Source: a virus (taxonomy: Duplodnaviria; Heunggongvirae; Uroviricota; Caudoviricetes). From it: 64,000 nt of DNA. The stretch lies in IMG/VR virus record IMGVR_UViG_3300026382_000001, one strand, 5' to 3'. Positions 1 to 64,000 of the stretch are shown here, piece after piece. The position numbers and the translations under genes are program-made. Position 1 is the stretch's first letter, and the number at the start of each line of letters is the position of its first letter. Under the pieces are notes generated by a model. That model did not search any database, had not been told where the DNA came from, and saw only the letters and a program-made list of their open reading frames with translations.

Positions 1-216
1 AGATAATTTTTGGTCTTTAATTAAACCAAGTTCTTTCCAAATCATATAATAAGCTTGTGAACCAAAAGGCTTACCAATTACAATATTCGTCGTACTGTAA
101 TCAAACTTTGGTAATAAGTATTTAAGATATGAGAATTGACTAAGAGCGCTTGGTATATGTTTTAGATTATTATCAATACTGTATTGAAGTAATTGTTTTG
201 TTGTTTTATGAGACAT
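1..216 (-). CDS. Transketolase N-terminal-domain-like protein (partial, runs off window start)
   Basis: Own translation from ATG at 216: MSHKTTKQLLQYSIDNNLKHIPSALSQF...IVIGKPFGSQAYY. Resembles transketolase HxGSSLS...FILSKGHAxxALY. Not in the ORF track. Confidence 0.5.
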   Translation of the reverse strand, partial: MSHKTTKQLLQYSIDNNLKHIPSALSQFSYLKYLLPKFDYSTTNIVIGKPFGSQAYYMIWKELGLIKDQKLS

Positions 217-847
217 TATAATGGGACTTCCCTTGTTTATAAAATAATTTATTTATGTATTTAATACTTCCACTATTTCTAAAAAATAAATAATAATCGT
301 TATATTTATTATCAGTCTTTGGAAATTTTTTAATTATTTCTTTTTTAATTATTATTTGACCTAATTGAAAATGATCGAATTTTTCTGGAATATTATAATA
401 ATTAAATAGTTCTGTATGTGTTTTATTCCATATTTTTTTAAATGATTTTCTAAAATTTTTTAAAGTACTATTTTCTCTAGCGTTTGGATAATATAATCCA
501 AAACAATAATCATTTTTTAATTCAAAATCAAATGATGTTAATAAAGTATCATCATCTTCTAAATAATAAATATATTCACCATTTGATTTTTTATATAAAA
601 AATTATATACTTGCCCCCAATTAATAAAAGAAGCATTATAAATAGTAATTGGTAATTTATATTTATTAAAATTTATATCCTTAATAGAATCGTCGTCATA
701 ATTAATAATAATTTCATAAGGTATTTGTATATTTGCTTTACGAATACTTAATAAACATTTTTGTAATTGTTCTGGTCTATCATGAGTTGGTATTAATATA
801 CTTAATTTAATATTTTTTGACATTTTAATAATCCGTCGCAGTTGCAA
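206..847 (-). CDS. Glycosyltransferase family 2 (GT-A)
   Basis: LSILIPTHDRP...EIIINYDD...GEYIYYLEDDD (DxD region); true start probably Met at 823. Confidence 0.8.
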   Translation of the reverse strand: MQLRRIIKMSKNIKLSILIPTHDRPEQLQKCLLSIRKANIQIPYEIIINYDDDSIKDINFNKYKLPITIYNASFINWGQVYNFLYKKSNGEYIYYLEDDDTLLTSFDFELKNDYCFGLYYPNARENSTLKNFRKSFKKIWNKTHTELFNYYNIPEKFDHFQLGQIIIKKEIIKKFPKTDNKYNDYYLFFRNSGSIKYINKLFYKQGKSHYNVS

Positions 848-1752
848 AAATCATGAGGGCATTTTTTTGGTAATATTTTTTTAATTTTTTTAAAATACAT
901 TAAATTAGTTTCTAAAGAAAATGTTCCAGGAAAACAAGTACTACTTACAAAACCATTAAATGATATTTCATAGTTATTTTGATAACATGACCAATTTTTA
1001 AAAGTGAGATTTTTTGAAAAAACCTCAATATCATTAAGATATTCTTTTTTATCATTTATAATATATTCATATTCTTTATCCATATATTTATATATTTCTT
1101 GATATTTATTTAAAGAGGTTTTATATAATTTTTGTAAATCGTTGTGTGGATTTCCATCTGGATAAATAATATGTGGATGTATTATTATTTCTTTAGAAAT
1201 ATTTGGTAAATATTTTAACCATTCGTTAGTAATATTATCATATTTTGGATCTAACATTATATTAACTTTTACTTTAAAATATTTATTTAAATATTCTAAT
1301 TTTTCGATAAATAATTTTATTCTTTCTTCTGTTAAATTTTTGAAATACTCTGGATGAAAACTACATAATATAAAAGTATTTTTTATTTTAGGATGTTTTT
1401 CCCAATATGTTATATCTTGATTAAGATTAGTAGTTATATATAATCTATTATCTTTATGTCTTGGTAATATTTTATTTTGTATTTCTTCTAAAATATAAAA
1501 ATAGTTTTTAGATTCCGTTGGTTCTCCACCAAGCAATCCCAAGAAAACGGGAAGAGTACTAAATCGAAGGCTAGTAATAATATTATTTATATCCTTAATT
1601 TTAGATTCATTTTGCCAGTTATTTTCTTTAGAATAATCTAATTTAGCGTAACAGTAGTTACAGTTATAATTACATTTTGTAGTTATATCCCAATGAATAT
1701 ATAATCTTTGTATTTTATGATCAATTCCCTGAAAAGTTTTGGAATCTAGCAT
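802..1752 (-). CDS. Radical SAM protein with C-terminal twitch-like Cys motif
   Basis: CNYNCNYC, LLGGEP, TTN, SFHPE, C-terminal C..C..CPHDFCNC. Confidence 0.93.
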   Translation of the reverse strand: MLDSKTFQGIDHKIQRLYIHWDITTKCNYNCNYCYAKLDYSKENNWQNESKIKDINNIITSLRFSTLPVFLGLLGGEPTESKNYFYILEEIQNKILPRHKDNRLYITTNLNQDITYWEKHPKIKNTFILCSFHPEYFKNLTEERIKLFIEKLEYLNKYFKVKVNIMLDPKYDNITNEWLKYLPNISKEIIIHPHIIYPDGNPHNDLQKLYKTSLNKYQEIYKYMDKEYEYIINDKKEYLNDIEVFSKNLTFKNWSCYQNNYEISFNGFVSSTCFPGTFSLETNLMYFKKIKKILPKKCPHDFCNCDGLLKCQKILN

Positions 1753-2561
1753 GTACTATCCCGAAAAGTTGGGAAAAGTAAATGTTGCATTAAAAAATAA
1801 TAATTTTCATTTTTTAAAAAAAATAAATTATCATAGTCAATTGATATATTTTTTGGGAAAAAAGTGTATTTGCAATTATTTAAATTCTTCTCTATTTTTT
1901 TAGTTATATTCAAACCTTTTAAATAATCAATTTTTCCTAGGTTTTTATTATATGGATCTACATTTATAATTTCAGATTTGTAATTAGTTTTAATTATTGT
2001 ATCTGTTGCAAAAGTTAAATTAGATTCTGGTATTTCGGTTATATATTTAAACATTTCTATAATATCTTCTAACTTAAAAAAATTAAGATCTGATAAAAAA
2101 ATATTTTCAAATAATTTATCGGCATCTGTGGTAAATAATTTTTTAAGTTTTTCTAAATAAATTTTAAAACTGTCGCATTTATTCCATTCAGTTAATATTC
2201 CCAAATTAAATTTTTTTATATCAAATTTTTCACCGGTATAAAATAATAGAAAATATCTAAATTTTCTATTGAGTATCTCAGTAAACAATTCTAAATCAAT
2301 ATAAAAATTATTTTCTTTATCCTTAATTAAATTATATGTATCTATATCAAGTAATTTATAAGCACCATGATAAACAATTCGATTTATTGGTAAGGGTATT
2401 GTAAGACCACCTAATTTATGAATTTCTTCATCCGATAAAGAGGTATCGAGTTTAACAACTAATTCAAAACTATTATCTTTAAATTGATTATTTATTTTAT
2501 CTATAAGATTATTAACCAATTCCCTATTTTTTTTATGTACCTTTCTAATATCTTCGCTCAT
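1746..2561 (-). CDS. Hypothetical protein in radical SAM cluster
   Basis: 271-aa ORF with AAGGA RBS, overlaps the next gene; no motif recognised. Confidence 0.65.
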   Translation of the reverse strand: MSEDIRKVHKKNRELVNNLIDKINNQFKDNSFELVVKLDTSLSDEEIHKLGGLTIPLPINRIVYHGAYKLLDIDTYNLIKDKENNFYIDLELFTEILNRKFRYFLLFYTGEKFDIKKFNLGILTEWNKCDSFKIYLEKLKKLFTTDADKLFENIFLSDLNFFKLEDIIEMFKYITEIPESNLTFATDTIIKTNYKSEIINVDPYNKNLGKIDYLKGLNITKKIEKNLNNCKYTFFPKNISIDYDNLFFLKNENYYFLMQHLLFPTFRDSTC

Positions 2562-2576
2562 ATAATATCCTTTTAT

Positions 2577-3428
2577 TTAAATAAAATCTTGTAAATAGCT
2601 TAATTCATAACCACACGTTTTAAATTCACATAAACTTTTTTTCATTGTATCTTTTAAGTTGTCCCCATTTAATATATTTCCAGTTGGAGCATTCTGAGTT
2701 AAACTATAACTACATTTAAATAAATCTCCATTTCCATTAATAATAATATAATAGGAAGTATCACATAAATAATTATCGGGTACTGTAATTTCCCCAGCAA
2801 AATATTTATTTTTTTCTATTTCTTGTTTTGTTAATTTTATTTTTGATTTAACTAAATTTTCAAAACTATCACTTTGAAAATAGTTATAAGTAATTTCAGT
2901 TCGAATATTTAACAAATTAAAATATTTTCTTAAAAAAATGATATCTTTTATATTATTTTTAATTACCATTAAATCGATATAATTTAATTTAATTAATAAT
3001 TTCTTATTTTTAAAATACTTTAATTTATCTTTATATGTTATAATTTTATTATTTGTAATTTCAAAATGAAAGCTTATATTTAATAAATCAATATAATCCA
3101 AACTACTTATTATAAGATCGGGGTTATCGAAATTAGTCTGTAATTCAATGATACTATTTGAATTTAAATATTTAATATATTTTAAATAGTCTATTAAATA
3201 TTTCGATAATGTTGGTTCACCTCCATGAAAATAAAACAAAGGTGTTCTATTTTTTTCTTTAGCATATGATACACACTGATCTATTATTTTCATAATATCC
3301 TTTTTATTATAATCTATATTTGAATGATAATGACAATATGAACAATCTCTATTGCATAGTTCGGTAATTCTTAAAGAAAATTGTATTACTTTACATCCAG
3401 AAACATCCATTTTTTGTACAGTACCCAT
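2577..3428 (-). CDS. Radical SAM protein
   Basis: CNRDCSYC, FHGGEP, QTN, twitch-like C..GDLFKC..CEFKTC. Confidence 0.93.
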   Translation of the reverse strand: MGTVQKMDVSGCKVIQFSLRITELCNRDCSYCHYHSNIDYNKKDIMKIIDQCVSYAKEKNRTPLFYFHGGEPTLSKYLIDYLKYIKYLNSNSIIELQTNFDNPDLIISSLDYIDLLNISFHFEITNNKIITYKDKLKYFKNKKLLIKLNYIDLMVIKNNIKDIIFLRKYFNLLNIRTEITYNYFQSDSFENLVKSKIKLTKQEIEKNKYFAGEITVPDNYLCDTSYYIIINGNGDLFKCSYSLTQNAPTGNILNGDNLKDTMKKSLCEFKTCGYELSYLQDFI

Positions 3429-4173
3429 TAGTAATCTCCCTATAACAACAGTTATATTTATTTAATTTTGAATCCCAAAGAACATAATCATATGGACATG
3501 GTTTACCATAGGTACTAAACTTTCCGGAACATTGTTCTTCCCAAAGTTCAGATCTGAACTTTGATTCCCCAAGTATATAATTTTCTTCAAATTTTATCCA
3601 AGAATATATTTTTTTATATCTTATGATATTATACTCTTTATTTAAAGCACAACATAAATTTTTATTGTTTTTATAAAATCCAGAAATTGGCAATAAATAA
3701 CATATTTCTGGAAAAATTTTTTGAACTATTCTATAATACCTAATAGATTCTTTTCCAATATACATAATATCTATACGTTTCATATTTAGTATTTTTAAAT
3801 CATTTAACCTTTTTAATTCGATAAGATTATTTATTAAATCGGTTTCTGTTATTTCTGTTGGATGAACACTACACTGTAGGTTAAAGTTATTTATATTATT
3901 TTTAATAATATCGATACTTTTAGTACTAATATTACTTTGAATTACGAATGGTTGTTTTATTTTATTAAGATAATCTATTATAAATTTAATTTTTTTATGC
4001 ATAAATGGTTCTCCACCAAATACAAATAATTCTAAATCTTTGTCAATATTATCCATAAATTTTTTTAAAATATCTTCGTTTAATTCCATTTTATAATTTG
4101 GTAAAGAACAATAAAAACAATTATAATTACATTGACTTATTACTTCCCACTCTTGAAGTTTATTTATTTCCAT
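3391..4173 (-). CDS. Radical SAM protein
   Basis: CNYNCFYC, FGGEP, QSN, SVHP, C-terminal Cys residues. Confidence 0.92.
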   Translation of the reverse strand: MEINKLQEWEVISQCNYNCFYCSLPNYKMELNEDILKKFMDNIDKDLELFVFGGEPFMHKKIKFIIDYLNKIKQPFVIQSNISTKSIDIIKNNINNFNLQCSVHPTEITETDLINNLIELKRLNDLKILNMKRIDIMYIGKESIRYYRIVQKIFPEICYLLPISGFYKNNKNLCCALNKEYNIIRYKKIYSWIKFEENYILGESKFRSELWEEQCSGKFSTYGKPCPYDYVLWDSKLNKYNCCYREITNGYCTKNGCFWM

Positions 4174-4230
4174 ACAAATAATTTCCTTTCATTTATAATT
4201 TGATAAAGTAAAATATATTAATTTTTGGGT

Positions 4231-5079
4231 TTATTTAATTTCATTAAACTTTGAAATATCATGCTCTAACTCATTTAATTTATTTTCTCTACCAGATATT
4301 TTAAAATTTATATAACCAAGTGATTTAGCTTTGGTTATTAATTTATTATCCAAATCCATTCCAGTCTTACATGAAGTTAAACAATTATCTGGATTAAAAT
4401 TTGATAACCAACATTCTTCAACCTCTTTAATTTTTAATACAATATCCTTTGAGTTTAAACCATTCGAATTTACCTTAGATATTTCTTTAAAATGTTCATA
4501 ATAAAATTCACAATTTGGTTTACATGTATCATTTACCATAATTTCATATTTTTCTAAATTTAATTTAAGAAACCAATCTTGAAAAATATGTTCCATTTTT
4601 GGAACAATTAAATCGTACTTAGTCTCTAAATTAGAATAATACTCGAAATATTTTTGCTGCGTTAACGAATTTGGATAAGCTTCCAAATCATGTCCAGTAA
4701 TACTATATTTTAAATTAAAATTATAATTATCTTTTAAAAATAATCGCAACTCTTCGTTTATTAAAGTAATTTCATTTTGTATTTTATATTTTTTAGATGA
4801 TTGATCTAATAATTCTAATAATTCTAAACCAACGTTATCTTTTAAATCTATAACTCCATTTGAAAATGTAAATGAAACAGGTATTTTAAATTTATTATAG
4901 AATTCAATATCGGATAAATCAATATTAATATTTCTATTTATTCTTCCACCATTCCATTTACAATTATTTGGGCCATCATATACTTTAACATTAAATTTTT
5001 TTAATAATTTTAATTTTGTAAAAATTATTAATAATTTTTTTTTATCGAATGTAAAAGCTCCTGCTATATTTAAATTCAT
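4231..5079 (-). CDS. Peptidase-U32-like Fe-S protein (UbiU/UbiV/TrhP superfamily, divergent)
   Basis: WNGGR, EIMVNDTCKPNC..H..C, FKISGR (cf. U32 KIEGR); paralog of 7616..8494. Confidence 0.55.
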   Translation of the reverse strand: MNLNIAGAFTFDKKKLLIIFTKLKLLKKFNVKVYDGPNNCKWNGGRINRNINIDLSDIEFYNKFKIPVSFTFSNGVIDLKDNVGLELLELLDQSSKKYKIQNEITLINEELRLFLKDNYNFNLKYSITGHDLEAYPNSLTQQKYFEYYSNLETKYDLIVPKMEHIFQDWFLKLNLEKYEIMVNDTCKPNCEFYYEHFKEISKVNSNGLNSKDIVLKIKEVEECWLSNFNPDNCLTSCKTGMDLDNKLITKAKSLGYINFKISGRENKLNELEHDISKFNEIK

Positions 5080-6011
5080 ATTTTTTTCCTAGTCGATAAT
5101 CGTTCATTTTTAAAACATCTATCATAATCATTTATATTATCAATAAATATATTATATTTTTCAGAAAATTTAAATTTATTAACAGAATAAAATTTTTTAA
5201 TATAATTATAATTTATAAAATTAGTTTCTATATTAACTTCCATTTTTTTAAATTTTTCTATTTTTGATTTGGGAACTGGTATCCAATCAGGTATTCCATC
5301 TTTAGATAAAACATTAAATATGTAATAATAATCATAATTATATTCTTTTAATATTTTTATTAATATTTCTAATTCTTTATCGGTATAGGTATTAACCATT
5401 AAAAGAAATACAAATTTACCAGGGTTGTTATCCAGTACTGGTTTTAATTCTTTTAATTTTTTAATATAGAAATCTAATGATAATTGTTCCAAATGAAAGG
5501 TAAAATCAATAACATAATTATTAAAATTTGTACTATTTAAAAAATTGAATAATGTATCCAATTTTGAAGCAGATGTACTAAAATTAGAAAATATTTTAAA
5601 TAGAATTTTTTGATTATTAAACATATGTAATTTAGCAGACATATAATTAATAATAATTTCAAATCTATTAATTTTTTCTAAATTATAAAAATATTCCCCA
5701 GATGAAATACTTATAAAAAAACCATCATTATCATATTTAGATTTAGAATACTCTAAAAAAACTTTATCTATTATCTTAAAAAGCTGTTCGTTTGTAAAAG
5801 TACCTTTATTATTTGGTACAGAAAGAAATTTATCAAAACAGTAACTACAATCTAAATTACAAGTTGTATCAAAAGCTAACAATAGTATTTTATAAAATCG
5901 TTTTCCTATTGGTAACGCCAATGTTGTTTTTTTTATAAGATCCTCTTTATTATCCAATATAAAACTCATAGCAATTCCTTTTTTATTTGAGTAAGATAAT
6001 AACATGGACAT
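5076..6011 (-). CDS. Radical SAM protein (no auxiliary Cys motif)
   Basis: CNLDCSYC, SSGE, FSN, FTFH; likely start at 5969 (ATGA overlap, AAAGGA RBS). Confidence 0.85.
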   Translation of the reverse strand: MSMLLSYSNKKGIAMSFILDNKEDLIKKTTLALPIGKRFYKILLLAFDTTCNLDCSYCFDKFLSVPNNKGTFTNEQLFKIIDKVFLEYSKSKYDNDGFFISISSGEYFYNLEKINRFEIIINYMSAKLHMFNNQKILFKIFSNFSTSASKLDTLFNFLNSTNFNNYVIDFTFHLEQLSLDFYIKKLKELKPVLDNNPGKFVFLLMVNTYTDKELEILIKILKEYNYDYYYIFNVLSKDGIPDWIPVPKSKIEKFKKMEVNIETNFINYNYIKKFYSVNKFKFSEKYNIFIDNINDYDRCFKNERLSTRKKI

Positions 6012-6913
6012 GTTATTTCACAATTAACTATAAACATATTTTTCATTTTTATAAGTAAATTATTAAAATTATCATGAATATTTCCAATTTTTGTACCAGT
6101 ACAACCTTGTAAAATATTTAAATTGTAATCAATTAAGAATTCTTTTAAGTAACATTTTTTCTTATTTTTTAATAATATGAAATTATTTATAGAAATTTCT
6201 TTATCATTCATAGTAACACTTGGATTTAATAATTGTATCAATTTACGAAATGGATTTGATTTGGATTTTGAATAGATTTTAGCTCTTTTTTTTAAGAAAT
6301 TTTCATTTCCATTATCTATAACTTCGATATTTATATCAATAACTTTTGATAATTTTTCGATAGTATTAAAATTATTATTATAAAATTCAATATATTCTTT
6401 TTTTAATGTAAGCATTAAATCCATTTTTAAATTAATTTTATAATTATTTATTAAATAATTTAAATTTTTAAAAAATATATTATCATTTAAATCAATTAAT
6501 TCATGTACACTCGCAGTAATAAAAATATTATCTAAAAAATTATTATTTTTACATATTTCAATACCTTTTAATAAATTTGAAATATTTATTAAATTCGTAA
6601 AAATATTCATATTTATTTTATTTTCGATACAAAAATTAACACAATCTAAAAAATATTTACTTAAAGTAGGTTCTCCACCTAATATAAGTAATTGAAGATT
6701 TGGAAATTCTTTTTTAATATGTAATAAAAATATTTTAATATTATTCCAATTTTCTTGAGATAAATTTTTATTCCAATCGTTAGTTTTGTTATAATAATTT
6801 TTCGAATAACAGTATGAACAATCTAAATTACATACTGTAGTTATATCCAAACTGATTAATATATCATATTGAAAAAATTTATCCATTTTTTTATTTGGTT
6901 TAATAATATTCAT
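5966..6913 (-). CDS. Radical SAM protein
   Basis: CNLDCSYC, ILGGEP, FTN, SVH, C-terminal C..C..CEITCPC. Confidence 0.93.
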   Translation of the reverse strand: MNIIKPNKKMDKFFQYDILISLDITTVCNLDCSYCYSKNYYNKTNDWNKNLSQENWNNIKIFLLHIKKEFPNLQLLILGGEPTLSKYFLDCVNFCIENKINMNIFTNLINISNLLKGIEICKNNNFLDNIFITASVHELIDLNDNIFFKNLNYLINNYKINLKMDLMLTLKKEYIEFYNNNFNTIEKLSKVIDINIEVIDNGNENFLKKRAKIYSKSKSNPFRKLIQLLNPSVTMNDKEISINNFILLKNKKKCYLKEFLIDYNLNILQGCTGTKIGNIHDNFNNLLIKMKNMFIVNCEITCPCYYLTQIKKELL

Positions 6914-7619
6914 ATTTTTCCTTTGTATCGAATAATATATTTAATGAACAAAAATCAATATGATTATCTTCAATAAATAATTTAGTATTTGGTTCTTTTA
7001 AAGTACTTGTTACACAGTAATCTTTTCGTGAGGCTCCTATATCAAAATTAATTAATCCCATTGAAAGAATATTGGAATTTAAAATTCTATTTAAAAATAT
7101 TTTTTTTAAATTTGGTAGAGTTTTTTGATAATAATTTGGATCTTCTATATCAGTACATAAATAAATTATAATATCCATATCAGAAAATAATTTAATAACC
7201 AAAGATATAATATTACTATTTTTAATATTAAAAATAATTTGAGTTCTTAATATATATTTTTTGTTAAATAATTCTAAATAATCATCTTTATTTTTTTTTA
7301 ATTTAAAAAATAATTGATTATGTAAACTAAGAACTATTTTTATATTATCAGTAAATAAATATTCATACTCTTTGATTTTTAATAATTTAGTACCATTTGT
7401 ATAAATAATAATATTTTGATTATATTGTTTTATATAATTTATAATTTTTTCAAATTCTGGATGCAAAAATGGTTCTCCACCAAGAATATTAATAACTTCA
7501 TAATCTTTAAAATTTATTTCATGTAATTCTTCTAAACTTATAAAAGAATTTTTTAAACTAACTGTACAATAATCGCACTCAAAATTACATTTTAATGTAA
7601 TAAATAAATCGAGATTCAT
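6900..7619 (-). CDS. Radical SAM protein (short)
   Basis: CNFECDYC, ILGGEPFLHP, YTNG, SLH. Confidence 0.92.
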   Translation of the reverse strand: MNLDLFITLKCNFECDYCTVSLKNSFISLEELHEINFKDYEVINILGGEPFLHPEFEKIINYIKQYNQNIIIYTNGTKLLKIKEYEYLFTDNIKIVLSLHNQLFFKLKKNKDDYLELFNKKYILRTQIIFNIKNSNIISLVIKLFSDMDIIIYLCTDIEDPNYYQKTLPNLKKIFLNRILNSNILSMGLINFDIGASRKDYCVTSTLKEPNTKLFIEDNHIDFCSLNILFDTKEKYEYY

Positions 7620-8494
7620 TGTATCCCCTTTAATTTTAATATTATATCATTTTGTTTTATAAATTGATTATAATTATTTATGGATCGCCCCTCAAATTTA
7701 ATTATATTAAATCGTTTTATAAATATTATTTTATGTTTATCTGGTATAAAAGCTTCCGTAAATTTTTTTGGTACTTTTTCTAATATACATGGCATACAAC
7801 TACTTTCGAATTTTTTTCTATTCGCGACATAATTTAAATTATAATAACTAATTTTATCATAATGATTTTTATATTTATTACAATGATTACAACCTTTAAT
7901 AATATTGATAATTATTTCCGTTTGTTTTAAATAATTATTTTGTACTAAATAATTATAAAACCATTGTTTTATAATTAATTCACTATGTATTACAACATTA
8001 TCATATTTATTAAATAAATTTGTATAATACTTAAAAATCTTTTCTTTGGATATTTTATTATTTTTATAAAATTCTGGAAAGTTTTTATGAGCAGTAATAC
8101 TATAAACGAATGTAAACCATTGTTTACTTTCTGGATATTTTGTAATAATATAATCATATAATATATCGGAATTAATAATTATCTCATTTTTAATATTATA
8201 TTTAATAGACGATATTAATAAATTTTTTAATAATTCATTACCATTTTTATCATTTAAATGTTCCTTCGTCAATAAGGAATTCGTAAACGTTAATCCAATA
8301 CTAATACCAAACTTATTATAAGTATCTATATCCATTTCTGTTATTTGTATTTTTTCATCAAGTATTCTACCACCATTCCAAACACAATTGTTAAAACCAT
8401 TGTATAAAACAATATTATAATATTTTTTTAAAGTTATTAAATGGGTTAAAAATGTTCCATCTTTATAATAAGGTATTACTAATTTTTTCATCAT
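7616..8494 (-). CDS. Peptidase-U32-like Fe-S protein, second paralog
   Basis: NNCVWNGGRI, YSITAH, GCNHC..H..CMPC, KFEGR. Confidence 0.55.
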   Translation of the reverse strand: MMKKLVIPYYKDGTFLTHLITLKKYYNIVLYNGFNNCVWNGGRILDEKIQITEMDIDTYNKFGISIGLTFTNSLLTKEHLNDKNGNELLKNLLISSIKYNIKNEIIINSDILYDYIITKYPESKQWFTFVYSITAHKNFPEFYKNNKISKEKIFKYYTNLFNKYDNVVIHSELIIKQWFYNYLVQNNYLKQTEIIINIIKGCNHCNKYKNHYDKISYYNLNYVANRKKFESSCMPCILEKVPKKFTEAFIPDKHKIIFIKRFNIIKFEGRSINNYNQFIKQNDIILKLKGIQ

Positions 8495-9240
8495 GTTCCT
8501 TTATAAAACGTGTTGTAATTATATTCTTTATTAATAGCATCTCCTATTGGACATATATCTATATCGCAAGAATATTTTTTATTTAAATATTTATTTAAAT
8601 TTATAATTTTTATTTCTGTTTTTTCAATACCACATGCAACATATAATAAACCAGTGCTTAATAAAAAAATAAAAGCATTTGGTGTACAAACATTAGAGGT
8701 ATTAAATATATTTAATTGATGATCAATATAATTTGTTAAATTAGCAAGATTATTTTTTAAATATTTAAAAACTGATTGTTCATTATTTGATAAATCTTTT
8801 ATAGTAATACCTAACTTAATATCTAGTTTATTTAAGTTCTTATATAATTTTATAATTTTATTACTTCCTTCGTAAATATCGTTTTTTTCAAAAAATATGT
8901 CTATATATAAATATTCTTTATATATTGAATTATTTAATAAATTATTTAACTTAATTATATCATTAAAATTGTAATCTAATAATATGGAAACATTTACGAT
9001 ATTATACTCTTTCATGTTTAAATTATTTATTAATTTAAGTTGTTGTATATTAGTAACACTTAAAGTTATTTTTATATTATTAGATTTAAATACTTTTAAA
9101 ATATAATACAAATCATTTATATTAATATTATTTAATTCAATATCTAATACAATATTAGGAATATTTTTTATACCATTATAAAGTTTTTTTATATTGTCGA
9201 GTTTACCATCGGTAATAATGTTAATATATGTATACATCAT
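8491..9240 (-). CDS. Degenerate radical-SAM-like protein lacking CX3CX2C
   Basis: C-terminal VCTPNAF..GLLYVAC..CDIDIC parallels NCTPNVF..GDIIFSC..CDENFC of 10179..11051; no N-terminal Cys triad. Confidence 0.55.
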   Translation of the reverse strand: MMYTYINIITDGKLDNIKKLYNGIKNIPNIVLDIELNNININDLYYILKVFKSNNIKITLSVTNIQQLKLINNLNMKEYNIVNVSILLDYNFNDIIKLNNLLNNSIYKEYLYIDIFFEKNDIYEGSNKIIKLYKNLNKLDIKLGITIKDLSNNEQSVFKYLKNNLANLTNYIDHQLNIFNTSNVCTPNAFIFLLSTGLLYVACGIEKTEIKIINLNKYLNKKYSCDIDICPIGDAINKEYNYNTFYKGT

Positions 9241-10169
9241 TAATCTTTTTTAGTTAATAATAATGGGTAATCCAAACAGGAATCGCGTTGGCAAATAATT
9301 TTTTTACCAAAATATTTTAAAAATTTTACTGGGTTTTGTTTTATATTAAAATTATAATTTAAACAATCTGCGGTGAAGGTAAGGTTTTCATCTATATGTC
9401 CATAATTATAAGAACATGTTTTATTTTTATAACTTATATTATCTTTCATTACTTCATTCAATGTAATTTTTTTATTATTATAAAAAAATTCCGGAATATT
9501 TTGATTAAATACTTTTTCTGGTAATTTTAAATAAGATATCTTATTTAAAAAATCTAAGAAATTATTTGATTTAAATTCCTCATTTTTAAATATTATCTGA
9601 GGACTATATATTATATTATTACTAATACAAAAATAATATAGTTCTAAAATAATATTTTTAAAAAAGTATTCTGTTTTTTCAGTTAAATATAACATTGGTG
9701 AAATAATAATATTAAATTTTTTAGATACAATTAGTTCTAATTTATCAAATAAATTCTTTTTATGATTAATATTATTTAAGTATTCTGGATGTAAACTAAG
9801 CCAATGATTAACATTATTATAATTTGGGTGATTTTTATAAAATTCATATGATTGAAAAAAATTAGTACTTATAAATATATCTGAGTTAGGTTTATCTATA
9901 TCGGAAAATTTATCTAAAATATTAAAATATAATTCTTTATTTAATGTTGGTTCTCCGCCAAGCAATCCCAACGTAAAATCAAAAGGATGTTTTTTTAATA
10001 AATTTAATAATATCGTAGAATTTTTTAATAATATTTTATTATCATTTTTTATATTTAAACTATTATCAAATTTTTGAAAACAATATGTACAATTTATATT
10101 ACACATCATTTGTATATCATAATCTAAATATATTCTATTTTCTTGTGAGTATATAGAATTCCAATACAT
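9240..10169 (-). CDS. Radical SAM protein
   Basis: CNINCTYC, LGLLGGEP, STN, SLHPEY, 4-Cys tail; closest in motifs to 802..1752. Confidence 0.93.
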   Translation of the reverse strand: MYWNSIYSQENRIYLDYDIQMMCNINCTYCFQKFDNSLNIKNDNKILLKNSTILLNLLKKHPFDFTLGLLGGEPTLNKELYFNILDKFSDIDKPNSDIFISTNFFQSYEFYKNHPNYNNVNHWLSLHPEYLNNINHKKNLFDKLELIVSKKFNIIISPMLYLTEKTEYFFKNIILELYYFCISNNIIYSPQIIFKNEEFKSNNFLDFLNKISYLKLPEKVFNQNIPEFFYNNKKITLNEVMKDNISYKNKTCSYNYGHIDENLTFTADCLNYNFNIKQNPVKFLKYFGKKIICQRDSCLDYPLLLTKKD

Positions 10170-10178
10170 ATATTTCCT

Positions 10179-11051
10179 TTATAATAAATATTTATTCACG
10201 TTTGTTTTATCCCCATCGTAACTAGTACAAAAATTTTCATCACATATTACTTTTTTATTTACTGGTATATCGTGATTTTTAATATTTAAATTCTGTTTTA
10301 AATTATAAGAACATGAAAATATTATATCACCATTAATATTAATATCAAAAACATTTGGAGTACAGTTAAATTGTTTTTTATTGTACTTAGCATTTACAGC
10401 ATAATTTTTAGATATATACTTAAACATTTTTTCTTCTGAGATACCGCAGGAAAATATATCAAATAATACATCATTTTTAAATATGGGTATAAATCTATAT
10501 TTTATATCATTTTCATTTAGGAAATCTAAAATTAATTCAATTTTTTCTTTATGTTCTTTGGTTAATACATCATCTATATAAAAATTAATAAACATTTGTA
10601 TATTTTCTTCATTATAAGTTTTTAGATTAAAAAATAAAGAATCGAAATTTTTTAAAAAATTAAAGGGATGTACACTAATATTTAACATAGATTTTTTAAA
10701 TTTTTTTAATAATTTTAAATCCTTATAAATTAATCCATTTGATGTAATTGAAAAAATATCAACTACTCCAAGAATATGTAAATCTAACATATCTTCTATT
10801 TTTTCATTAAGTAATTCTTGACTTAATGTTAGAGGTTCGCCACCCAAGAAATCTATATATAATTCCTTATTTGGATATTTTTTTTTAATCTTCTTTAATC
10901 TATGTTTAAAAAAAGTCCAAACGGATTTAGAAATTAACTTTACAGTATTTAAATAAGATACATAACAATATGGGCAATTTAAATTACAAGTCGTCGTTGG
11001 TTCTATAGATACATAAACTTGTTTATTTTGTATATTCGAGCAACTCATCAT
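10179..11051 (-). CDS. Radical SAM protein
   Basis: CNLNCPYC, FLGGEP, TSNG, SVHP, 4-Cys tail. Confidence 0.93.
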   Translation of the reverse strand: MMSCSNIQNKQVYVSIEPTTTCNLNCPYCYVSYLNTVKLISKSVWTFFKHRLKKIKKKYPNKELYIDFLGGEPLTLSQELLNEKIEDMLDLHILGVVDIFSITSNGLIYKDLKLLKKFKKSMLNISVHPFNFLKNFDSLFFNLKTYNEENIQMFINFYIDDVLTKEHKEKIELILDFLNENDIKYRFIPIFKNDVLFDIFSCGISEEKMFKYISKNYAVNAKYNKKQFNCTPNVFDININGDIIFSCSYNLKQNLNIKNHDIPVNKKVICDENFCTSYDGDKTNVNKYLL

Positions 11052-11895
11052 TTTCCTTTAATTCTATATTTTCAAAATTATTATTTATATCCCACCAACG
11101 CCAATATAAACCAGTATCTCCATAATCTGGTCCACAATATTCTTCGAAATTAAAATCAAACAATATTTTTTTATTATAAAATTTACATTCCGCGATAAAT
11201 CTTGGACTACAATCGAATTGAAATTTGGTTTTCGTATATAAAAAAGAATTAAATTTTTCAAAAATATTTTCAACTGGAGCAGTTAAAACAAAATCTCCAA
11301 AATTATGTTTAGTTCCAGATACGTAAAGAATATTTTCATTATCCGTAATATTATCCAATTTTCTAAGATTTGTATTAATATATATTAATGTTTTGTTTTG
11401 TACTGAATTTCTAATGGTTTTAAAATATTTAAAATTTATTTTTTTAACGTAATTTATACAATTATTAAAATTATCGTAATCTTTATATATTCTTTTATCT
11501 TGTAATAAATATACCTTATCATTTTTTAAAATTTTTGAATAATCTGTGATTTTATTACATCTTAATAAAATCAATTTTTCAAATAATAAAACATATTTAT
11601 CCCAGTAATAATCATATAAACCATCTGTAAATATTAAAATATCACCTTTTATAATTTTTCTTTTAAAATTAAAAATAATATCTTTTTTATAATCATTTGG
11701 TAATATGTACTTATCTTCCCAAGCTTTATAAAAAATATTTTTAGGTGAGTTTTCTTGTATTAAAATATTTACCGAATATCCCAATTCATGAAATAATAAA
11801 TAATAATCCATTACCTCAAAGGTATGACCACATATTCTATTTCTTTCAAATTGGCTTGGACAATAAGTAAGAACTATTTTTTTACCAAAATTCAT
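11023..11895 (-). CDS. Putative GT-B-fold glycosyltransferase-like protein
   Basis: N-terminal ICGH loop; C-terminal FDCSPRFIAECKFYNKKI resembles the GT-B D/E-x7-E nucleotide-sugar helix. Confidence 0.4.
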   Translation of the reverse strand: MNFGKKIVLTYCPSQFERNRICGHTFEVMDYYLLFHELGYSVNILIQENSPKNIFYKAWEDKYILPNDYKKDIIFNFKRKIIKGDILIFTDGLYDYYWDKYVLLFEKLILLRCNKITDYSKILKNDKVYLLQDKRIYKDYDNFNNCINYVKKINFKYFKTIRNSVQNKTLIYINTNLRKLDNITDNENILYVSGTKHNFGDFVLTAPVENIFEKFNSFLYTKTKFQFDCSPRFIAECKFYNKKILFDFNFEEYCGPDYGDTGLYWRWWDINNNFENIELKENDELLEYTK

Positions 11896-11909
11896 TTTTT
11901 CCCTTTTAA

Positions 11910-12791
11910 TTATTTTTTTAAATTAATAAATCCAACTATATTTCTTAAGTCTGGAAAACATGGACATTCATTTAAAGTACATACTTTACTTTTTAAAATA
12001 CTTTTAAGACCTTTTTTAAAAAATATATCAAATGTAATACTAGTATTATTGCATTCATTTGTGATACCTTCTGGTCGTATACAAATATAATTCGCGTGGC
12101 AAAAAACTTTTTTAGGACTAATTTTATGTTTATTAAAATTAGTCCCATAAATAGATTCACTAATATTTTCAACCAAATCGGAATGAATTATATCAAACTG
12201 TATTTCGGGAATTAACGAAACAAGATAATTCTCATTATTTTTATTTATTTTAGAATAATTTTTATCTAGACTTTGTAAAAAATCGATATTGAATATATAA
12301 TTATTCTCTTTAAGGTACTGAAGCTTTATAGCAAAATTATCCAAACTTTTATTATTTCTTACAGCATTATTATGAATAGTAAATAAACTCCAAAATTCAT
12401 TAAAGTCTTGAAACTTTTTATAAAAGTATTCGTATTGTTTAATACTTCCAGTTAAATTAGATAAAAATTCTATTTTAACGCTTTCTTTTCTGTATGAAAA
12501 TACTTCAAATATATTATCTAAATACTTATAGTAATCTTTGGACTCGGTTAATTCCCCACCAAGTATAGATAACGAAATTATTTTAAAATTCTTTGTATCA
12601 GTATCTAATTTAATTAGGATATCTTTAAATTCATCTGGACTTAACTTAATCGAACTATTTAATTTAGAATATGTAAAACAATATTCACAACCAATACTAC
12701 AATTATAAAAAGGTATTAATTGAACATAAATACCCAAGTTATTATTAAATATTTTTGTATTTAATTCACTGGGTTTATTTTTAGATAACAT
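11910..12791 (-). CDS. Radical SAM protein
   Basis: CSIGCEYC, ILGGE, LSN, TIH, C-terminal C..C..CTLNECPC. Confidence 0.9.
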   Translation of the reverse strand: MLSKNKPSELNTKIFNNNLGIYVQLIPFYNCSIGCEYCFTYSKLNSSIKLSPDEFKDILIKLDTDTKNFKIISLSILGGELTESKDYYKYLDNIFEVFSYRKESVKIEFLSNLTGSIKQYEYFYKKFQDFNEFWSLFTIHNNAVRNNKSLDNFAIKLQYLKENNYIFNIDFLQSLDKNYSKINKNNENYLVSLIPEIQFDIIHSDLVENISESIYGTNFNKHKISPKKVFCHANYICIRPEGITNECNNTSITFDIFFKKGLKSILKSKVCTLNECPCFPDLRNIVGFINLKK

Positions 12792-13636
12792 TAAAATTCC
12801 TTTAGAAAATTTGTAAAGTTAATAGATCTTTTAAATATATTATCTATATAATTGACCTTAGTTCTAAAATTATCTTCTGTTAAATCACTCCAACAATAAG
12901 TATTTAAATTATTTAATTTTTTGAATAATCTATCATATCCATAATAATTTAAAGCTTCTAACATAGCTTTATTATCGTTGGCAATAGCTAAATTATTCAT
13001 AAGTAATAATTTTTTTTTGTAATAAATACATTCTAATAATGTATTTGAAACTGAATCATTATCTTCGTTATTTATTAAATAAGTTTCAAAATTATTAAAA
13101 AAATAATCTTGATCGGTACAAGAATCAAAACCTTCTATATTACCACCAAATACTAGAACATCTCGTTCGGAAATATCGTTATTTTTTAAATAGTTTAAAA
13201 GTACTTTTTTATCTTGGCATTCAGCCCGATTATATATACCATACTTATACTGTTTTGATTGATAGTTAACTATTGATAGTTTACTATCAATAGTTAACTC
13301 GTAAAAATAAGTTGGATAGAATTTCATATTATAATATTTACTGTAATAAAAACCATTTGAAAATATTTTATTATTATTTTTTAAAAATAAATATTTAGTC
13401 TTCTCGAAAAATATATTATCTTTTATTAATTCATGTTTAGATTTAGAATATGTAAATAAAAGATTTTTAAATATTTTAGCATCTGGTTGTCTATAAAAAT
13501 TAATATTGGGCGTTCTTTTGGATGGAGAAATATTCATAATGAATTGGTTATTATAGTTCCGTAAAATTTTGGCAGGAATAGTATTCGAACCTCTTTTACG
13601 AGATCCGAATCTATTTTCTTGAATTAAGTTAATCAT
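12791..13636 (-). CDS. Putative GT-B-fold glycosyltransferase-like protein
   Basis: GIYNR..., DSVSNTLLECIYYKKKL (D-x7-E), similar to the 11023..11895 C-terminus. Confidence 0.35.
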   Translation of the reverse strand: MINLIQENRFGSRKRGSNTIPAKILRNYNNQFIMNISPSKRTPNINFYRQPDAKIFKNLLFTYSKSKHELIKDNIFFEKTKYLFLKNNNKIFSNGFYYSKYYNMKFYPTYFYELTIDSKLSIVNYQSKQYKYGIYNRAECQDKKVLLNYLKNNDISERDVLVFGGNIEGFDSCTDQDYFFNNFETYLINNEDNDSVSNTLLECIYYKKKLLLMNNLAIANDNKAMLEALNYYGYDRLFKKLNNLNTYCWSDLTEDNFRTKVNYIDNIFKRSINFTNFLKEF

Positions 13637-13653
13637 TGTTAATCATTATAATT

Positions 13654-14268
13654 TTATAGAATTTTAGTAGGAATTATTTTTTCAGCTAATACCTCTAATT
13701 CTTCTTCATCAGCATAATCAATATCTTCTTTAGTTTGTATTAATTCGTTATTTAATTCTAAAAATGGTTTGAGTTCATCCTGTATACTTAAATACAATTC
13801 TAATTTTTCGATAGCGCTTTCGTCGTCTAATTCTAAAATTTCAATATATTTATCTTCTTTATTATCTTCAGTAATAAAAATTCCTTTAGCTGCAAAATAA
13901 TTAAATAAAGTAATATAATGAATATATGTTAAAAAGCTAATTTTTTGAATATTTAAGGCCAAATTATTATCCATATAATTATATAATTCTACTTTTTTTA
14001 ATTCTAGTTCTTCTGCTTCTAAAGTAGTGCCTTCGGGTAAATCTTCTTTAAGATATATAAAACTATCTTTAGTAATACTTTTTTTAAAAATATCTTCTTC
14101 TTTAATATATACTTTTCCATATTCATTAACCAAGGCATTGTACATATATTTTGTTGCATCGTCAATCATAGCATAATTTTCGAATAATTCTAAATCTTGA
14201 CCAGAGAATTGCATAATTTCAGAAATTACAAAATTTCCATTTATTTTATTTAGTAAAGCTACTTGCAT
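13654..14268 (-). CDS. Hypothetical acidic protein, directly downstream of the Cys-rich protein
   Basis: 204-aa ORF with AAGGA RBS. Confidence 0.7.
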   Translation of the reverse strand: MQVALLNKINGNFVISEIMQFSGQDLELFENYAMIDDATKYMYNALVNEYGKVYIKEEDIFKKSITKDSFIYLKEDLPEGTTLEAEELELKKVELYNYMDNNLALNIQKISFLTYIHYITLFNYFAAKGIFITEDNKEDKYIEILELDDESAIEKLELYLSIQDELKPFLELNNELIQTKEDIDYADEEELEVLAEKIIPTKIL

Positions 14269-14285
14269 TTATTTTCCTTTAATTT

Positions 14286-14864
14286 TTAATAATTTGCATT
14301 ACAGTTACATGTACATACTGTATTACATTTACATACACTTGGACAAGAGTTATGGTCATTTTGATTACATAATCTAGCAACTGCTTTTAATTTATTTTTT
14401 AATGTTGTCATACTTGCATTATCTATTAAATTACCGCGGGATCTATATGTTACGGAACCAGTTGTTGCAACAACATTATCTGCCCACCATTTCATAGTAT
14501 TATAATGATCATGGTCTACTAATTTACCCGGAGCAACTAAAGATGATATTGCCTCGATATCAGAAATGTTTCTTTCGCTAGCAATACTATGAATAATATC
14601 ATACATATCTTTAAAATGTTTATCATCTATTAATTCATTGTTTGGTGAAGTATGTCCAAATACTGTTTCCAAAGCACTTGCATAATTAGAACTACAAGTA
14701 TCTCTATACGAAGGACATGTACTAGCAACATCAGTATTAGAATTAGGAGGATTATTAGACGAGGTATTTCCATCTCCTCCGGTAGTATAAACTCTGGTAC
14801 CAGATGACCAAACTGTCGTATTAAATCGACAATTAATATTAGTTGTTTTGGTAGTACGAGACAC
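14286..14864 (-). CDS. Protein with Cys-rich C-terminus; candidate radical SAM substrate or virion fibre component
   Basis: GTG start with AAGGAG RBS; ends LCNQNDHNSCPSVCKCNTVCTCNCNANY (7 Cys); three internal repeats NELIDDKHF, GKLVDHDHY, GNLIDNASM. Confidence 0.65.
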   Translation of the reverse strand: MSRTTKTTNINCRFNTTVWSSGTRVYTTGGDGNTSSNNPPNSNTDVASTCPSYRDTCSSNYASALETVFGHTSPNNELIDDKHFKDMYDIIHSIASERNISDIEAISSLVAPGKLVDHDHYNTMKWWADNVVATTGSVTYRSRGNLIDNASMTTLKNKLKAVARLCNQNDHNSCPSVCKCNTVCTCNCNANY

Positions 14865-14875
14865 ATTTTCTCCTT

Positions 14876-16723
14876 TTATTTATTATTTATAATTTTATCA
14901 AATATGTATAAATATTTACTAATTTGATTGTTAATTTCACATGATAATGTTAAACCATGAGAGTACATATCTTTATAAAGATCATTAGTAGTACTAGTGT
15001 CTAAAGATCTATCTGGGGTTATATTTACCATTGGGCATTTAACACATGTAAGTGTTTTACATCCATCGCAATATGAATATTCTTTATCCGAATTAATAAC
15101 CTTTTCCAATTTTTCTTTTGTTTTAAAGAATTTTTGTTGAAAAGTATCTGAAGTTATATCACCGTATTTTAAACTATTTAATTGTTCTTTTTTATATGGA
15201 AATTTAACATTTGTATGTTCTTCTCCAAATTCAGTTCTATGACAATATCTTCCAATACCATCCTGATCAAGACCAAATAATTTACTTCCCGCAGAACATG
15301 TGGTATTATTAGCAGCATAACTCATTTCTCTAAACCATCTGGTAAAAGCTGGTTTGTTATTTATTAATCTATCCATTTCAAATTTTAATAAATATTTAAA
15401 AGTCTCGTCTAATTCGGTAAATAGTTTTTCTTTTGGTTTTGTATTTCCACACTTTTCCTGTTGTCTTAAATTATACATTAATATAGAGGTAGTATCGAAA
15501 GTTGGATAATAAGAAAAGTTATTTGGATTATTATTTTTTTTATTTATATCTTCTTCAAATGTTACATAATCCTGCACTGCGTCTGGAACACTACTAATAG
15601 CCTCCAATGGTAAAGTCGCTTTTAAGGATACCTTAATTCCATTATCTTCATTAAGTAAAGCTCTAATTTCTTTAGTAAGAGATTCTTTAGTTCCATTTTT
15701 TTTAGAATCTTTTCTATAATCATCTTGGATTCTTCCACCATCATAAGATATTTGAACTTTAATCTTATCTCTTGGAAAATCTGGATGGAAGAAACCAATA
15801 GTTCTTTTAGCAGAATAATTATTAGTAATTAAAATAATATATTTTAAATCTAATTCATCTTCTAATAATTTAGTTAATTTGTGAGTTACTTCCTGTGGTA
15901 CTAAAGTTGGTTCTCCACCAAGAATACTAAAAGACATTTTAGAAACAAGTCCTTTTTCTTCTAAAGTTCTGGCAAAATTTTTTATACCTTTGACAATATC
16001 TTCTACATCATCTATCGATAATATTTCGGTAACTTTATCAAGACCTTCATAACAATAAGTACATTTAAAATTACAATTTTTATTTATTTGAAATACTATA
16101 TGAAATGAATCTTCGTCATCATGATTTGTAGGATCTGGAGTATCGTCGTGAAAATAATGTTCTTTTTTTAAGATAATATCTTTTTCATTTAATTTTTTTT
16201 CATCTAGTGTTTTTCTATAGTAATTATTTAAATCGTTATATAAATTTTTTAAATTAATATCATTTTCTATTAATTCTTCGTAATGTCTAGCATATTCCAA
16301 TCTGTTGTGAGCTTCTTGATAAGTTTCCTGATATTTATATTGAATTATAGTAGTACTCAATTCTTTTACAAATTCGCCAATATCATTTATAAAATTACTA
16401 AAATCGTTTCCAGTAACTTCGGAAATATATTTTAAAAGAATTATCATTTCAAATAAATCATCATTTATTAATTTTAAAATTTTAATAGTTTGTTCATTAC
16501 GTTCTGGAGTTTCTTCAAAGTCTTCTAAGGTATCTAATAAAATATCCTTAGTTTTAATATCCGATTGACCTAAAATATTAAAGATATCTAATAAAATATT
16601 TAAATTATCCTCGTTAAATATAAAGGAAATTTCCTTTATATTTAACAATGAATTATTTATTAATTCATTTATTCTCGGTATAGCCTCTTCTGGATTAATA
16701 CTCATTTCTTCAAACTTTTCCAT
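14876..16723 (-). CDS. Radical SAM/SPASM-domain protein (peptide or protein maturase type) with about 200-aa N-terminal extension
   Basis: CNFKCTYC, ILGGEP, ITN, QISYDG; SPASM-like CSAG...DG..RYCHR...CDGC....CVKCP...C. Confidence 0.9.
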   Translation of the reverse strand: MEKFEEMSINPEEAIPRINELINNSLLNIKEISFIFNEDNLNILLDIFNILGQSDIKTKDILLDTLEDFEETPERNEQTIKILKLINDDLFEMIILLKYISEVTGNDFSNFINDIGEFVKELSTTIIQYKYQETYQEAHNRLEYARHYEELIENDINLKNLYNDLNNYYRKTLDEKKLNEKDIILKKEHYFHDDTPDPTNHDDEDSFHIVFQINKNCNFKCTYCYEGLDKVTEILSIDDVEDIVKGIKNFARTLEEKGLVSKMSFSILGGEPTLVPQEVTHKLTKLLEDELDLKYIILITNNYSAKRTIGFFHPDFPRDKIKVQISYDGGRIQDDYRKDSKKNGTKESLTKEIRALLNEDNGIKVSLKATLPLEAISSVPDAVQDYVTFEEDINKKNNNPNNFSYYPTFDTTSILMYNLRQQEKCGNTKPKEKLFTELDETFKYLLKFEMDRLINNKPAFTRWFREMSYAANNTTCSAGSKLFGLDQDGIGRYCHRTEFGEEHTNVKFPYKKEQLNSLKYGDITSDTFQQKFFKTKEKLEKVINSDKEYSYCDGCKTLTCVKCPMVNITPDRSLDTSTTNDLYKDMYSHGLTLSCEINNQISKYLYIFDKIINNK

Positions 16724-16761
16724 TTATTTAATCCTATTCTTTTTAAGTTTTATAAAAATAT

Positions 16762-18798
16762 CTATTTAACTTTACATAGAATTTTAAAATTTTCTAAAGA
16801 ACTTGGGTCGCTATTTTCCAATGCTACTCCAATTAAATCAATGGTATTTTTATAAGTGTATGTTCCTTCAGCAACGTTCGGATTATTATGACTAGGATAT
16901 AAATACATTCCTTTTTTAATAAGTCCTTCGCATTTAACAGGTACTCTACCATTTAAAGCAATATTAACATATTCTTGATTATTTTCGAAAGTGCTATTAA
17001 GTACAAAACCTGGATTAGTCGTTACAATACCACAGTATATATTACCTTTAGCATTCTCAGTAACTTCAAAATCTTCATTATCTTTAGATCTATTAAAATA
17101 TAAAATAGTCCCCGATTCATACATATAATCTTCATGATTTTCTTTTTTATAGTACTCGGCTAAATCGGCATACTTAGCCGTAGTAGCAGTACCTGTAAAA
17201 GTTCCAGCGTCTACTGTAACACCGCTTGCATTATCGAATGTTAGTGTATCTCCATCCCAATACATATTTCCATCATCGGTACTACAAGTAATTCTATTAG
17301 AGTGATGTAAATCTATTTCGGTATTACTATAACTAAGTACATCATTACCATTATATTGTAAAGTATTGGCATAAAATTTCCAAGCACCATCATCTCCCCA
17401 ATCTTCAAGATTAAAAGATTCTACAAATTGTAAACGATTATCCAAATATTTTATATTATCATCAGCATTGAAAACTCTAGCTTTCGCTTCGGCTGCTATA
17501 TTTCCAATTAATGCTAACTGAGCATACAAATCATTTACTCCAACCGCTAATTCATTATCTTTTAAAGTAAATGGTGAAATAATATTTGAATTGATTAAAG
17601 ATCGGAACTTAACAAACATTTCGTTAATTGTATCAGTATAATTTTCAAATCTTCTTTCTATTTGTAAATCTGTTCTAAGCATTAGATATTCACTGAAACC
17701 TTGACTAGATATTTTCTCAGCTTTATCGTACCAATCCACTGTTTTTAGATCTTGAAACATACTTGCTTTATTTTCTAAATCCGAATTAGTCTCTGATTTT
17801 AAAAAATCAGTTATGGTTCCATAGATTACGTCGTACATATCGTATAATGATTTAACAATAACTTTTATTTTATCATCAGTGTATTCGAATACTTGTTTGC
17901 TTTCATCAATACTTTCTTGTAATAAAGCGGTTAATTTATTTATTTGAGTTCTATTTAAATTTAACTGACTACCAATTACAGATACCTTTCTTTTAAGATT
18001 AGAAATATCAAAAGAATATTCATTAATAGTATCGTCATATTTAGTTAATATTTCCGAAATTTTAGTAGCTAATAGTTCGGCTTGAATTTCTAAATTATTT
18101 TTAGTAGGTAAGTTTTGATATTGATCACCTTCTACAAATTTAGCAAAAATACTAAACACAGTACTTTTTTTATTAGTGGCATCTATTAAATTTAAAATTA
18201 TTTCAACTTTATAAACTCTTCTATTTTCTATTAATTCTATATCATCTGGATCTAAAGAATCAAAATCAAAATTAGAATATAAGTTAATACCATTATTATT
18301 TAATCTAATTGTAATATTATCCATACCAGTACTTGGGATAGGATCAATATCGAAATAAGAAGCATTTGTACCAACTATAGTACAAAAGGTATTGTATACT
18401 AAATCTATTTTAGCAGTAAGCATATTTGGATAAAGATTATGTGTATACATATTATGTTCAAAATGATTTAAAACGTAAGGCGCATTGTCGATAATACGCT
18501 GTACTTTAATACTAATATTTTGTGATATGCTGGCATCAGTTTCCATATCAGTTGCTATAATAGTAAAATTAAGTTGTTGAATTTCTTTATTTATATCTTC
18601 TGGATAATCCGTATTAATAGCGTCTTTACCATCACCCGTTAAATAAACTTTATTTTCTTGAACAGAAAAATATTGATTATAACTAGATTCTAGCGAATAA
18701 GAAACCGAATTAACGTCAGTTTCCACTTCAGTTATTAACTGCCCATCTACTAAGTTTTCTTCTATTATATCATAAATTTTTATTTCCGTAAATTCCAT
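16762..18798 (-). CDS. Tail fibre/spike protein with C-terminal autocleaving chaperone (peptidase G2-like) domain
   Basis: Central coiled coil; AKYADLAEYY...GIVTTNPGFVLN...IALNGRVPVKC...IGVALE. Confidence 0.65.
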   Translation of the reverse strand: MEFTEIKIYDIIEENLVDGQLITEVETDVNSVSYSLESSYNQYFSVQENKVYLTGDGKDAINTDYPEDINKEIQQLNFTIIATDMETDASISQNISIKVQRIIDNAPYVLNHFEHNMYTHNLYPNMLTAKIDLVYNTFCTIVGTNASYFDIDPIPSTGMDNITIRLNNNGINLYSNFDFDSLDPDDIELIENRRVYKVEIILNLIDATNKKSTVFSIFAKFVEGDQYQNLPTKNNLEIQAELLATKISEILTKYDDTINEYSFDISNLKRKVSVIGSQLNLNRTQINKLTALLQESIDESKQVFEYTDDKIKVIVKSLYDMYDVIYGTITDFLKSETNSDLENKASMFQDLKTVDWYDKAEKISSQGFSEYLMLRTDLQIERRFENYTDTINEMFVKFRSLINSNIISPFTLKDNELAVGVNDLYAQLALIGNIAAEAKARVFNADDNIKYLDNRLQFVESFNLEDWGDDGAWKFYANTLQYNGNDVLSYSNTEIDLHHSNRITCSTDDGNMYWDGDTLTFDNASGVTVDAGTFTGTATTAKYADLAEYYKKENHEDYMYESGTILYFNRSKDNEDFEVTENAKGNIYCGIVTTNPGFVLNSTFENNQEYVNIALNGRVPVKCEGLIKKGMYLYPSHNNPNVAEGTYTYKNTIDLIGVALENSDPSSLENFKILCKVK

Positions 18799-18806
18799 AT
18801 TAACTC

Positions 18807-19079
18807 CTAAAGAGTTTCTATTATATTAACAATAACGTTTGTTTCATCTACGTCACTAATACAATATACACTTTCATCAACAATTACATCTAACATATAT
18901 CTAATTGTTGTATTTGGTTGGAGTTCTCCAACCCAAAGAACTATGCTATCCGTTCTAATAGTTACTAAAGCTGGTGAATCACCATCAGTATTCGAAACTA
19001 TAATACTGTTTATAAGTCCAGTAACATTACCGAAGTTTTTTTCTACTCCGGCAGTTAAGACTGAAGTCTTTTTTATCAT
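18807..19079 (-). CDS. Small beta-rich putative virion protein
   Basis: 90-aa ORF between structural genes, AAGGA RBS. Confidence 0.55.
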   Translation of the reverse strand: MIKKTSVLTAGVEKNFGNVTGLINSIIVSNTDGDSPALVTIRTDSIVLWVGELQPNTTIRYMLDVIVDESVYCISDVDETNVIVNIIETL

Positions 19080-19096
19080 TTTTTATCCTTTAATTT

Positions 19097-22012
19097 TTAT
19101 TCAGAAAAAGTATTTAAATTTTGAAAACAATCTAAATTTGGATCAGCTAAACCATGATCATTAAATTCATAATCTGTTATAAGTACTGGATCATTAATAC
19201 CAAACTCTTCTCTTAATTTATTATATTCTATTACCATACCTTCTAACTCTGCAGTAAGGTTATTCAATACGCTTACAAAAGCATTTAGGTTAGTTTCAGT
19301 TCTATCTATTAACGATCTATCTGGTATAGTTTGACTTTTTAATTGCAATAAAATATCATTAATAATTTGAACATCGTTATTTACTGCAATTAACATTTTT
19401 TGTTTTAATCTAATACGAATAGTTAAATAAGTATAATTATAAATTTTTCGTTCATAATCACTAATATATAATATTGTGTTAACACTTTGTTGATGTGATA
19501 TTCTATCAATAATTTGTTGATCCATATTAACTATATCATTCTCTAATTTAATAACTAAAGATAATTCGGAAGATATTCTATTGTTTAAATCTTCTATTTC
19601 TAAATCGATATCTACTATAGTTAAAATAATTTCACTAAATTCTCTAAGACTTTCTTGATAAGTACTAAATGTATTATATTTCGTATTTATATAATTTCTT
19701 CTTTCTGTATCATAAACGTCTAAAGTATTTTCTATAGTTACTTTAGCTGTCTCATCTTCGGAATTAGTACCAGATAAAGTTTTTAAATAATTATTTACAT
19801 CTGTTAATTCTTGTATTAAATATCTAGTTATATAATACGGGGAATGTGTGTCGGTTTCCATCTGACGTGAGTATTCATCAAATGGAATATTATCATTATC
19901 ATTATCTATAAAATAATGAATTTTTTCTAAATAATGAGCGATGCCATATGCTCCAGCAGATATTTCTGTAAATTTTGGATCACCAAATAAATAATTACTT
20001 AATTGATTTAAATAAAATACTACTGATGTACCATTATTATTATCTATATCCATTAAATTATCTATATCCGTTGTATTAAATGTGTTTAAAGCGTTTATAA
20101 TTGCTGGAATAGTACTTTGTATATTTGTAACAACATTGCTTAAATTTTTCAAAGTATTAATTAATATTCGATTATTATTTCTAAATTGTTCCATTGGGTT
20201 ATTAGTACTACTGATAACCTCATCAGTTGCATTATAAGTAGTAACTGGTCCAACCAAAGTACCACGCTGAGTTTCACCAACTGGATTTCTAGAAGTTAAT
20301 GAATATTTAGTAGTATTTATATTTATATTAACTATTGAAACATTAGAACCACTTGGGGCATCCATATCGGTTTTTACCTTAGGTGCTGAAACCTGTATTA
20401 TCGAAGTAGTAAGACGATTAATACTCGGCAATGCCAATGAACTAAAATCTCGAAAACCATTAAAAGAACTACTAAATGTTTGAATAGTATATTCTAATTC
20501 AAAAAATAAATTATCTTGATTTTTAGTACTAAAATTATCTTTTAAATCATTTAAATAGGTAATAAATTGATTTAAGTTAGCTAAGTACTGAGTTAAATAA
20601 GTTTCAAAATCTGGTAAATATTTAATTAGGTAATCAATCTTGGCAAATTTAAATTGATTTTCCGATTGGTATTTATTCATAATTGCATTTTGATCAATTA
20701 AAGTGTTTTCCAAAGTAGAAATACTTATAGGACCAGTTACATTATTAATTGTTACCACCGGAGTACTAGTTAAAGTAGTATTATTATAAATAGTTAAATT
20801 ATCTTGATATTCATTTTCTTTAATATTGCTATCAGTAACTAATTGATCTTTTTGATTAGCTAATTCTTCTTTAAGTATTTGCAATTCTCGAATAAATAAA
20901 TTTCTAAAATCTTTGGATTCTTTACTATTCCAATAAGCATAAATAATATTAAAACGATCCTGAAATTGTTGAGGAAGACCAATAAGTTCTAAAAAATTAG
21001 CAGTATTCATATCATCAGCATACTGAAAATTAACCATCATTTTTTTATTATCCAAAGCGTACCCAACCATTACATTACCTGGAGTAAATCTAGAACTTAT
21101 TTTTCCAGGTACTGGCTGTTGTCCATCTTCCCAAGCGTAATTAGTTTCAGAACAGTTATCTAAAAGATAATAACTTTTTCCTGGTTCCATATTTAATAAT
21201 ATTTTATTACTATCATCTATTTTTATATTAAGATTAAAATCAATAATACCATTCGTAACTATAGTATGTGCGCCAGATTTTGGATTATAAACATAAATTC
21301 CCATAGCTTTATCTATTTTTCTATTACATGCTCTTGCTGGTTTATATAATCCGTCTAAATCCAAGAAAATAACATCCCCAGATTTTGTACTATATTCCGG
21401 ATTAGTACTATTTTTATATAATTTATTTGCTGATATAGTAATACCTTGATAAGAGTTAATTTTAAATAAATCAACTGCTTTATCAGAAACTAACTGAAAT
21501 AATCTAGTGTAGTTATCAATAAACATATCATCAAGATTCTGTGGATATGTTATTAAATCGTAACCATCCATTTTAAATTGAATAATCTTAAGCATGGTTG
21601 CCGGATTATAAGAACTAACTGCCACATAATCAAAAATAGCAGGATTATACAAACATTGGTTGCTATACTGATAATAAATTACTAAATAATAATCGACATT
21701 ATTAACTAATTTTGAAATTGGAACGTTAAATATAATATCATCCGTAAATGCTATAAATTGATCATCTACGAAACAAGAACCTTTATTAATATAAAATTCT
21801 AAATTATTTTCATTATTTAAAATAGTTTTTCGTACTGTTGTTTCTAGTCCACTAATATATGAAGATATGGTTACTGTTGGATCGACTGGTTTAAAAGAGT
21901 TAAATACTTTTGAAGTAAGTCTTAAATAATCATTTGGAGCTCTATCACTTGCTTCTAAACCAAGTATCTCTGCATTTTTATAATCATCTAGACCATTGAT
22001 TGTAATACTCAT
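19097..22012 (-). CDS. Large putative virion structural protein (beta-rich N-terminus, long coiled coils)
   Basis: 971 aa; lies between portal and fibre genes; heptad-rich C-terminal half. Confidence 0.55.
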   Translation of the reverse strand: MSITINGLDDYKNAEILGLEASDRAPNDYLRLTSKVFNSFKPVDPTVTISSYISGLETTVRKTILNNENNLEFYINKGSCFVDDQFIAFTDDIIFNVPISKLVNNVDYYLVIYYQYSNQCLYNPAIFDYVAVSSYNPATMLKIIQFKMDGYDLITYPQNLDDMFIDNYTRLFQLVSDKAVDLFKINSYQGITISANKLYKNSTNPEYSTKSGDVIFLDLDGLYKPARACNRKIDKAMGIYVYNPKSGAHTIVTNGIIDFNLNIKIDDSNKILLNMEPGKSYYLLDNCSETNYAWEDGQQPVPGKISSRFTPGNVMVGYALDNKKMMVNFQYADDMNTANFLELIGLPQQFQDRFNIIYAYWNSKESKDFRNLFIRELQILKEELANQKDQLVTDSNIKENEYQDNLTIYNNTTLTSTPVVTINNVTGPISISTLENTLIDQNAIMNKYQSENQFKFAKIDYLIKYLPDFETYLTQYLANLNQFITYLNDLKDNFSTKNQDNLFFELEYTIQTFSSSFNGFRDFSSLALPSINRLTTSIIQVSAPKVKTDMDAPSGSNVSIVNININTTKYSLTSRNPVGETQRGTLVGPVTTYNATDEVISSTNNPMEQFRNNNRILINTLKNLSNVVTNIQSTIPAIINALNTFNTTDIDNLMDIDNNNGTSVVFYLNQLSNYLFGDPKFTEISAGAYGIAHYLEKIHYFIDNDNDNIPFDEYSRQMETDTHSPYYITRYLIQELTDVNNYLKTLSGTNSEDETAKVTIENTLDVYDTERRNYINTKYNTFSTYQESLREFSEIILTIVDIDLEIEDLNNRISSELSLVIKLENDIVNMDQQIIDRISHQQSVNTILYISDYERKIYNYTYLTIRIRLKQKMLIAVNNDVQIINDILLQLKSQTIPDRSLIDRTETNLNAFVSVLNNLTAELEGMVIEYNKLREEFGINDPVLITDYEFNDHGLADPNLDCFQNLNTFSE

Positions 22013-22014
22013 AA

Positions 22015-22677
22015 TTATCCTTTATTTTGTTTTTCTTGTTGCATTTTGGCTTGATAATCCGTAAATAATGAAATTAATTTCATTTCAAGATTAGCAAATA
22101 ATTGATAAACTAAATTAATTTCTAGATTAAAAATTAAAGTATTTACCACTTTAATATACTCATGTACTTGGGCAACATCTTTATAAAATTCCTCGTCTAT
22201 ATTTGGGAAGTTATCTGTAAACATTTCTAATTTACTTTCAAGATCATTTAATTTGTCGTAAATATTAAAACGAATTACCATTTCTTGAATATTATTTATT
22301 TGATAAGCTCTTTCTTCTTCTGGAGAAGGTTCCTGAGATCCTTGTAACATCTGTCCAAGTAATTCTACATCTGATTGATTAATTTTTCCAGAATCTAATA
22401 ACTTCTTTATATCAGCTTCCATATCTTCAGATTGTTGTAAATTTTGGGCCAATTGTTGAAGTTCCTCTTCTGGTAATAAAGGTTCTTCTTGACCTTCTTC
22501 TTCTCCCCCATTCGAATCTGAATCCTCATTATCTTCGGTTTGTGTATCATCAGGTGGAGTATCATCGTCCGAATTTACTTCTTGAGTTTTGGCCTCTTCA
22601 ATTAAAAAATCCCAAGGAGATTTCCCATATTGATATCCATTTTCTTCTAAAATTTTTAAACTTATTTTCTTTTTCAT
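22015..22677 (-). CDS. Acidic hypothetical protein, possibly head-associated
   Basis: D/E/Q-rich low complexity; downstream of portal; N-terminal KILEE. Confidence 0.55.
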   Translation of the reverse strand: MKKKISLKILEENGYQYGKSPWDFLIEEAKTQEVNSDDDTPPDDTQTEDNEDSDSNGGEEEGQEEPLLPEEELQQLAQNLQQSEDMEADIKKLLDSGKINQSDVELLGQMLQGSQEPSPEEERAYQINNIQEMVIRFNIYDKLNDLESKLEMFTDNFPNIDEEFYKDVAQVHEYIKVVNTLIFNLEINLVYQLFANLEMKLISLFTDYQAKMQQEKQNKG

Positions 22678-22734
22678 AAGATTCCTTTGATATACTTTGG
22701 TAAGGTTATTTAATATTTAGTTCGAAAGATAAAA

Positions 22735-22765
22735 GACAGGAAAATCTTAGGCAAAAGCCTAAGAT
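22735..22765 (-). terminator. Hairpin followed by TTTTCCTGTC
   Basis: ATCTTAGGC-AAAA-GCCTAAGAT at 22744-22765, just past the portal stop; member of a six-copy family. Confidence 0.7.
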
Positions 22766-22769
22766 AATA

Positions 22770-25016
22770 TTATTGAACTTGCTCTGGAGGCTGAGCTAAG
22801 TTTTGCATAATCTGTTCTTTAATCTGTTCTTTAATCTCTGTTTCTCCACCACGTTTTAATTTATCCCACGGTAGGTTAGGAGCATAAAGTTTAAATAATT
22901 CTTCTGGATCTACCTTCATTCCTGCTTGAGAAAGAGTTCCAACTAGATTACCAATACTACTAATAACTGCTTCGCTATTTTGCAATTGTAAAATAACCGG
23001 AGCATTTAAAGTAAATTTCATGTATTGTGTAATATTAAAAGATTTATAATCTTTATTATTAGCTTTAAGTACTTTTTGAAAGACTGTATTAATTAAATCG
23101 TTTAATGCATCTTCAATATAACCTTGATAAGTAGTAATACTATTGGCGAAAGTAATATTAAGATTTACTAAAGTTTCTCTTTGTTCTATATTTTCTCCAA
23201 TATTTAAAAATACTGATGGAATACCTGTAGCTGCAATAAGTTCATTTCTAAGATCACCTAAATCATTAATAGGCAATGCTCTATCATGCATAGGCATAAC
23301 TTCCATATCAATAAATTTTTGACCATTCTTAGATACTGTAGCAATATCACGGAAGTCAGTCATAATTTGAGAAATATTTTTCATTGAACCTAAATCATCG
23401 TATGAAATATTTTTAGTTTTAAGTTCTTTTTGAACATTTTGAACTATTTGTGAATGGTTTCTTCGTTTACCAACTTCAATATTCCATTTACGAACAACAG
23501 AAGCTCTACTTAATCTAGATATAACCGAACTTAAAAGAGCGATCGTATATAGTTTAACTGGAAGAACTATTGGATCAAATACGCTAGTTGCATAAGGAGC
23601 AAACTTATCAATATTTGTATGAAAGTTAATTAAATTATTTGCTTCTACCAATCTAAATTTTAGTTTAGATCTTTTCTTAATTTTTTCATAAAGAATAACT
23701 TTAAGACTAAATGATAATTCTTCTGGTAAATCCTCTATAAAGTTATTAGAAATTGCTAAATGTTCTTTTAATTTAAAAATAATTTCTTTACTAAATTTAT
23801 CTATTACTTCATCTGTAGTTTTCTTATTAGTAAGAGATTCTTTATTACTAGTGTTATCGTCATCATTAGCAAATCTTTTATAAAGGTTTACTTCGTCTGC
23901 TTCGGCACCTTTATTTAACTCTTCAATTACTAAATAACCAAAGTTAATCCCATCTTGTTCTAATTTAATAACAGATGTAGGTTGAATAAATTTTAAATAA
24001 ATATTTTTAATAATATCGAAATCTAAATCTTTTATATTATTAATATCGAATAAATCTGATTGAAAACCACTTTGTTCTAATTCTCCAATTTGATCCATAT
24101 AAACATCATTAAATAAATTAATATCATTCTCTTGGATACTTTCTTTAGATTTTAAAATATTTATAAATTGTTCGGAAGGAGCTTCTGTATAATTTTCCTG
24201 AATTTCTTCTTTTTGAATTATCGGAAGTTCTAGATATCCCAAATTACAATTAGCAGTAACATTTTTATCTTCCCCATAAAAAGTAATATTTTCAGTAATC
24301 AATTCTGATCTAGTTTCGGCGATTTTAGAAATACCTGAAAGATCAATTACCTCCATATAAAAGTCGCCGTATTTGAGAGTATTATGGATAATACTATTTT
24401 TTAATTTATTTTGAATATCAAAATAAACTAAAAATGTTTTCATAAAATTTGAAATATTCTTTTTAACATTTTCATCTAATTTAATCATCAATTCATTATG
24501 ATCATTTTCAATAATATTTATAAATTGTTTATTTTGAATATTTTTAATAAGAATATTATCAATGTAAACTCTAAGCATTCTATAAGCGATTGGATTGATT
24601 TCTGATATTTCATTGTAAAGATCGTAAATTTGTTTTCTATTATTACTAATATTACCATTGTTAAATATTTTTAAAATATCATCTGAGTTAGTATTTAGTA
24701 AATCATCTAAATCTTTATTTTCTTCATCTTTCTCAGCTTTATCCGATTTAATACTACTCATTCCTGTAAGAACTGGATTAATATTATTTATTTCTATTCG
24801 CTGAACATTAGAACTAAATAGTTGCATATCAGAACTACCATTAACAACTTCAGAATATATTTTATCAAATTCGTTTGTTATTTGATCTAAATTATCTAAA
24901 TCATCCAGAACGTTTATTGCATTCTGTTCTGGAGTTTGTTGAGACTGTTCCTGATTCATTTGGTTAGGATCTTGACTTGGATCAGGTATTCCCCAATCAT
25001 TGTATTCATTTGCCAT
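22770..25016 (-). CDS. Portal protein (T4 gp20-like)
   Basis: LKYGDFY, PYATSVFDP...ISRLSRASVVRKWNIEVG, DLGDLRNELIAATGIPSVFL follow the gp20-type pattern. Confidence 0.8.
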   Translation of the reverse strand: MANEYNDWGIPDPSQDPNQMNQEQSQQTPEQNAINVLDDLDNLDQITNEFDKIYSEVVNGSSDMQLFSSNVQRIEINNINPVLTGMSSIKSDKAEKDEENKDLDDLLNTNSDDILKIFNNGNISNNRKQIYDLYNEISEINPIAYRMLRVYIDNILIKNIQNKQFINIIENDHNELMIKLDENVKKNISNFMKTFLVYFDIQNKLKNSIIHNTLKYGDFYMEVIDLSGISKIAETRSELITENITFYGEDKNVTANCNLGYLELPIIQKEEIQENYTEAPSEQFINILKSKESIQENDINLFNDVYMDQIGELEQSGFQSDLFDINNIKDLDFDIIKNIYLKFIQPTSVIKLEQDGINFGYLVIEELNKGAEADEVNLYKRFANDDDNTSNKESLTNKKTTDEVIDKFSKEIIFKLKEHLAISNNFIEDLPEELSFSLKVILYEKIKKRSKLKFRLVEANNLINFHTNIDKFAPYATSVFDPIVLPVKLYTIALLSSVISRLSRASVVRKWNIEVGKRRNHSQIVQNVQKELKTKNISYDDLGSMKNISQIMTDFRDIATVSKNGQKFIDMEVMPMHDRALPINDLGDLRNELIAATGIPSVFLNIGENIEQRETLVNLNITFANSITTYQGYIEDALNDLINTVFQKVLKANNKDYKSFNITQYMKFTLNAPVILQLQNSEAVISSIGNLVGTLSQAGMKVDPEELFKLYAPNLPWDKLKRGGETEIKEQIKEQIMQNLAQPPEQVQ

Positions 25017-25025
25017 TTAATCTCC

Positions 25026-25532
25026 TTAGTTTTTATTCGTTTCTATTTCGGACATGAAAAACATATTATCTTTTATATCTTCTTCTTTGTTTAGAAACTT
25101 AGCATCTGTTTTATTAAAATAAGTAGCGAATTGTTGATGAATATATATTTCTATCCCACTAGCACTAAATAATTTAACTATTTCTTTTTTCATTTCTGGA
25201 GAAAGACTCATAAAAATATCATTAAAGAAAAATTCTTTTATTTCTAGAAATCGTTCCTTCGTGAACTTTTCTTTTTTTGAGTACTCGTTTCCAATATATA
25301 CTGGAAGTATATCTTTATATAAATAATATTCGTATTTCTTTTTAATTAAATCATTTAAAAAATCCATAGCATATTTTCCATTTACAGGAGAAATACTTAA
25401 CAAATTTTCTGGTTTTTTCATTTCTTTTGTTTTATTTTTTTTTCGTGTATCAATTATAAATAATAACATACCTATTAAAAATGCCAATGCTCCACTAATT
25501 AATGGATATACCCACAGATAGTCTTGATTCAT
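25026..25532 (-). CDS. Hypothetical protein with N-terminal transmembrane helix
   Basis: LWVYPLISGALAFLIGMLLFII followed by a Lys-rich stretch. Confidence 0.7.
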   Translation of the reverse strand: MNQDYLWVYPLISGALAFLIGMLLFIIDTRKKNKTKEMKKPENLLSISPVNGKYAMDFLNDLIKKKYEYYLYKDILPVYIGNEYSKKEKFTKERFLEIKEFFFNDIFMSLSPEMKKEIVKLFSASGIEIYIHQQFATYFNKTDAKFLNKEEDIKDNMFFMSEIETNKN

Positions 25533-25557
25533 ATATTTTCCTTTTAATTAATTATAT

Positions 25558-26943
25558 CTATACCTTAAATGTATAGCTATTTGCAAAACCTTTTATATAT
25601 CCATTTTTAGTATCTGGATATTCAGAAAGTTTCATAAAATCTCCTTGAGTTGCATCCTTTGATGGTCCACCATAAGCAATACCCATTAAACCATCTATTT
25701 CATCGCCTGGAGATTGAACCCCTAAACCATCATTACCATAAATAGATCTTGGTGCGTGTGGTGTGTACCCAGTTAATTCAGTAGCTTTAGCAGCTATTTG
25801 ATCAAATACTTTTCTTAATGCCTCATATGCGGTTTTAAGAATTTTTGTTATATTAGTACCAACGATAGCTTTTACCATACCTGCTTCTTCTTTACCGGTG
25901 GTTAATAATTTACCTACATTTTTCGTTATTGAAGTAGTTGAACCACCGGTATATTGTACTGCAAAATCTTGCATTAATGGTACGATAGTTAATCTTACAT
26001 CTACTAAAAGCGGTTGTTTAGAACTATTGAAAACTGTTTCATATGACCCTCTAGAAATTGTCATTGCTGCAACTGCACCAATTTTAAAATGAGTAATACC
26101 ATATGCTCTAACATCCCATATTAAAGGCATGGCGTATGTAACCCCATTTACCGTAATTGGTGAACCAGCTGCCATCATTGTTAAGATAGGTAATGTAATA
26201 TTTTTATAAATACTTAATGGATCTCCACTTGGACTGGCCAATTTAATAAATAAATTTAAAGTACTATTATAAGAAGAACTTTGCCAAGTATTTGGAGTAG
26301 CAAATTGAACACCAAGAGCTTTACCACTTAATAAGGAAATTAACCCACTTTGCGTACTTGCTGCTGTAAGAGCATCTAAAGCATTTTCATATCCCATATT
26401 TTGAAACTTACCTAGCATTGATTCTCCACCCAAAGCTTCGTTAACACTAGGCATAAATTTATTCATTGCTTTCATACCCATACTTGGCATGCTGCTTCCA
26501 GAATCATTATTTTGAAAGTTATTAGAAATTGTTTCTGTAAAGGTACTATCGTTTGTTCCCATAATACGAATACTGCTGGTTTTTACCCAGGTTTTATTTA
26601 TAGCTGTAGCTTTTTCTTTAAATAAATTTTTAGTTGAGGCACTACATCCTGGTAAACCATCTAAACCTTTTTCAAACTGTGTTAAAGAATGCTTAGCTAA
26701 ATTTTTTATTACATCTTTAAATATATTAAGAGATTTGCTAGCATTATTACCAGAACTATAATTATAAAAATTTGATATATCTCCTTTAACACCCAACATA
26801 CCCATATTTACTGAATAAGACGCAGGGATTAAATCAATGTATGTAACATCTCTTAATAATATTTTACCAAAAGTATTTTCTTCATCCAGTACATGTCCAT
26901 ATCCAGGTATTTTCCCAACTATTGTTACGTTCGTTGTTGCCAT
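25558..26943 (-). CDS. Putative baseplate/tail-tube-associated protein
   Basis: TPNTWQSSSY...VAAMTISRG...QPLLVDVRLTI resembles tube-fold baseplate proteins; adjacent to tape-measure-like gene. Confidence 0.45.
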   Translation of the reverse strand: MATTNVTIVGKIPGYGHVLDEENTFGKILLRDVTYIDLIPASYSVNMGMLGVKGDISNFYNYSSGNNASKSLNIFKDVIKNLAKHSLTQFEKGLDGLPGCSASTKNLFKEKATAINKTWVKTSSIRIMGTNDSTFTETISNNFQNNDSGSSMPSMGMKAMNKFMPSVNEALGGESMLGKFQNMGYENALDALTAASTQSGLISLLSGKALGVQFATPNTWQSSSYNSTLNLFIKLASPSGDPLSIYKNITLPILTMMAAGSPITVNGVTYAMPLIWDVRAYGITHFKIGAVAAMTISRGSYETVFNSSKQPLLVDVRLTIVPLMQDFAVQYTGGSTTSITKNVGKLLTTGKEEAGMVKAIVGTNITKILKTAYEALRKVFDQIAAKATELTGYTPHAPRSIYGNDGLGVQSPGDEIDGLMGIAYGGPSKDATQGDFMKLSEYPDTKNGYIKGFANSYTFKV

Positions 26944-26952
26944 TTATTTTCC

Positions 26953-29900
26953 TTATCTTATTAATATATCTTCTTTTGGTCTAATTGCTGCAATTTGATA
27001 TTTAGAAGCACTTATTTGCTCACTGATTAAGTTTCTAAGATGTATATTTTGTATAGCGTTATCTGAACTCATCTGTATTCTTTCTTTTTTACTTAGTTCG
27101 GTATGGGCTTCGATATATTTTAATATTATACTACTATTAGCTCCTAAAGAGTGTTCCAATATTTTATTTAATTCTTTTTGTAAATTATCAAATTCTTTTT
27201 CTCTACCTTTTCTATCTGCTTTATCTATGTAATCGCTTTTATCTTTATTTAATTTATCTAATAAACTTTCCGCTCGTTTTCGCAGTTTATCATCTTTTAT
27301 ATATTGTAATTCTTTTTTTAGATCGGTTACTTTTAATAATTCTACATGTCTTAATTTATTAGCATACTTTAGGTCTTGTTTTAGTTGTTCGTTTCTTATT
27401 CTGGCTTCCCGAGATACTCCCATACCACCTACAGCATTTGATTGACCATTAGTATTTTTAACCGAATAATTATTTTTACTACCAATATGTAAAAATTTTG
27501 CTAGTTTTGGATATTCAGCCGCAAAATCATCGGCTATTTTATCATAATTTAATGTTAATAACCCAGCTCCGGCCATTATTAAACCACCGACTATTCTTGC
27601 TCCAGGTATTGGTAAAAACATAACAGCCCTACCAAACATTCCAACTAAAGCAGCGTTTGAATAATCGTCAATATCGGTGCTAAAACTTACTTTATCTGTG
27701 ATTGCTTTTGTCCATCCAGTTAAGGTATTGATACCTTTTTTAACAGTTTCATCATCTTTATAATTATATGCTAAATAACCAAGTGCAGCCGCTGCTCCAA
27801 GAGCAGTACCCATTTTTTTATGAGATACTACGAAGGAAAATAAACTTTTAACTGCCATTTTGGTTAAATTACCTGCTAATTTTCCAGCCCCAAATAAGGA
27901 ACCAAACATTAATCCATATTTAGATACTAAACCTTTATACTGTGACCAACCACTTTTAACCATTCCCATTTTATTTTGATTATTATTAATATCGTTCTCA
28001 TTAATATCATCTTTTTTATTTTTATTATTTTCAGCAATGGCTTCAAAAGCTTCTAGCATTTTAGATTTATACTTTTCATCTTTTTCTTTTTCTTGGCTAG
28101 CTCCAATTGAATTACTAGAAACATCACTAAATTTTAACGAACTTTGTTCATAACTATTTACTAATTTTTTCTTTAATCCTAAGATTTCTTCATCTCTTCT
28201 AACTAAATATTCTTTTTCATTTTTAGGATCATTTTCAATAGCTAATTTATACTGTTCATATATACTAGAACTATCTTCGTTAAATTTATCTTTAAATGAA
28301 TTTTGTACACCAACTTCGTCGGTTACTTGTCCATTTATAGCATCGTATACTCCAAAAGATTTTTTCTTTATTTTAGATAAATCACAATTCCAACATTCAA
28401 GCATTTGTCTAAGTAATTGATTACGTTCTTCATCTAAAGAAATATTTTCTAAGAAAAGACTAGGAAATTGTAAAGATAAAAAATCATCATTATTTATTTC
28501 GTTACTTTCTGATAATGCCAAACTTTCCACTATTTGTGGACCTTTTACATTATCCAAATCTTCTTTTCTTTTTTTCCTACCTTTTCCTGCCATAATTTCA
28601 GCTGCTATAACATTTAAGATTGGTACATTACCTAATCCCATTACGGCAGAATCTTTTAATTTATCAAACCAACTATCATGATTTAAGGAGTCGTAGTTTT
28701 TTTGAGTTTGATTGAAAAAACTAGAACCAGTTTCGGATTTACTTTTTTCTTCTAATCGTAATCTTAATAAGTTTTGTAATAAGCTTGCGCTAAAAGATTG
28801 AACTGCTAATTGTTTGCCTTCTATAGTATCGGACATTTTCATAACTTGGGAAATATCCATTTCGGCTACTTGTACCATAGACGATGGTACATTTATATTA
28901 GAAGCCGTTTGAGCAATCGCATCGTCTTTCTTAGATTCTTCATCTAATCCATACAAAGCTTTAATATTTTTAGTACTTGAATTCCCTAATAACCCTCCGG
29001 TTAATATTTTTAACGGGTTCCAAGCTTCGAAAAAAGCATTTGTATCAGTACTAGCATTTTGTAAAAATTCGGTAGTATCATGATATATATCTGAAAGTCT
29101 GTCCCCAGTTCTTTCAGCGTACCCCTTTTTTTCTTTTTTAATATAACTATTTTTAGTACTAAAACCATTTTCATCATAAGCAAATTCATTAAATAAATCG
29201 CCTATTTCATTATGTGTTCCAAATATATCTTCTTTTTTATTAAGTTTTGAATGTTCCTCATCATTTAAAATGTCGTAAATAGCATTTAAAAATAATAAAT
29301 GTTTATCCATACTTTGGTAATAACCAAGAGCCAATGATTCAAATGGGCTTAATTGTCCAGTTACGGTTAGTAAATTTACTTGAGCAGCTACTGATTTCAT
29401 AGTATCGTATTTCGTAACGTCTCTATCAGTACTCGCTGGTCTTCCTAAATCTCCTATTTTATAATTATATTTTTTAGTATCTTTTGCTTGAGCAGAGGAT
29501 TTAATACTTTTCATAAGTTTATTTCCACCCGCAGACGCTAACATATATGTTAACATTCCCGTTAGCGATCCACCCATACCAGTCATATCATGAATACCAC
29601 CACCCATGTCAGTAAGGCCTTTTCCAAGTCCTTCAAAACCAAAATGAGATGCCATTCCACCAAGACCCTGAACAGAACTTCCTAAAAGAGCTGCTTGATG
29701 AGTTTTTTCATTCCCAAATATATTTCCAAAATAATTAGCACCTGCCATTTGAGAAGCTGCTAAATAGGCCATTGCACCAGGATTGCTTAATGCGCTGGAG
29801 GCTTTACCAGCTAACATCATAGTAGCTGGATCCATCATATTACCAGTAAGTGCTCCATAACCATATCCACCTGCCATACCACCCATAAAAGCACCTTTTG

Positions 29901-30288
29901 AACTTTTACCAGCGTTAAGCATTGAATCCAAAGCTTGTACTCCGGAAACTTTTCCACCTCTTTTTAAATCGATATTTCGAGAATTAGTATCCTTAATATC
30001 TTTCGTAGCTTGTTTTTGCATACCTCTATACATAATTGGAGCCATAGCCGCACCAATCGCAGAACCACCCATAGTAGCATAATCTGACCATTCCGCATTA
30101 CCAGTTACACCAGCTGCCAGATTTCCTACTGCTCCACCAGCCATAGGGGCCATCATACCACCGATAGTTCCTATTGGTCCAGTCTTTTGAGCAAGTTTAT
30201 CATATTTTTTACCTAAGTAACTTTTTGCGTGGTCCTCTTCTAAACGTTCGACGAGAGATTTATTATATTCTTGACTATTTGCACCCAT
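26953..30288 (-). CDS. Putative tape measure-like protein
   Basis: 1111 aa; G/A/M-rich amphipathic segments, hydrophobic stretches, Lys-rich helices. Confidence 0.5.
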   Translation of the reverse strand: MGANSQEYNKSLVERLEEDHAKSYLGKKYDKLAQKTGPIGTIGGMMAPMAGGAVGNLAAGVTGNAEWSDYATMGGSAIGAAMAPIMYRGMQKQATKDIKDTNSRNIDLKRGGKVSGVQALDSMLNAGKSSKGAFMGGMAGGYGYGALTGNMMDPATMMLAGKASSALSNPGAMAYLAASQMAGANYFGNIFGNEKTHQAALLGSSVQGLGGMASHFGFEGLGKGLTDMGGGIHDMTGMGGSLTGMLTYMLASAGGNKLMKSIKSSAQAKDTKKYNYKIGDLGRPASTDRDVTKYDTMKSVAAQVNLLTVTGQLSPFESLALGYYQSMDKHLLFLNAIYDILNDEEHSKLNKKEDIFGTHNEIGDLFNEFAYDENGFSTKNSYIKKEKKGYAERTGDRLSDIYHDTTEFLQNASTDTNAFFEAWNPLKILTGGLLGNSSTKNIKALYGLDEESKKDDAIAQTASNINVPSSMVQVAEMDISQVMKMSDTIEGKQLAVQSFSASLLQNLLRLRLEEKSKSETGSSFFNQTQKNYDSLNHDSWFDKLKDSAVMGLGNVPILNVIAAEIMAGKGRKKRKEDLDNVKGPQIVESLALSESNEINNDDFLSLQFPSLFLENISLDEERNQLLRQMLECWNCDLSKIKKKSFGVYDAINGQVTDEVGVQNSFKDKFNEDSSSIYEQYKLAIENDPKNEKEYLVRRDEEILGLKKKLVNSYEQSSLKFSDVSSNSIGASQEKEKDEKYKSKMLEAFEAIAENNKNKKDDINENDINNNQNKMGMVKSGWSQYKGLVSKYGLMFGSLFGAGKLAGNLTKMAVKSLFSFVVSHKKMGTALGAAAALGYLAYNYKDDETVKKGINTLTGWTKAITDKVSFSTDIDDYSNAALVGMFGRAVMFLPIPGARIVGGLIMAGAGLLTLNYDKIADDFAAEYPKLAKFLHIGSKNNYSVKNTNGQSNAVGGMGVSREARIRNEQLKQDLKYANKLRHVELLKVTDLKKELQYIKDDKLRKRAESLLDKLNKDKSDYIDKADRKGREKEFDNLQKELNKILEHSLGANSSIILKYIEAHTELSKKERIQMSSDNAIQNIHLRNLISEQISASKYQIAAIRPKEDILIR

Positions 30289-30363
30289 AGAAGATTTCCT
30301 TTGTTTTTATTATATTATCTTTTGTTAAGTTATCTATAATTAGTCCTCTATATTTCTTCGGAA

Positions 30364-30403
30364 TTTAACGACAGGAAAATTCTAGAAGCATTGCTTCTAG
30401 AAT
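30364..30403 (-). terminator. Hairpin followed by TTTTCCTGTCGTTAAA
   Basis: Inverted repeat ATTCTAGAAGCA/TGCTTCTAGAAT at 30379-30403, just past the stop at 30410. Confidence 0.7.
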
Positions 30404-30409
30404 AATTAA

Positions 30410-31318
30410 TTAAAGAGAGAAAGTATCAAACTCACCAACTTCTTCAATTTTTTCGCTGTACTCGAGATTAACCATTCCAATCGCTGAAATAGTTTTTACC
30501 CAAATATCATCACCGTTTTGATAAAATTCTATATAGAATTCGTCTGGTTTAGTAAATGCAAATGGATTAAAGATTTTAAAAACTTTAGTTTCAGTTCCTT
30601 CTGGAATTGTTACAAATTCTTGTTTAAAGATATCATCGGAAGTACTAATACTTACAATATTGAAAAAATTATCTAATTCAAATTTAAGATAATCTGATTC
30701 AACTGCTTTACTAGCATTTTGAATAGTTTCGACTAAATCAATTTCAAGTTCTCTTCTTAATTTTAATTCGCCCAGTTCTGGAGCTGTAATTTGAAGATTA
30801 TTTTGATTCTCTGCTTGTGGTAAGGTAATACTAGTACTTGGATTATCATTCACCAATGAAGTAATTAAATATCTAGAATTATTATTATCTTTAATAAACA
30901 TTACTTCATCACCACCTTTAATAAGGCCAAGTAATTTAGTATTTTTAACTGGATCAATAATATCTAAATCATGATTATCAAAAAAGATACTAAGATCAGC
31001 ATAAATATAACCAGCATTTTTTACTAAATTAAGATTACCTTCTCTAATATGAATAATATCTTGAGAAGTAGTTCCAGTACTTAGAAAAGAAAGAATTTTA
31101 ATAAGACCACCATAAAGAGCACTTTGAATTTTGCCAATTTGATAAACTTCGTTTGAACCTGGAGCACCTTGCTGTGTTGGAGCAACTGTTGTCTGAACTA
31201 CCGTTTCCGCTTTAAAATCGTTTAAAGAAGCTTGTGCAGGTTCTACTACTGTTCCAGCATCTCCTGGAGTAGGAGTTCCAGAAGATAATGCATTAATATC
31301 TAAATCTAAATTTTCCAT
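30410..31318 (-). CDS. Putative DNA sliding clamp (T4 gp45-like)
   Basis: Acidic; after a disordered N-terminus it shows a twice-repeated helix/strand pattern of clamp size; recognised by eye only. Confidence 0.35.
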   Translation of the reverse strand: MENLDLDINALSSGTPTPGDAGTVVEPAQASLNDFKAETVVQTTVAPTQQGAPGSNEVYQIGKIQSALYGGLIKILSFLSTGTTSQDIIHIREGNLNLVKNAGYIYADLSIFFDNHDLDIIDPVKNTKLLGLIKGGDEVMFIKDNNNSRYLITSLVNDNPSTSITLPQAENQNNLQITAPELGELKLRRELEIDLVETIQNASKAVESDYLKFELDNFFNIVSISTSDDIFKQEFVTIPEGTETKVFKIFNPFAFTKPDEFYIEFYQNGDDIWVKTISAIGMVNLEYSEKIEEVGEFDTFSL

Positions 31319-31674
31319 TATACTTCCTCCTCTAAACCTGGTAAAGGTGGATTCTTTTCTTTAGAATCTTCTTCTTTCATTCCATCGAGAACTTGTTCTT
31401 TATATTCATGGTATTTAGCAGATATTTCTGGAGTAAGATCTTTTTCTTCAAGTATTCCAAGAATATGTTTTTTAGAAATAATTTTTTCATCTTGAACGGT
31501 TCCAGTATAAATTGCTAAATAAGGCATCATTCCTAAACCACCTGACATTGGATCTAACATAAGACTCATTGGATACTCAATTGTAATTGTGTCGTCAGAT
31601 GTATTTGAAATCATTCCGATAATATTCTCTGAATTTACTAGTTGTAAAATTGCTAATGTTTTTAAATTTTGCAT
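31318..31674 (-). CDS. Sm-like-fold phage protein
   Basis: ILQLVNSENIIG...ITIEYPM...LGMMPY...ISKKHIL, a pattern seen in conserved T4-like phage small proteins. Confidence 0.5.
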   Translation of the reverse strand: MQNLKTLAILQLVNSENIIGMISNTSDDTITIEYPMSLMLDPMSGGLGMMPYLAIYTGTVQDEKIISKKHILGILEEKDLTPEISAKYHEYKEQVLDGMKEEDSKEKNPPLPGLEEEV

Positions 31675-31742
31675 GTGTTTCCTTTAAATTTATATATCTT
31701 AAAATATCTATATATCTTGGTATCGACCTAAAGTTATAAATA

Positions 31743-32108
31743 TTATGAATTAATTAAAATAGTATTTCCCTCGGCTTCTGAAAAACTGATAATTGGTAAT
31801 GAAATTCTTTTTCCTTTCATTTCCGGAAGATATTTATTTACGATTTCAGATGATTTAATACTATAAAATTCTATAAAAAAATCTACGAATGATTCATATT
31901 TACTTGAACCACCATGACTTTTAATAAACGTATTTAAATCATCTAATGTAATATTAGGATTAATTCTAATAAAATTCGGGGTGCTCATAATAACTAAATT
32001 ATTAATTTCCGAATCTGTATTTACTAATGGTCCCAAAGAGATTTTTTTAATTTCTTCTAAAAAACCATTTACCAATTTACGTTTTTGTTGTATCATTTGA
32101 TTTGCCAT
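31743..32108 (-). CDS. Hypothetical protein
   Basis: 121-aa ORF with AAGGA RBS. Confidence 0.7.
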   Translation of the reverse strand: MANQMIQQKRKLVNGFLEEIKKISLGPLVNTDSEINNLVIMSTPNFIRINPNITLDDLNTFIKSHGGSSKYESFVDFFIEFYSIKSSEIVNKYLPEMKGKRISLPIISFSEAEGNTILINS

Positions 32109-32130
32109 TTAATTTCCTTTTACTTATTTT

Positions 32131-32556
32131 CTACCACGAACTAAAAGTATCGTTTAGTGCCTCCGTTTGAGGAGAAGCTGCTGGAATACCAGTTGATACA
32201 GGTTGAGCGTTTTGAGCAGGTTGTTGCATCATCGAACCTTGAGAAGCTAGTGATTCTGCTTCCTGCAATTCTTCTCTAATTTCTTCTGGAGCTTTTACTT
32301 TAAAAAATGATCCATAAAGAGGATCATTTTTAAGATTTTTAATACTAAGAATTACAAACGCATTTCTTAATTCTGGAGAAATACTATCTATAATTTCTTT
32401 AGTTTCTCCATCCGCTTCTAAAGTATATCTAGTTCCAGAAAGAGATGGAACTATCGTATTGAATTTATCTTCTGGTTGTTCATAAGCGATTGTTTGTTGT
32501 GTTTGTTGAACCTGTTGAGGTCGTTGAGGTGGATTTTCATAACCTTGAGCTATCAT
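32131..32556 (-). CDS. Putative ParR-like adaptor (ribbon-helix-helix-like core, disordered tails)
   Basis: Directly downstream of ParM-like gene; RYTLEAD strand plus ETKEIIDSI and RNAFVILSIK helices. Confidence 0.35.
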   Translation of the reverse strand: MIAQGYENPPQRPQQVQQTQQTIAYEQPEDKFNTIVPSLSGTRYTLEADGETKEIIDSISPELRNAFVILSIKNLKNDPLYGSFFKVKAPEEIREELQEAESLASQGSMMQQPAQNAQPVSTGIPAASPQTEALNDTFSSW

Positions 32557-32594
32557 ATTTTTTCCTTATTTAATAATTATTAGAAGTTTTTGGA

Positions 32595-33647
32595 TTATGC
32601 CAGCATAAATCCTCTGATATTTGAGTAAAGTCTTTCTGGTTCTACAAAATCTACATTTGGTGGAAATGTCGTACCATATAATAAGTTAGCGCCACCACCA
32701 GCAAATATTACTTTTTCAGAAGTACTTAATAATTTTCTTTCACGTACCAAAATACTATTTTTTAGTTTTTTAAGAAAGTTATTTTTTAATTCAAAAATAA
32801 TGGCTTTTACTTTTTCTTGATCTACCCCATTATAAATAAATTTATTTTTTAGGAATATTTGTAAAGCTTCTGCATCCGAGAAGGACATACCATATTCATT
32901 TTCTAAGAAATCGGAAAATGATTTAATAATAGAACTTACTCCATGACCTGGAAAACTTCTAGAATTATTTCTTTGTGGAACACCATTATCAAAATAAAGA
33001 ACATTGATAGTATTATATCCAATATCAAGAAGCATTGCTGTATCTGGATGAGGAATCTGTTTAGTACTAATATAATCTATATACGCACCAGCACCCTGAG
33101 GAATAATTTTAATATTATTAAATTTAAATATTCTGCCATCTACTTCAAATTCAGATAAACGTTTGACGTATTCATCTTTATTTTTCCAATCAGCTAACGA
33201 TAAACCAACCCGAAGTTCAATATGAGTTTGATCTTCTTGATTAAAATTAATAGCTTTTAATTTAAAAAGAATACTAAAAAGAATAAGTGGATCATATTTA
33301 TGTTTAAAATTGTAATCAAGAGTACTAAATGATTCTTGAACATTTTCTCCTACTAAAAGATCTTCGTTTTCATAAATAAACGAAGAATTTGTACCATAAC
33401 TCAATCCTGTATCAATATTAAAATTAATTGCGGTTGGTTCGGTACTTAAATTTCCTAAAAAACTTATTTTACTAGAACTATAACCAAGATCAACCCCAAT
33501 TGGAGTAATTACCTTTGGATCAATACTCATAGCATAATCTTGATATTTATCATAGTTTATTTTTCTTGCTGGTTGAGCAGGACTTGTTTGTTTTTGTACC
33601 TTAACTGGTTCGCCAGTCATTGGTGCAGCAGATGCTTTTTTAGCCAT
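32595..33647 (-). CDS. parM: ParM/StbA-family actin-like ATPase
   Basis: IGVDLGYSSSK (phosphate 1), IIPQGAGA (connect 1), LLDIGYNTINV (phosphate 2), FAGGGA (adenosine). Confidence 0.88.
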   Translation of the reverse strand: MAKKASAAPMTGEPVKVQKQTSPAQPARKINYDKYQDYAMSIDPKVITPIGVDLGYSSSKISFLGNLSTEPTAINFNIDTGLSYGTNSSFIYENEDLLVGENVQESFSTLDYNFKHKYDPLILFSILFKLKAINFNQEDQTHIELRVGLSLADWKNKDEYVKRLSEFEVDGRIFKFNNIKIIPQGAGAYIDYISTKQIPHPDTAMLLDIGYNTINVLYFDNGVPQRNNSRSFPGHGVSSIIKSFSDFLENEYGMSFSDAEALQIFLKNKFIYNGVDQEKVKAIIFELKNNFLKKLKNSILVRERKLLSTSEKVIFAGGGANLLYGTTFPPNVDFVEPERLYSNIRGFMLA

Positions 33648-33796
33648 TTTGTCTCCTTTAAAATACTTTTAGATACTTATAATATCTAAAAGGTAATTGT
33701 GGTAAAATATATAATAAATTAATATATTTATTATTAGAATAAACTCCATTCATATAACCAATCGAAGTAATAGTGAACCATTTTATATCATTGTAT

Positions 33797-34447
33797 CTAT
33801 CTTTTATTGACATATGTTCTCCTTTTCAATCTCTTTGGAATTTTATTTAAATTCTTAAATATATCTATATCAACTATATGAAAGTTCTCACGATAAGAAT
33901 ATAAAAAAGATTGAAATTCACCGAATGTAAAATAATCATCATTCTTACTATATTCGTATACTAAATATAATATTTTTTTTAATTTTTCTATATGTTTAAT
34001 ATCATTCTGATATATAAAAGAAATTAATGGATAATTTTTATTCGAATCTAATATATCCAATTGTATATTTAAAAAATATTCTAATTTTGTAAGGTTAACA
34101 GTTTCTTCATTTAGATATAATGCTCTGTTAATAATATTTAAATATCGGATATATAATTTTTTTTCGAAGGAGTTTAATTCCTTTTCAGTTACGCCTTTTG
34201 TTGGTAAATCATGTTTATTTACTCCTTGATATGAATCAACGTAAATATCTAATAATTTTCTTTCTTCTTCGGAAATAACTTTAAATGTCATATAAACATA
34301 TAAATCTTTAGTAAATGTATATAAATCATTTTTTAAATTTTCTTTTTTATTCATTAATGAAGCATTAAATAACCATTTTTGAATAAAATTAATATTTAAA
34401 AATTTCAAACATATTACTATTTTTAAGAATTGATATCCTTGGTACAT
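33797..34447 (-). CDS. Hypothetical protein
   Basis: 216-aa ORF; start uncertain. Confidence 0.55.
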   Translation of the reverse strand: MYQGYQFLKIVICLKFLNINFIQKWLFNASLMNKKENLKNDLYTFTKDLYVYMTFKVISEEERKLLDIYVDSYQGVNKHDLPTKGVTEKELNSFEKKLYIRYLNIINRALYLNEETVNLTKLEYFLNIQLDILDSNKNYPLISFIYQNDIKHIEKLKKILYLVYEYSKNDDYFTFGEFQSFLYSYRENFHIVDIDIFKNLNKIPKRLKRRTYVNKR

Positions 34448-34611
34448 GATTTTCCTTTGATTTTAATATAAAATTCTTTTAATTTTTTAAAAGAGTATTT
34501 AAAAAATACTCCAACGTAACCTATTTCCATTATTTCCAATTCTTTTTTAGAAATTCCGCCACATTGATAGTCGTAGTCTTCTGGAGTATATTTTTTAATG
34601 TTTTCGATCAT
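34423..34611 (-). CDS. Small hypothetical protein
   Basis: Starts directly after the helicase stop; AAGGA RBS. Confidence 0.45.
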   Translation of the reverse strand: MIENIKKYTPEDYDYQCGGISKKELEIMEIGYVGVFFKYSFKKLKEFYIKIKGKSCTKDINS

Positions 34612-36366
34612 TTAAAATCCTTTATATTCAAATTCAGATTCATCAAACTCACTCGTAATATTATTTTTTAAAATCATATTTGCGTTTGGTTGATATTTTA
34701 AAAAGGTACTAGTAAAAAAGAACTGCACTAACGGAAATTGTTTATTTTCAGCTACCCTTACGATCCTACCAATACTTTGGAGAACAGTAACCTTTCCAAT
34801 AATAGGACTACCAAAAATAATATGGCTGAGATCTTCTTTATCAAACCCAGCGCTTAATAAACCATAATTAGATACAAGAACTTTACTAGACTTAATCTTT
34901 TGTTCGTAAATCTCTAACGCATGTTCTAAATTTTGAGCCTGCTCTTCTTTCACAGTTACCGAACGTTCTTTATATAATTCATTTGCTTCTTTTCTTTTGA
35001 TTTCTTTATCTTTTACTCGTTGATTTAATATTTCTTTATATGTTTTAAGTTCCGCTCTAAGTTCTCTGTTTTTAGTTTTAGCTAAATTCTGGGAATCTAT
35101 TTTAGAGTTTCCTATAAGTTTTAAAGGTTTTTCATCTTCTGGTAAATTCGCGTATTCTTCTTCAGTGAATTGATTTATATATCGTTCTATAAATTTATCA
35201 ATCATTTTAATAGTAGTAAAAAGAATAACTGACACATGCCCAAGACTTCGTTGATACTTAGTCCATTTAGCTAGATAATCAAAATAAAAATCTCTATTAT
35301 AAAGAAACATATTATAAAAAGTTAGAAATTTAATATAATCATTTTTTGCAGCCCATCCAAGAGTTTGTATCTCTTTCTTAGAAAATTCTAAAGGAGTATT
35401 TTCTTCTGAGTTTAAATTAAATATTTCTATTTTTGGGTGATAGTTTTTATGATCTGATTTAAAGATTACGTCACCAATACTATTTTGTAAGAGAAAATCT
35501 GATAGTCCTCTTCTATATGGAGTTGCGGTCAATCCTAAAACATTATTAGTTTTAAAAACGCTTGATACTTTCCCATATCCCTGTGCTCCAGAACCATGTG
35601 CCTCATCAAATATAAATAAATCAATATCCTCGTAAATTTTATATAATTCGTTATATGGAATTCTTTTTAATTGAGAAAGAATAGATTGAACTTTAGCTAT
35701 AATTACTTTAGAATTTTTAATACCATTTATAATTGTTTCTGGATCTGAACCTTCCAAACAATATATGTCTCCATCAGAAAGATCTGAAAATCCTAAGAAA
35801 GCATCCTTCCATTGTTTAACTAAAATATCTTTTGGTACAATAATAATAGGTTTCCGAAAATTTAATAAATGGATTAAATGAACCGCTAGAACGGTTTTAC
35901 CAAATCCAGGAGTAGCTTGAATAATACCATTAAATAATTCATTTTTATTATAACGAAGTTCTTCAAGTATTTCAAAAGCTGGTATTTGCTCATCCCGAGG
36001 AATTATTTTAGATTGATAAATTCTTGGTTTTTGATTAATAACTTCTTTATCGTAATCTTTAATTTCTTTTTGAAATTGTTTTAATTTAGGTTCTAAATCC
36101 AAATAAGCATTTAAATCTTTTAATTTTTCAATATTTCTAATCCAGAAGAATTTTGGTACCAGTACCCAATCAGGAACAATTACTTCAAATTCTTCAATCT
36201 TTTGCATATCTAAGTACTTGAGATTTTTATCATAACAGTTTACTAATAAATTAACTTCATCTGAATTAAAATTTTGAATACCTCTTGATATATCAGCTCT
36301 ATTTAAAATATCTAACCATACTTGATACGGAATAAAATTTTGATATGATATTTCGGTTTCTTCCAT
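34612..36366 (-). CDS. Superfamily 2 DNA helicase (UvsW-like)
   Basis: ATPGFGKT, DEAH, LTATPYR, AGFD, QSIGRIVR. Confidence 0.9.
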   Translation of the reverse strand: MEETEISYQNFIPYQVWLDILNRADISRGIQNFNSDEVNLLVNCYDKNLKYLDMQKIEEFEVIVPDWVLVPKFFWIRNIEKLKDLNAYLDLEPKLKQFQKEIKDYDKEVINQKPRIYQSKIIPRDEQIPAFEILEELRYNKNELFNGIIQATPGFGKTVLAVHLIHLLNFRKPIIIVPKDILVKQWKDAFLGFSDLSDGDIYCLEGSDPETIINGIKNSKVIIAKVQSILSQLKRIPYNELYKIYEDIDLFIFDEAHGSGAQGYGKVSSVFKTNNVLGLTATPYRRGLSDFLLQNSIGDVIFKSDHKNYHPKIEIFNLNSEENTPLEFSKKEIQTLGWAAKNDYIKFLTFYNMFLYNRDFYFDYLAKWTKYQRSLGHVSVILFTTIKMIDKFIERYINQFTEEEYANLPEDEKPLKLIGNSKIDSQNLAKTKNRELRAELKTYKEILNQRVKDKEIKRKEANELYKERSVTVKEEQAQNLEHALEIYEQKIKSSKVLVSNYGLLSAGFDKEDLSHIIFGSPIIGKVTVLQSIGRIVRVAENKQFPLVQFFFTSTFLKYQPNANMILKNNITSEFDESEFEYKGF

Positions 36367-36691
36367 ATCTTCTCCTTTATGTTTCTTTAGTGATATGTCT
36401 TATTATATCTATATAATCTTTATGTAGATACTTAGTTAACTATTCATAGTGTGTGGTATTGATAGTTAACTATCAATAGTTGTTCGTTTTTAAAATATCC
36501 TAGCTAACAGATTTTAAAATAAACTTAAAATCAAAAACCAAGTCCCCTATTTTCCAGTGTTATAAAGGATTGAAAATTTAACTATTTCTTAAATTTTAAG
36601 TTTTAAATTTTTTGTCTTTTTGAAATAACTGGCTATAGTATGTTAGTTGACACTATCCATAGTTAACTATTAATAAAAACTCGTAATAAAA

Positions 36692-36828
36692 TACTTTAAA
36701 ATAAGTTATTTTTTATATAGATATCTTATAAACAGTAAGGAGTTGAATCATCCGTTGGATGGTTTATTTTTTATAGCATAATCCTAATGCTGGATATACC
36801 CCTTTGAACAAGGGAAGAAGGATTCAAA
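36692..36828 (+). promoter_or_regulatory. Bipartite phage promoter plus structured leader, copy 1
   Basis: TACTTTAAAATAA-N11-TATAGATATCTTATAAACAG; about 110 bp closely similar to the copy starting at 53666. Confidence 0.65.
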
Positions 36829-37074
36829 ATGAAAGATTTAAATATTGAAATAGTAGCAATGAATGAAGATACAGGTGATTACGAAGTTCATGTTTGCTGT
36901 TTATGTGATACTGAGTTTGAAGTAGGAAAGCATTTTTTAACAGGTGAAGAGGTGATAATATCTCCATGTATGTGTTATAATTGTGAAGAAGGGTATACTG
37001 AAGATGAAACATATGATATTGTTGACAAAATCGACGTTGTTTGTGACGTTTATTATACTCGTTGTCGAATATGA
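36829..37074 (+). CDS. Small acidic Cys-rich protein (possible Zn finger)
   Basis: CCLC...CMCYNC; follows the conserved promoter/leader and RBS. Confidence 0.65.
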   Translation: MKDLNIEIVAMNEDTGDYEVHVCCLCDTEFEVGKHFLTGEEVIISPCMCYNCEEGYTEDETYDIVDKIDVVCDVYYTRCRI

Positions 37075-37199
37075 GTAAATAAATCAAATAGCTGAAGAGC
37101 TTTAATGCTTCGTCTAGCTGGACGTTAAACGAAGCGTTTTTGTTGCTCGAGAACGAGCTTATTATAAGTTAATAGACTTATTTCGAAAAGGAGATAAAA

Positions 37200-37553
37200 A
37201 TGAAAGTAAAATGGATAAACGATAGTGAAGTAGAAAAATCTTTGTATTTAACAACGGTTGTAATTAGCTCTAAAAGAGCTGGTCACTGTATGCAAGCTTT
37301 AGCAAGAATCCAAGAACTAGCTAAAGCTAGTGGGAGGATTATTGCTTTCACAAAACTATATGATGATGTTTACTTGGATCGTTTTGGGAAGTTTCCTAAA
37401 GGAATTTCTCCAAATAAAGGTTCTGGAAGATTTCATCAGTTTGTATTAAAGTCTAATTATACTTTGGAAGAGTTAAAGGTGATCCTAGATCCATTAAACT
37501 TTCCGGATTACAGTTACTATAGTGAGTTGTCTATAGTACCAATTAGTCTTTAA
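37200..37553 (+). CDS. Hypothetical protein
   Basis: AAGGAG RBS; followed by a UUCG terminator. Confidence 0.7.
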   Translation: MKVKWINDSEVEKSLYLTTVVISSKRAGHCMQALARIQELAKASGRIIAFTKLYDDVYLDRFGKFPKGISPNKGSGRFHQFVLKSNYTLEELKVILDPLNFPDYSYYSELSIVPISL

Positions 37554-37557
37554 TTCT

Positions 37558-37580
37558 GAAGCTCTTCGGAGCTTCTTTAT
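37558..37580 (+). terminator. Intrinsic terminator with cUUCGg loop
   Basis: GAAGCTC-TTCG-GAGCTTC-TTTAT. Confidence 0.8.
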
Positions 37581-37610
37581 TTATAAATTTAAATTTAAAA
37601 AGGATAAAAA

Positions 37611-38093
37611 ATGGAGAATCATTTTGGTAAAGAAGAAAAGTTAGTACTTGTTTTATTTTCTCTTCTTAGTGTTTTGGGTTTGGATATTTACGTTCATGAA
37701 ATTCCTAAAAATGTAATTATCTTTTTAAGCGTAATTACTATGTTTTCGTTATATGATTTAAGTAAATTAGATCATTTTAAAAAAATGGGTTTAATTGCAT
37801 TAAGTGCGAGTACTTCTTTAGGTTTTGCTATAGTATGGGTTATTGGAGAAATTATCAATAACGAAATACAGGATTATAAAAAACATAAAAAAGAATTAGA
37901 GTATAAAGAACATTTAGAATCTTTAGCTAAAATTCTTCCTTATAATGGATATATTTTTAGATTAACTTCTAATTATAACTTACGAAGTTATAAAAAAGAT
38001 AATCCAAAATACAAACAAGAATCCGATAAGGATTATAAAAATAGAATTAAATTAGCTAAAAAAGAAGCTAAAGAAATTTTTAAAATAAAGTAA
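37611..38093 (+). CDS. Membrane protein
   Basis: About three hydrophobic helices followed by a basic tail. Confidence 0.7.
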   Translation: MENHFGKEEKLVLVLFSLLSVLGLDIYVHEIPKNVIIFLSVITMFSLYDLSKLDHFKKMGLIALSASTSLGFAIVWVIGEIINNEIQDYKKHKKELEYKEHLESLAKILPYNGYIFRLTSNYNLRSYKKDNPKYKQESDKDYKNRIKLAKKEAKEIFKIK

Positions 38094-38109
38094 AATAACT
38101 ACGTTATTT

Positions 38110-38153
38110 TACTTTAAAATAACGTATTCTAAGTATAGATATCTTATAAACAG
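38110..38153 (+). promoter_or_regulatory. Bipartite phage promoter, copy 2
   Basis: TACTTTAAAATAA-N11-TATAGATATCTTATAAACAG with the same spacing as the other copies. Confidence 0.65.
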
Positions 38154-38246
38154 AGAGATATAATTAACATGCAATTGTTAAATATCTTTTATTAAATTTA
38201 TAGTTTTCTATGGATTTGGTAAGGGATATCTATATTATTTCTAAGG

Positions 38247-38324
38247 TGCTAGAAATAGCTTTTAGTATAACTCTAATACTGAGTTAATTAATACCTCCGA
38301 TAATGGAGAAGAAAGGTTATTATG
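38247..38324 (+). repeat. 78-bp leader/RBS repeat, copy A
   Basis: Near-identical to 38958..39035, ending at the start codon. Confidence 0.85.
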
Positions 38325-38789
38325 AAAAGAATTAACCATATTATAGAGAACTTTGTTCTCTGGTTGGTAGTTAGTGTTGTAATTATTCTCGGAATTGCTT
38401 TTACATTCCGTTCGTATGGAATGATCAATTATGATCTCTTTATGGATGTAGTAAATGCTAGTATGTTTTTACTAGCAATGACAGTAATTCCATTAGTAAG
38501 AATGGGATTGGAACTTTGGCCATACCGTCCAGAAGTTCTCAGAGTGTGGGCAGCTTTGGTTTCGATTATATTAATATGGGTAGCAATAGTGCATCCATAC
38601 CTAGTAATAGTAGTAATTGCTTTAACATTATCTGTAGTATTACAGTTAATGATTTTATCATCTCTGTTCCGTAGTACAACAATAAGACCATTAATTAAAT
38701 ACTTATTGTTAGTACTTTCCTTACTGTTTACACCGGTATATTTATCTTGGGCTATTTATGAAGCGTGGGTAACCCGTCCTTATAAATAA
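38322..38789 (+). CDS. Multi-pass membrane protein
   Basis: Four to five hydrophobic helices. Confidence 0.75.
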   Translation: MKRINHIIENFVLWLVVSVVIILGIAFTFRSYGMINYDLFMDVVNASMFLLAMTVIPLVRMGLELWPYRPEVLRVWAALVSIILIWVAIVHPYLVIVVIALTLSVVLQLMILSSLFRSTTIRPLIKYLLLVLSLLFTPVYLSWAIYEAWVTRPYK

Positions 38790-38942
38790 TCCCAGCGGTG
38801 GGAACCGCTATATAAATATCTACTACCTCGTAGCCTCCCGACGGGGAGGCCTTTAAACCTTAATAAAAGCTAACCTAAATGTTCGAGTCATCTAGATGAT
38901 GTGACTCTCAGATAAAAGAACGGTTAGCTTTTATTAGGGTTT
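38790..38942 (+). other. Structured non-coding region (possible ncRNA)
   Basis: GC-rich hairpins at 38794-38809 and 38833-38850; 21-bp stem 38855-38875/38922-38942 enclosing a GAGTCA/TGACTC stem. Confidence 0.4.
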
Positions 38943-38957
38943 TAGTTTAACCCAAGT

Positions 38958-39035
38958 TGCTAGAAATAGCGTTTAGTATAACTCTAATACTGAGTTAATT
39001 ATTACCTCCGATAATGGAGAAGAAAGGTTATTATG
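38958..39035 (+). repeat. 78-bp leader/RBS repeat, copy B
   Basis: Near-identical to 38247..38324. Confidence 0.85.
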
Positions 39036-39206
39036 GATATTTTAATTAATAGTGAAGAGGAAATAAAGGTTTGTAAAGCATTTATTGAACAATCTTTGGT
39101 TGCTGGATATTCAGTTAATATAGAATTTCTAGGTACTGATTCTAAAAAATTAGCAGATGCTTACGATTACTTAATTGACTTAGGTGATTGTATTCTCGGT
39201 TATTAA
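39033..39206 (+). CDS. Small hypothetical protein (57 aa)
   Basis: Own translation MDILINSEEEIKVCKAF...GDCILGY; same leader and RBS as the gene at 38322. Confidence 0.65.
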   Translation: MDILINSEEEIKVCKAFIEQSLVAGYSVNIEFLGTDSKKLADAYDYLIDLGDCILGY

Positions 39207-39289
39207 AATGGCAAGTTAGACTTCTCGTCCGTGATGACGTTAAACATCTTTTAAAAAATAAAAATAAAATACAATACAAAGGATAAGTT

Positions 39290-39586
39290 ATGAAAACTTT
39301 TCAAAAAATGTTAATGTTAGTAGGTATAGTAGTTGCTCTTATGAGCTTTAGTGGTTGTTCAAGTAAACAAGATATGGTTACACCAAGAGCATTTAACATG
39401 GGAGTTCAAGGAGAACAACATGCTACTAATTTTGGAGGTATACGTAAACTATGTACCGATGGAGTCATGTACATAGTTTCGTATAATGGCATGACGCCAG
39501 CAATCGATAGAAAAAATGGTCTGTTCATTTCATGTTCAGTTGACGAATATGGTCGAGTTATAGCACTCGGTACGTTTGGAAAATAA
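39290..39586 (+). CDS. Lipoprotein
   Basis: Signal peptide with lipobox FSGC. Confidence 0.75.
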   Translation: MKTFQKMLMLVGIVVALMSFSGCSSKQDMVTPRAFNMGVQGEQHATNFGGIRKLCTDGVMYIVSYNGMTPAIDRKNGLFISCSVDEYGRVIALGTFGK

Positions 39587-39607
39587 GAACTTCGGTTCTT
39601 ATTTTTT
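39581..39607 (+). terminator. Intrinsic terminator with cUUCGg loop
   Basis: AAATAAGAAC-TTCG-GTTCTTATTT-TTT. Confidence 0.75.
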
Positions 39608-39644
39608 GCGTAAAAAAATATTTAAATTTAAAAAAGGATAATAA

Positions 39645-40241
39645 ATGATTAAGTTAGATTACGTTGCTCAAAATATTTTAAACAATATTATGCCTCATAC
39701 AGCGGATGGAATAACAGAAGGAAAAGCCATAATTATTAATTTTGATTATAGCTTTTCAGAATGGTTTCAAAATGGAGAAATTTCCAAAAACAAACAAAAA
39801 CTTTTACAAAAATCTTTTCCTGATTTAGAAATAACAGATGAAAATGTTTCTAAAAAATTATTTCTAAATTTTCTTTTTATAGATCGTGGTAACTATTATT
39901 CATGTTTCTTTAACGAAGGAAAGTATAAACCACAAGATACAATAGAAGAAAGTATTTGGGAATTTACAACTAATCACGATAGTTGTTGGAGAACTAATGC
40001 ATTTGAAAAAGCTAATCAAATGATTAGTAAAGTGCGTGATAATATTTCAAAACTTTCAAAAATTCAAAAATTGGAACATATAGATATTCCAAAACACGTT
40101 ATTCCAAATTTTTCAAATGTCGAAAATTCTGAGTTATTTGAATTTTTAGAATCTGAAACTAGCGAAGGTTATGAAAAAAATAATCATCTTTTCAATAGAA
40201 CTAAAGAAGGATTTTTCTTTAAAACAATTTTTGGAGGATAG
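39645..40241 (+). CDS. Hypothetical protein
   Basis: 198-aa ORF with AAGGA RBS. Confidence 0.7.
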   Translation: MIKLDYVAQNILNNIMPHTADGITEGKAIIINFDYSFSEWFQNGEISKNKQKLLQKSFPDLEITDENVSKKLFLNFLFIDRGNYYSCFFNEGKYKPQDTIEESIWEFTTNHDSCWRTNAFEKANQMISKVRDNISKLSKIQKLEHIDIPKHVIPNFSNVENSELFEFLESETSEGYEKNNHLFNRTKEGFFFKTIFGG

Positions 40242-40242
40242 A

Positions 40243-40404
40243 ATGAAACGTTTAAAAAATAAAGTTAATAATTTTTTAGCTCTTAGAAAAGTTAAAAAGT
40301 TAGTAAAAGATTTAAATAAAAAAGGTGTATGTATTATGGAAATTAAGTACATACTAAAACATGGGTGTAGATACCCATGTAATATCAATAAAGAACTATT
40401 CTAA
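40243..40404 (+). CDS. Small basic hypothetical protein
   Basis: GGAGGA RBS before ATG at 40243; the ORF-track start at 40171 is probably too long. Confidence 0.55.
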   Translation: MKRLKNKVNNFLALRKVKKLVKDLNKKGVCIMEIKYILKHGCRYPCNINKELF

Positions 40405-40415
40405 AGGAGAATATT

Positions 40416-40940
40416 GTGGACAAATTAAATGTAATAAAAAGAAAAAAAATTATTGAAGATAATCTTAAATTAATTATCGAAACAGGTGAAACTTTAGAAG
40501 GTTTTCCATATAAAATTAGGATGGGTCCTACTGGATGCGTAAATGGTTATATTGGTATTCCTCCTGGTCATCCAGCTCTCGAGGATAAATATTGTATAGA
40601 AGTCGAATTAAAAGTTCACGGTGGAGTAACCTTTGAGCAATCTGGGAAATATCCAGAAGGTAAACTAATAATGAATTCACAGGGTAATATTAAAATGATT
40701 AATATTCCAGTTCTTTTTGAAGCTCCATACTATTGGGTTGGTTTCGATACTGCCCATCTCGGTGATGGTATTAATATAGAATTAGCTGAAAAGTATCATA
40801 CTAAAAAAAGTATGTTCTCATTAAAAATAATGGCAGATTCTTTTACTGGTAAAATTTGGCAACCAGATGATGTTTTAGAAGAAATTTTAAATATGTCCAA
40901 ACAATTAAAAGAATTAGAAAAGGAGGGGGAAGATGCATAA
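40416..40940 (+). CDS. Conserved phage hypothetical protein
   Basis: GYIGIPPGHP...VHGGVTF...WVGFDTAH.GD, a widespread phage small-protein pattern. Confidence 0.7.
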   Translation: MDKLNVIKRKKIIEDNLKLIIETGETLEGFPYKIRMGPTGCVNGYIGIPPGHPALEDKYCIEVELKVHGGVTFEQSGKYPEGKLIMNSQGNIKMINIPVLFEAPYYWVGFDTAHLGDGINIELAEKYHTKKSMFSLKIMADSFTGKIWQPDDVLEEILNMSKQLKELEKEGEDA

Positions 40941-41211
40941 CGAGACAAAATGGTCAATAAATATTCAATGGCCAAGTTTAGGTAAATTATTATTCTTTAT
41001 TGGAATTTTAATGGTGATTCAATATACTCTAAATCAATTTAATATTGGCTTTGATAATTCGGATAATTCTATTGCTCACCAAAGAAGTAATTTAGTTATT
41101 TATACTGATTATAAAACCGGATGTCAATATTTACAAGGTGGTTTTTTTGGAGATAATATTACTCCAAGAATGGATGAAAATGGCAAACAAATTTGCCAAA
41201 AAAATAATTAA
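40933..41211 (+). CDS. Membrane-anchored DUF6440-like protein
   Basis: TM helix, then IYTDYKTGCQYL...ITPRMDENGKQIC. Confidence 0.55.
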   Translation: MHNETKWSINIQWPSLGKLLFFIGILMVIQYTLNQFNIGFDNSDNSIAHQRSNLVIYTDYKTGCQYLQGGFFGDNITPRMDENGKQICQKNN

Positions 41212-41227
41212 ATAAAAAGGAGGATTT

Positions 41228-41539
41228 ATGGGATTTTATATTAATCCAATAGATGGAAATAGTAAAGAGTACTGGTTAAATCATTACGGTACCCCAATTG
41301 AGGAACCAAAAAATTATAATTTTACTGGTAAATTCTTTCCAGTATGTTTAGTAGATAATGGGTTATTTACTGCTGCTGGAATAGTTTATGATCAAAGAGA
41401 ACTTGAATGTTTTTCGAATCCGGAAGATACTAGATTTAAGCAATGGTTCGAGGTAAATTTAGAATTTATTATCGATCCGGAAAGAGGTGCTTTAACTGGG
41501 GACGAGTTAAAAAATTTTTTAGAATATATTAAAAAATAA
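41228..41539 (+). CDS. Hypothetical protein
   Basis: AGGAGG RBS; VCLVDNGLFTAAGI. Confidence 0.7.
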   Translation: MGFYINPIDGNSKEYWLNHYGTPIEEPKNYNFTGKFFPVCLVDNGLFTAAGIVYDQRELECFSNPEDTRFKQWFEVNLEFIIDPERGALTGDELKNFLEYIKK

Positions 41540-41548
41540 GGCTGATAA

Positions 41549-41857
41549 ATGCGTATAGTTCTTACCCGATTACAAAAGAAAAAGATTCAGCAATATATTT
41601 CTAAAGTTCATCGTCCTGGTTCAATACGCCAAGAAGAGCTTTTAACATTTACGGAAGTTTCGGTAAGTAATGAAGCTAAAGGTAAAATAAAATTTCTCAC
41701 TGAAGTTGGTTTCGTAAAAGTGTACCAAGGAGCACACGGAAGTACTTTTGTACATGAAATATGTTTAGAGGAATATTTTTTAAATCTGCCTCCAAAAGAG
41801 AACGATTTAAAAAAGAAATATAAAACTTTAAAAGATGTATTATCTTTTGATGAATAA
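41549..41857 (+). CDS. Hypothetical protein
   Basis: 102-aa ORF in operon. Confidence 0.6.
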   Translation: MRIVLTRLQKKKIQQYISKVHRPGSIRQEELLTFTEVSVSNEAKGKIKFLTEVGFVKVYQGAHGSTFVHEICLEEYFLNLPPKENDLKKKYKTLKDVLSFDE

Positions 41858-41866
41858 GGAATATTT

Positions 41867-42154
41867 ATGGAACAAGAATTTAGAACAGTGAAACAATTAA
41901 GGGATTACTTAAATATTTTATTAAATGAAAATGAAGATTTGGATATTATTCTTTGGAATGATTCTGGTGAAGATACAATATTTCCAACTTTATTAAAATC
42001 TAATAATCTTAAAGTATCTTCTAATAATGATATCGAGGATGAATGTATTACTGGAAGTATAGATAGAAGATATATTAGATATCCAAAAAGTCTAAATATA
42101 TTCCCAGTCGATAGTCATTTAGAAGATGAAGAATCTTTAGAAGACGATTTTTAA
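41867..42154 (+). CDS. Acidic hypothetical protein
   Basis: TVKQLRDYL..L...D.DI N-terminus typical of small phage proteins. Confidence 0.6.
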   Translation: MEQEFRTVKQLRDYLNILLNENEDLDIILWNDSGEDTIFPTLLKSNNLKVSSNNDIEDECITGSIDRRYIRYPKSLNIFPVDSHLEDEESLEDDF

Positions 42155-42301
42155 AGGAGATAACATGTTACAGAAACATAGACAAAGTACGATAGATGAT
42201 TTCTGTTCAACGGTTATCGATTGTACTTATATAGAAAAAAAGATAAAAAAAGTTCGGTTGAAGTTCGCGCGAAAACCAAAAAAGGTTCAATTGTTGTTAA
42301 A

Positions 42302-42354
42302 TTTAACGACAGGAGAATCAGAGAAATAATTGTATAGATAATACAATTATTTCT
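42302..42354 (-). terminator. Hairpin followed by TTCTCCTGTCGTTAAA at a convergent junction
   Basis: AGAAATAATTGTAT/ATACAATTATTTCT stem at 42322-42354. Confidence 0.65.
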
Positions 42355-42368
42355 TCCGACAATTTTTA

Positions 42369-44063
42369 TTAAATTTTTGTAGCATAGACTCCGTTACCAC
42401 AATCCCACTGAATCATATAATCGTTTGCTAAAATACATTCCTGAGCTGTTAAATTTTTATCGTAAACAAAACCAGGTATTTTTTCCAGTTTATGTTTTTG
42501 AAAAGTATTTCTTGGATACATTCTCGAACAATCTTTTGGGATTACGCTAAAGTTTGGGGAACTTTCATTAATATATACTAGACCTAATTGTTTATATAGA
42601 TTAGAATCATTTAAAGCACTCCAACGTCTATTAGCATAGGTTATAATTTTAGGATTATTTAATTCCTTTAAAACATATTTATATAATTTAGAAACTCCTC
42701 CATGAACTATAGTATATTTTTTAGTACATATTCTATGAATTTCATAATCGTATCGTCCATTATATCTAGATGCTCCCAAAGTAAATAATTGAACTAGTTC
42801 ATCCTGATAATATAATCCGTAGTGTTTTAATGAATTAATACTACCTTGTAAATGATTAAGTTCTTGAAATTCTCTAGATTCTTTTTTTGGAACTTCTTTT
42901 ATAATACATTTTCTACCTGGTATTTTATTAGGTATTTTTCCTATTTTTAAAAGTATTTTGCTTAACCAAATATCTTTTTTAATTGGATCTTTCCATTCTA
43001 ATTCATTAATTTGAAATAAATGAATTCCTAATTGAGTACAAGCTTCAAACTTTTTCAAATGTCTTTTCTTATTATAATAAGCGTCCGTTTGATTTTTAGA
43101 AGTAGCCATTTTCACATTAGTTAATGAATGCCAATATACCCCATTATATTCTATTGCAAATTTATAATCAGGGAAATAAAGATCTAATTCCATTCTACCA
43201 AATTTATGATTTTGGATAATTTTTATATCTGGAAAAGCATCTTTTATAAAATTATAAATTTCTTCTTCTGCTTTGGAACGAGTACTAGTGCATTTTGGAC
43301 AACCATGACCGGAACTCAAATGATTATTTGGACTTTGAAAAAAACTTCCATGTTCCGGACATATTATTTCTACTTTTTTCATAGCATTTGTATAATTAAC
43401 TTTACTATAATCATATTTATTAGAATGAACCTTTTTAAAATCTTGAATTGCTTCTTCAGTCGTTTTTAAAAAAGTACCGGCGCATTTTTTACAACCATGT
43501 TTAAAATGCTCTCCAACTGTTGTTTTAAATTCTCCATGTTCTGGACAAATTACTTTTATTTTGGTTAATGTATCGCTATTTTCTGGTAATTCATATTGGT
43601 ATTTATTTCCATAAATACTATAAAATCTTTTTAATATTTCTAAATTTCCTAGAAATTTTTTTGAATGGGCGCATTTCGGACAACCATGTCCTGAAGAGTG
43701 ATCAATTGGAGTCTGAAAAAAACTTCCATGTTTTGGACATATTATTTCTACTTTAGTATTCTTATTAACATACCCAACATTATTGTAATTATATTTATCC
43801 CCATGAACTTTTTTAAAATGGTTTATAATTTCTTCTTGTGTTAATAATTTTTTATTCGAACAAATTTGACAACCACCCATTGGTTTTTTAGTTCTAGATG
43901 AAATTTTTAAATGGTTATTTGGAGTTACTAAAAAACTCCCATGTTCTGGACAGATAATTTCTACCTTAGTATTTTTATTAATATAGTTAACTTTTGAATA
44001 ATCGTATTTATTACCATGTTTTTCTTTTGCCAAATTTATAAATTCTTCTTGTGTTATTGCCAT
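42369..44063 (-). CDS. Hef-like homing endonuclease with four Zn-binding repeats
   Basis: Four HG.KYDY..IICP.HG.F...H...GC..C repeats; ELDLYFPDYKFAIEYNGVYWH nuclease motif; additional C-terminal domain. Confidence 0.78.
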   Translation of the reverse strand: MAITQEEFINLAKEKHGNKYDYSKVNYINKNTKVEIICPEHGSFLVTPNNHLKISSRTKKPMGGCQICSNKKLLTQEEIINHFKKVHGDKYNYNNVGYVNKNTKVEIICPKHGSFFQTPIDHSSGHGCPKCAHSKKFLGNLEILKRFYSIYGNKYQYELPENSDTLTKIKVICPEHGEFKTTVGEHFKHGCKKCAGTFLKTTEEAIQDFKKVHSNKYDYSKVNYTNAMKKVEIICPEHGSFFQSPNNHLSSGHGCPKCTSTRSKAEEEIYNFIKDAFPDIKIIQNHKFGRMELDLYFPDYKFAIEYNGVYWHSLTNVKMATSKNQTDAYYNKKRHLKKFEACTQLGIHLFQINELEWKDPIKKDIWLSKILLKIGKIPNKIPGRKCIIKEVPKKESREFQELNHLQGSINSLKHYGLYYQDELVQLFTLGASRYNGRYDYEIHRICTKKYTIVHGGVSKLYKYVLKELNNPKIITYANRRWSALNDSNLYKQLGLVYINESSPNFSVIPKDCSRMYPRNTFQKHKLEKIPGFVYDKNLTAQECILANDYMIQWDCGNGVYATKI

Positions 44064-44113
44064 TTATAATCCTTTTTAGTAAATAATATATCTATGTATA
44101 ATACATATAGATA

Positions 44114-46135
44114 TTAAAATATTTTATAATCTTCCATATAGTATTCGTCGTCTTCATCCATTATAGACGTAAAACCAGGAATTTCAAATTCTTTTAGAAT
44201 TTCTCTTCTTCTTTGTTTTTCCTCATCTTTATCCGTAAAATGATTTCCTACTTCTTGAATGTTTTCAAAACTTTTTTGTTTATTAATAAGTTTAGCTTCA
44301 TTTTTAAAATCATGTTCCATAGTGCTAAAAGTAACATTCAGATAAGAATTAATCTCACCTTGAGTTATTTTTAATCCTTCCGGAGTATCTTCCGTAAGTA
44401 AATCTCCTTCCTGGATCATTTCATGTCTTAACCATAATGTGAAATTAAAAGCCATAATAATATCATCATGTTGTCCAGAACTTGCTTCAAATCTTCCGTT
44501 AGTTTTTTGCTCAAGAGTTCTTAATTCATTTTGTAAATATTTACCCTGCGCCAATGCTGGGTCAGTATTTAATGCACTTAGTAAAAGATTGAACATTTGC
44601 TCACGATTTGTTTTATTAGTCATAATACCTGGAACTCTATCACCAGTACTTTTAGTCTTAGTAAAATGCAAGAATTCTTCAAATTCAAATTTAATTTTAT
44701 CTGGAGCTTCTGAAAATAATATTTCCTCAATGATACCAATACCAAAACTATTTCGCTCTATAATTACACTTAGTGTTTTAGGAGTTAATCCACAAATCAG
44801 TTGTAATTGTAAAATGGCCGATTTAACAACGGCTGCGTATCTTTTAATAACATTAAATTTGCCTCTGTACTCTGCGACCTGTCTACCAGTTTCGGCATCT
44901 GTTAAAACCATTGTACTAAAATCCGATTTAGCTGCAGTACTGGCAGCATTATCCACACCCATTAGATATAATTTATTTGGATCAAGATCTTCAAATACAT
45001 CCATTTTTTCACCGTATGCTAAATCTAATTGAAATTTAGGTGGAGTTGGTTTAAAATGTTCCAGTACCTCATCTGGGAATACGGCATTATTAGAACCTAA
45101 GAAAACAAGGTTAAGCTCTTGGTTAACTCTTCTCATATTAAAGTTAAGTTCTTTTTGTTGCTTTTTATACCATTCTTCATCTTTGCCAGTCTCTGACCAA
45201 TGTAATTCTAACTTAACGAAGTTATTTCGGAAATCAGAGCTATTAAGAACCTTTTCATTATCAAGAACTGGTTTATTCGTTTTCTCATCCCATATTTCAG
45301 AATAGTCCCAAGAGTTTTGCCAAAGGTCATAAAAGAAGTTACCATTAGATCCATTTGGAGTAGTGGTCATAATAACATTCGTAGGGAAATTATTTTGTTT
45401 AGCAAGTACCCTCGCTTTTGAAACAACTGGTTGCAATGAACCCCAAACCACATCCATATGTGGGATAAAGGCAGCCTCATCTATGTAGATTACCGGAGCT
45501 GTCATACCACGTCCCACGGTATCCGGATTAATAGCTCCGGAAACATAATTCGAGTTTAATCTAGAACCATTTGCTAATTCTAGATAAGTTTGTTTTTCAC
45601 CTTTATTACTTTTAGGAACTTCTAACCATTTTGGAAGCATTGATAACATACTGTACATACGTTCAACGAAATCCAAAGCCGATTTTTGTTTTAGAGTTAA
45701 GAACTCTATTTTAACTTTTGGATGAAAAAGCATTACCCATAACAAATATTGTCCAACGGTGGTGGTCTTATAATGTTGCCTCGACGCCATCATATTAACA
45801 TTATCAGTGTATTGGATAAGTTTAATAAATTGTGAATATTTTGGAGTCTCTAACCACTCAGCAGATTCACCGACTTTAATAATTCCACCTGGTACCTGAA
45901 CTCTAATATAGTTTTTAATAAAATAAAGAGCACTCATTTTACATTTTAAATATTCTCTCATTCTCCATTGTTTATCTTGTTCTTGTTGTCTCATAATCGT
46001 TGGAGCATTTGGACTAGCATATTTAGCCATAAGATTTTGATCGGTTAAATTTTTTACTTGTTGAGCTTCTTCTGGAGAAACTTCTGTAATAATTTTATTA
46101 TCATTAATAATAATATTTTTTATATCTAAATTCAT
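44114..46135 (-). CDS. terL: Terminase large subunit (T4 gp17-like)
   Basis: ASRQHYKTT (Walker A), IYIDEAAF (Walker B), TTTPNG (motif III), GVD..., IERN, HDDIIMA (RNase H-like nuclease). Confidence 0.92.
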   Translation of the reverse strand: MNLDIKNIIINDNKIITEVSPEEAQQVKNLTDQNLMAKYASPNAPTIMRQQEQDKQWRMREYLKCKMSALYFIKNYIRVQVPGGIIKVGESAEWLETPKYSQFIKLIQYTDNVNMMASRQHYKTTTVGQYLLWVMLFHPKVKIEFLTLKQKSALDFVERMYSMLSMLPKWLEVPKSNKGEKQTYLELANGSRLNSNYVSGAINPDTVGRGMTAPVIYIDEAAFIPHMDVVWGSLQPVVSKARVLAKQNNFPTNVIMTTTPNGSNGNFFYDLWQNSWDYSEIWDEKTNKPVLDNEKVLNSSDFRNNFVKLELHWSETGKDEEWYKKQQKELNFNMRRVNQELNLVFLGSNNAVFPDEVLEHFKPTPPKFQLDLAYGEKMDVFEDLDPNKLYLMGVDNAASTAAKSDFSTMVLTDAETGRQVAEYRGKFNVIKRYAAVVKSAILQLQLICGLTPKTLSVIIERNSFGIGIIEEILFSEAPDKIKFEFEEFLHFTKTKSTGDRVPGIMTNKTNREQMFNLLLSALNTDPALAQGKYLQNELRTLEQKTNGRFEASSGQHDDIIMAFNFTLWLRHEMIQEGDLLTEDTPEGLKITQGEINSYLNVTFSTMEHDFKNEAKLINKQKSFENIQEVGNHFTDKDEEKQRRREILKEFEIPGFTSIMDEDDEYYMEDYKIF

Positions 46136-46160
46136 TAAAATCCTTTATTTCTATCTTTAG

Positions 46161-47255
46161 TTAACTATTGATAGTTAACTCGTTTAAAACTTCTTCAATG
46201 TCTTCAAAATATCCTATTCGAATAATTCTTATATCGTTTTTAATACAATATTCTGTTTTAATTTTATCACGTTCTTGAGTTTTTAAGAATCCTTCTAAAC
46301 CACCAAAATATGGTACTGGTTCAAAATGTTGTTTACCATCATACTCTATAACCGTATTTAAATCTTTTATATAAAAATCAAATCTATAATTATCAAATAG
46401 TTTAACTTCTTGAGAATATTTAATATTATTCTCTTCTAGAAATTCTCTAACTCTTCTTTCACCTTTAGATTCAGAATTTTTTTGAGCACATATTGGACAA
46501 CCAGATCCATTTTTATGATCGTTTGGTTTTTGAAAAAAACTTCCATGTTCTAGACAAATTATTTCTACTTTAGTCATAGTATTTATATAGTGTACTTTTG
46601 AATAATCGTATTTATTTCTATGAATTTCTTTAAAATCGTATATTATTTTATCCTGCGAATATGTATTTTTATTAATATAGCAATTTGGACAAAATGAATT
46701 ATCAGGGTTATTTTTTAAATGATTATTTGGTATACACCAAAACGATTTATTACAATTTTTACAAATTACTTCTATTTTTTCAAATCGATTTATATATTTA
46801 ACTTTACGGTAATCGTATTTATTGAAATGTTCTATTGGTAAAGATTTTAAAAAATTTTCTAATTTACCTGATTGTTTTTCTTTGGAACATTCCGGACAAC
46901 CATTTCCAGATTTATGAGACATCGGTGTTTGAAAAAAACTCCCATGTTTTGGACAAATAATCTCTATTTTAGTCATAGTATTTATATAGTGTACTTTTGA
47001 ATAGTTGTATTTATTATTATGAACTTTTTTAAAATCTTTTATATGTTTTTTTATTGGTTTTTTTAAAATAGAACATTTTGGACATTTATATTTTAAATGA
47101 TTATTTGGTGTTTGTAAAAATTCTCCATGTTCTGGACAGATTATAATAACTTTAGATTTAGATTTATGGTAAATTACTTTACTATAATCATATTTATCTC
47201 CATGAACTTCTTTAAATCTTTTTATAACTTCTTCTTGTGTTAATTTTTTACCCAT
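46161..47255 (-). CDS. Free-standing homing endonuclease: four Zn repeats plus Vsr/PD-(D/E)XK-like nuclease
   Basis: Repeats as above; SKGE...YRFDFY...VIEYDGKQH...RDKIK..YC. Confidence 0.8.
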   Translation of the reverse strand: MGKKLTQEEVIKRFKEVHGDKYDYSKVIYHKSKSKVIIICPEHGEFLQTPNNHLKYKCPKCSILKKPIKKHIKDFKKVHNNKYNYSKVHYINTMTKIEIICPKHGSFFQTPMSHKSGNGCPECSKEKQSGKLENFLKSLPIEHFNKYDYRKVKYINRFEKIEVICKNCNKSFWCIPNNHLKNNPDNSFCPNCYINKNTYSQDKIIYDFKEIHRNKYDYSKVHYINTMTKVEIICLEHGSFFQKPNDHKNGSGCPICAQKNSESKGERRVREFLEENNIKYSQEVKLFDNYRFDFYIKDLNTVIEYDGKQHFEPVPYFGGLEGFLKTQERDKIKTEYCIKNDIRIIRIGYFEDIEEVLNELTINS

Positions 47256-47294
47256 AAAAATCCTTTATTTCTATCTTTAGTTAACTAAAGATAG

Positions 47295-48380
47295 TTAACT
47301 ATTGATAGTTAACTCGTTTAAAACTTCCCCAACGTCTTCAAAATATCCTATACGAATAATTCTTATATCGTTTTTAATACAATAATCTGTTTTAATTTTA
47401 TCCCGTTCTTGAGTCTTTAAGAATCCTTCTAAACCACCAAAATATTCAACTGGTTCGTAATGCTGTTTACCATCATACTCAATGACAGTATTTAAATCTT
47501 TTAAATAAAAATCAAATCTATAATTCTCAAAGAGTTTAACTTCTTGAGAATATTTAATATTATTCTCTTCTAGAAATTCTCTAACTTTTCTTTCGCCCTT
47601 AGATTCAGAATTTTCTTGAGCGCATTTTGGACATATAGAACCTCTATAATGATTAAATGGGAGTTGCCAGAAACTCTCATGTTCTGGACAAATAATTTCA
47701 ATTTTTTCCATACTATGTATATAATTAACTTTAGAATAATTATAATTAGTTCCATGAATTTTTACAAATTTTTTAATAATTTCATTAGTGTTTGTAAAAT
47801 TTTGTTTTATAGAGCATTTTGGACAACCATGTCCTTTAAGATGGGAACTTGGAGTTTGTAAAAATTTTCCATGCTCTGGGCATATTATAATAACTTTATT
47901 ATTATTATTTTTATAATTAACTTTGGAATAGTTGTATTTATTACCATGAATTTTTTTAAAATCTTTTAATAATTTTTCAATTGGAGTTTTTAAATTATTA
48001 TAAAAACATTGTTTGCAACTTTGACCTCGTAAATGATTACTTGGTGTTTGAAAAAAACTTCCATGTTCTGGACAAATAATTTCTACCTTAGTCATATTAT
48101 TTTTATAATCGACTTTACTGTAATCATATTTATCCTCATGAAGTTCTCGAAATCTTTTAATAACTTCTTCTTGAGTTAATTTTAAATTTCCGGCACATTT
48201 GGAACAACCATAACCACTTAAATGATTATTTGGAGTTTGCAAAAATTCTCCATGCTCTGGACAGATTATAATAACCTTATCATTTATTCCAGAATATTGA
48301 ATTTTAGAATAATCGTATTTATCTCCATGAACTTTCCTAAATCTTTTTATAACTTCTTCTTGCGTTAGTTTTTTACCCAT
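47295..48380 (-). CDS. Free-standing homing endonuclease, tandem paralog
   Basis: Same N-terminus (MGKKLTQEEVIKRF) and near-identical nuclease domain and downstream flank as 46161..47255. Confidence 0.8.
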   Translation of the reverse strand: MGKKLTQEEVIKRFRKVHGDKYDYSKIQYSGINDKVIIICPEHGEFLQTPNNHLSGYGCSKCAGNLKLTQEEVIKRFRELHEDKYDYSKVDYKNNMTKVEIICPEHGSFFQTPSNHLRGQSCKQCFYNNLKTPIEKLLKDFKKIHGNKYNYSKVNYKNNNNKVIIICPEHGKFLQTPSSHLKGHGCPKCSIKQNFTNTNEIIKKFVKIHGTNYNYSKVNYIHSMEKIEIICPEHESFWQLPFNHYRGSICPKCAQENSESKGERKVREFLEENNIKYSQEVKLFENYRFDFYLKDLNTVIEYDGKQHYEPVEYFGGLEGFLKTQERDKIKTDYCIKNDIRIIRIGYFEDVGEVLNELTINS

Positions 48381-48430
48381 AAAATTTTCCTTATTGATAA
48401 AATATCTATTTAAACTAGAAATAATGTATA

Positions 48431-48557
48431 TAACTATTAATAGTTAACTATTTATAGTATGTGTACCAAATAGTTAACTATTAATAGTTATTCAGTATAG
48501 TTATCTATAATATCTATTTTGGAGATAACTATTAATAGTTAACTATTAATAGTTAAC
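48431..48557. repeat. Cluster of 14-bp palindromic units AACTATTAATAGTT
   Basis: Several tandem or overlapping copies in intergenic DNA; variants near 13261, 36434-36481, 46158, 47278, 54152. Confidence 0.8.
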
Positions 48558-48585
48558 CTGTTTTAAATATATTTATATTCTTATA

Positions 48586-48623
48586 TAACGACAGGAATAA
48601 ATGAGGCCGAAGCCTCATTTATT
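48586..48623 (-). terminator. cUUCGg hairpin followed by TTATTCCTGTCGTTA
   Basis: AATAAATGAGGC-CGAA-GCCTCATTTATT at 48596-48623, at the HU stop. Confidence 0.78.
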
Positions 48624-48882
48624 AAAGTTCTTTACCAAATTTAGATAAACTAAATTTAATAGTTTTGTGAGCAGGTTTAGTCCATTTCACACCATTCATT
48701 TCACCGGAACGTTCTTTAACGTCTACGTATTTGAACTTACCAATCTTTCCGAATGGAACCTCACCAGTCTCTTTAACACCAGCTACTACAGTATTAACAA
48801 CAGCTTCTAGAATTCTTTCCGCTTCTTTATTACTTATTTCTAATTTAGCTGCAAGAGCTTTTTCTAATTCGATTTTTTTCAT
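48622..48882 (-). CDS. hup: HU-family histone-like DNA-binding protein
   Basis: MKKIEL...ISNKEAERIL...GEVPFGKIGKF...KERSG...PAHKTIKFSLSK. Confidence 0.88.
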   Translation of the reverse strand: MKKIELEKALAAKLEISNKEAERILEAVVNTVVAGVKETGEVPFGKIGKFKYVDVKERSGEMNGVKWTKPAHKTIKFSLSKFGKEL

Positions 48883-48917
48883 TTATAATTTTCCTTATTT
48901 TAATAGTTTTATTTATT

Positions 48918-50048
48918 TTAGTTTGTTAGGTATGGTTTTACTTGTGTTAAAACTTCTCTAACATCTTCAAAATATCCTATTCGAATAATTCTTATATCGT
49001 TTTTAATACAATAATCGGTTTTAATTTTATCACATTCTTGAGTTTTCAAGAACCCTTCTAAACCACCAAAATATCCAATCGGTTCATAATGTTGTTTACC
49101 ATCATACTCAATGACAGTATTTAAATCTTCTAAATAAAAATCAAATCTATAATTATCAAAGAGTTTAACTTCTTGAGAATAATTAATATTATTCTCTTCT
49201 AGAAATTCTCTAACTTTTCTTTCTCCTTTGGATTCAGAGCATTTTGGACATCCATGTCCTTGAAGGTGGTTAGATTTGGTTTGTAAAAATTCTCCATGTT
49301 TTGAACATATTATTGGAATTAAAGAATTTAAATTTGTAGTATTATTCAAAAGTGAATAATCGTATTGATTACCATGAACTTTTTTAAAATTATTTATATT
49401 TTTTTCGGGTGTATTCATATTTTTTAAAATTCCACACTTTGGACAACCATTTCCGGAATTATGACTATTTGGAAGTTGTAAGAAACTTCCATGTTCCGGA
49501 CATATAATTTCTACTTTAGTATTGGAATCTATATAATTAACTTTTGAATAATCGTATTTATCTCCATGAATTTTTTTAAAATTCATGGTAATATTTTTGG
49601 TATTATTTGTATTTTCAATTCTTTTTTTAGATGCTTCTATCTTGGAGCATTTTGGGCAACCATGTCCTTTAAGATGAGAACTAGGAATTTGATCAAATTT
49701 ATTATTACAGGAATTACAAATTATTTTAACTTTGGTACTTCTATTAATATATTTAACTTCCGAATAATTGTATTTATTTCCATGAACTTCTTTAAATCTT
49801 TTTAAAATTTCTTCTTGTGTTAAACTTTTGGTACCTTTATTACCGGTTCTAGAAATTTTTCTAGAACATGCCGGACACTCAGAACCATTTTTAAAATTAA
49901 TAACAGTTGGGTAAAATTCACCATGTTCCGAACAAATTATAATGCATTTTTCCCGCATTTTAGAATATTTAAATTTACTATAATCGTATTTTGGATATTT
50001 TTCTTTAAGTTCTTCTAAAACTTTTATTGGATCGTTATAAAATGCCAT
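48918..50048 (-). CDS. Free-standing homing endonuclease (four Zn repeats plus nuclease)
   Basis: Nuclease domain near-identical to the 46161 and 47295 copies. Confidence 0.8.
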   Translation of the reverse strand: MAFYNDPIKVLEELKEKYPKYDYSKFKYSKMREKCIIICSEHGEFYPTVINFKNGSECPACSRKISRTGNKGTKSLTQEEILKRFKEVHGNKYNYSEVKYINRSTKVKIICNSCNNKFDQIPSSHLKGHGCPKCSKIEASKKRIENTNNTKNITMNFKKIHGDKYDYSKVNYIDSNTKVEIICPEHGSFLQLPNSHNSGNGCPKCGILKNMNTPEKNINNFKKVHGNQYDYSLLNNTTNLNSLIPIICSKHGEFLQTKSNHLQGHGCPKCSESKGERKVREFLEENNINYSQEVKLFDNYRFDFYLEDLNTVIEYDGKQHYEPIGYFGGLEGFLKTQECDKIKTDYCIKNDIRIIRIGYFEDVREVLTQVKPYLTN

Positions 50049-50077
50049 TTAATTACCTTTTTGGAAAAATATCTATT

Positions 50078-51241
50078 TTACTTAGAATATCTTTCGATAT
50101 CTTTTGTTAAATCTACTTCTTCGCTATCTAATGATAATCCCGTATGACTCGCTTTCAATGTTATATTTACTAAACTTTCCGCTAACGATGCGACAGACAT
50201 TTGACCAACTTTACTTCCTGGATACAATTTTAAATCCTCTACTGCTTTAGGATTATAACAAGTTTTACAAATACCATCTCGAGCCTGACAATAAAGAGGG
50301 CTTCTTAATTTAACGTTTTTACCTAAATAACTTTCGTCCTCATGATCTATAGTATTACCATTATCAAGAATCCTACCTTTAAGATTAAATAAGATTTTTT
50401 TACCATCTTTACCTTTTGGTATTTTAAATTCAAAATATTTTTTAGTACCACAGTCATTTAATTTAGATAAGTTCAGTGTTTCCATAATAGTATAAAGTTG
50501 TCTAATTAAATAACCAGGTTTAGCAGTATTCATTGATTTAGAATATAATGATACAATACCTTGAGAACTATAATTAAAGAATTGAGTTTTATCTAATCCT
50601 TCCGAATGAGCTTTAAGAATAACATCATTAATTTCTCCTTTAGCATTGATACTTAAACCAACTCCTAAAAGAAGTTTACGTATATCAGATACCGAACCTT
50701 TTGAACCAGAATCGATTAAATCGGAGACAGATATATTATTTTTACGAAAATATTCCATAACTTTTTCAGCAAGTTTATCTAATTCTTTATTGGCCTTAAT
50801 AATATCTTTTTCTTTTTTAGGAGAATTTTCATATTGTAATTTAATACGTTCTTTTTCTTTTTTAAATTCTTCTGGAAGTATCATACTCTCTGGAGAAAAG
50901 GAACTAGGTTTTAAAGTACTTAAAAAGAATCCAATTTCATAAACTAATTGATATTTCCAAATAAAAACGTCATCTTCAAAAACATCAAACATATCAGCAT
51001 ACAATTTTCCAATATTATCTTTATTTAAAGGAAATTTAATTTTAACTTTATTTTCGAGAACTTCGTTAAGCATTTTACGTACCAATTCTTTATCTAAGAA
51101 TCCATTCTTTTTAATACTTTCAAGTATTTCTTTTCTAAATATATCTTTAGTTTTAAAAAACCATTCTGGTGGTCTAAAAGCATTTGGTATAATTATTTTA
51201 GAGTTATATAATCTTGTACTATTTTCTATATTAATTGCCAT
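50078..51241 (-). CDS. rpoC: RNA polymerase beta' subunit, C-terminal piece (bridge helix, Zn site, trigger loop)
   Basis: IDSGSKGS, EGLDKTQFF, NTAKPGYLIRQL, DCGT, RSPLYC..GICKTCY, SLAESLVNITLKASHTG. Confidence 0.9.
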   Translation of the reverse strand: MAINIENSTRLYNSKIIIPNAFRPPEWFFKTKDIFRKEILESIKKNGFLDKELVRKMLNEVLENKVKIKFPLNKDNIGKLYADMFDVFEDDVFIWKYQLVYEIGFFLSTLKPSSFSPESMILPEEFKKEKERIKLQYENSPKKEKDIIKANKELDKLAEKVMEYFRKNNISVSDLIDSGSKGSVSDIRKLLLGVGLSINAKGEINDVILKAHSEGLDKTQFFNYSSQGIVSLYSKSMNTAKPGYLIRQLYTIMETLNLSKLNDCGTKKYFEFKIPKGKDGKKILFNLKGRILDNGNTIDHEDESYLGKNVKLRSPLYCQARDGICKTCYNPKAVEDLKLYPGSKVGQMSVASLAESLVNITLKASHTGLSLDSEEVDLTKDIERYSK

Positions 51242-52680
51242 TATATTCTCCTAATTCCAGCAGTTGCCATAAACGCTTCAAAATCATCTTCGTTAATTAT
51301 TTTTGAAGAATTCATTTTTAAATTTTGTACTAATGAAAAACTATTATATATTTTTTGCACTTTATTTTTAGAACCAGTAGTATCATTTGGTAATGATACT
51401 ATAAAATCATCATTTTCCAAAATAATATTATTTTGAGCAGCCTCGGATAAATCATCTTTAATAATATAATTACTAGAGAAGCTATCTCCACCGATTGGAG
51501 CATAAATTAAACTAGGTACTATAAGTTGGTACTGTACTCCAGTTAGTATTAATGGTTTAAAAGCCCACCAAGATACTGGAGTCCAACCAGGATCCCTTTT
51601 AGTAATTACCCTAATTTCTGAATTATCATTAAATATATCGGTAAGTAACTGAATCCATAATTCTTCGTGATGTGGATAAGTATTTAAGTACTCTTCTGTA
51701 TTTCTATAAATATATTCTAATTGTTTTCCAATATCATCTATAAGTAATTCTTTCATTCCTAATTTTTTAGAAACTTCCTCATATTCTGGTTTATTTAAAT
51801 AAGCTATTACAAAAACATCAAACATTATTAAAAGACCTTGCCAAGGAAAAGCGGCACTATCAGCTGGAATATCTGGCTGAGCATTTGCAACATATCTAGC
51901 TACATTATCAACACGCTTACCAAACAGAGAGGCATTAAAGAAACCATCTTTAGAATTTAATTTATCTAAAAAATATTCATAAAGTGTTTGAATATATCTT
52001 TGAACATATTCTTTTTTAGAAGTATTTTTATAAATACTTTGAATTACTTGTTCGAATTCATTTTGTTCATTTTTATCTAAATCTTTAATCCAATCCTTAC
52101 TTTCATTAATATTTACAATTTTTTTATAAATATCCGTAATTTCATCTTCTTCTACCATTCCATGTTTATTAGAATAATTTCTATATCCTATTGGAATTAC
52201 TGGTATTTTATCTATAATAATTAATTTTTTATCTTGTTGTAATAAATCAACAAAGTCTTTATTTTTATCATTTTTGTATTTATTAAAGTTAATCTTGTCC
52301 CAATTATTAATAAGAAAACTAACACCGTTTCCTCCAGAAGAACCTTTAGAAGCATCAGCATCTTCTAATACTCCATTGACAATATTACATTTAATTGCTT
52401 TATTAACACATTTGTTAAATAATCCTCCGAGGGAACCTATATTTTTATATACGAATGGGTGAAGAACTGGTTCCTCTAATTTTATATAAGCAAATTGATC
52501 AAAAATTTCTCTTGAACTAAAACCGAATATACTGGCATCGTAAAAACTTCCAGAATTTGGAATTAATTCATTATTAGCATCTCTTGTAAATGTTTTAGCT
52601 GTTTTTATAGCTCTGGTTTGATTTGGACCAGATTCCGGAGAGTTTACAAACTTCTCCATATTTAATAATTTCATTGGCAT
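51241..52680 (-). CDS. rpoC: RNA polymerase beta' subunit, N-terminal piece (399 aa ending GGD) fused to 80-aa putative N-intein
   Basis: SFYDASIFG, AYIKLEEPVLHP, IPVIPIGYR, LFGKRVD..AR, KRDP, LIYAPIGGD; homology stops in the middle of the NADFDGD-equivalent motif. Confidence 0.88.
   Translation of the reverse strand: MPMKLLNMEKFVNSPESGPNQTRAIKTAKTFTRDANNELIPNSGSFYDASIFGFSSREIFDQFAYIKLEEPVLHPFVYKNIGSLGGLFNKCVNKAIKCNIVNGVLEDADASKGSSGGNGVSFLINNWDKINFNKYKNDKNKDFVDLLQQDKKLIIIDKIPVIPIGYRNYSNKHGMVEEDEITDIYKKIVNINESKDWIKDLDKNEQNEFEQVIQSIYKNTSKKEYVQRYIQTLYEYFLDKLNSKDGFFNASLFGKRVDNVARYVANAQPDIPADSAAFPWQGLLIMFDVFVIAYLNKPEYEEVSKKLGMKELLIDDIGKQLEYIYRNTEEYLNTYPHHEELWIQLLTDIFNDNSEIRVITKRDPGWTPVSWWAFKPLILTGVQYQLIVPSLIYAPIGGDSFSSNYIIKDDLSEAAQNNIILENDDFIVSLPNDTTGSKNKVQKIYNSFSLVQNLKMNSSKIINEDDFEAFMATAGIRRI
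51244..51483 (-). mobile_element. Putative split intein N-fragment (80 aa)
   Basis: Begins SFSSNYII (block A-like, Ser1) immediately after GGD; LENDDFIVSLPNDTTG..KVQKIY resembles early Hint-domain strands. Confidence 0.65.
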
Positions 52681-52706
52681 TGGATTGTTTCCTTTTGTAT
52701 TTTCTT

Positions 52707-53603
52707 TTATTTAGAAGCTAAATATTTAGTATAATTATAATTATTTTCATTTTCCGGACGAATATGAATATCTTTGATAGGTGTTTTAAAAACACTAGTA
52801 GCATTTCGAATCGTTTGGGCATCTGGATTAGTATGATGCATTTTATAATAATTCTGTTTTAATTGAGCGTCGGTATCACCTTCTGGTATATTATGAAATT
52901 GATATTTTCCATTACCTTGTCCAATTTGATGAGCTAGAGATAAATTGGTCATTTCTGGTCTACTTAATTTAGATACATCTACATCGCTAACATATTTACC
53001 AAGTTCTTTATTATAATGTAAATTTTTGGTTGCATTCTCTACCCACGGCATAGTTTCTTTATGAAGTACTCCATCACGTAATCCACGTTTTAAATCAGTC
53101 GTAGCAGTATCATTTGTAAATTGATACAACCCTTGAGCAGTGGTTGGTTTAACTCCATTTATAGGAATATTTCCACCATGTGTGTATCCAGAATTTTCAG
53201 TTTGTCCTAATCGAACCTGCCAATCATGTGTATTTTGAACGCCTTGCTCTAAAGTTCCTTTACTTATTCGAAATGGTTGATTATGTAAACCAACGTCTCC
53301 GTTCATACCATTTCGAATAATTTCTACCGAATCATTATCGAAGTATGGATAACGTTCTGGAATTACGTTATTTTCTGGATGATCTGCACTCGGAATAGGT
53401 TTAATTGGTGGAAATGGTTCTCCTTGAATATCTGGATCTTTATCAAGTATTCTTTCATTTTGAATATAATGTTTTAACGGAGTTCCAGCTTTTTTAACTT
53501 TTTCAAAAGCGGCATCATTATCAACATCATTCTCAGACCAATGGTCCATCATGTATTGCATATAATCTTCTAATAATAATTTTTTATTTAATTCTAATTT
53601 CAT
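52707..53603 (-). CDS. Protein with lysozyme/lytic transglycosylase-like domain
   Basis: QTENSG...TTAQGLYQFTNDT resembles the E-S/N...AxGxxQF motif. Confidence 0.45.
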   Translation of the reverse strand: MKLELNKKLLLEDYMQYMMDHWSENDVDNDAAFEKVKKAGTPLKHYIQNERILDKDPDIQGEPFPPIKPIPSADHPENNVIPERYPYFDNDSVEIIRNGMNGDVGLHNQPFRISKGTLEQGVQNTHDWQVRLGQTENSGYTHGGNIPINGVKPTTAQGLYQFTNDTATTDLKRGLRDGVLHKETMPWVENATKNLHYNKELGKYVSDVDVSKLSRPEMTNLSLAHQIGQGNGKYQFHNIPEGDTDAQLKQNYYKMHHTNPDAQTIRNATSVFKTPIKDIHIRPENENNYNYTKYLASK

Positions 53604-53665
53604 TTTAATCTCTTTTGATTTTATATAAGAATTAGTTCTTTTAATTAAAATTTGCTCCTTTAAAA

Positions 53666-53800
53666 TACTTTAAAATAAGTTATTTATTATATAGATATCT
53701 TATAATCAGTAAAGAGTTGAATCATTAGCAAAATGATTTATTTTTATAGCATAATCCTAATGCTGGATATACCTCCGATAAAGGAGAAGAAGGAGTTATT
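53666..53800 (+). promoter_or_regulatory. Bipartite phage promoter plus structured leader, copy 3
   Basis: TACTTTAAAATAA-N11-TATAGATATCTTATAATCAG, then AGCATAATCCTAATGCTGGAT and the CTCC/GGAG hairpin before the RBS. Confidence 0.65.
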
Positions 53801-54037
53801 ATGGCAAGTAATCAAAATATTAAAAATCATAAAAATCATAAAAATGGGAATCGTCCTCAAAGACGAAACCCATATTCGCGATTAAGTGTAATAGCGATAG
53901 CCAATGCTATCGCATTTACTCAAAGTCGTTTGGAGAACGAATATTCTCCAAACGTAGTACGAGCTTACCATCAAGATCTTAGAGATCTTGGTTATGCTCT
54001 TATAGAGATTGCTAATGATGGTTTATACCAAAATTAG
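53801..54037 (+). CDS. Small hypothetical protein with basic N-terminus
   Basis: Has its own promoter, AAGGAG RBS and terminator. Confidence 0.7.
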   Translation: MASNQNIKNHKNHKNGNRPQRRNPYSRLSVIAIANAIAFTQSRLENEYSPNVVRAYHQDLRDLGYALIEIANDGLYQN

Positions 54038-54045
54038 CAATCTCT

Positions 54046-54075
54046 AGGAAAGGATAGATATATCCTTTCCTTTCT
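54046..54075 (+). terminator. Intrinsic terminator
   Basis: AGGAAAGGATA-GATA-TATCCTTTCCT-TTCT. Confidence 0.65.
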
Positions 54076-54116
54076 CTCGACAAAATAAAATAATTTTTAG
54101 AACATTCAGTGGAATT

Positions 54117-54157
54117 AAACGACATGAAAACTATTCATGGTGGTACCATGAATAGTT
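54117..54157 (-). terminator. Hairpin followed by TTTTCATGTCGTTT
   Basis: AACTATTCATGGT/ACCATGAATAGTT stem at 54129-54157, after the primase stop. Confidence 0.7.
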
Positions 54158-54184
54158 AACTATTAATAGTTATCTAGTTTATTA

Positions 54185-57181
54185 TTAATCTATATTTTTT
54201 AATTTTGGAGGTTCCGGAATACTTTGGGAAAGATTATTTTTCTCTTCTTCGTAATGAACTTCTTCCTCTGCTATTAAATTTTCACCTGCGCTTAACGTAT
54301 CTAAAGGATTCATCTTTTTAATTTTAGTTTGAACTCTTTTAATTTTTTTCGTAATTTCTGGAATTTCTTCTAAAATAATATTAGAAGAACTTAGAGATTT
54401 TTCAAGTTTCTTTTTATTAATAACTAAAACAACTTCGCTATTTTTTATTTCAATACTAATTCCAAAAAATTCTAAATTATTATTAGCTAAGAATCTTTGA
54501 ACACTCGTACTTACTTTAAAATTAAGACTTTGTAAATATCTATTAATAAGAGTTAATGAAATATTACCACTCTTTGAAAATTGATCCTTAATTTGATCCA
54601 GTAATTCAAGATTGTTTTTCATCATAATTGGATCAGATACATTTTCATTAAGCTGTAGTCCAATATCTTTCCATTCCCCTTTTAACATTAAAAGTACTAA
54701 TTCCCCAAATGGATGCATTTTAAGTACTTGGGTATAAAAAGTGGCATTCTTAAGATTTGTCATAGCTTTTGGTTTATCTAATTTATTATTTAAAATAATT
54801 GCCCAAAAAGTTTCTAATTCTTCCTTTACATTACTTACGAATTGCTCTATACTTAATCCAAGAGATTCCGTTAATTCTAATAAAGTAATTTCCGAATTAA
54901 AATAAACCATACGTCTATCTGAACTTGGATGTCTTGCTGGTACTTGACCATTACTAAACATCATTATATTTAATTTCTTAGTTTTAGATTGTGTGTCGAC
55001 TCCTTTCTTTTCAATAAGAAGTTTATCGGAACCAGTAATAAGTTTTAATGCATCGTTACTTTTTTGAGTACTAAAATCTCCTTCATCTAGAACCATTAAA
55101 GAACAACTTTCTAAAATACTATTAAAGTTTGACATAAGTCTATCCGTACTAAGAATTTTAGTAAACTCTGAATTTATATACCATTCTAAAATAGTACTTA
55201 CGAATAAGTTTTTACCAGCTCCAGGAACACCAAAGAATACCGGAATAGTTGGGAGTACATAATGATTAGCTGTAGCAGTTAACCAGTTAATAAACCACCC
55301 TAAATCACCTCTTTGTACTAACTGTAATATATATTTATATGTCCAAGGTGTTTTCTCTTTAAGCATAATAATGGTATCGTTTACTTCTAATTGCTCTGGA
55401 AATTCTTCTTTTAAAGTATCGTTAGCCGAATGAGCTTTTTCGTAATTTTTACTTGGTACCCAAAGATTTACAAACTTAATAAAGTTTCTTTGAAAGACAG
55501 TTGGTTTACCTGGTTGAAATTCTTCAAAAGCTTCTATAAGAATTTTTCTTTCAAAAGCTCTAGCAAATTCTTTTTGAAATTCAAAATCAATATCAGTAAC
55601 ATTTAATTGATTACTAAGGACATGATTTGCTAACATTACCATACCATCAAATGAATAAACTTCTCCAGAATCAATATGTCTAATAATACAAGCTCTATTT
55701 TTATTAGCTAATCTATAATAAACATAATCATCCTGATTAATTTTATCAATAAGAACTTCGATTAGTTCATCCATTTCCATTTTTTCAAATTCTTTACGAT
55801 CAGCCTTCTTGAATTTAATTCCGGCTAAATCAGCAATTTTATTAATTGCGTCACCTTTATTAAGTTCATGAACTTTCATAAATGCTTCAACTATACTATA
55901 TGATTGATTATCGTGGAAATCTTCGAATTTTAAAGAATTTTTATAAATTGCCATACTTGGTTTAGTCTCTTCGTGAAATAGACAATTAATTTTCCAATAA
56001 CTACCATGATCTTCGAAATTAACATCTGGGAACAGAGCTGCTAAATTAAAAATACCATCCTGAATCTTTTGTTTAAGATTTTGTACTAATTCGTACTCAA
56101 GTGGATTAGTATTTAAAATATTTAAATTATTTTTATTCTGAGCTAAATCAATTCGCGCATCTTCAGCTAAAATATCTTTTGGAAACATTAAAGCTTGTGT
56201 ATTTTCGCTAAGCTTTTGAAAACTTTTAATAATACCAATATAGTAATCTTCGTAACTTTTCTTTTGAATATCCGTATATCCGCTAGCTAAAATTTCATTA
56301 TCTATCTCAGTAATGATTTTATTGAACTCTAATTTTAAAGGATCTTGATTAAAGAAATCAAATATCCCAGTGGTTCCAATAGTATGGAATGTTGGAATAT
56401 TTCCATACTTTTGGTGAACGATACCAGCAGCTCTTTGAGTATGAGAAATATCTTTAAATGATGCATCAAAATCCATAATAATTTCAGAGAAATTACCCAT
56501 AATATCTTTAACGAGAACTCCAAAAGTTTTCTTACCAAGAATAGCACCAAGTCTATTAAAAATTAACTTTGCATCCCCAGCATATAAATCTTGGTCAAAA
56601 TCAAAAGCTATTTGAATTCCCCCACCAGTTACCATACTGAATGAAGGAATTATTGATTCAAAACCATGTCCTTTCAATAAAGAAAATAATTCTAAATAAC
56701 TTCTAATAATTACCATCTTTTGATAATTTTCTTCTAAAGAATAAACATGAAATCTTTCTTTAGTTCCTTTGATATGTGCATCAATATCAAGTACAATAGT
56801 ATTTAATTTTTTAAAAGTATTGATACTTGGTGCTTTTACATTACCTTTTTCATTAAGGTTTTTTGGATCGTATTCAAAAATTCCGGTACTTATCGAAATA
56901 CCACAATCATGATGAGGCAAAGAAACTATTTTATTTTTTAAATAGTTTATTAAATTATTTGGGTTCTTTAATTGAACATTATCTGTAATTTCAAAATCTT
57001 TTATATTTTCATATTTTCCACGAATCTCTTGTTTAACTTTAGCTTGAAAAACTATTCTAGCTGTTTCATCTTCTTTAAAATCATTAACTTTGAATATTTT
57101 ATTCCAGTAAGTTATGATATCTTGTTCGTTCATAATTTGAGTAAAATTTATTTCTTGATTATTTTGAGGTGCAGATTGCAT
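54185..57181 (-). CDS. Primase-helicase (AEP-like primase, Zn-finger-like segment, D5/SF3-like helicase)
   Basis: IVLDIDAH, VTGGGIQI; CLFHEETKPSM; FFGVPGAGKN, MVLDE, FSN, DRR. Confidence 0.8.
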   Translation of the reverse strand: MQSAPQNNQEINFTQIMNEQDIITYWNKIFKVNDFKEDETARIVFQAKVKQEIRGKYENIKDFEITDNVQLKNPNNLINYLKNKIVSLPHHDCGISISTGIFEYDPKNLNEKGNVKAPSINTFKKLNTIVLDIDAHIKGTKERFHVYSLEENYQKMVIIRSYLELFSLLKGHGFESIIPSFSMVTGGGIQIAFDFDQDLYAGDAKLIFNRLGAILGKKTFGVLVKDIMGNFSEIIMDFDASFKDISHTQRAAGIVHQKYGNIPTFHTIGTTGIFDFFNQDPLKLEFNKIITEIDNEILASGYTDIQKKSYEDYYIGIIKSFQKLSENTQALMFPKDILAEDARIDLAQNKNNLNILNTNPLEYELVQNLKQKIQDGIFNLAALFPDVNFEDHGSYWKINCLFHEETKPSMAIYKNSLKFEDFHDNQSYSIVEAFMKVHELNKGDAINKIADLAGIKFKKADRKEFEKMEMDELIEVLIDKINQDDYVYYRLANKNRACIIRHIDSGEVYSFDGMVMLANHVLSNQLNVTDIDFEFQKEFARAFERKILIEAFEEFQPGKPTVFQRNFIKFVNLWVPSKNYEKAHSANDTLKEEFPEQLEVNDTIIMLKEKTPWTYKYILQLVQRGDLGWFINWLTATANHYVLPTIPVFFGVPGAGKNLFVSTILEWYINSEFTKILSTDRLMSNFNSILESCSLMVLDEGDFSTQKSNDALKLITGSDKLLIEKKGVDTQSKTKKLNIMMFSNGQVPARHPSSDRRMVYFNSEITLLELTESLGLSIEQFVSNVKEELETFWAIILNNKLDKPKAMTNLKNATFYTQVLKMHPFGELVLLMLKGEWKDIGLQLNENVSDPIMMKNNLELLDQIKDQFSKSGNISLTLINRYLQSLNFKVSTSVQRFLANNNLEFFGISIEIKNSEVVLVINKKKLEKSLSSSNIILEEIPEITKKIKRVQTKIKKMNPLDTLSAGENLIAEEEVHYEEEKNNLSQSIPEPPKLKNID

Positions 57182-57213
57182 TATTGTTTTCCTTATCTTA
57201 TTAATATTTATAT

Positions 57214-58101
57214 CTATAATTTGTATTCTAAGAATTCCTCTATATTATTAAAATAATATTGTGGTATTCTTATAAGTTTTATATTGTTCTTTCTACAATA
57301 TTCATTTTTTATAAAATCTCTTTTTTGAATAATTTTAAAAGTTTTTTCTCCGCCAAAATATTTTATTGGTTTAAAATGTTGTTCTCCATCGAATTCAATA
57401 ATTACGTTTAAATTTGGTAAATAAAAATCAAATGGTAAAACTTTTTTAAATTTACAATCTTTAAAAATTTTTTCCTGAATATAATTTATATTATTTTCTT
57501 CTAAATAATTTCTTATTTTATTTTCACCAAACGAATTTTTGCATTTCGGACAACCATTTCCATTTCTATGATTCATCGGCATTTGAAAGAATTTCCCATG
57601 TTCCGGACAGATAATTTCTACTTTAGTCGTAGTATTTTCATATTGTACTTTTGAATAATCGTATTTATTCCCATGAACTTTTCTAAAATCTTTTATAACT
57701 TTATCTAAGTTTTTTCTAGATTTATCATTAGAACATTTTTGACAACCATACGATAAATGTCCATTTGGTTGTTGAAAAAAACTTCCATGTATCGTACAAA
57801 TTATTTCGATCGGTGTTTTGGAATCTTTATAAATTACTTTCGAGTAATCGTATTTATTCCCATGAACATTTTTAAAATCTTCTATAACTTTATCTAAGTT
57901 TTTAAATTTATTAATTTTGGCACATTCTTGACATCCATTTCCATACATATGATCTTTAGCCGTTTGTAAAAATTCGCCATGTATTGGACATATTATAATT
58001 AATTTATTAAAAATTCCAGTATATTTAGATTTTGAATAATTATATTTATCTCCATGTTTATTTATAGAACGTTTTATAAATATTTTAGTATTTAAAGCCA
58101 T
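57214..58101 (-). CDS. Free-standing homing endonuclease (three Zn repeats plus nuclease)
   Basis: Repeats; SFGE...LPFDFYL...IIEFDGEQH...RD..KNEYC. Confidence 0.8.
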   Translation of the reverse strand: MALNTKIFIKRSINKHGDKYNYSKSKYTGIFNKLIIICPIHGEFLQTAKDHMYGNGCQECAKINKFKNLDKVIEDFKNVHGNKYDYSKVIYKDSKTPIEIICTIHGSFFQQPNGHLSYGCQKCSNDKSRKNLDKVIKDFRKVHGNKYDYSKVQYENTTTKVEIICPEHGKFFQMPMNHRNGNGCPKCKNSFGENKIRNYLEENNINYIQEKIFKDCKFKKVLPFDFYLPNLNVIIEFDGEQHFKPIKYFGGEKTFKIIQKRDFIKNEYCRKNNIKLIRIPQYYFNNIEEFLEYKL

Positions 58102-58110
58102 ACCAGTATC

Positions 58111-59325
58111 CTATTTAGTAGCGTTATATAACCCTAATTGACTGTCAGTCTTTACACCCCAATTTTGTATATTTAAATTAGCAGGATTAACGAATTTCGT
58201 TTTATTAGTAGCACTAAAATTTTCAGAAGCTTCTTTAGCTGCTTCTTTAGAAAATAATGCCATTGCCGCTAGGATATCACCATCAGAGTTTTTCAATAAT
58301 GGTAATCCGTCCAAATAAAAGTTATGAGCATTATCATTTTCCATAACTAAATCAACCATTTTTAAATTATCTTGATTTACCTGAACTTTTTCAAATACTA
58401 TATCAGTACACGGAATTAATTCAATTTCCCCAGAGTTTATACCAACTGGATCTAAATTATTTTCCATACTTCTAATATCATTTATATCATTATAAAATTT
58501 TAAGTACCTGGTTTTAATTTGACCATTTATTATAAAATATTTTAAATTTCTAAATTTAAATTGTAAATCTTTTAAAATATCTAACTCATTTTCTTTTATT
58601 AATAATTTATATAAGTATGAACTGAACTTATATCTTACTATAAAATTTTCATCTTTTTTACGAATACTATAACTAGCTTCCAAAAGATTAAAAATTAAAC
58701 CAACGCTATATAAATTGATATTTTCTGGTATAATTCCAGAATTTTTAAATAATTCTGTTAACCCTAATAAAAATTTATAATTTGAATTTACTAAAATACC
58801 TTTGTTAAAACTAACTTTATTATTTTTAAAAGTTATAAAATTACTTATGAATATTTTTTCAGTCTCGGTAAAATTTTTAGAAAATTGAAATGATTCATCA
58901 GAATAAAGTAAATGTATAATAATTTCTTTAGCAAAAGAATATGTTAATTTAATTTGAAATTCTTTATTATTATTTTTATCTTTAATAATTAAAATTTCAT
59001 TATTTCTTTTTTGAAACGAGTACTTCCAAAATAAAAAATAATTATCTGGATCACGTTGTATTTCTGTAACCGTTGGGGCCTGTAATTCTAAGGTTTCTTT
59101 ATTAAGAGTGATTATAGATTCTTTTTCAGAAATTCTAAAATCGGTTTTTTTATTAAAGAGACCTAAGTTAATTCTATTCTTATGAATTCCAAAATCATTC
59201 TTACTTAGGATTCGGTATTGTATTGGTACTTCGTGGATACTAGTACCAATAATTTCTTGAGTTATATTTTTAGTTTCATGTACTTTATTAATTGTTTCTG
59301 TACTTATGACTTTTTTAAAAGACAT
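58111..59325 (-). CDS. rpoC: Split intein C-fragment (346 aa) fused to 58-aa RNA polymerase beta' segment carrying the rest of the catalytic motif
   Basis: MVDLVMENDNAHNFYLDGLPLLKN|SDGDILAAMALFSKEAAKEA...FVNPAN...DSQLGLYNATK matches beta' [20 protein letters not shown]...ILSPAN...DVVLGLYYMT. Confidence 0.88.
   Translation of the reverse strand: MSFKKVISTETINKVHETKNITQEIIGTSIHEVPIQYRILSKNDFGIHKNRINLGLFNKKTDFRISEKESIITLNKETLELQAPTVTEIQRDPDNYFLFWKYSFQKRNNEILIIKDKNNNKEFQIKLTYSFAKEIIIHLLYSDESFQFSKNFTETEKIFISNFITFKNNKVSFNKGILVNSNYKFLLGLTELFKNSGIIPENINLYSVGLIFNLLEASYSIRKKDENFIVRYKFSSYLYKLLIKENELDILKDLQFKFRNLKYFIINGQIKTRYLKFYNDINDIRSMENNLDPVGINSGEIELIPCTDIVFEKVQVNQDNLKMVDLVMENDNAHNFYLDGLPLLKNSDGDILAAMALFSKEAAKEASENFSATNKTKFVNPANLNIQNWGVKTDSQLGLYNATK
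58288..59325 (-). mobile_element. Putative split intein C-fragment with degenerate LAGLIDADG-like region
   Basis: Block F (VDL...HNFY), block G (LKN|S), block-B-like FRISEKESIITL, FLLGL.. remnant. Confidence 0.78.
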
Positions 59326-59383
59326 TTTTGTTTCCTTTATTTCGTTGTAAAATCTTCTTGTTTCTTATTCATTAATATATCTA

Positions 59384-60277
59384 TTAAGCTGTATATCTAC
59401 TAGCAGCTACTTGATTATTATTTCCATGTAGTATATGTTGACCCTGTCCACCAATAAGTCCAGAAGCTTTCCATAATGATTGATCATTATTTCCAAATAC
59501 TTTTAAATCATTTCTACGTTTATTAATACTTTGATTTACTTCTTGAGCGTTTTGTGATTTATAATCAGCTAACCCCACATTTTGTCCATTATTGAAATTA
59601 TCTACTTCTCTTTGAGTATATAAATTTGCATCTACCTGTGCTTGTTGAACAGTCGGAGAATTTAATTTTTCCGTCATTGGATTAAATTTTTTATCTTTAT
59701 TAGCATTTAATAAATTTTTTCTTTGATCATTTGGCATACTTTCAAAAGATTTTACTCTTTCATTTGTAATTCTGGTATTTGGATCAATTCCTTCTGGTAT
59801 TTTCTTACCTTGTATTTCGGCATACTTTTTAGCTGGAATATCAATTGAATTTGAGTATTGTTGTGTTTTCAGAAGTTTTCTTTTTGTATCCTCAATATTT
59901 CTATATTTTTCAATATTTTCGCTATGGTCATCTATTTTAGATTGGATACCTTTCAATACCTTTTCTTTTCTTTTAGAATTTTCGATATTATAAGTTTCGT
60001 AATTTTTATTATCTTTACTATATACTGGATCATAAGAACTATTTTTTCTAATATTATATTGAGTTTGAATTTTTTTCATATTTTGTTCTGAACTTTTTCT
60101 TAATTTCTTTGTACTTAATAAAGATTTAAAACCACTTGATAAAGTAGCAGCTAATTTAGAGCGATTTTCATTTTTCACTGGTTTAAGTTTACCTTTAGTA
60201 CCAACCGTCTTTTTAAACCAAGCTCCCGGCCGTTGAATTTCTTCAATTAATGAACTTTTATTTATATTTAATATCAT
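59384..60277 (-). CDS. Basic, hydrophilic hypothetical protein, possibly an internal head protein
   Basis: K/N/Q-rich; N-terminal MILNINKSSLIEE. Confidence 0.55.
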   Translation of the reverse strand: MILNINKSSLIEEIQRPGAWFKKTVGTKGKLKPVKNENRSKLAATLSSGFKSLLSTKKLRKSSEQNMKKIQTQYNIRKNSSYDPVYSKDNKNYETYNIENSKRKEKVLKGIQSKIDDHSENIEKYRNIEDTKRKLLKTQQYSNSIDIPAKKYAEIQGKKIPEGIDPNTRITNERVKSFESMPNDQRKNLLNANKDKKFNPMTEKLNSPTVQQAQVDANLYTQREVDNFNNGQNVGLADYKSQNAQEVNQSINKRRNDLKVFGNNDQSLWKASGLIGGQGQHILHGNNNQVAASRYTA

Positions 60278-60332
60278 ATTTTTTTCCTATAATTAATATC
60301 CTTTTGTTCTCGTTTTCTATTCGGTTCCTTTA

Positions 60333-60374
60333 TTTAACGACAGGAAAATTTGAGGAATTAATTCCTCAAATTTT
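60333..60374 (-). terminator. Hairpin followed by TTTTCCTGTCGTTAAA
   Basis: AAAATTTGAGGAATT/AATTCCTCAAATTTT at 60345-60374. Confidence 0.7.
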
Positions 60375-60408
60375 CTATATTCCTTCAATTCCCATAATAA
60401 ATCCTTTA

Positions 60409-60900
60409 TTATGAAATGGTTGTAAATGAATTTTTAGAAAAACATATTGGACATAAGAGATCCAAATCATTATCTAAAAAATATTTGTAGGTTTTTTGAT
60501 AAGCATTTGTGTACTTATCATCCGTAACATCATCATTTCCCTGATCATCTTTTGAAACTACTTTACCATCTCTAAATGGATAGAGTTGATTAATATTTGC
60601 TTTATAAGCACATGCTTTACAAAAAATAATATCAGTATTCTCTTCTAAATCATAAGATGTTAGCCAACTATCGGGGATAGTTATATTAGTGTACATCATA
60701 TTTTCTGGAAAGAAATCAAACGAAAATTGCTGTTGAACATTTCCATCTTTGTCATAGTACTGATAAACTTTAAAATCTGTTGGAGTAATTGTTTTACCCC
60801 CGTAAGTTCTAAAGAAATTTTCTAGTCTATCTTCAATACCAGCGCTAATACCTTTAGCGTCTTGAATTAAAGTACTAGTATCTTTTAAAGTTATTTTCAT
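60409..60900 (-). CDS. Hypothetical Zn-ribbon protein
   Basis: CKAC...CPIC. Confidence 0.6.
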   Translation of the reverse strand: MKITLKDTSTLIQDAKGISAGIEDRLENFFRTYGGKTITPTDFKVYQYYDKDGNVQQQFSFDFFPENMMYTNITIPDSWLTSYDLEENTDIIFCKACAYKANINQLYPFRDGKVVSKDDQGNDDVTDDKYTNAYQKTYKYFLDNDLDLLCPICFSKNSFTTIS

Positions 60901-60918
60901 AACACTTCCTTCGTTTTA

Positions 60919-61653
60919 TTAATTTATTAAATTTAAATAATCTTTTTCAATATATTTTCTAAATAAATTTACAAGTTTTTCTAAATCTGTATTTTGAATA
61001 ACTGATTTATAAATTTTGTAATAATTATTTTGGGTATTGACATGATCTTCAAATATATCTCTTGAATCTTCTAAAGTATTTTTCTTACTTAGTTCCATAA
61101 CTTCATCTATTATATTGATAAAATTACTCATCTTTTTAATTTTTTTATCTAATTGTTCTAAAAGTAAATCTTTTATTTTATAAATATTATCATTATCGTA
61201 ATCAAGTACTCTATATAAAATAGTTTCGCTTGGTGTATTAAAAGTATCTTCTAGTACTAATGAATCACTTGGGTTTAGTGTACTTAACGTATTATAATCT
61301 TTTAGAATAGGTTTTAAAATTTCATATGGCAGTATTTGCATAAAAAATAATATAAATTTTTTGAGAAATATTTTTTTCTCGTATTCGTTTTTATGAGTTA
61401 AATAATTTATATCTATATTTAAATAATTTTCGTTTACTTCGTTAATAAATTTTTCTATTAATTCATTAGAAGCAAATTCAAATTCATCTGGTTGTAGTTT
61501 TTCTATGTCACCTTCAAATAAATAATAGTTAAAATTTTTAATATCCGTATCTAATAAAAATTTACTTTCAGATAGAATATCCTCCAAAGTTGGAAGATAT
61601 TCTTGAGTTGGCAAATTATTATCAGACGTGTCTGTATTTGAATAAAATATCAT
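60919..61653 (-). CDS. Hypothetical protein
   Basis: 244-aa ORF with AAGGA RBS. Confidence 0.65.
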   Translation of the reverse strand: MIFYSNTDTSDNNLPTQEYLPTLEDILSESKFLLDTDIKNFNYYLFEGDIEKLQPDEFEFASNELIEKFINEVNENYLNIDINYLTHKNEYEKKIFLKKFILFFMQILPYEILKPILKDYNTLSTLNPSDSLVLEDTFNTPSETILYRVLDYDNDNIYKIKDLLLEQLDKKIKKMSNFINIIDEVMELSKKNTLEDSRDIFEDHVNTQNNYYKIYKSVIQNTDLEKLVNLFRKYIEKDYLNLIN

Positions 61654-61706
61654 AATTGTTCCTTAATTTCTTGTCTGATCATTAACTATATCTATACTTT
61701 AATACT

Positions 61707-62234
61707 TTAAGCTACGGATTTTTTTATAGTTTCTAAATCGACTTCGGTATAATTATGATGTTTATCTTTTAATTTTAAAACGCGTTTATTATTACCTTTT
61801 TGTGCTGCAACATGTACCCAACCAGTTGGAAAATATTCTCCAATAAGTTCTTTATAATTTAATTCTTTTTCAATGTATTCTAATACATCAAATAAAGAGA
61901 TACTTTTATTATATGGTTCAATATCAGCAGCTAAACCATAAGCATGATTACTATGACTATTACTTCCAATAGCCAAACATAGTTCTACACTTCTATACCC
62001 TGAATTAATTTTAATTGGACCAAATTTATCTCTAACTGGTTGAATAACCGTGTCTACCAAATATTGAATTCTTGGAAGATATTCTCTTGGTATATCGTTA
62101 TCGATACCTTTTCTAAGAGCTGTGCTACTGTACATAAATTCGCTTAATTTAAAATTTTTTGATAATTTAATAGTTAAAGCTTCACTATATTTAATAACAT
62201 CTTTAATATCTAATTCTTTTTCTATATTTACCAT
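61707..62234 (-). CDS. Endolysin, peptidase M15 family
   Basis: LSKNFKLSEF, INSGYRS, SNHAYGLAADI (H-x6-D), WVHV. Confidence 0.88.
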   Translation of the reverse strand: MVNIEKELDIKDVIKYSEALTIKLSKNFKLSEFMYSSTALRKGIDNDIPREYLPRIQYLVDTVIQPVRDKFGPIKINSGYRSVELCLAIGSNSHSNHAYGLAADIEPYNKSISLFDVLEYIEKELNYKELIGEYFPTGWVHVAAQKGNNKRVLKLKDKHHNYTEVDLETIKKSVA

Positions 62235-62932
62235 AATGGTTCCTTTAATTCGGTATTTGTTTTATTTTTGTAAAGAGTTTTTCTATAAAAATTACATAAT
62301 TCATTGGAAATTTTATAATTTATTGGATCTTTATTAAATAATGAATTTTCATTATTTAAAAATAAATAACATTCCATATCTTTATCTAAATAAATAATAG
62401 TTTTTAAAAATTTAGTTGGAACTGCTATTTTATGTTTACCAATTCTTTTAATTGGTTCTTCAAAAAATATATAATTTTCAATTTTTAATTTTTTATAAAT
62501 TATTACCTGATATCGTACATACGCTTCTAAATATTTCCAAACTTTTCTATTAAGATTTGGTAATTGTGGAGTTATATTTGACATAATATAAACATTTTTT
62601 AATACAGTTTGATTATAATCGAATAAGGCATCTGGTGCCATATGTCCTCTATCGTAACCAGAATGCGTGTAATCCGATGTATAAGATCTATATTTTTTAG
62701 GAATTTTTTTATCTGATCTAAATCCTGGACGTTTCGTAATATTCAATTTATTTGTATTTTCATCAAATATTGTATACTGTACTTTAACTGGTTCTTTATA
62801 TTTATAGTTGTAATAAATTATATATGGATGTTCTTTAGTACTTGGGATAATTTGATCATATACTTCCGCATGTATAATAGTTCCCAAAAACATTACTGCA
62901 ACAAATGGAATAATTTTTAAATATTTTTTCAT
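62228..62932 (-). CDS. Secreted DNA/RNA non-specific endonuclease (NucA/Serratia-type)
   Basis: Signal peptide; GYDRGHMAP, SNITPQ..LNRKVW..LE, IAVPT.F.K. Confidence 0.9.
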   Translation of the reverse strand: MKKYLKIIPFVAVMFLGTIIHAEVYDQIIPSTKEHPYIIYYNYKYKEPVKVQYTIFDENTNKLNITKRPGFRSDKKIPKKYRSYTSDYTHSGYDRGHMAPDALFDYNQTVLKNVYIMSNITPQLPNLNRKVWKYLEAYVRYQVIIYKKLKIENYIFFEEPIKRIGKHKIAVPTKFLKTIIYLDKDMECYLFLNNENSLFNKDPINYKISNELCNFYRKTLYKNKTNTELKEPLW

Positions 62933-62934
62933 AA

Positions 62935-63390
62935 TTATCCTTGAACCGATTGTTGGCCAGTTTTAGTCAATGAATAATTTTTAACAGCTTTCTCAACACT
63001 TCTACCAACTACATAACCACCAAGACCTATTTTCAGAAGTGCCCACATATCTGGCGGAATTTCTAAAGCTTGTGCGCCTACACCAAACATACTAAGATAT
63101 GGATAAATAATATAATTATTAGCGATAATAAAAACGAATGTTAACATAGTAAGTGGTCTCCAATTTCTAGCTAACCAAGATTCACTTTGGGCTTCTGCTT
63201 TAACTATACCACCTTGTTGTTTAATAATTTCAGTATGATAATTTTGCAAAGATTCCTGCATCTTTAATTGATATTGTTGAATACCTGCTTCCAACTTAGC
63301 TTTTTGCTCTGGACTTAAATCTGGGGGAAAATAAGATTTAATTAAATCACCACCAGTTTTAATAATGTCCCCAATAAATGGAATTGTCAT
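62935..63390 (-). CDS. Holin (3TM, gene-transfer-agent holin-like)
   Basis: AEAQSESWLARNWRP...WALLKIGLGGYVVGRSVEK. Confidence 0.8.
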   Translation of the reverse strand: MTIPFIGDIIKTGGDLIKSYFPPDLSPEQKAKLEAGIQQYQLKMQESLQNYHTEIIKQQGGIVKAEAQSESWLARNWRPLTMLTFVFIIANNYIIYPYLSMFGVGAQALEIPPDMWALLKIGLGGYVVGRSVEKAVKNYSLTKTGQQSVQG

Positions 63391-63401
63391 TTTTGGTTCC
63401 T

Positions 63402-63578
63402 TTATTTATATTCTATTGTATTTATATGAGTTAGCTCATATCCATAAGAATGATATTCTAAGTATTTATTCTCAAATAATTCTAGAATCTTTTTTTCGGC
63501 TTCCCATATATCAAAAGATTCTACATTAATAACCAAACTTTGATTATCTTTGCTTATTAGTTTTCCTTGAAATTTCAT
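63402..63578 (-). CDS. Small hypothetical protein (58 aa)
   Basis: Own translation MKFQGKLISKDNQS...TIEYK; AAGGA RBS. Confidence 0.5.
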   Translation of the reverse strand: MKFQGKLISKDNQSLVINVESFDIWEAEKKILELFENKYLEYHSYGYELTHINTIEYK

Positions 63579-63589
63579 ACCATTTCCTT

Positions 63590-63700
63590 TTAATTAAATA
63601 AATTTGGAATATCAATTAATGGTGTTCCATCTAAATAAGCACCAAGTACCACAAGGACACTTATCGCAACTACTATTATAATTTTTGTACTAACATTCAT
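63590..63700 (-). CDS. Small membrane peptide (36 aa)
   Basis: Own translation MNVSTKIIIVVAISVLVVLGAYLDG...; AAGGA RBS. Confidence 0.45.
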   Translation of the reverse strand: MNVSTKIIIVVAISVLVVLGAYLDGTPLIDIPNLFN

Positions 63701-63708
63701 ATTAATCC

Positions 63709-63906
63709 TTATACCAATATATCTAGTTTTTTGTATTTTGGTTTTTCTTTTTTAGTTTTTTCTTTTATAGTTTTTTCTTTTATAATTTCTCTAGCCGAGT
63801 TAGAGATACCGGAAATAGTCTGTTTATCGAACTTAATTATTTTATCTTTTTTAGGTTTAACTTCTTTAGGAGTTCCAATATTATCATTGGTTGATAAACC
63901 TTTCAT
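63709..63906 (-). CDS. Small Lys-rich hypothetical protein
   Basis: 65-aa ORF. Confidence 0.5.
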   Translation of the reverse strand: MKGLSTNDNIGTPKEVKPKKDKIIKFDKQTISGISNSAREIIKEKTIKEKTKKEKPKYKKLDILV

Positions 63907-64000
63907 TAATTTTTTTAAATTATTTGGATTATCCCTAACTTTTGAAATAACTACTGCTTTAGTAAGAGCTTTTTCTAATCTTCTAGAAGCTTCCTCTAAA

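Follow-up and report, generated by a model that had tools for sequence, protein, structure and literature searches.

A radical SAM/SPASM enzyme encoded by a giant (jumbo) phage is likely to act on a cysteine-tailed part of the phage's own virion. In the 167-kb source record, the gene of this enzyme adjoins that of a 192-aa protein ending in a Cys/Asn-rich tail, and comparison across phages supports the view that the two are a strictly co-inherited pair. On balance we favour the reading that the 192-aa protein is a short, virion-borne member of a Cys/Asn-ladder family, a phage protein family defined in this analysis, and that the adjacent SPASM enzyme is its dedicated maturase, with thioether formation as the most likely chemistry. 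So far, the settings in which radical SAM enzymes are known to make thioethers are small antibiotic-like peptides and a few proteins of cells; virus particles are not among them, and a literature search returned no paper on radical SAM modification of phage fibres for any virus.

Organization of the locus

In the window, which is the whole 64,000-nt stretch of DNA analysed, four ORFs of 678, 615, 192 and 204 aa lie head to tail on the minus strand at positions 13654-18798 (Table 1). An ORF check returned the coordinates and order (fibre/spike, radical SAM-SPASM, 192-aa protein, acidic protein) that an earlier note on this DNA had described. Only the last ~137 residues of the 678-aa protein resemble known fibres, being 31-34% identical to annotated tail fibre proteins of Campylobacter phages CP21 and CP220, and its fibre/spike label derives from this segment. 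Relatives of the 678-aa protein stand before the SPASM gene in many other loci. The complete record encodes 12 radical SAM matches.

Table 1. Features of the SPASM/ladder locus and its surroundings in the window
Feature	Length	Coordinates	Strand	Remarks
Fibre-like protein	678 aa	16762..18798	-	C-terminal likeness to Campylobacter phage tail fibres
Radical SAM/SPASM enzyme, proposed maturase	615 aa	14876..16723	-	PF04055 at 27.7 bits, plus fold matches
N-terminal extension of the enzyme	~200 residues	16124..16723	-	Acidic, predicted all-helical, poorly conserved
CxxxCxxC radical SAM cluster motif		16052..16075	-	C217, C221, C224
SPASM-type region		14939..15298	-	Seven invariant Cys
Cys-tailed protein, proposed substrate	192 aa	14286..14864	-	
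Helical core of the 192-aa protein	residues ~55-168	14361..14702	-	Three strand-plus-helix repeats
Cys/Asn tail of the 192-aa protein	residues 166-192	14289..14369	-	Invariant C-terminal Tyr
Acidic protein	204 aa	13654..14268	-	pI 4.24
Conserved companion	281 aa	12791..13636	-	
Conserved companion	290 aa	11023..11895	-	
Array of nine small radical SAM/twitch-like paralogs, uncharacterised genes and GT2		206..12791	-	

The Cys-tailed protein

The 192-aa protein begins with a GTG codon 7 nt downstream of an AAGGAG site. Its C-terminus reads CPSVCKCNTVCTCNCNANY and holds seven Cys, in agreement with the Cys-rich end first described for it, and the three repeats reported at the same time were all found and are conserved in relatives. 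Among all ORFs of the record, this tail is the sole stretch with at least six Cys per 25 aa. In the AF2 model each repeat forms a short strand and the start of a helix, and the helical core reaches a pLDDT of 70-84. The modelled core is a helical bundle, unlike a typical fibre fold. The Ser/Thr/Asn-rich N-terminus is variable and probably disordered, and the tail is predicted to be disordered in the AF2 monomer model.

Column conservation in the family is highest in the tail (0.70), against 0.39 in the core and 0.25 in the N-terminus. Beyond the cysteines, Val177, Asn/Asp181, Thr/Ser185, Asn/Asp/Glu187 and Tyr192 are near-invariant. The CxC spacing of the tail suits metal binding as well as crosslinking, so Cys conservation alone cannot separate these two readings.

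The protein has no Pfam or NCBIfam match, PF27846 and TIGR04114 included, and Foldseek found no match to its model in the PDB. A shape search of the Atlas gave weak rows only, one of them a resemblance in fold to a viral cluster, 23% of whose members carry PF27846; Atlas feature searches with the 192-aa and 204-aa proteins returned nothing, and hhalign detected no relation between these two.

The radical SAM/SPASM enzyme

Sequence and model together place the 615-aa enzyme in the radical SAM superfamily, with the CxxxCxxC motif at the start of the predicted barrel. C217, C221 and C224 are invariant in the alignment of relatives, a partial TIM barrel is modelled at residues 205-410, and the PF04055 match lies just below the cut-off of 29.5 bits. 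Seven further cysteines (476, 494, 552, 555, 560, 563 and 595) are kept even in relatives at 25% identity. Their spacing, C-x17-C ... C-x2-C-x4-C-x2-C ... C, is one we take to be close to the canonical SPASM spacing, not identical with it. The SPASM family PF13186 gave no match in the enzyme at E <= 0.1; the relative at locus L019 scores 16.6 bits (cut-off 21.5), and P0178 carries the domain. The best structural matches of the model, anSMEcpe, ChlB and CteB, are all SPASM enzymes. By Cys motif and fold the enzyme thus fits the SPASM subgroup, and cluster binding is predicted.

The best NCBIfam matches are peptide and protein maturases, all far below cut-off. The top one is TIGR04463, the CrpC family, at 42.1 bits against a cut-off of 525, and the enzyme is therefore not a member of it. 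The PapB family NF047865 aligns with residues 209-555 at 40.6 bits (cut-off 340) and TIGR04115 reaches 22 bits (cut-off 350); the QhpD model is, like that of PapB, among the best. By sequence, the families that match best are, as a group, maturases that form thioethers or cyclophanes. Sequence and profile searches against PDB chains gave nothing significant.

The model of the N-terminal 190 residues is all-helical and of low confidence, and within it no RRE-like fold was seen. Distant SPASM relatives lack the extension and have instead a separate ORF of 72-130 aa just upstream; hhalign found no significant similarity between the extension and these ORFs and no relation between the extension and the 204-aa protein. 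When the enzyme, the 192-aa protein, three 4Fe-4S clusters and SAM were modelled as one complex, the prediction scored 0.00, which gives no verdict either way.

Co-inheritance of the pair across phages

Close relatives of the 192-aa protein are rare, with only 18 representatives among 1.84 billion proteins. In each of the 11 examined loci that contain one, the SPASM gene is the immediate upstream neighbour and the acidic gene follows downstream. Three other phage lineages (loci L018, L019 and L020) have distant SPASM relatives (22-32% identity), each followed by a Cys/Asn-ladder protein ending Cys-x-Cys-(Asn/His)-Tyr. Furthermore, among 29 IMG/VR loci chosen by SPASM similarity alone, 21 have a ladder protein no more than 4 kb away on the same strand, and the other eight stop short of the expected ladder position; the background for ladder-type ORFs, counted over the ORFs of our record, is one per 167 kb. 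Because the pairing holds in all the close loci, in three distant lineages and in 21/29 IMG/VR loci, it is not due to chance. The earlier note had proposed looking for Cys-tailed proteins beside phage SPASM genes, and had named homologs that commonly occur without the SPASM gene as the case that would speak against its idea. The search found the pair in the close and IMG/VR loci alike, and the SPASM gene adjoins every close relative in the loci examined (11/11).

A scan of IMG/VR DNA for the tail motif recovered two known relatives and two out-of-frame chance matches. P0022, a weak match to the family profile, was rejected as an unrelated repetitive protein. A tblastn search of cultured phages with the 192-aa and 615-aa proteins gave no match, and the link to Campylobacter phages was reached only via a distant SPASM relative.

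A family of fibre-type virion proteins

The ladder protein of L019 is homologous to the 192-aa protein (hhalign probability 95.7%, E 8.8e-9), with the alignment in register. The latter thus fits the ladder family in its sequence features, namely a repeat-plus-helix core, a Cys ladder ending in Tyr and a SPASM neighbour. In many ladder proteins (L019, L021-L024, L045 and others) the terminal Tyr is directly followed by a self-cleaving chaperone domain, Peptidase_S74. In the L019 protein this domain scores 28.6 bits (cut-off 22), begins one residue past the Tyr, and has Ser and Lys five residues apart. Peptidase_S74 is not known outside the fibres and spikes of phages. In these structures the domain forms a trimer and afterwards removes itself by self-cleavage (PMC8326128). 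Neither the 192-aa protein nor any other part of the 167-kb record contains it.

In addition, cultured Campylobacter phages provide evidence from virions. In CP220 the SPASM homologue is gp136, and the gene of a heptad ladder protein of 534 aa, gp140, stands 2.2 kb upstream of it within a set of fibre and baseplate genes. The gp140 orthologue in phage IBB_35, gene 3-9 (60,318 Da), was listed among virion proteins by MS/MS (PMC3322345 Table S2), with a peptide coverage of 2.6%. The part that this distantly related ladder protein has in common with the 192-aa protein is the last repeat and the ladder only. The relatives with S74 domains and the one found in virions speak for the suggestion that the 192-aa protein is more a fibre subunit than a precursor peptide, and its place within a wider family of fibre-type virion proteins is supported by these comparisons.

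Proposed modification and rival explanations

In the mechanism that we favour, the enzyme would bind the unfolded Cys tail of the 192-aa protein, and its radical SAM cluster together with two auxiliary clusters would modify the tail cysteines. The most likely products would be thioethers that join Cys sulfur to carbons of nearby conserved Asn/Asp/Thr residues, and the crosslinked tip would be locked as a rigid knot resistant to proteases and reduction. Comparative evidence gives good support to the view that the SPASM enzyme works on a fibre-type virion protein: it is a part of the fibre that the enzyme probably modifies, since the pair recurs on fibre-type virion proteins in many phages. Its action on the tail, the type of chemistry and the role of the modified tip, for which the earlier note had suggested receptor binding, are what we infer beyond this.

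A rather unlikely alternative is a structural role for the ladder, as a zipper held by metal ions or disulfides that runs down the axis of a trimeric fibre; the SPASM enzyme would then serve another substrate or only assist. Iron ions held by His-x-His motifs at the tip of the T4 long tail fibre are comparable, alternating Cys-x-Cys is typical of metal-thiolate clusters, and the tail is unstructured as a monomer model. In relatives a trimerising chaperone domain comes right after the ladder, and three ladders would therefore lie side by side. However, a zipper explains neither why SPASM gene and ladder are inherited together across phages that share little else nor why the tail hardly varies at its non-Cys positions. 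It is unlikely, too, that the enzyme works on the tail by some other chemistry, such as Cys oxidation, epimerisation, or a carbon-carbon or Tyr-centred link. Cys oxidation occurs in sulfatase maturation, and PQQ or mycofactocin precursors contain carbon-carbon or Tyr-centred links; in favour of such chemistry, a sulfatase maturase, anSMEcpe, matches the fold best, and the C-terminal Tyr is invariant. Yet the ladder has no sulfatase-type motif, the Tyr of many relatives precedes S74 and so is not the primary C-terminus, and the families nearest in sequence make thioethers or cyclophanes.

Two further readings have a very slim chance of being correct. The helical domain might be a long leader from which the modified tail is released as a small bioactive peptide, as in a classical RiPP; the arrangement of leader, Cys-rich core and adjacent SPASM gene resembles that of ranthipeptide and SCIFF clusters. 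But a protease or exporter could not be recognised among the conserved core genes, the "leader" is less conserved than the core while the protein is conserved as a whole, and the relatives are fibre-type, one of them detected in virions. Similarly improbable is a role of the Cys-tailed protein as an iron-sulfur or electron-transfer helper for the radical SAM enzymes of the phage. Their number in the record would fit, and there is a precedent in radical SAM-rich marine phages, which also carry Fe-S assembly genes (PMC5332604); however, small radical SAM arrays exist without a Cys-tailed protein, which tracks the SPASM gene only, and its relatives bear a fibre chaperone domain.

Comparison with known systems

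A comparable gene pair is CrpC/CrpA of Methanococcus voltae, in which, as here, a SPASM gene stands beside a whole protein with a C-terminal Cys-rich region. For CrpC (TIGR04463), the formation of thioether (ranthionine) links has been demonstrated, and its substrate is a Cys-rich protein of 28.8 kDa (PMC13692751). CrpC has an RRE, and none was seen in the low-confidence model of the N-terminal extension of the 615-aa enzyme. CrpA is cellular, with ten 17-residue repeats and a possible metal-related role, whereas the 192-aa protein is viral. In the QhpD/QhpC (quinohemoprotein amine dehydrogenase maturation), PapB/PapA and NxxcB/NxxcA systems, SPASM enzymes link Cys sulfur to side-chain carbons of Asp, Glu or Asn. 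Their substrates are unrelated to ours, with CxxxD or NxxC motifs in place of an alternating Cys ladder ending in Tyr, and they have no phage or virion context. The best structural match, anSMEcpe (PDB 4K36-4K39; E 2e-7, TM 0.64-0.66 by target), is a SPASM enzyme whose target is a Cys or Ser within a whole protein, but it is ~18% identical to the phage enzyme, lacks the N-terminal extension, and performs formylglycine chemistry on another target motif. The CXXX-repeat systems (TIGR04114/TIGR04115, PF27846) also place Cys-repeat proteins beside radical SAM maturases, including on phage contigs, but in a different register, with Cys at every fourth residue.

On the virion side, relatives of the 192-aa protein share the domain and the spacing of the Ser-Lys dyad with S74 fibres and spikes such as endosialidase and the T5 L-shaped fibre (PMC8326128). 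The described S74 fibres have neither a Cys ladder nor a radical SAM partner, and the 192-aa protein, unlike them, ends at its Tyr. CP220 and IBB_35 have a homologous enzyme (gp136; gene 3-5) and a ladder protein in the fibre/baseplate region, but there the ladder gene is upstream of the enzyme gene and here it is directly downstream. In the CP220 and IBB_35 papers the ladder protein is called hypothetical, or listed as a DNA repeat, without being linked to the enzyme.

Implications

It is possible, though somewhat doubtful, that many tailed phages, among them the cultured Campylobacter phages, use dedicated SPASM enzymes to crosslink a Cys/Asn ladder covalently at the end of a virion fibre protein; a thioether knot made by an enzyme would then have its first example in a virus particle. 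If so, a new kind of post-translational step would exist in virion assembly, and the long-noted but unexplained radical SAM genes of Campylobacter and marine phages would be accounted for. Expressing or engineering such fibres would then require the enzyme together with an iron-sulfur supply. The cultured phages CP220 and IBB_35 offer a system in which modification of the ladder can be tested.

The downstream array and companion proteins

The earlier note had also proposed that the crosslinked tail is further decorated by the downstream enzymes. Of its interpretation, the co-inherited pair and the fibre-type family are borne out by our comparisons, whereas this decoration is not supported because the array is hypervariable and similar arrays occur without the pair. 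When phages with 40-60% identity in their core genes are compared, the nine small radical SAM genes prove not to be orthologous, and similar arrays, together with the 290-aa companion, are present in phages without the SPASM/ladder pair. The array is a neighbouring but separable, hypervariable module. In CP220 and IBB_35, 11-12 radical SAM genes are present, arranged in "interchangeable" modules (PMC2853527). The fast-changing extra radical SAM genes might diversify the ladder modification or a linked one in host-range arms races.

The 204-aa acidic protein (phrog_25260, uncharacterised) comes next after the Cys-tailed protein in nearly all related loci and is probably a partner or assembly helper. 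Family searches placed it in no characterised family. The 281-aa companion has weak profile similarity to the 290-aa family, which is widespread in phages, adjoins small radical SAM genes, and is fused to a radical SAM domain at L010. Searches with the profiles of the two companion families found no solved relative; our impression is of a putative glycosyltransferase-like motif in both.

Gene organization of the locus

The source record in IMG/VR is 167 kb long, with an estimated completeness of 59% and a GC content of ~25%, and a 281-kb contig is near-identical to it. Its upstream structural protein is similar to virion proteins of jumbo phages (Yersinia phiR1-37, Ralstonia RP12/RP31). The earlier note described the gene order, the enzyme and the Cys tail of this locus correctly in all details checked. 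From the 678-aa gene to the radical SAM array, the minus-strand genes are tightly packed, and no terminator-like sites were found on this strand in their short intergenic gaps. The sole strong terminator-like hairpin within 8000-26000 (22744-22765, 9-bp stem) lies between genes for 748-aa and 220-aa proteins, upstream of the fibre and SPASM genes. The 192-aa gene begins with a GTG that shares one base with an ATG (both within 14862-14866) opening a 78-aa ORF in a different frame; in relatives the 192-aa frame begins with ATG.

Features of the fibre/SPASM locus in the window
Coordinates	Strand	Feature	Remarks
16762-18798	minus	Fibre-like protein, 678 aa	Last ~137 residues similar to Campylobacter phage proteins annotated as tail fibre
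14876-16723	minus	Radical SAM enzyme, 615 aa	
14286-14864	minus	Cys-tailed protein, 192 aa	
13654-14268	minus	Acidic protein, 204 aa	pI 4.24
12791-13636	minus	281-aa protein	
11023-11895	minus	290-aa companion	
206-12791	minus	Nine small radical SAM paralogs, unknown genes and GT2	Four-Cys twitch-like C-terminal motif in the paralogs

A SPASM enzyme and its Cys-tailed neighbor

The 615-aa enzyme carries the radical SAM motif and seven more Cys with a spacing near the SPASM signature, and all ten motif Cys are invariant among relatives to as low as 25% identity. Its AF2 model (mean pLDDT 67) comprises a helical N-terminal extension, a barrel and a Cys-rich C-terminal part, with anSMEcpe, ChlB and CteB as the closest solved structures, followed by SkfB, SuiB, DesII and others. 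The nearest NCBIfam models are SPASM maturases of peptides or proteins (TIGR04463, PapB, DynA, QhpD), each scoring ~1/10 of its curated cut-off. Given these maturase-type matches far below cut-off, together with the SPASM Cys and fold, the protein is a SPASM enzyme outside every named family.

The close family of the 192-aa protein has only 18 representatives among 1.84 billion clustered proteins. Their common features are two near-invariant Cys (Cys12 and Cys57), three repeats of the strand-plus-helix type and a tail with seven invariant Cys, Val177 and a C-terminal Tyr, in which Asn/Asp or Thr/Ser occupy fixed intervening places. Column identity is highest in this tail (0.70, versus 0.39 in the core and 0.25 at the N-terminus). 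The AF2 model shows a four-helix core (pLDDT 70-84) with both ends unstructured, and no solved structures resembling it were found.

Co-inheritance of the SPASM gene and the ladder protein

In 11 of 11 loci with a close relative of the 192-aa protein, including one contig that starts within the SPASM gene, that relative is immediately preceded by the SPASM gene and immediately followed by the acidic gene. Short SPASM relatives (360-400 aa, 25-32% identity) occur in three other phage lineages; each precedes a Cys/Asn-ladder protein ending in Cys-x-Cys-(Asn/His)-Tyr, and an acidic-protein relative comes next. In a search from the enzyme side, 29 IMG/VR loci were selected solely for resembling the enzyme over its full length. 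In 21 of them a same-strand ladder ORF lies no more than 4 kb from the SPASM gene, and the sequence of the other eight ends before the expected ladder position. As background, the entire 167-kb record contains one such ORF. The recurring order is fibre-like protein, radical SAM, small helical ORF, SPASM, ladder protein, acidic protein and 290-aa companion with more radical SAM genes. Three features set this locus apart from other instances: its ladder protein is short and lacks a chaperone domain, its enzyme carries a fused extension of 200 residues, and its adjoining radical SAM array is the largest.

In the three other lineages, the short SPASM genes have immediately 5' of them small acidic ORFs of 82-116 aa that lack Cys (L018:4733-5008, L019:4756-5004 and L020:1015-1365). 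These take the place of the N-terminal extension fused to the window enzyme, with no significant sequence similarity to it. A second class of Cys-repeat proteins in phages, with Cys at about every fourth residue (IMG/VR loci L059-L062, L067, L088, L093, L094), adjoins radical SAM genes whose match to the enzyme is confined to its N-terminal part.

Ladder proteins as probable virion fibre proteins

Two independent lines, a chaperone domain and published virion proteomics, say that ladder proteins are virion fibre proteins. Many run on immediately past the Tyr into a Peptidase_S74 intramolecular chaperone domain, which is known only in phage spikes, fibres and neck appendages and in MyRF, and which trimerises the upstream part before cleaving itself off (PMC8326128). 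In the L019 protein, which is clearly homologous to the 192-aa protein over core and tail (hhalign probability 95.7%, E 8.8e-9), this domain (28.6 bits, Pfam cut-off 22) begins one residue past the Tyr and has Ser and Lys spaced five residues. The joint alignment places the terminal Tyr of the 192-aa family in register with the Tyr preceding the S74 domain; therefore, the mature end of long forms would match the natural end of short forms. One relative ends in Tyr-Ser.

CP220-group phages, which are cultured Campylobacter phages, encode a full-length SPASM homologue that matches the L019 enzyme at E ~1e-47 and is 22% identical to the window enzyme over 375 aa. In CP220, gp140 (L099:1170-2774, 534 aa) is encoded 2.2 kb upstream of the SPASM gene, among fibre-attachment and baseplate genes, and contains six to seven CTCNCNY-type heptads. 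The previous annotation of this region was solely that of a DNA repeat, "Repetitive region x.1-x.6"; its 21-nt repeats encode the Cys/Asn heptads. With the ladder family it shares the last repeat, helix and ladder (hhalign probability 83%). Further Cys-x-Cys-Asn/Asp motifs are scattered up to the protein end. Its orthologue in IBB_35, gene 3-9 (computed mass 60,317 Da), is listed at 60,318 Da among 38 proteins detected by MS/MS in purified virions, with 2.6% coverage (PMC3322345 Table S2). The reading of the 192-aa protein as a fibre-type part is supported by relatives with S74 domains and by this distant relative found in virions.

Modification of the ladder and alternative readings

The simplest explanation has the SPASM enzyme acting on the ladder of a fibre-type protein and modifying it. 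The modification would consist of thioethers from Cys to neighboring Asn/Asp/Thr. This inferred chemistry agrees with the families nearest to the enzyme, with the acceptor-like residues at fixed places and with the precedent set by CrpC, which acts on a whole Cys-rich protein (PMC13692751). The enzyme may instead perform a different chemistry on the same ladder substrate. The main rival is that the ladder holds metal in a trimeric fibre, which leaves the co-inherited SPASM enzyme unexplained; metal holding and SPASM modification are compatible rather than exclusive. In the literature searched, no paper was found that describes a phage structural protein matured by a radical SAM enzyme.

The adjoining radical SAM array

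Across the close clade, the acidic, 281-aa and 290-aa proteins are each 40-60% identical. Because the small radical SAM paralogs of the same phages are non-orthologous despite this (at most ~30% identity, varying number), the array is a fast-changing cassette. Members of the 290-aa family (>100 clusters) also accompany small radical SAM and sugar-pathway genes in phages without the SPASM/ladder pair in the stretch seen, and in CP220 the family occupies a separate site. Given this variability and distribution, we treat the array as a neighboring, separable module, and the proposal that downstream enzymes further decorate the Cys/Asn tail found no support. Radical SAM arrays in CP220/CPt10 were called an "interchangeable module" in 2010 (PMC2853527), and in 2017 a marine phage was reported to carry 12 radical SAM genes (PMC5332604).

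The 290-aa family always adjoins a small radical SAM gene, and in one relative (L010:7742-9532) a member forms a fusion with a radical SAM domain. Between the 290-aa and 281-aa proteins there is a weak profile match around one acidic motif (hhalign E 0.0034); a transferase function is suspected. Two paralogous Cys-containing proteins within the array (4231-5079 and 7616-8494) have no Pfam, NCBIfam or PHROG match. The 249-aa paralog at 8491-9240 (minus strand) has lost CxxxCxxC but retains its four C-terminal Cys (185, 203, 225, 230); it may be an inactive or accessory copy.

Follow-up and report, generated by a model that had tools for sequence, protein, structure and literature searches.

The virion-type RNA polymerase of a tailed phage (Caudoviricetes) appears to be matured by a split intein. 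In the window, a stretch of 64,000 nucleotides from the virus record IMGVR_UViG_3300026382_000001, the N-terminal subunit of beta' is cut inside its catalytic DxDGD motif and encoded by two distant genes, and judging from the sequences the enzyme most likely works only once the two proteins have been ligated. If splicing occurs, two genes would between them supply the three catalytic Asp residues of one multisubunit RNA polymerase; such an enzyme was not found in the literature searched. The genome record is partial (59%) and its source is an uncultured vent jumbo phage with a probable host among the Campylobacterota.

The N-piece ORF (51241..52680, minus strand) encodes the N-extein and the intein N-fragment, and the C-piece ORF (58111..59325, minus strand) the intein C-fragment and the C-extein, with the C-piece gene 6.8 kb upstream of the N-piece gene and the order thus reversed relative to the protein. 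Between the halves lie an ORF at 52707-53603, a 78-aa gene on the strand opposite to the split genes (53801-54037), a primase-helicase (54185..57181, minus strand; Pfam Zn_ribbon_DnaG and DUF5906), which holds the same place in relatives as a conserved spacer, and a free-standing endonuclease with zinc-finger repeats and a DUF559-like end (57214..58101, minus strand). The polymerase also has a beta' C-terminal subunit, which forms its own chain with no intein (50078..51241, minus strand; Pfam Rpb1_4 and Rpb1_5; phrog_2962). Scans for sigma-70 promoters and terminators gave matches at chance level.

The N-extein (51484..52680, minus strand) comprises residues 1-399 of the subunit and ends in GGD at the first catalytic Asp (Asp399, codon 51486-51484), followed by Ser1 (AGC), which opens the 80-aa tail. 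It matches phrog_2986 (E=5e-28) and, in profile searches, solved beta' chains including the phage-sized 426-aa chain 7s01_d. On the other gene, Asn346 (codon 58290-58288) is followed by Ser+1 (TCT), where the 58-aa C-extein (58114..58287, minus strand) opens with SDGD, contributing the second and third catalytic Asp; it matches the profile at positions 371-429 (E=7e-14) and its end coincides with that of intein-less beta' N-subunits. The two genes, junction codons and intervening genes (the endonuclease, the primase-helicase and two others) are as given in the original prediction, and the colinear joined product proposed there was borne out. The 457 aa fit the intein-less profile, which represents 26 intein-less relatives only, from end to end (E=2e-83, positions 1-429/430); since the junction is gap-free and each of the four shifted registers scores 6-14 bits below the true one, this match is not due to chance.

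The junction residues are strongly conserved among relatives. Asn|Ser-Asp-Gly-Asp occurs in 74/74 C-pieces and the N-piece junction residues are kept in 37/37, with Ser1 invariant in 36/36 aligned N-pieces and Asn346 and Ser+1 in 72/72 aligned C-pieces. Both Ser codon boxes are used at Ser1 and at Ser+1 in the split clade while neighbouring positions drift. In the 26 intein-less relatives, x of DxDGD takes nine different residues, and because Ser+1 is invariant nonetheless, a role as ligation nucleophile is suggested. The Ser had been read as replacing the Phe of the motif; it is indeed present, but as a family trait that is also found in 5/26 intein-less alleles. With dN/dS of 0.08-0.14 in the N-extein, 0.04-0.16 in the C-extein and 0.01-0.16 overall for exteins and Hint C-part, the substitution patterns indicate that the split pieces are under purifying selection.

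The intein N-fragment (51244..51483, minus strand; 80 aa, 36-90 aa across relatives) was compared with contiguous inteins at the same site; it consists of Ser1, block A, an inserted beta-hairpin at residues 419-430 of the N-piece, a strand and a helix, and ends after this first helix (S2-type split). The C-fragment (58288..59325, minus strand; 346 aa ending in Lys-Asn) contains a Hint N-part (1-101), a LAGLIDADG-derived remnant (about 102-300) and a Hint C-part (301-346). Its AF2 model (pLDDT 83) has endonuclease-containing inteins as best Foldseek matches (E=9e-6), and VIA Z scores against inteins are 8-12 with matches beginning at their residues 20-47, so the model represents a Hint fold without its first strands. 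The endonuclease remnant keeps its fold (I-DmoI, Z 4.5 over 125-254) but lacks the acidic catalytic residues with which both LAGLIDADG helices of an active homing intein end, no conserved Asp/Glu-Gly following either helix. Pfam and PHROGs gave no match to the C-fragment of the window (Intein_splicing matched in only 10/72 relatives), PDB sequence searches with intein profiles returned chance matches only, and family scans of the genome found a single intein, in ribonucleotide reductase.

Co-folding, proposed with the original prediction, yielded a complex score of 0.90 against 0.00 for the best control, on a mark reached by 58/80 solved complexes and 2/110 mismatched pairs, with the caveat that split-intein halves may pass through likeness to solved structures. 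The runs share at least 62% of contacts with a partner pLDDT of at least 67, and the N-fragment is predicted to dock on the C-fragment in a Hint fold divided over two genes. Fragment charges showed no pattern of complementarity. Class 1 residues are present in Ser1, block F Asp325 (58351..58353, minus strand; invariant in 72/72), terminal Asn346 and Ser+1, but the usual assisting His are not conserved (block B 12/72, block F 12/72, penultimate 7/72) and the block B TxxH position of class 1 inteins is Glu69 here. A candidate catalytic NX/block-X histidine is His31 (59233..59235, minus strand; invariant in 72/72), which aligns with the sole invariant column of same-family inteins and is located at the end of a long strand before block B in both models; residues 27-31 contact the N-fragment chain in the complex model. 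Its equivalent is not confined to Ser1 inteins, being kept in Cys1 relatives too, and the preceding residue 30 is Lys in 37/72 and Ile in the window. A conserved insert of ~15-18 aa within residues 41-60 (59146..59205, minus strand) occurs only in the split clade, with G55, F57, N58 and K60 invariant.

Sequence comparisons place the split arrangement clade-wide in a group of uncultured jumbo phages, with open frames and invariant catalytic motifs kept across 22-95% identity; no cultured phage carries a C-fragment. Two near-complete relatives have a single copy of the subunit, split, plus a second polymerase. For the most divergent N-pieces (L042, L043), no C-fragment turned up in the contig DNA retrieved around them. 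Intein-less and contiguous-intein alleles, named in the original prediction as informative, were both found at the same site in related phages: the former share the C-terminus, and the latter comprise five proteins, one with a LAGLIDADG domain, that match the C-fragment by profile (91.5%, E=9e-7). In a quick tree, a single intein-less allele falls among the split ones, which suggests that the intein can be dispensed with. One site presents all evolutionary states (no intein, a contiguous mini-intein, a contiguous intein with endonuclease, and a split, permuted one), making the subunit family a direct test bed for the origin and fixation of split inteins.

We consider it very probable that intein invasion, breakage and reordering led to obligate trans-splicing of the 457-aa subunit. 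The intein would have entered the catalytic loop directly after the first Asp and before a Ser that occupies the variable x of DxDGD, and then broken after its first helix, its 3' half coming to sit upstream of the primase-helicase gene. Both halves would be translated separately, and the short N-fragment would complete the Hint fold of the C-fragment as modelled. Ser1 may then attack the Asp-Ser bond, probably aided by His31 and Asp325, the ester would pass to Ser+1, and cyclisation of Asn346 and an O-N shift would yield the 457-aa subunit, now carrying every Asp of the Mg-binding triad. This would follow the class 1 oxyester route, which is established chemistry. The ligated subunit would join the beta' C-subunit and beta chains in the virion-type polymerase, and the split intein, which cannot be deleted in one step, would now be an obligate, vertically inherited maturation step without requiring a regulatory role.

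Splicing might additionally gate the time or place of virion polymerase activation through timing, temperature or a ligand of the remnant or insert, which seems unlikely. Conditional inteins exist (PMC8987985), and the endonuclease remnant is retained and the insert invariant. In this genome the C-fragment gene and the primase have a candidate promoter motif in front of them, the N-piece has none within 80 nt, and an opposite-strand gene lies between. However, fixation needs no more than irreversibility, the argument made for cyanobacterial dnaE (PMC2677866), and the nested intein-less allele points to dispensability; moreover, several relatives have the C-fragment gene, the primase and the N-piece next to one another and in one direction, and the post-translational switch originally suggested found no support. 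Similarly doubtful is a distinct Ser/Ser split-intein type, fixed across the clade, that would rely on one non-canonical His and no classical His, use its dead endonuclease domain and the new conserved loop as surfaces on which the added N-fragment hairpin docks, and serve as a checkpoint holding the virion polymerase inactive until packaging.

Cleavage without ligation, where the halves would meet via the intein and be cut free, leaving the exteins to form the active site non-covalently, is improbable. In jumbo-phage polymerases, beta and beta' each consist of more than one chain (PMC7824862, PMC13282480), the second polymerase of this phage is itself divided just before its DxDGD, and the usual splicing His are missing. 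Here, however, the break separates two metal ligands within a single short loop, so that free termini would bring extra charges there, and the fixation of Ser+1 in 74/74 against a variable x in intein-less alleles favours ligation.

The phage encodes two multisubunit RNA polymerases, the norm for this phage type (PMC13282480), and only the virion-type one is interrupted by the intein. This assignment, made from sequence, follows from the second polymerase set, the DxDGD at the C-end of the beta' N-subunit and homology to the viral set, the subunit family matching annotated viral beta' at E=2e-30 and non-viral beta' at 2e-7 (via intein-less P0133). The predicted dependence of a functional phage polymerase on trans-splicing is well supported for the virion-type enzyme, but the other has an intact DYDGD subunit (G000:28497-30545). 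Such an intact motif elsewhere had been named as a sign that the pieces are relics, with the DYDGD polymerase doing all phage transcription; it exists, yet does not make them so, because that subunit is part of the other enzyme and purifying selection acts on the pieces. The open frames, invariant motifs and usual pairing of polymerases also leave this reading largely refuted and very improbable. Equally remote is RNA-level joining or misassembly, despite the mobile endonuclease genes, given that the intein-coding frames on both sides are open and conserved and show junction residues at the protein level, that two exact contigs from one sequencing run, possibly of the source sample, tile the region, and that the reversed arrangement recurs on 16 other distinct contigs, where 4.4-8.1 kb separate the two junctions.

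Among the closest known systems is the PolB16 OarG intein (PMC10189870; PDB 8cpn/8cpo), which is natural, atypically split and Ser1-type, with a separate critical NX His comparable to candidate His31 and similarly far from block B (68 to 109 in PolB16, 31 to 69 in the window). It differs in its split after strand 2 (15 aa) instead of helix 1 (36-90 aa), its DNA polymerase host, and its retained block B His, lost in most members here, where the C-fragment also carries an endonuclease remnant. That block B His is dispensable in PolB16, although it is conserved, as is an Arg/Lys before the NX His, in all Ser1 inteins examined by Pasch et al. 2023 (PMC10189870). According to a 2026 paper, no natural intein other than PolB16 is known to be both cysteine-less and atypically split (PMC13014065); if splicing is confirmed, our clade supplies >70 natural sequences of a second such type and can show whether an NX His suffices in place of the classical histidines. 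AceL-TerL and GOS-TerL are likewise split after the first helix at the S2 site (PMC13014065), but are cysteine-dependent, reside in terminases and have N-fragments of <=37 aa, whereas both nucleophiles are Ser here. The Aes123 PolB1 split intein (PDB 9hth) is also cysteine-less, but canonically split with both block X and block B His. It is the best structural match of the contiguous relative (E=3e-8) and the third for the C-fragment (Z 10.8).

Cyanobacterial DnaE and Nanoarchaeum Pol are cellular DNA polymerases with the canonical split site, unlike the phage subunit. Like it, they have their two halves encoded by separate genes, an arrangement that became fixed once a single event had broken an essential enzyme (PMC2677866). 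The two-polymerase jumbo phages phiKZ, AR9/PBS1, phiR1-37 and Staphylococcus phage Machias have two beta/beta' chain sets as well, but none has this intein and identities are only about 25-35%. Contiguous RNA polymerase inteins also lie near the active site, but in the available part of Goodwin et al. 2006 (PMC1635734) all act in cis, mostly in the second-largest subunit, with none reported inside the Asp triad. The phage fractured genes of Dassa et al. 2009 (PMC2677866), whose text has no RNA polymerase host, are similar in that split inteins interrupt essential enzymes acting on nucleic acids and free-standing endonucleases lie close by; they keep the original order with the endonuclease between the halves, while here the order is reversed in 16/16 other contigs and the primase-helicase is the conserved spacer. 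The endonuclease at 57214..58101 has no conserved position, and we rejected it as the cause of the split, given that it is missing in many relatives and has many copies elsewhere. The phage genome as a whole is rich in mobile endonuclease genes.

The N-piece (51241-52680, minus strand) is homologous to beta' and runs to Asp399 before an 80-aa segment opening with Ser1, while the C-gene (58111-59325, minus strand) encodes a 346-aa segment closing with Asn346 and then a 58-aa C-extein starting Ser-Asp-Gly-Asp; both reading frames, their junction codons and their reversed order in the window are as originally described. A DNA-pattern search for the uninterrupted catalytic motif DxDGD led to a phage gene that lacks the intein, has Cys in the x position and places its C-terminus at the same point, and a representative search added many further intein-less relatives with tails of 54-70 aa. 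Against a profile of 26 proteins, all intein-less, the joined 457-aa product aligned over positions 1-429/430 without a junction gap (E=2e-83), and the correct join outscored every shifted one. Joined, the exteins of the two genes rebuild a known beta' subunit.

Intein-less and contiguous-intein alleles, which the original prediction had proposed to look for, both occur in relatives. In five proteins a contiguous intein occupies exactly the same site; its first residue is Cys, Ser or Thr, its terminal Asn is followed by Ser-Asp-Gly, and one of the five has a LAGLIDADG domain. These are evidence from sequence that the flanking segments of the split genes are intein halves. Thr1 occurs in the contiguous intein of P0136, and Cys1 in a divergent split N-fragment, P0132. 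Nine related beta' proteins (P0161, P0189, P0199, P0202, P0206, P0226, P0228, P0245 and P0250) have an intein beginning directly after FDGD, at a second insertion site three residues beyond the first, and end after 33-139 aa; they could represent additional split inteins or contigs that are cut short, and three of the inteins have both an NX-like and a block B His.

Set beside its contiguous relatives, the intein is seen to be broken behind its first helix, which is the S2 position also found in AceL-TerL and GOS-TerL (PMC13014065). The C-fragment, modelled with a pLDDT of 83, resembles inteins that contain an endonuclease, the match starting at residues 20-47 of the solved structures, and its remnant retains the endonuclease fold without the catalytic acids. 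Invariant are Ser1, His31, Asp325, Asn335, Asn346 and Ser+1, plus four residues in a clade-specific insert, and each nucleophile uses both Ser codon boxes; no conservation of the block B, block F or penultimate His was found in the split-clade alignment. His31 matches the sole invariant position within its intein family, and it also lies at the place described for the non-canonical NX His, a residue that is critical in Ser1 inteins and allows PolB16 to do without the block B His (PMC10189870); the Arg/Lys preceding the His in that published motif is kept only in part. The complex model of the two fragments scored 0.90 against 0.00 for the best control; the pass mark was reached by 58/80 solved and 2/110 mismatched pairs, with the caveat that halves of split genes can pass through likeness to solved structures. 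Its runs shared at least 62% of contacts with partner pLDDT of at least 67, residues 397-409 abut the splice junction, block F and residues 27-31, and an added hairpin (420-430) lies against remnant residues 112-117 and 176-180. The modelling supports binding between the N- and C-fragment but falls short of proof.

Class 1 oxyester trans-splicing, assisted by His31 and Asp325, very probably joins the exteins and would thereby produce the catalytic loop; gene structure, conservation, colinearity, evolutionary intermediates and selection are observed here, while fold and docking are modelled. It was also proposed that splicing could act as a post-translational switch, a role compatible with trans-splicing itself. 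The motif TAGATAT precedes 22/167 gene starts by 21-60 nt (2.4 expected; in the window e.g. at 59376-59383 and 57209-57216), making it a candidate phage promoter, and in this genome it stands before the C-gene and the primase and not, within 80 nt, before the N-piece. However, C-gene, primase and N-piece are directly adjacent in several relatives, and the switch is left unsupported and unlikely.

An intact DxDGD subunit elsewhere in the genome had been named as something that could make the two pieces relics. An intact DYDGD does open the beta' C-chain of a second, non-virion-type multisubunit polymerase (G000:28497-30545, 33614-35155, 19748-21766 and 24758-25960, outside the window), but the two sets match different PHROG families, and the split polymerase is by homology the virion type. 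Both sets are present in five relatives, two of them near-complete genomes in which the split copy is the sole one of this beta' subunit, and both enzymes are in use in phages of this kind (PMC13282480). dN/dS was 0.08-0.14 in the N-extein, 0.04-0.16 in the C-extein and 0.01-0.13 in the Hint C-part (0.01-0.16 altogether), and 0.2-0.8 in the endonuclease remnant and N-fragment. With only a split copy in the near-complete relatives and these low values, relics are ruled out.

Misassembly is excluded because 16 other contigs hold both junctions with the C-part always first, at a spacing of 4.4-8.1 kb. The primase-helicase sits between the halves on those contigs, and the free endonuclease is frequently missing. 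The N-piece has 37 near homologues, every one of which finishes with Gly-Gly-Asp, Ser and a short tail, and Asn followed by Ser-Asp-Gly-Asp was found in 74/74 C-gene homologues. In a quick, midpoint-rooted N-extein tree, a branch with an SH-aLRT of 98 has the 29 split proteins on one side, and contiguous inteins turn up here and there among relatives lacking an intein. One long-branched intein-less protein with Ser at x (P0134, L041:89-1387) is nested with the split proteins, possibly by re-fusion. The tree is most simply read as a single origin of the split followed, possibly, by one re-fusion, though this is short of proof.

Three features have precedent on their own: a split intein in an essential phage enzyme, halves lying far apart, and an atypical split site (PMC2677866, PMC13014065, PMC10189870). 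In the literature searched, whose coverage is incomplete, no paper turned up that describes a natural split intein inside an RNA polymerase catalytic loop. What sets this case apart is that the halves stand in reversed order around the primase and are fixed clade-wide, that the S2 split goes with Ser/Ser chemistry, and that the intein has lost the classical histidines and retained an endonuclease remnant.

The surrounding virus record spans 167 kb (26% GC, estimated completeness 59%), and a recorded contig of 281 kb encodes the identical N-piece protein. Most of the stretch is present in three sequencing runs, all hydrothermal vent metagenomes, two of them possibly the source sample. A phage-borne CheY (G000:55664-56077, outside the window) is 54-61% identical to Campylobacterota proteins, and its best 80 genome matches are Campylobacterota in every named case, weakly hinting at such a host.

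Between primase and N-piece, a 78-aa gene preceded by a strong ribosome-binding site lies on the opposite strand (53801-54037, plus), its product basic and Asn-rich at the N-terminus; the gene before the N-piece (52707-53603) shows weak similarity to a transglycosylase (phrog_4067, E=3e-4) and is kept in close relatives only. Terminase and polymerase genes are surrounded by no fewer than five free-standing endonuclease genes that are related to one another (42369-50048 and 57214-58101), with others elsewhere in the genome, and the RNR large subunit (G000:140019-143909, outside the window) contains a contiguous intein ending near 142073. The element TTTCCTGTCG, possibly a terminator or processing site, is repeated at 30369-30378 and 60338-60347, the latter copy directly following a 15-pair hairpin. 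A long co-directional cluster (206-16723) adjoins a fibre-like gene and includes a CxxxCxxC-bearing ORF (14876-16723).
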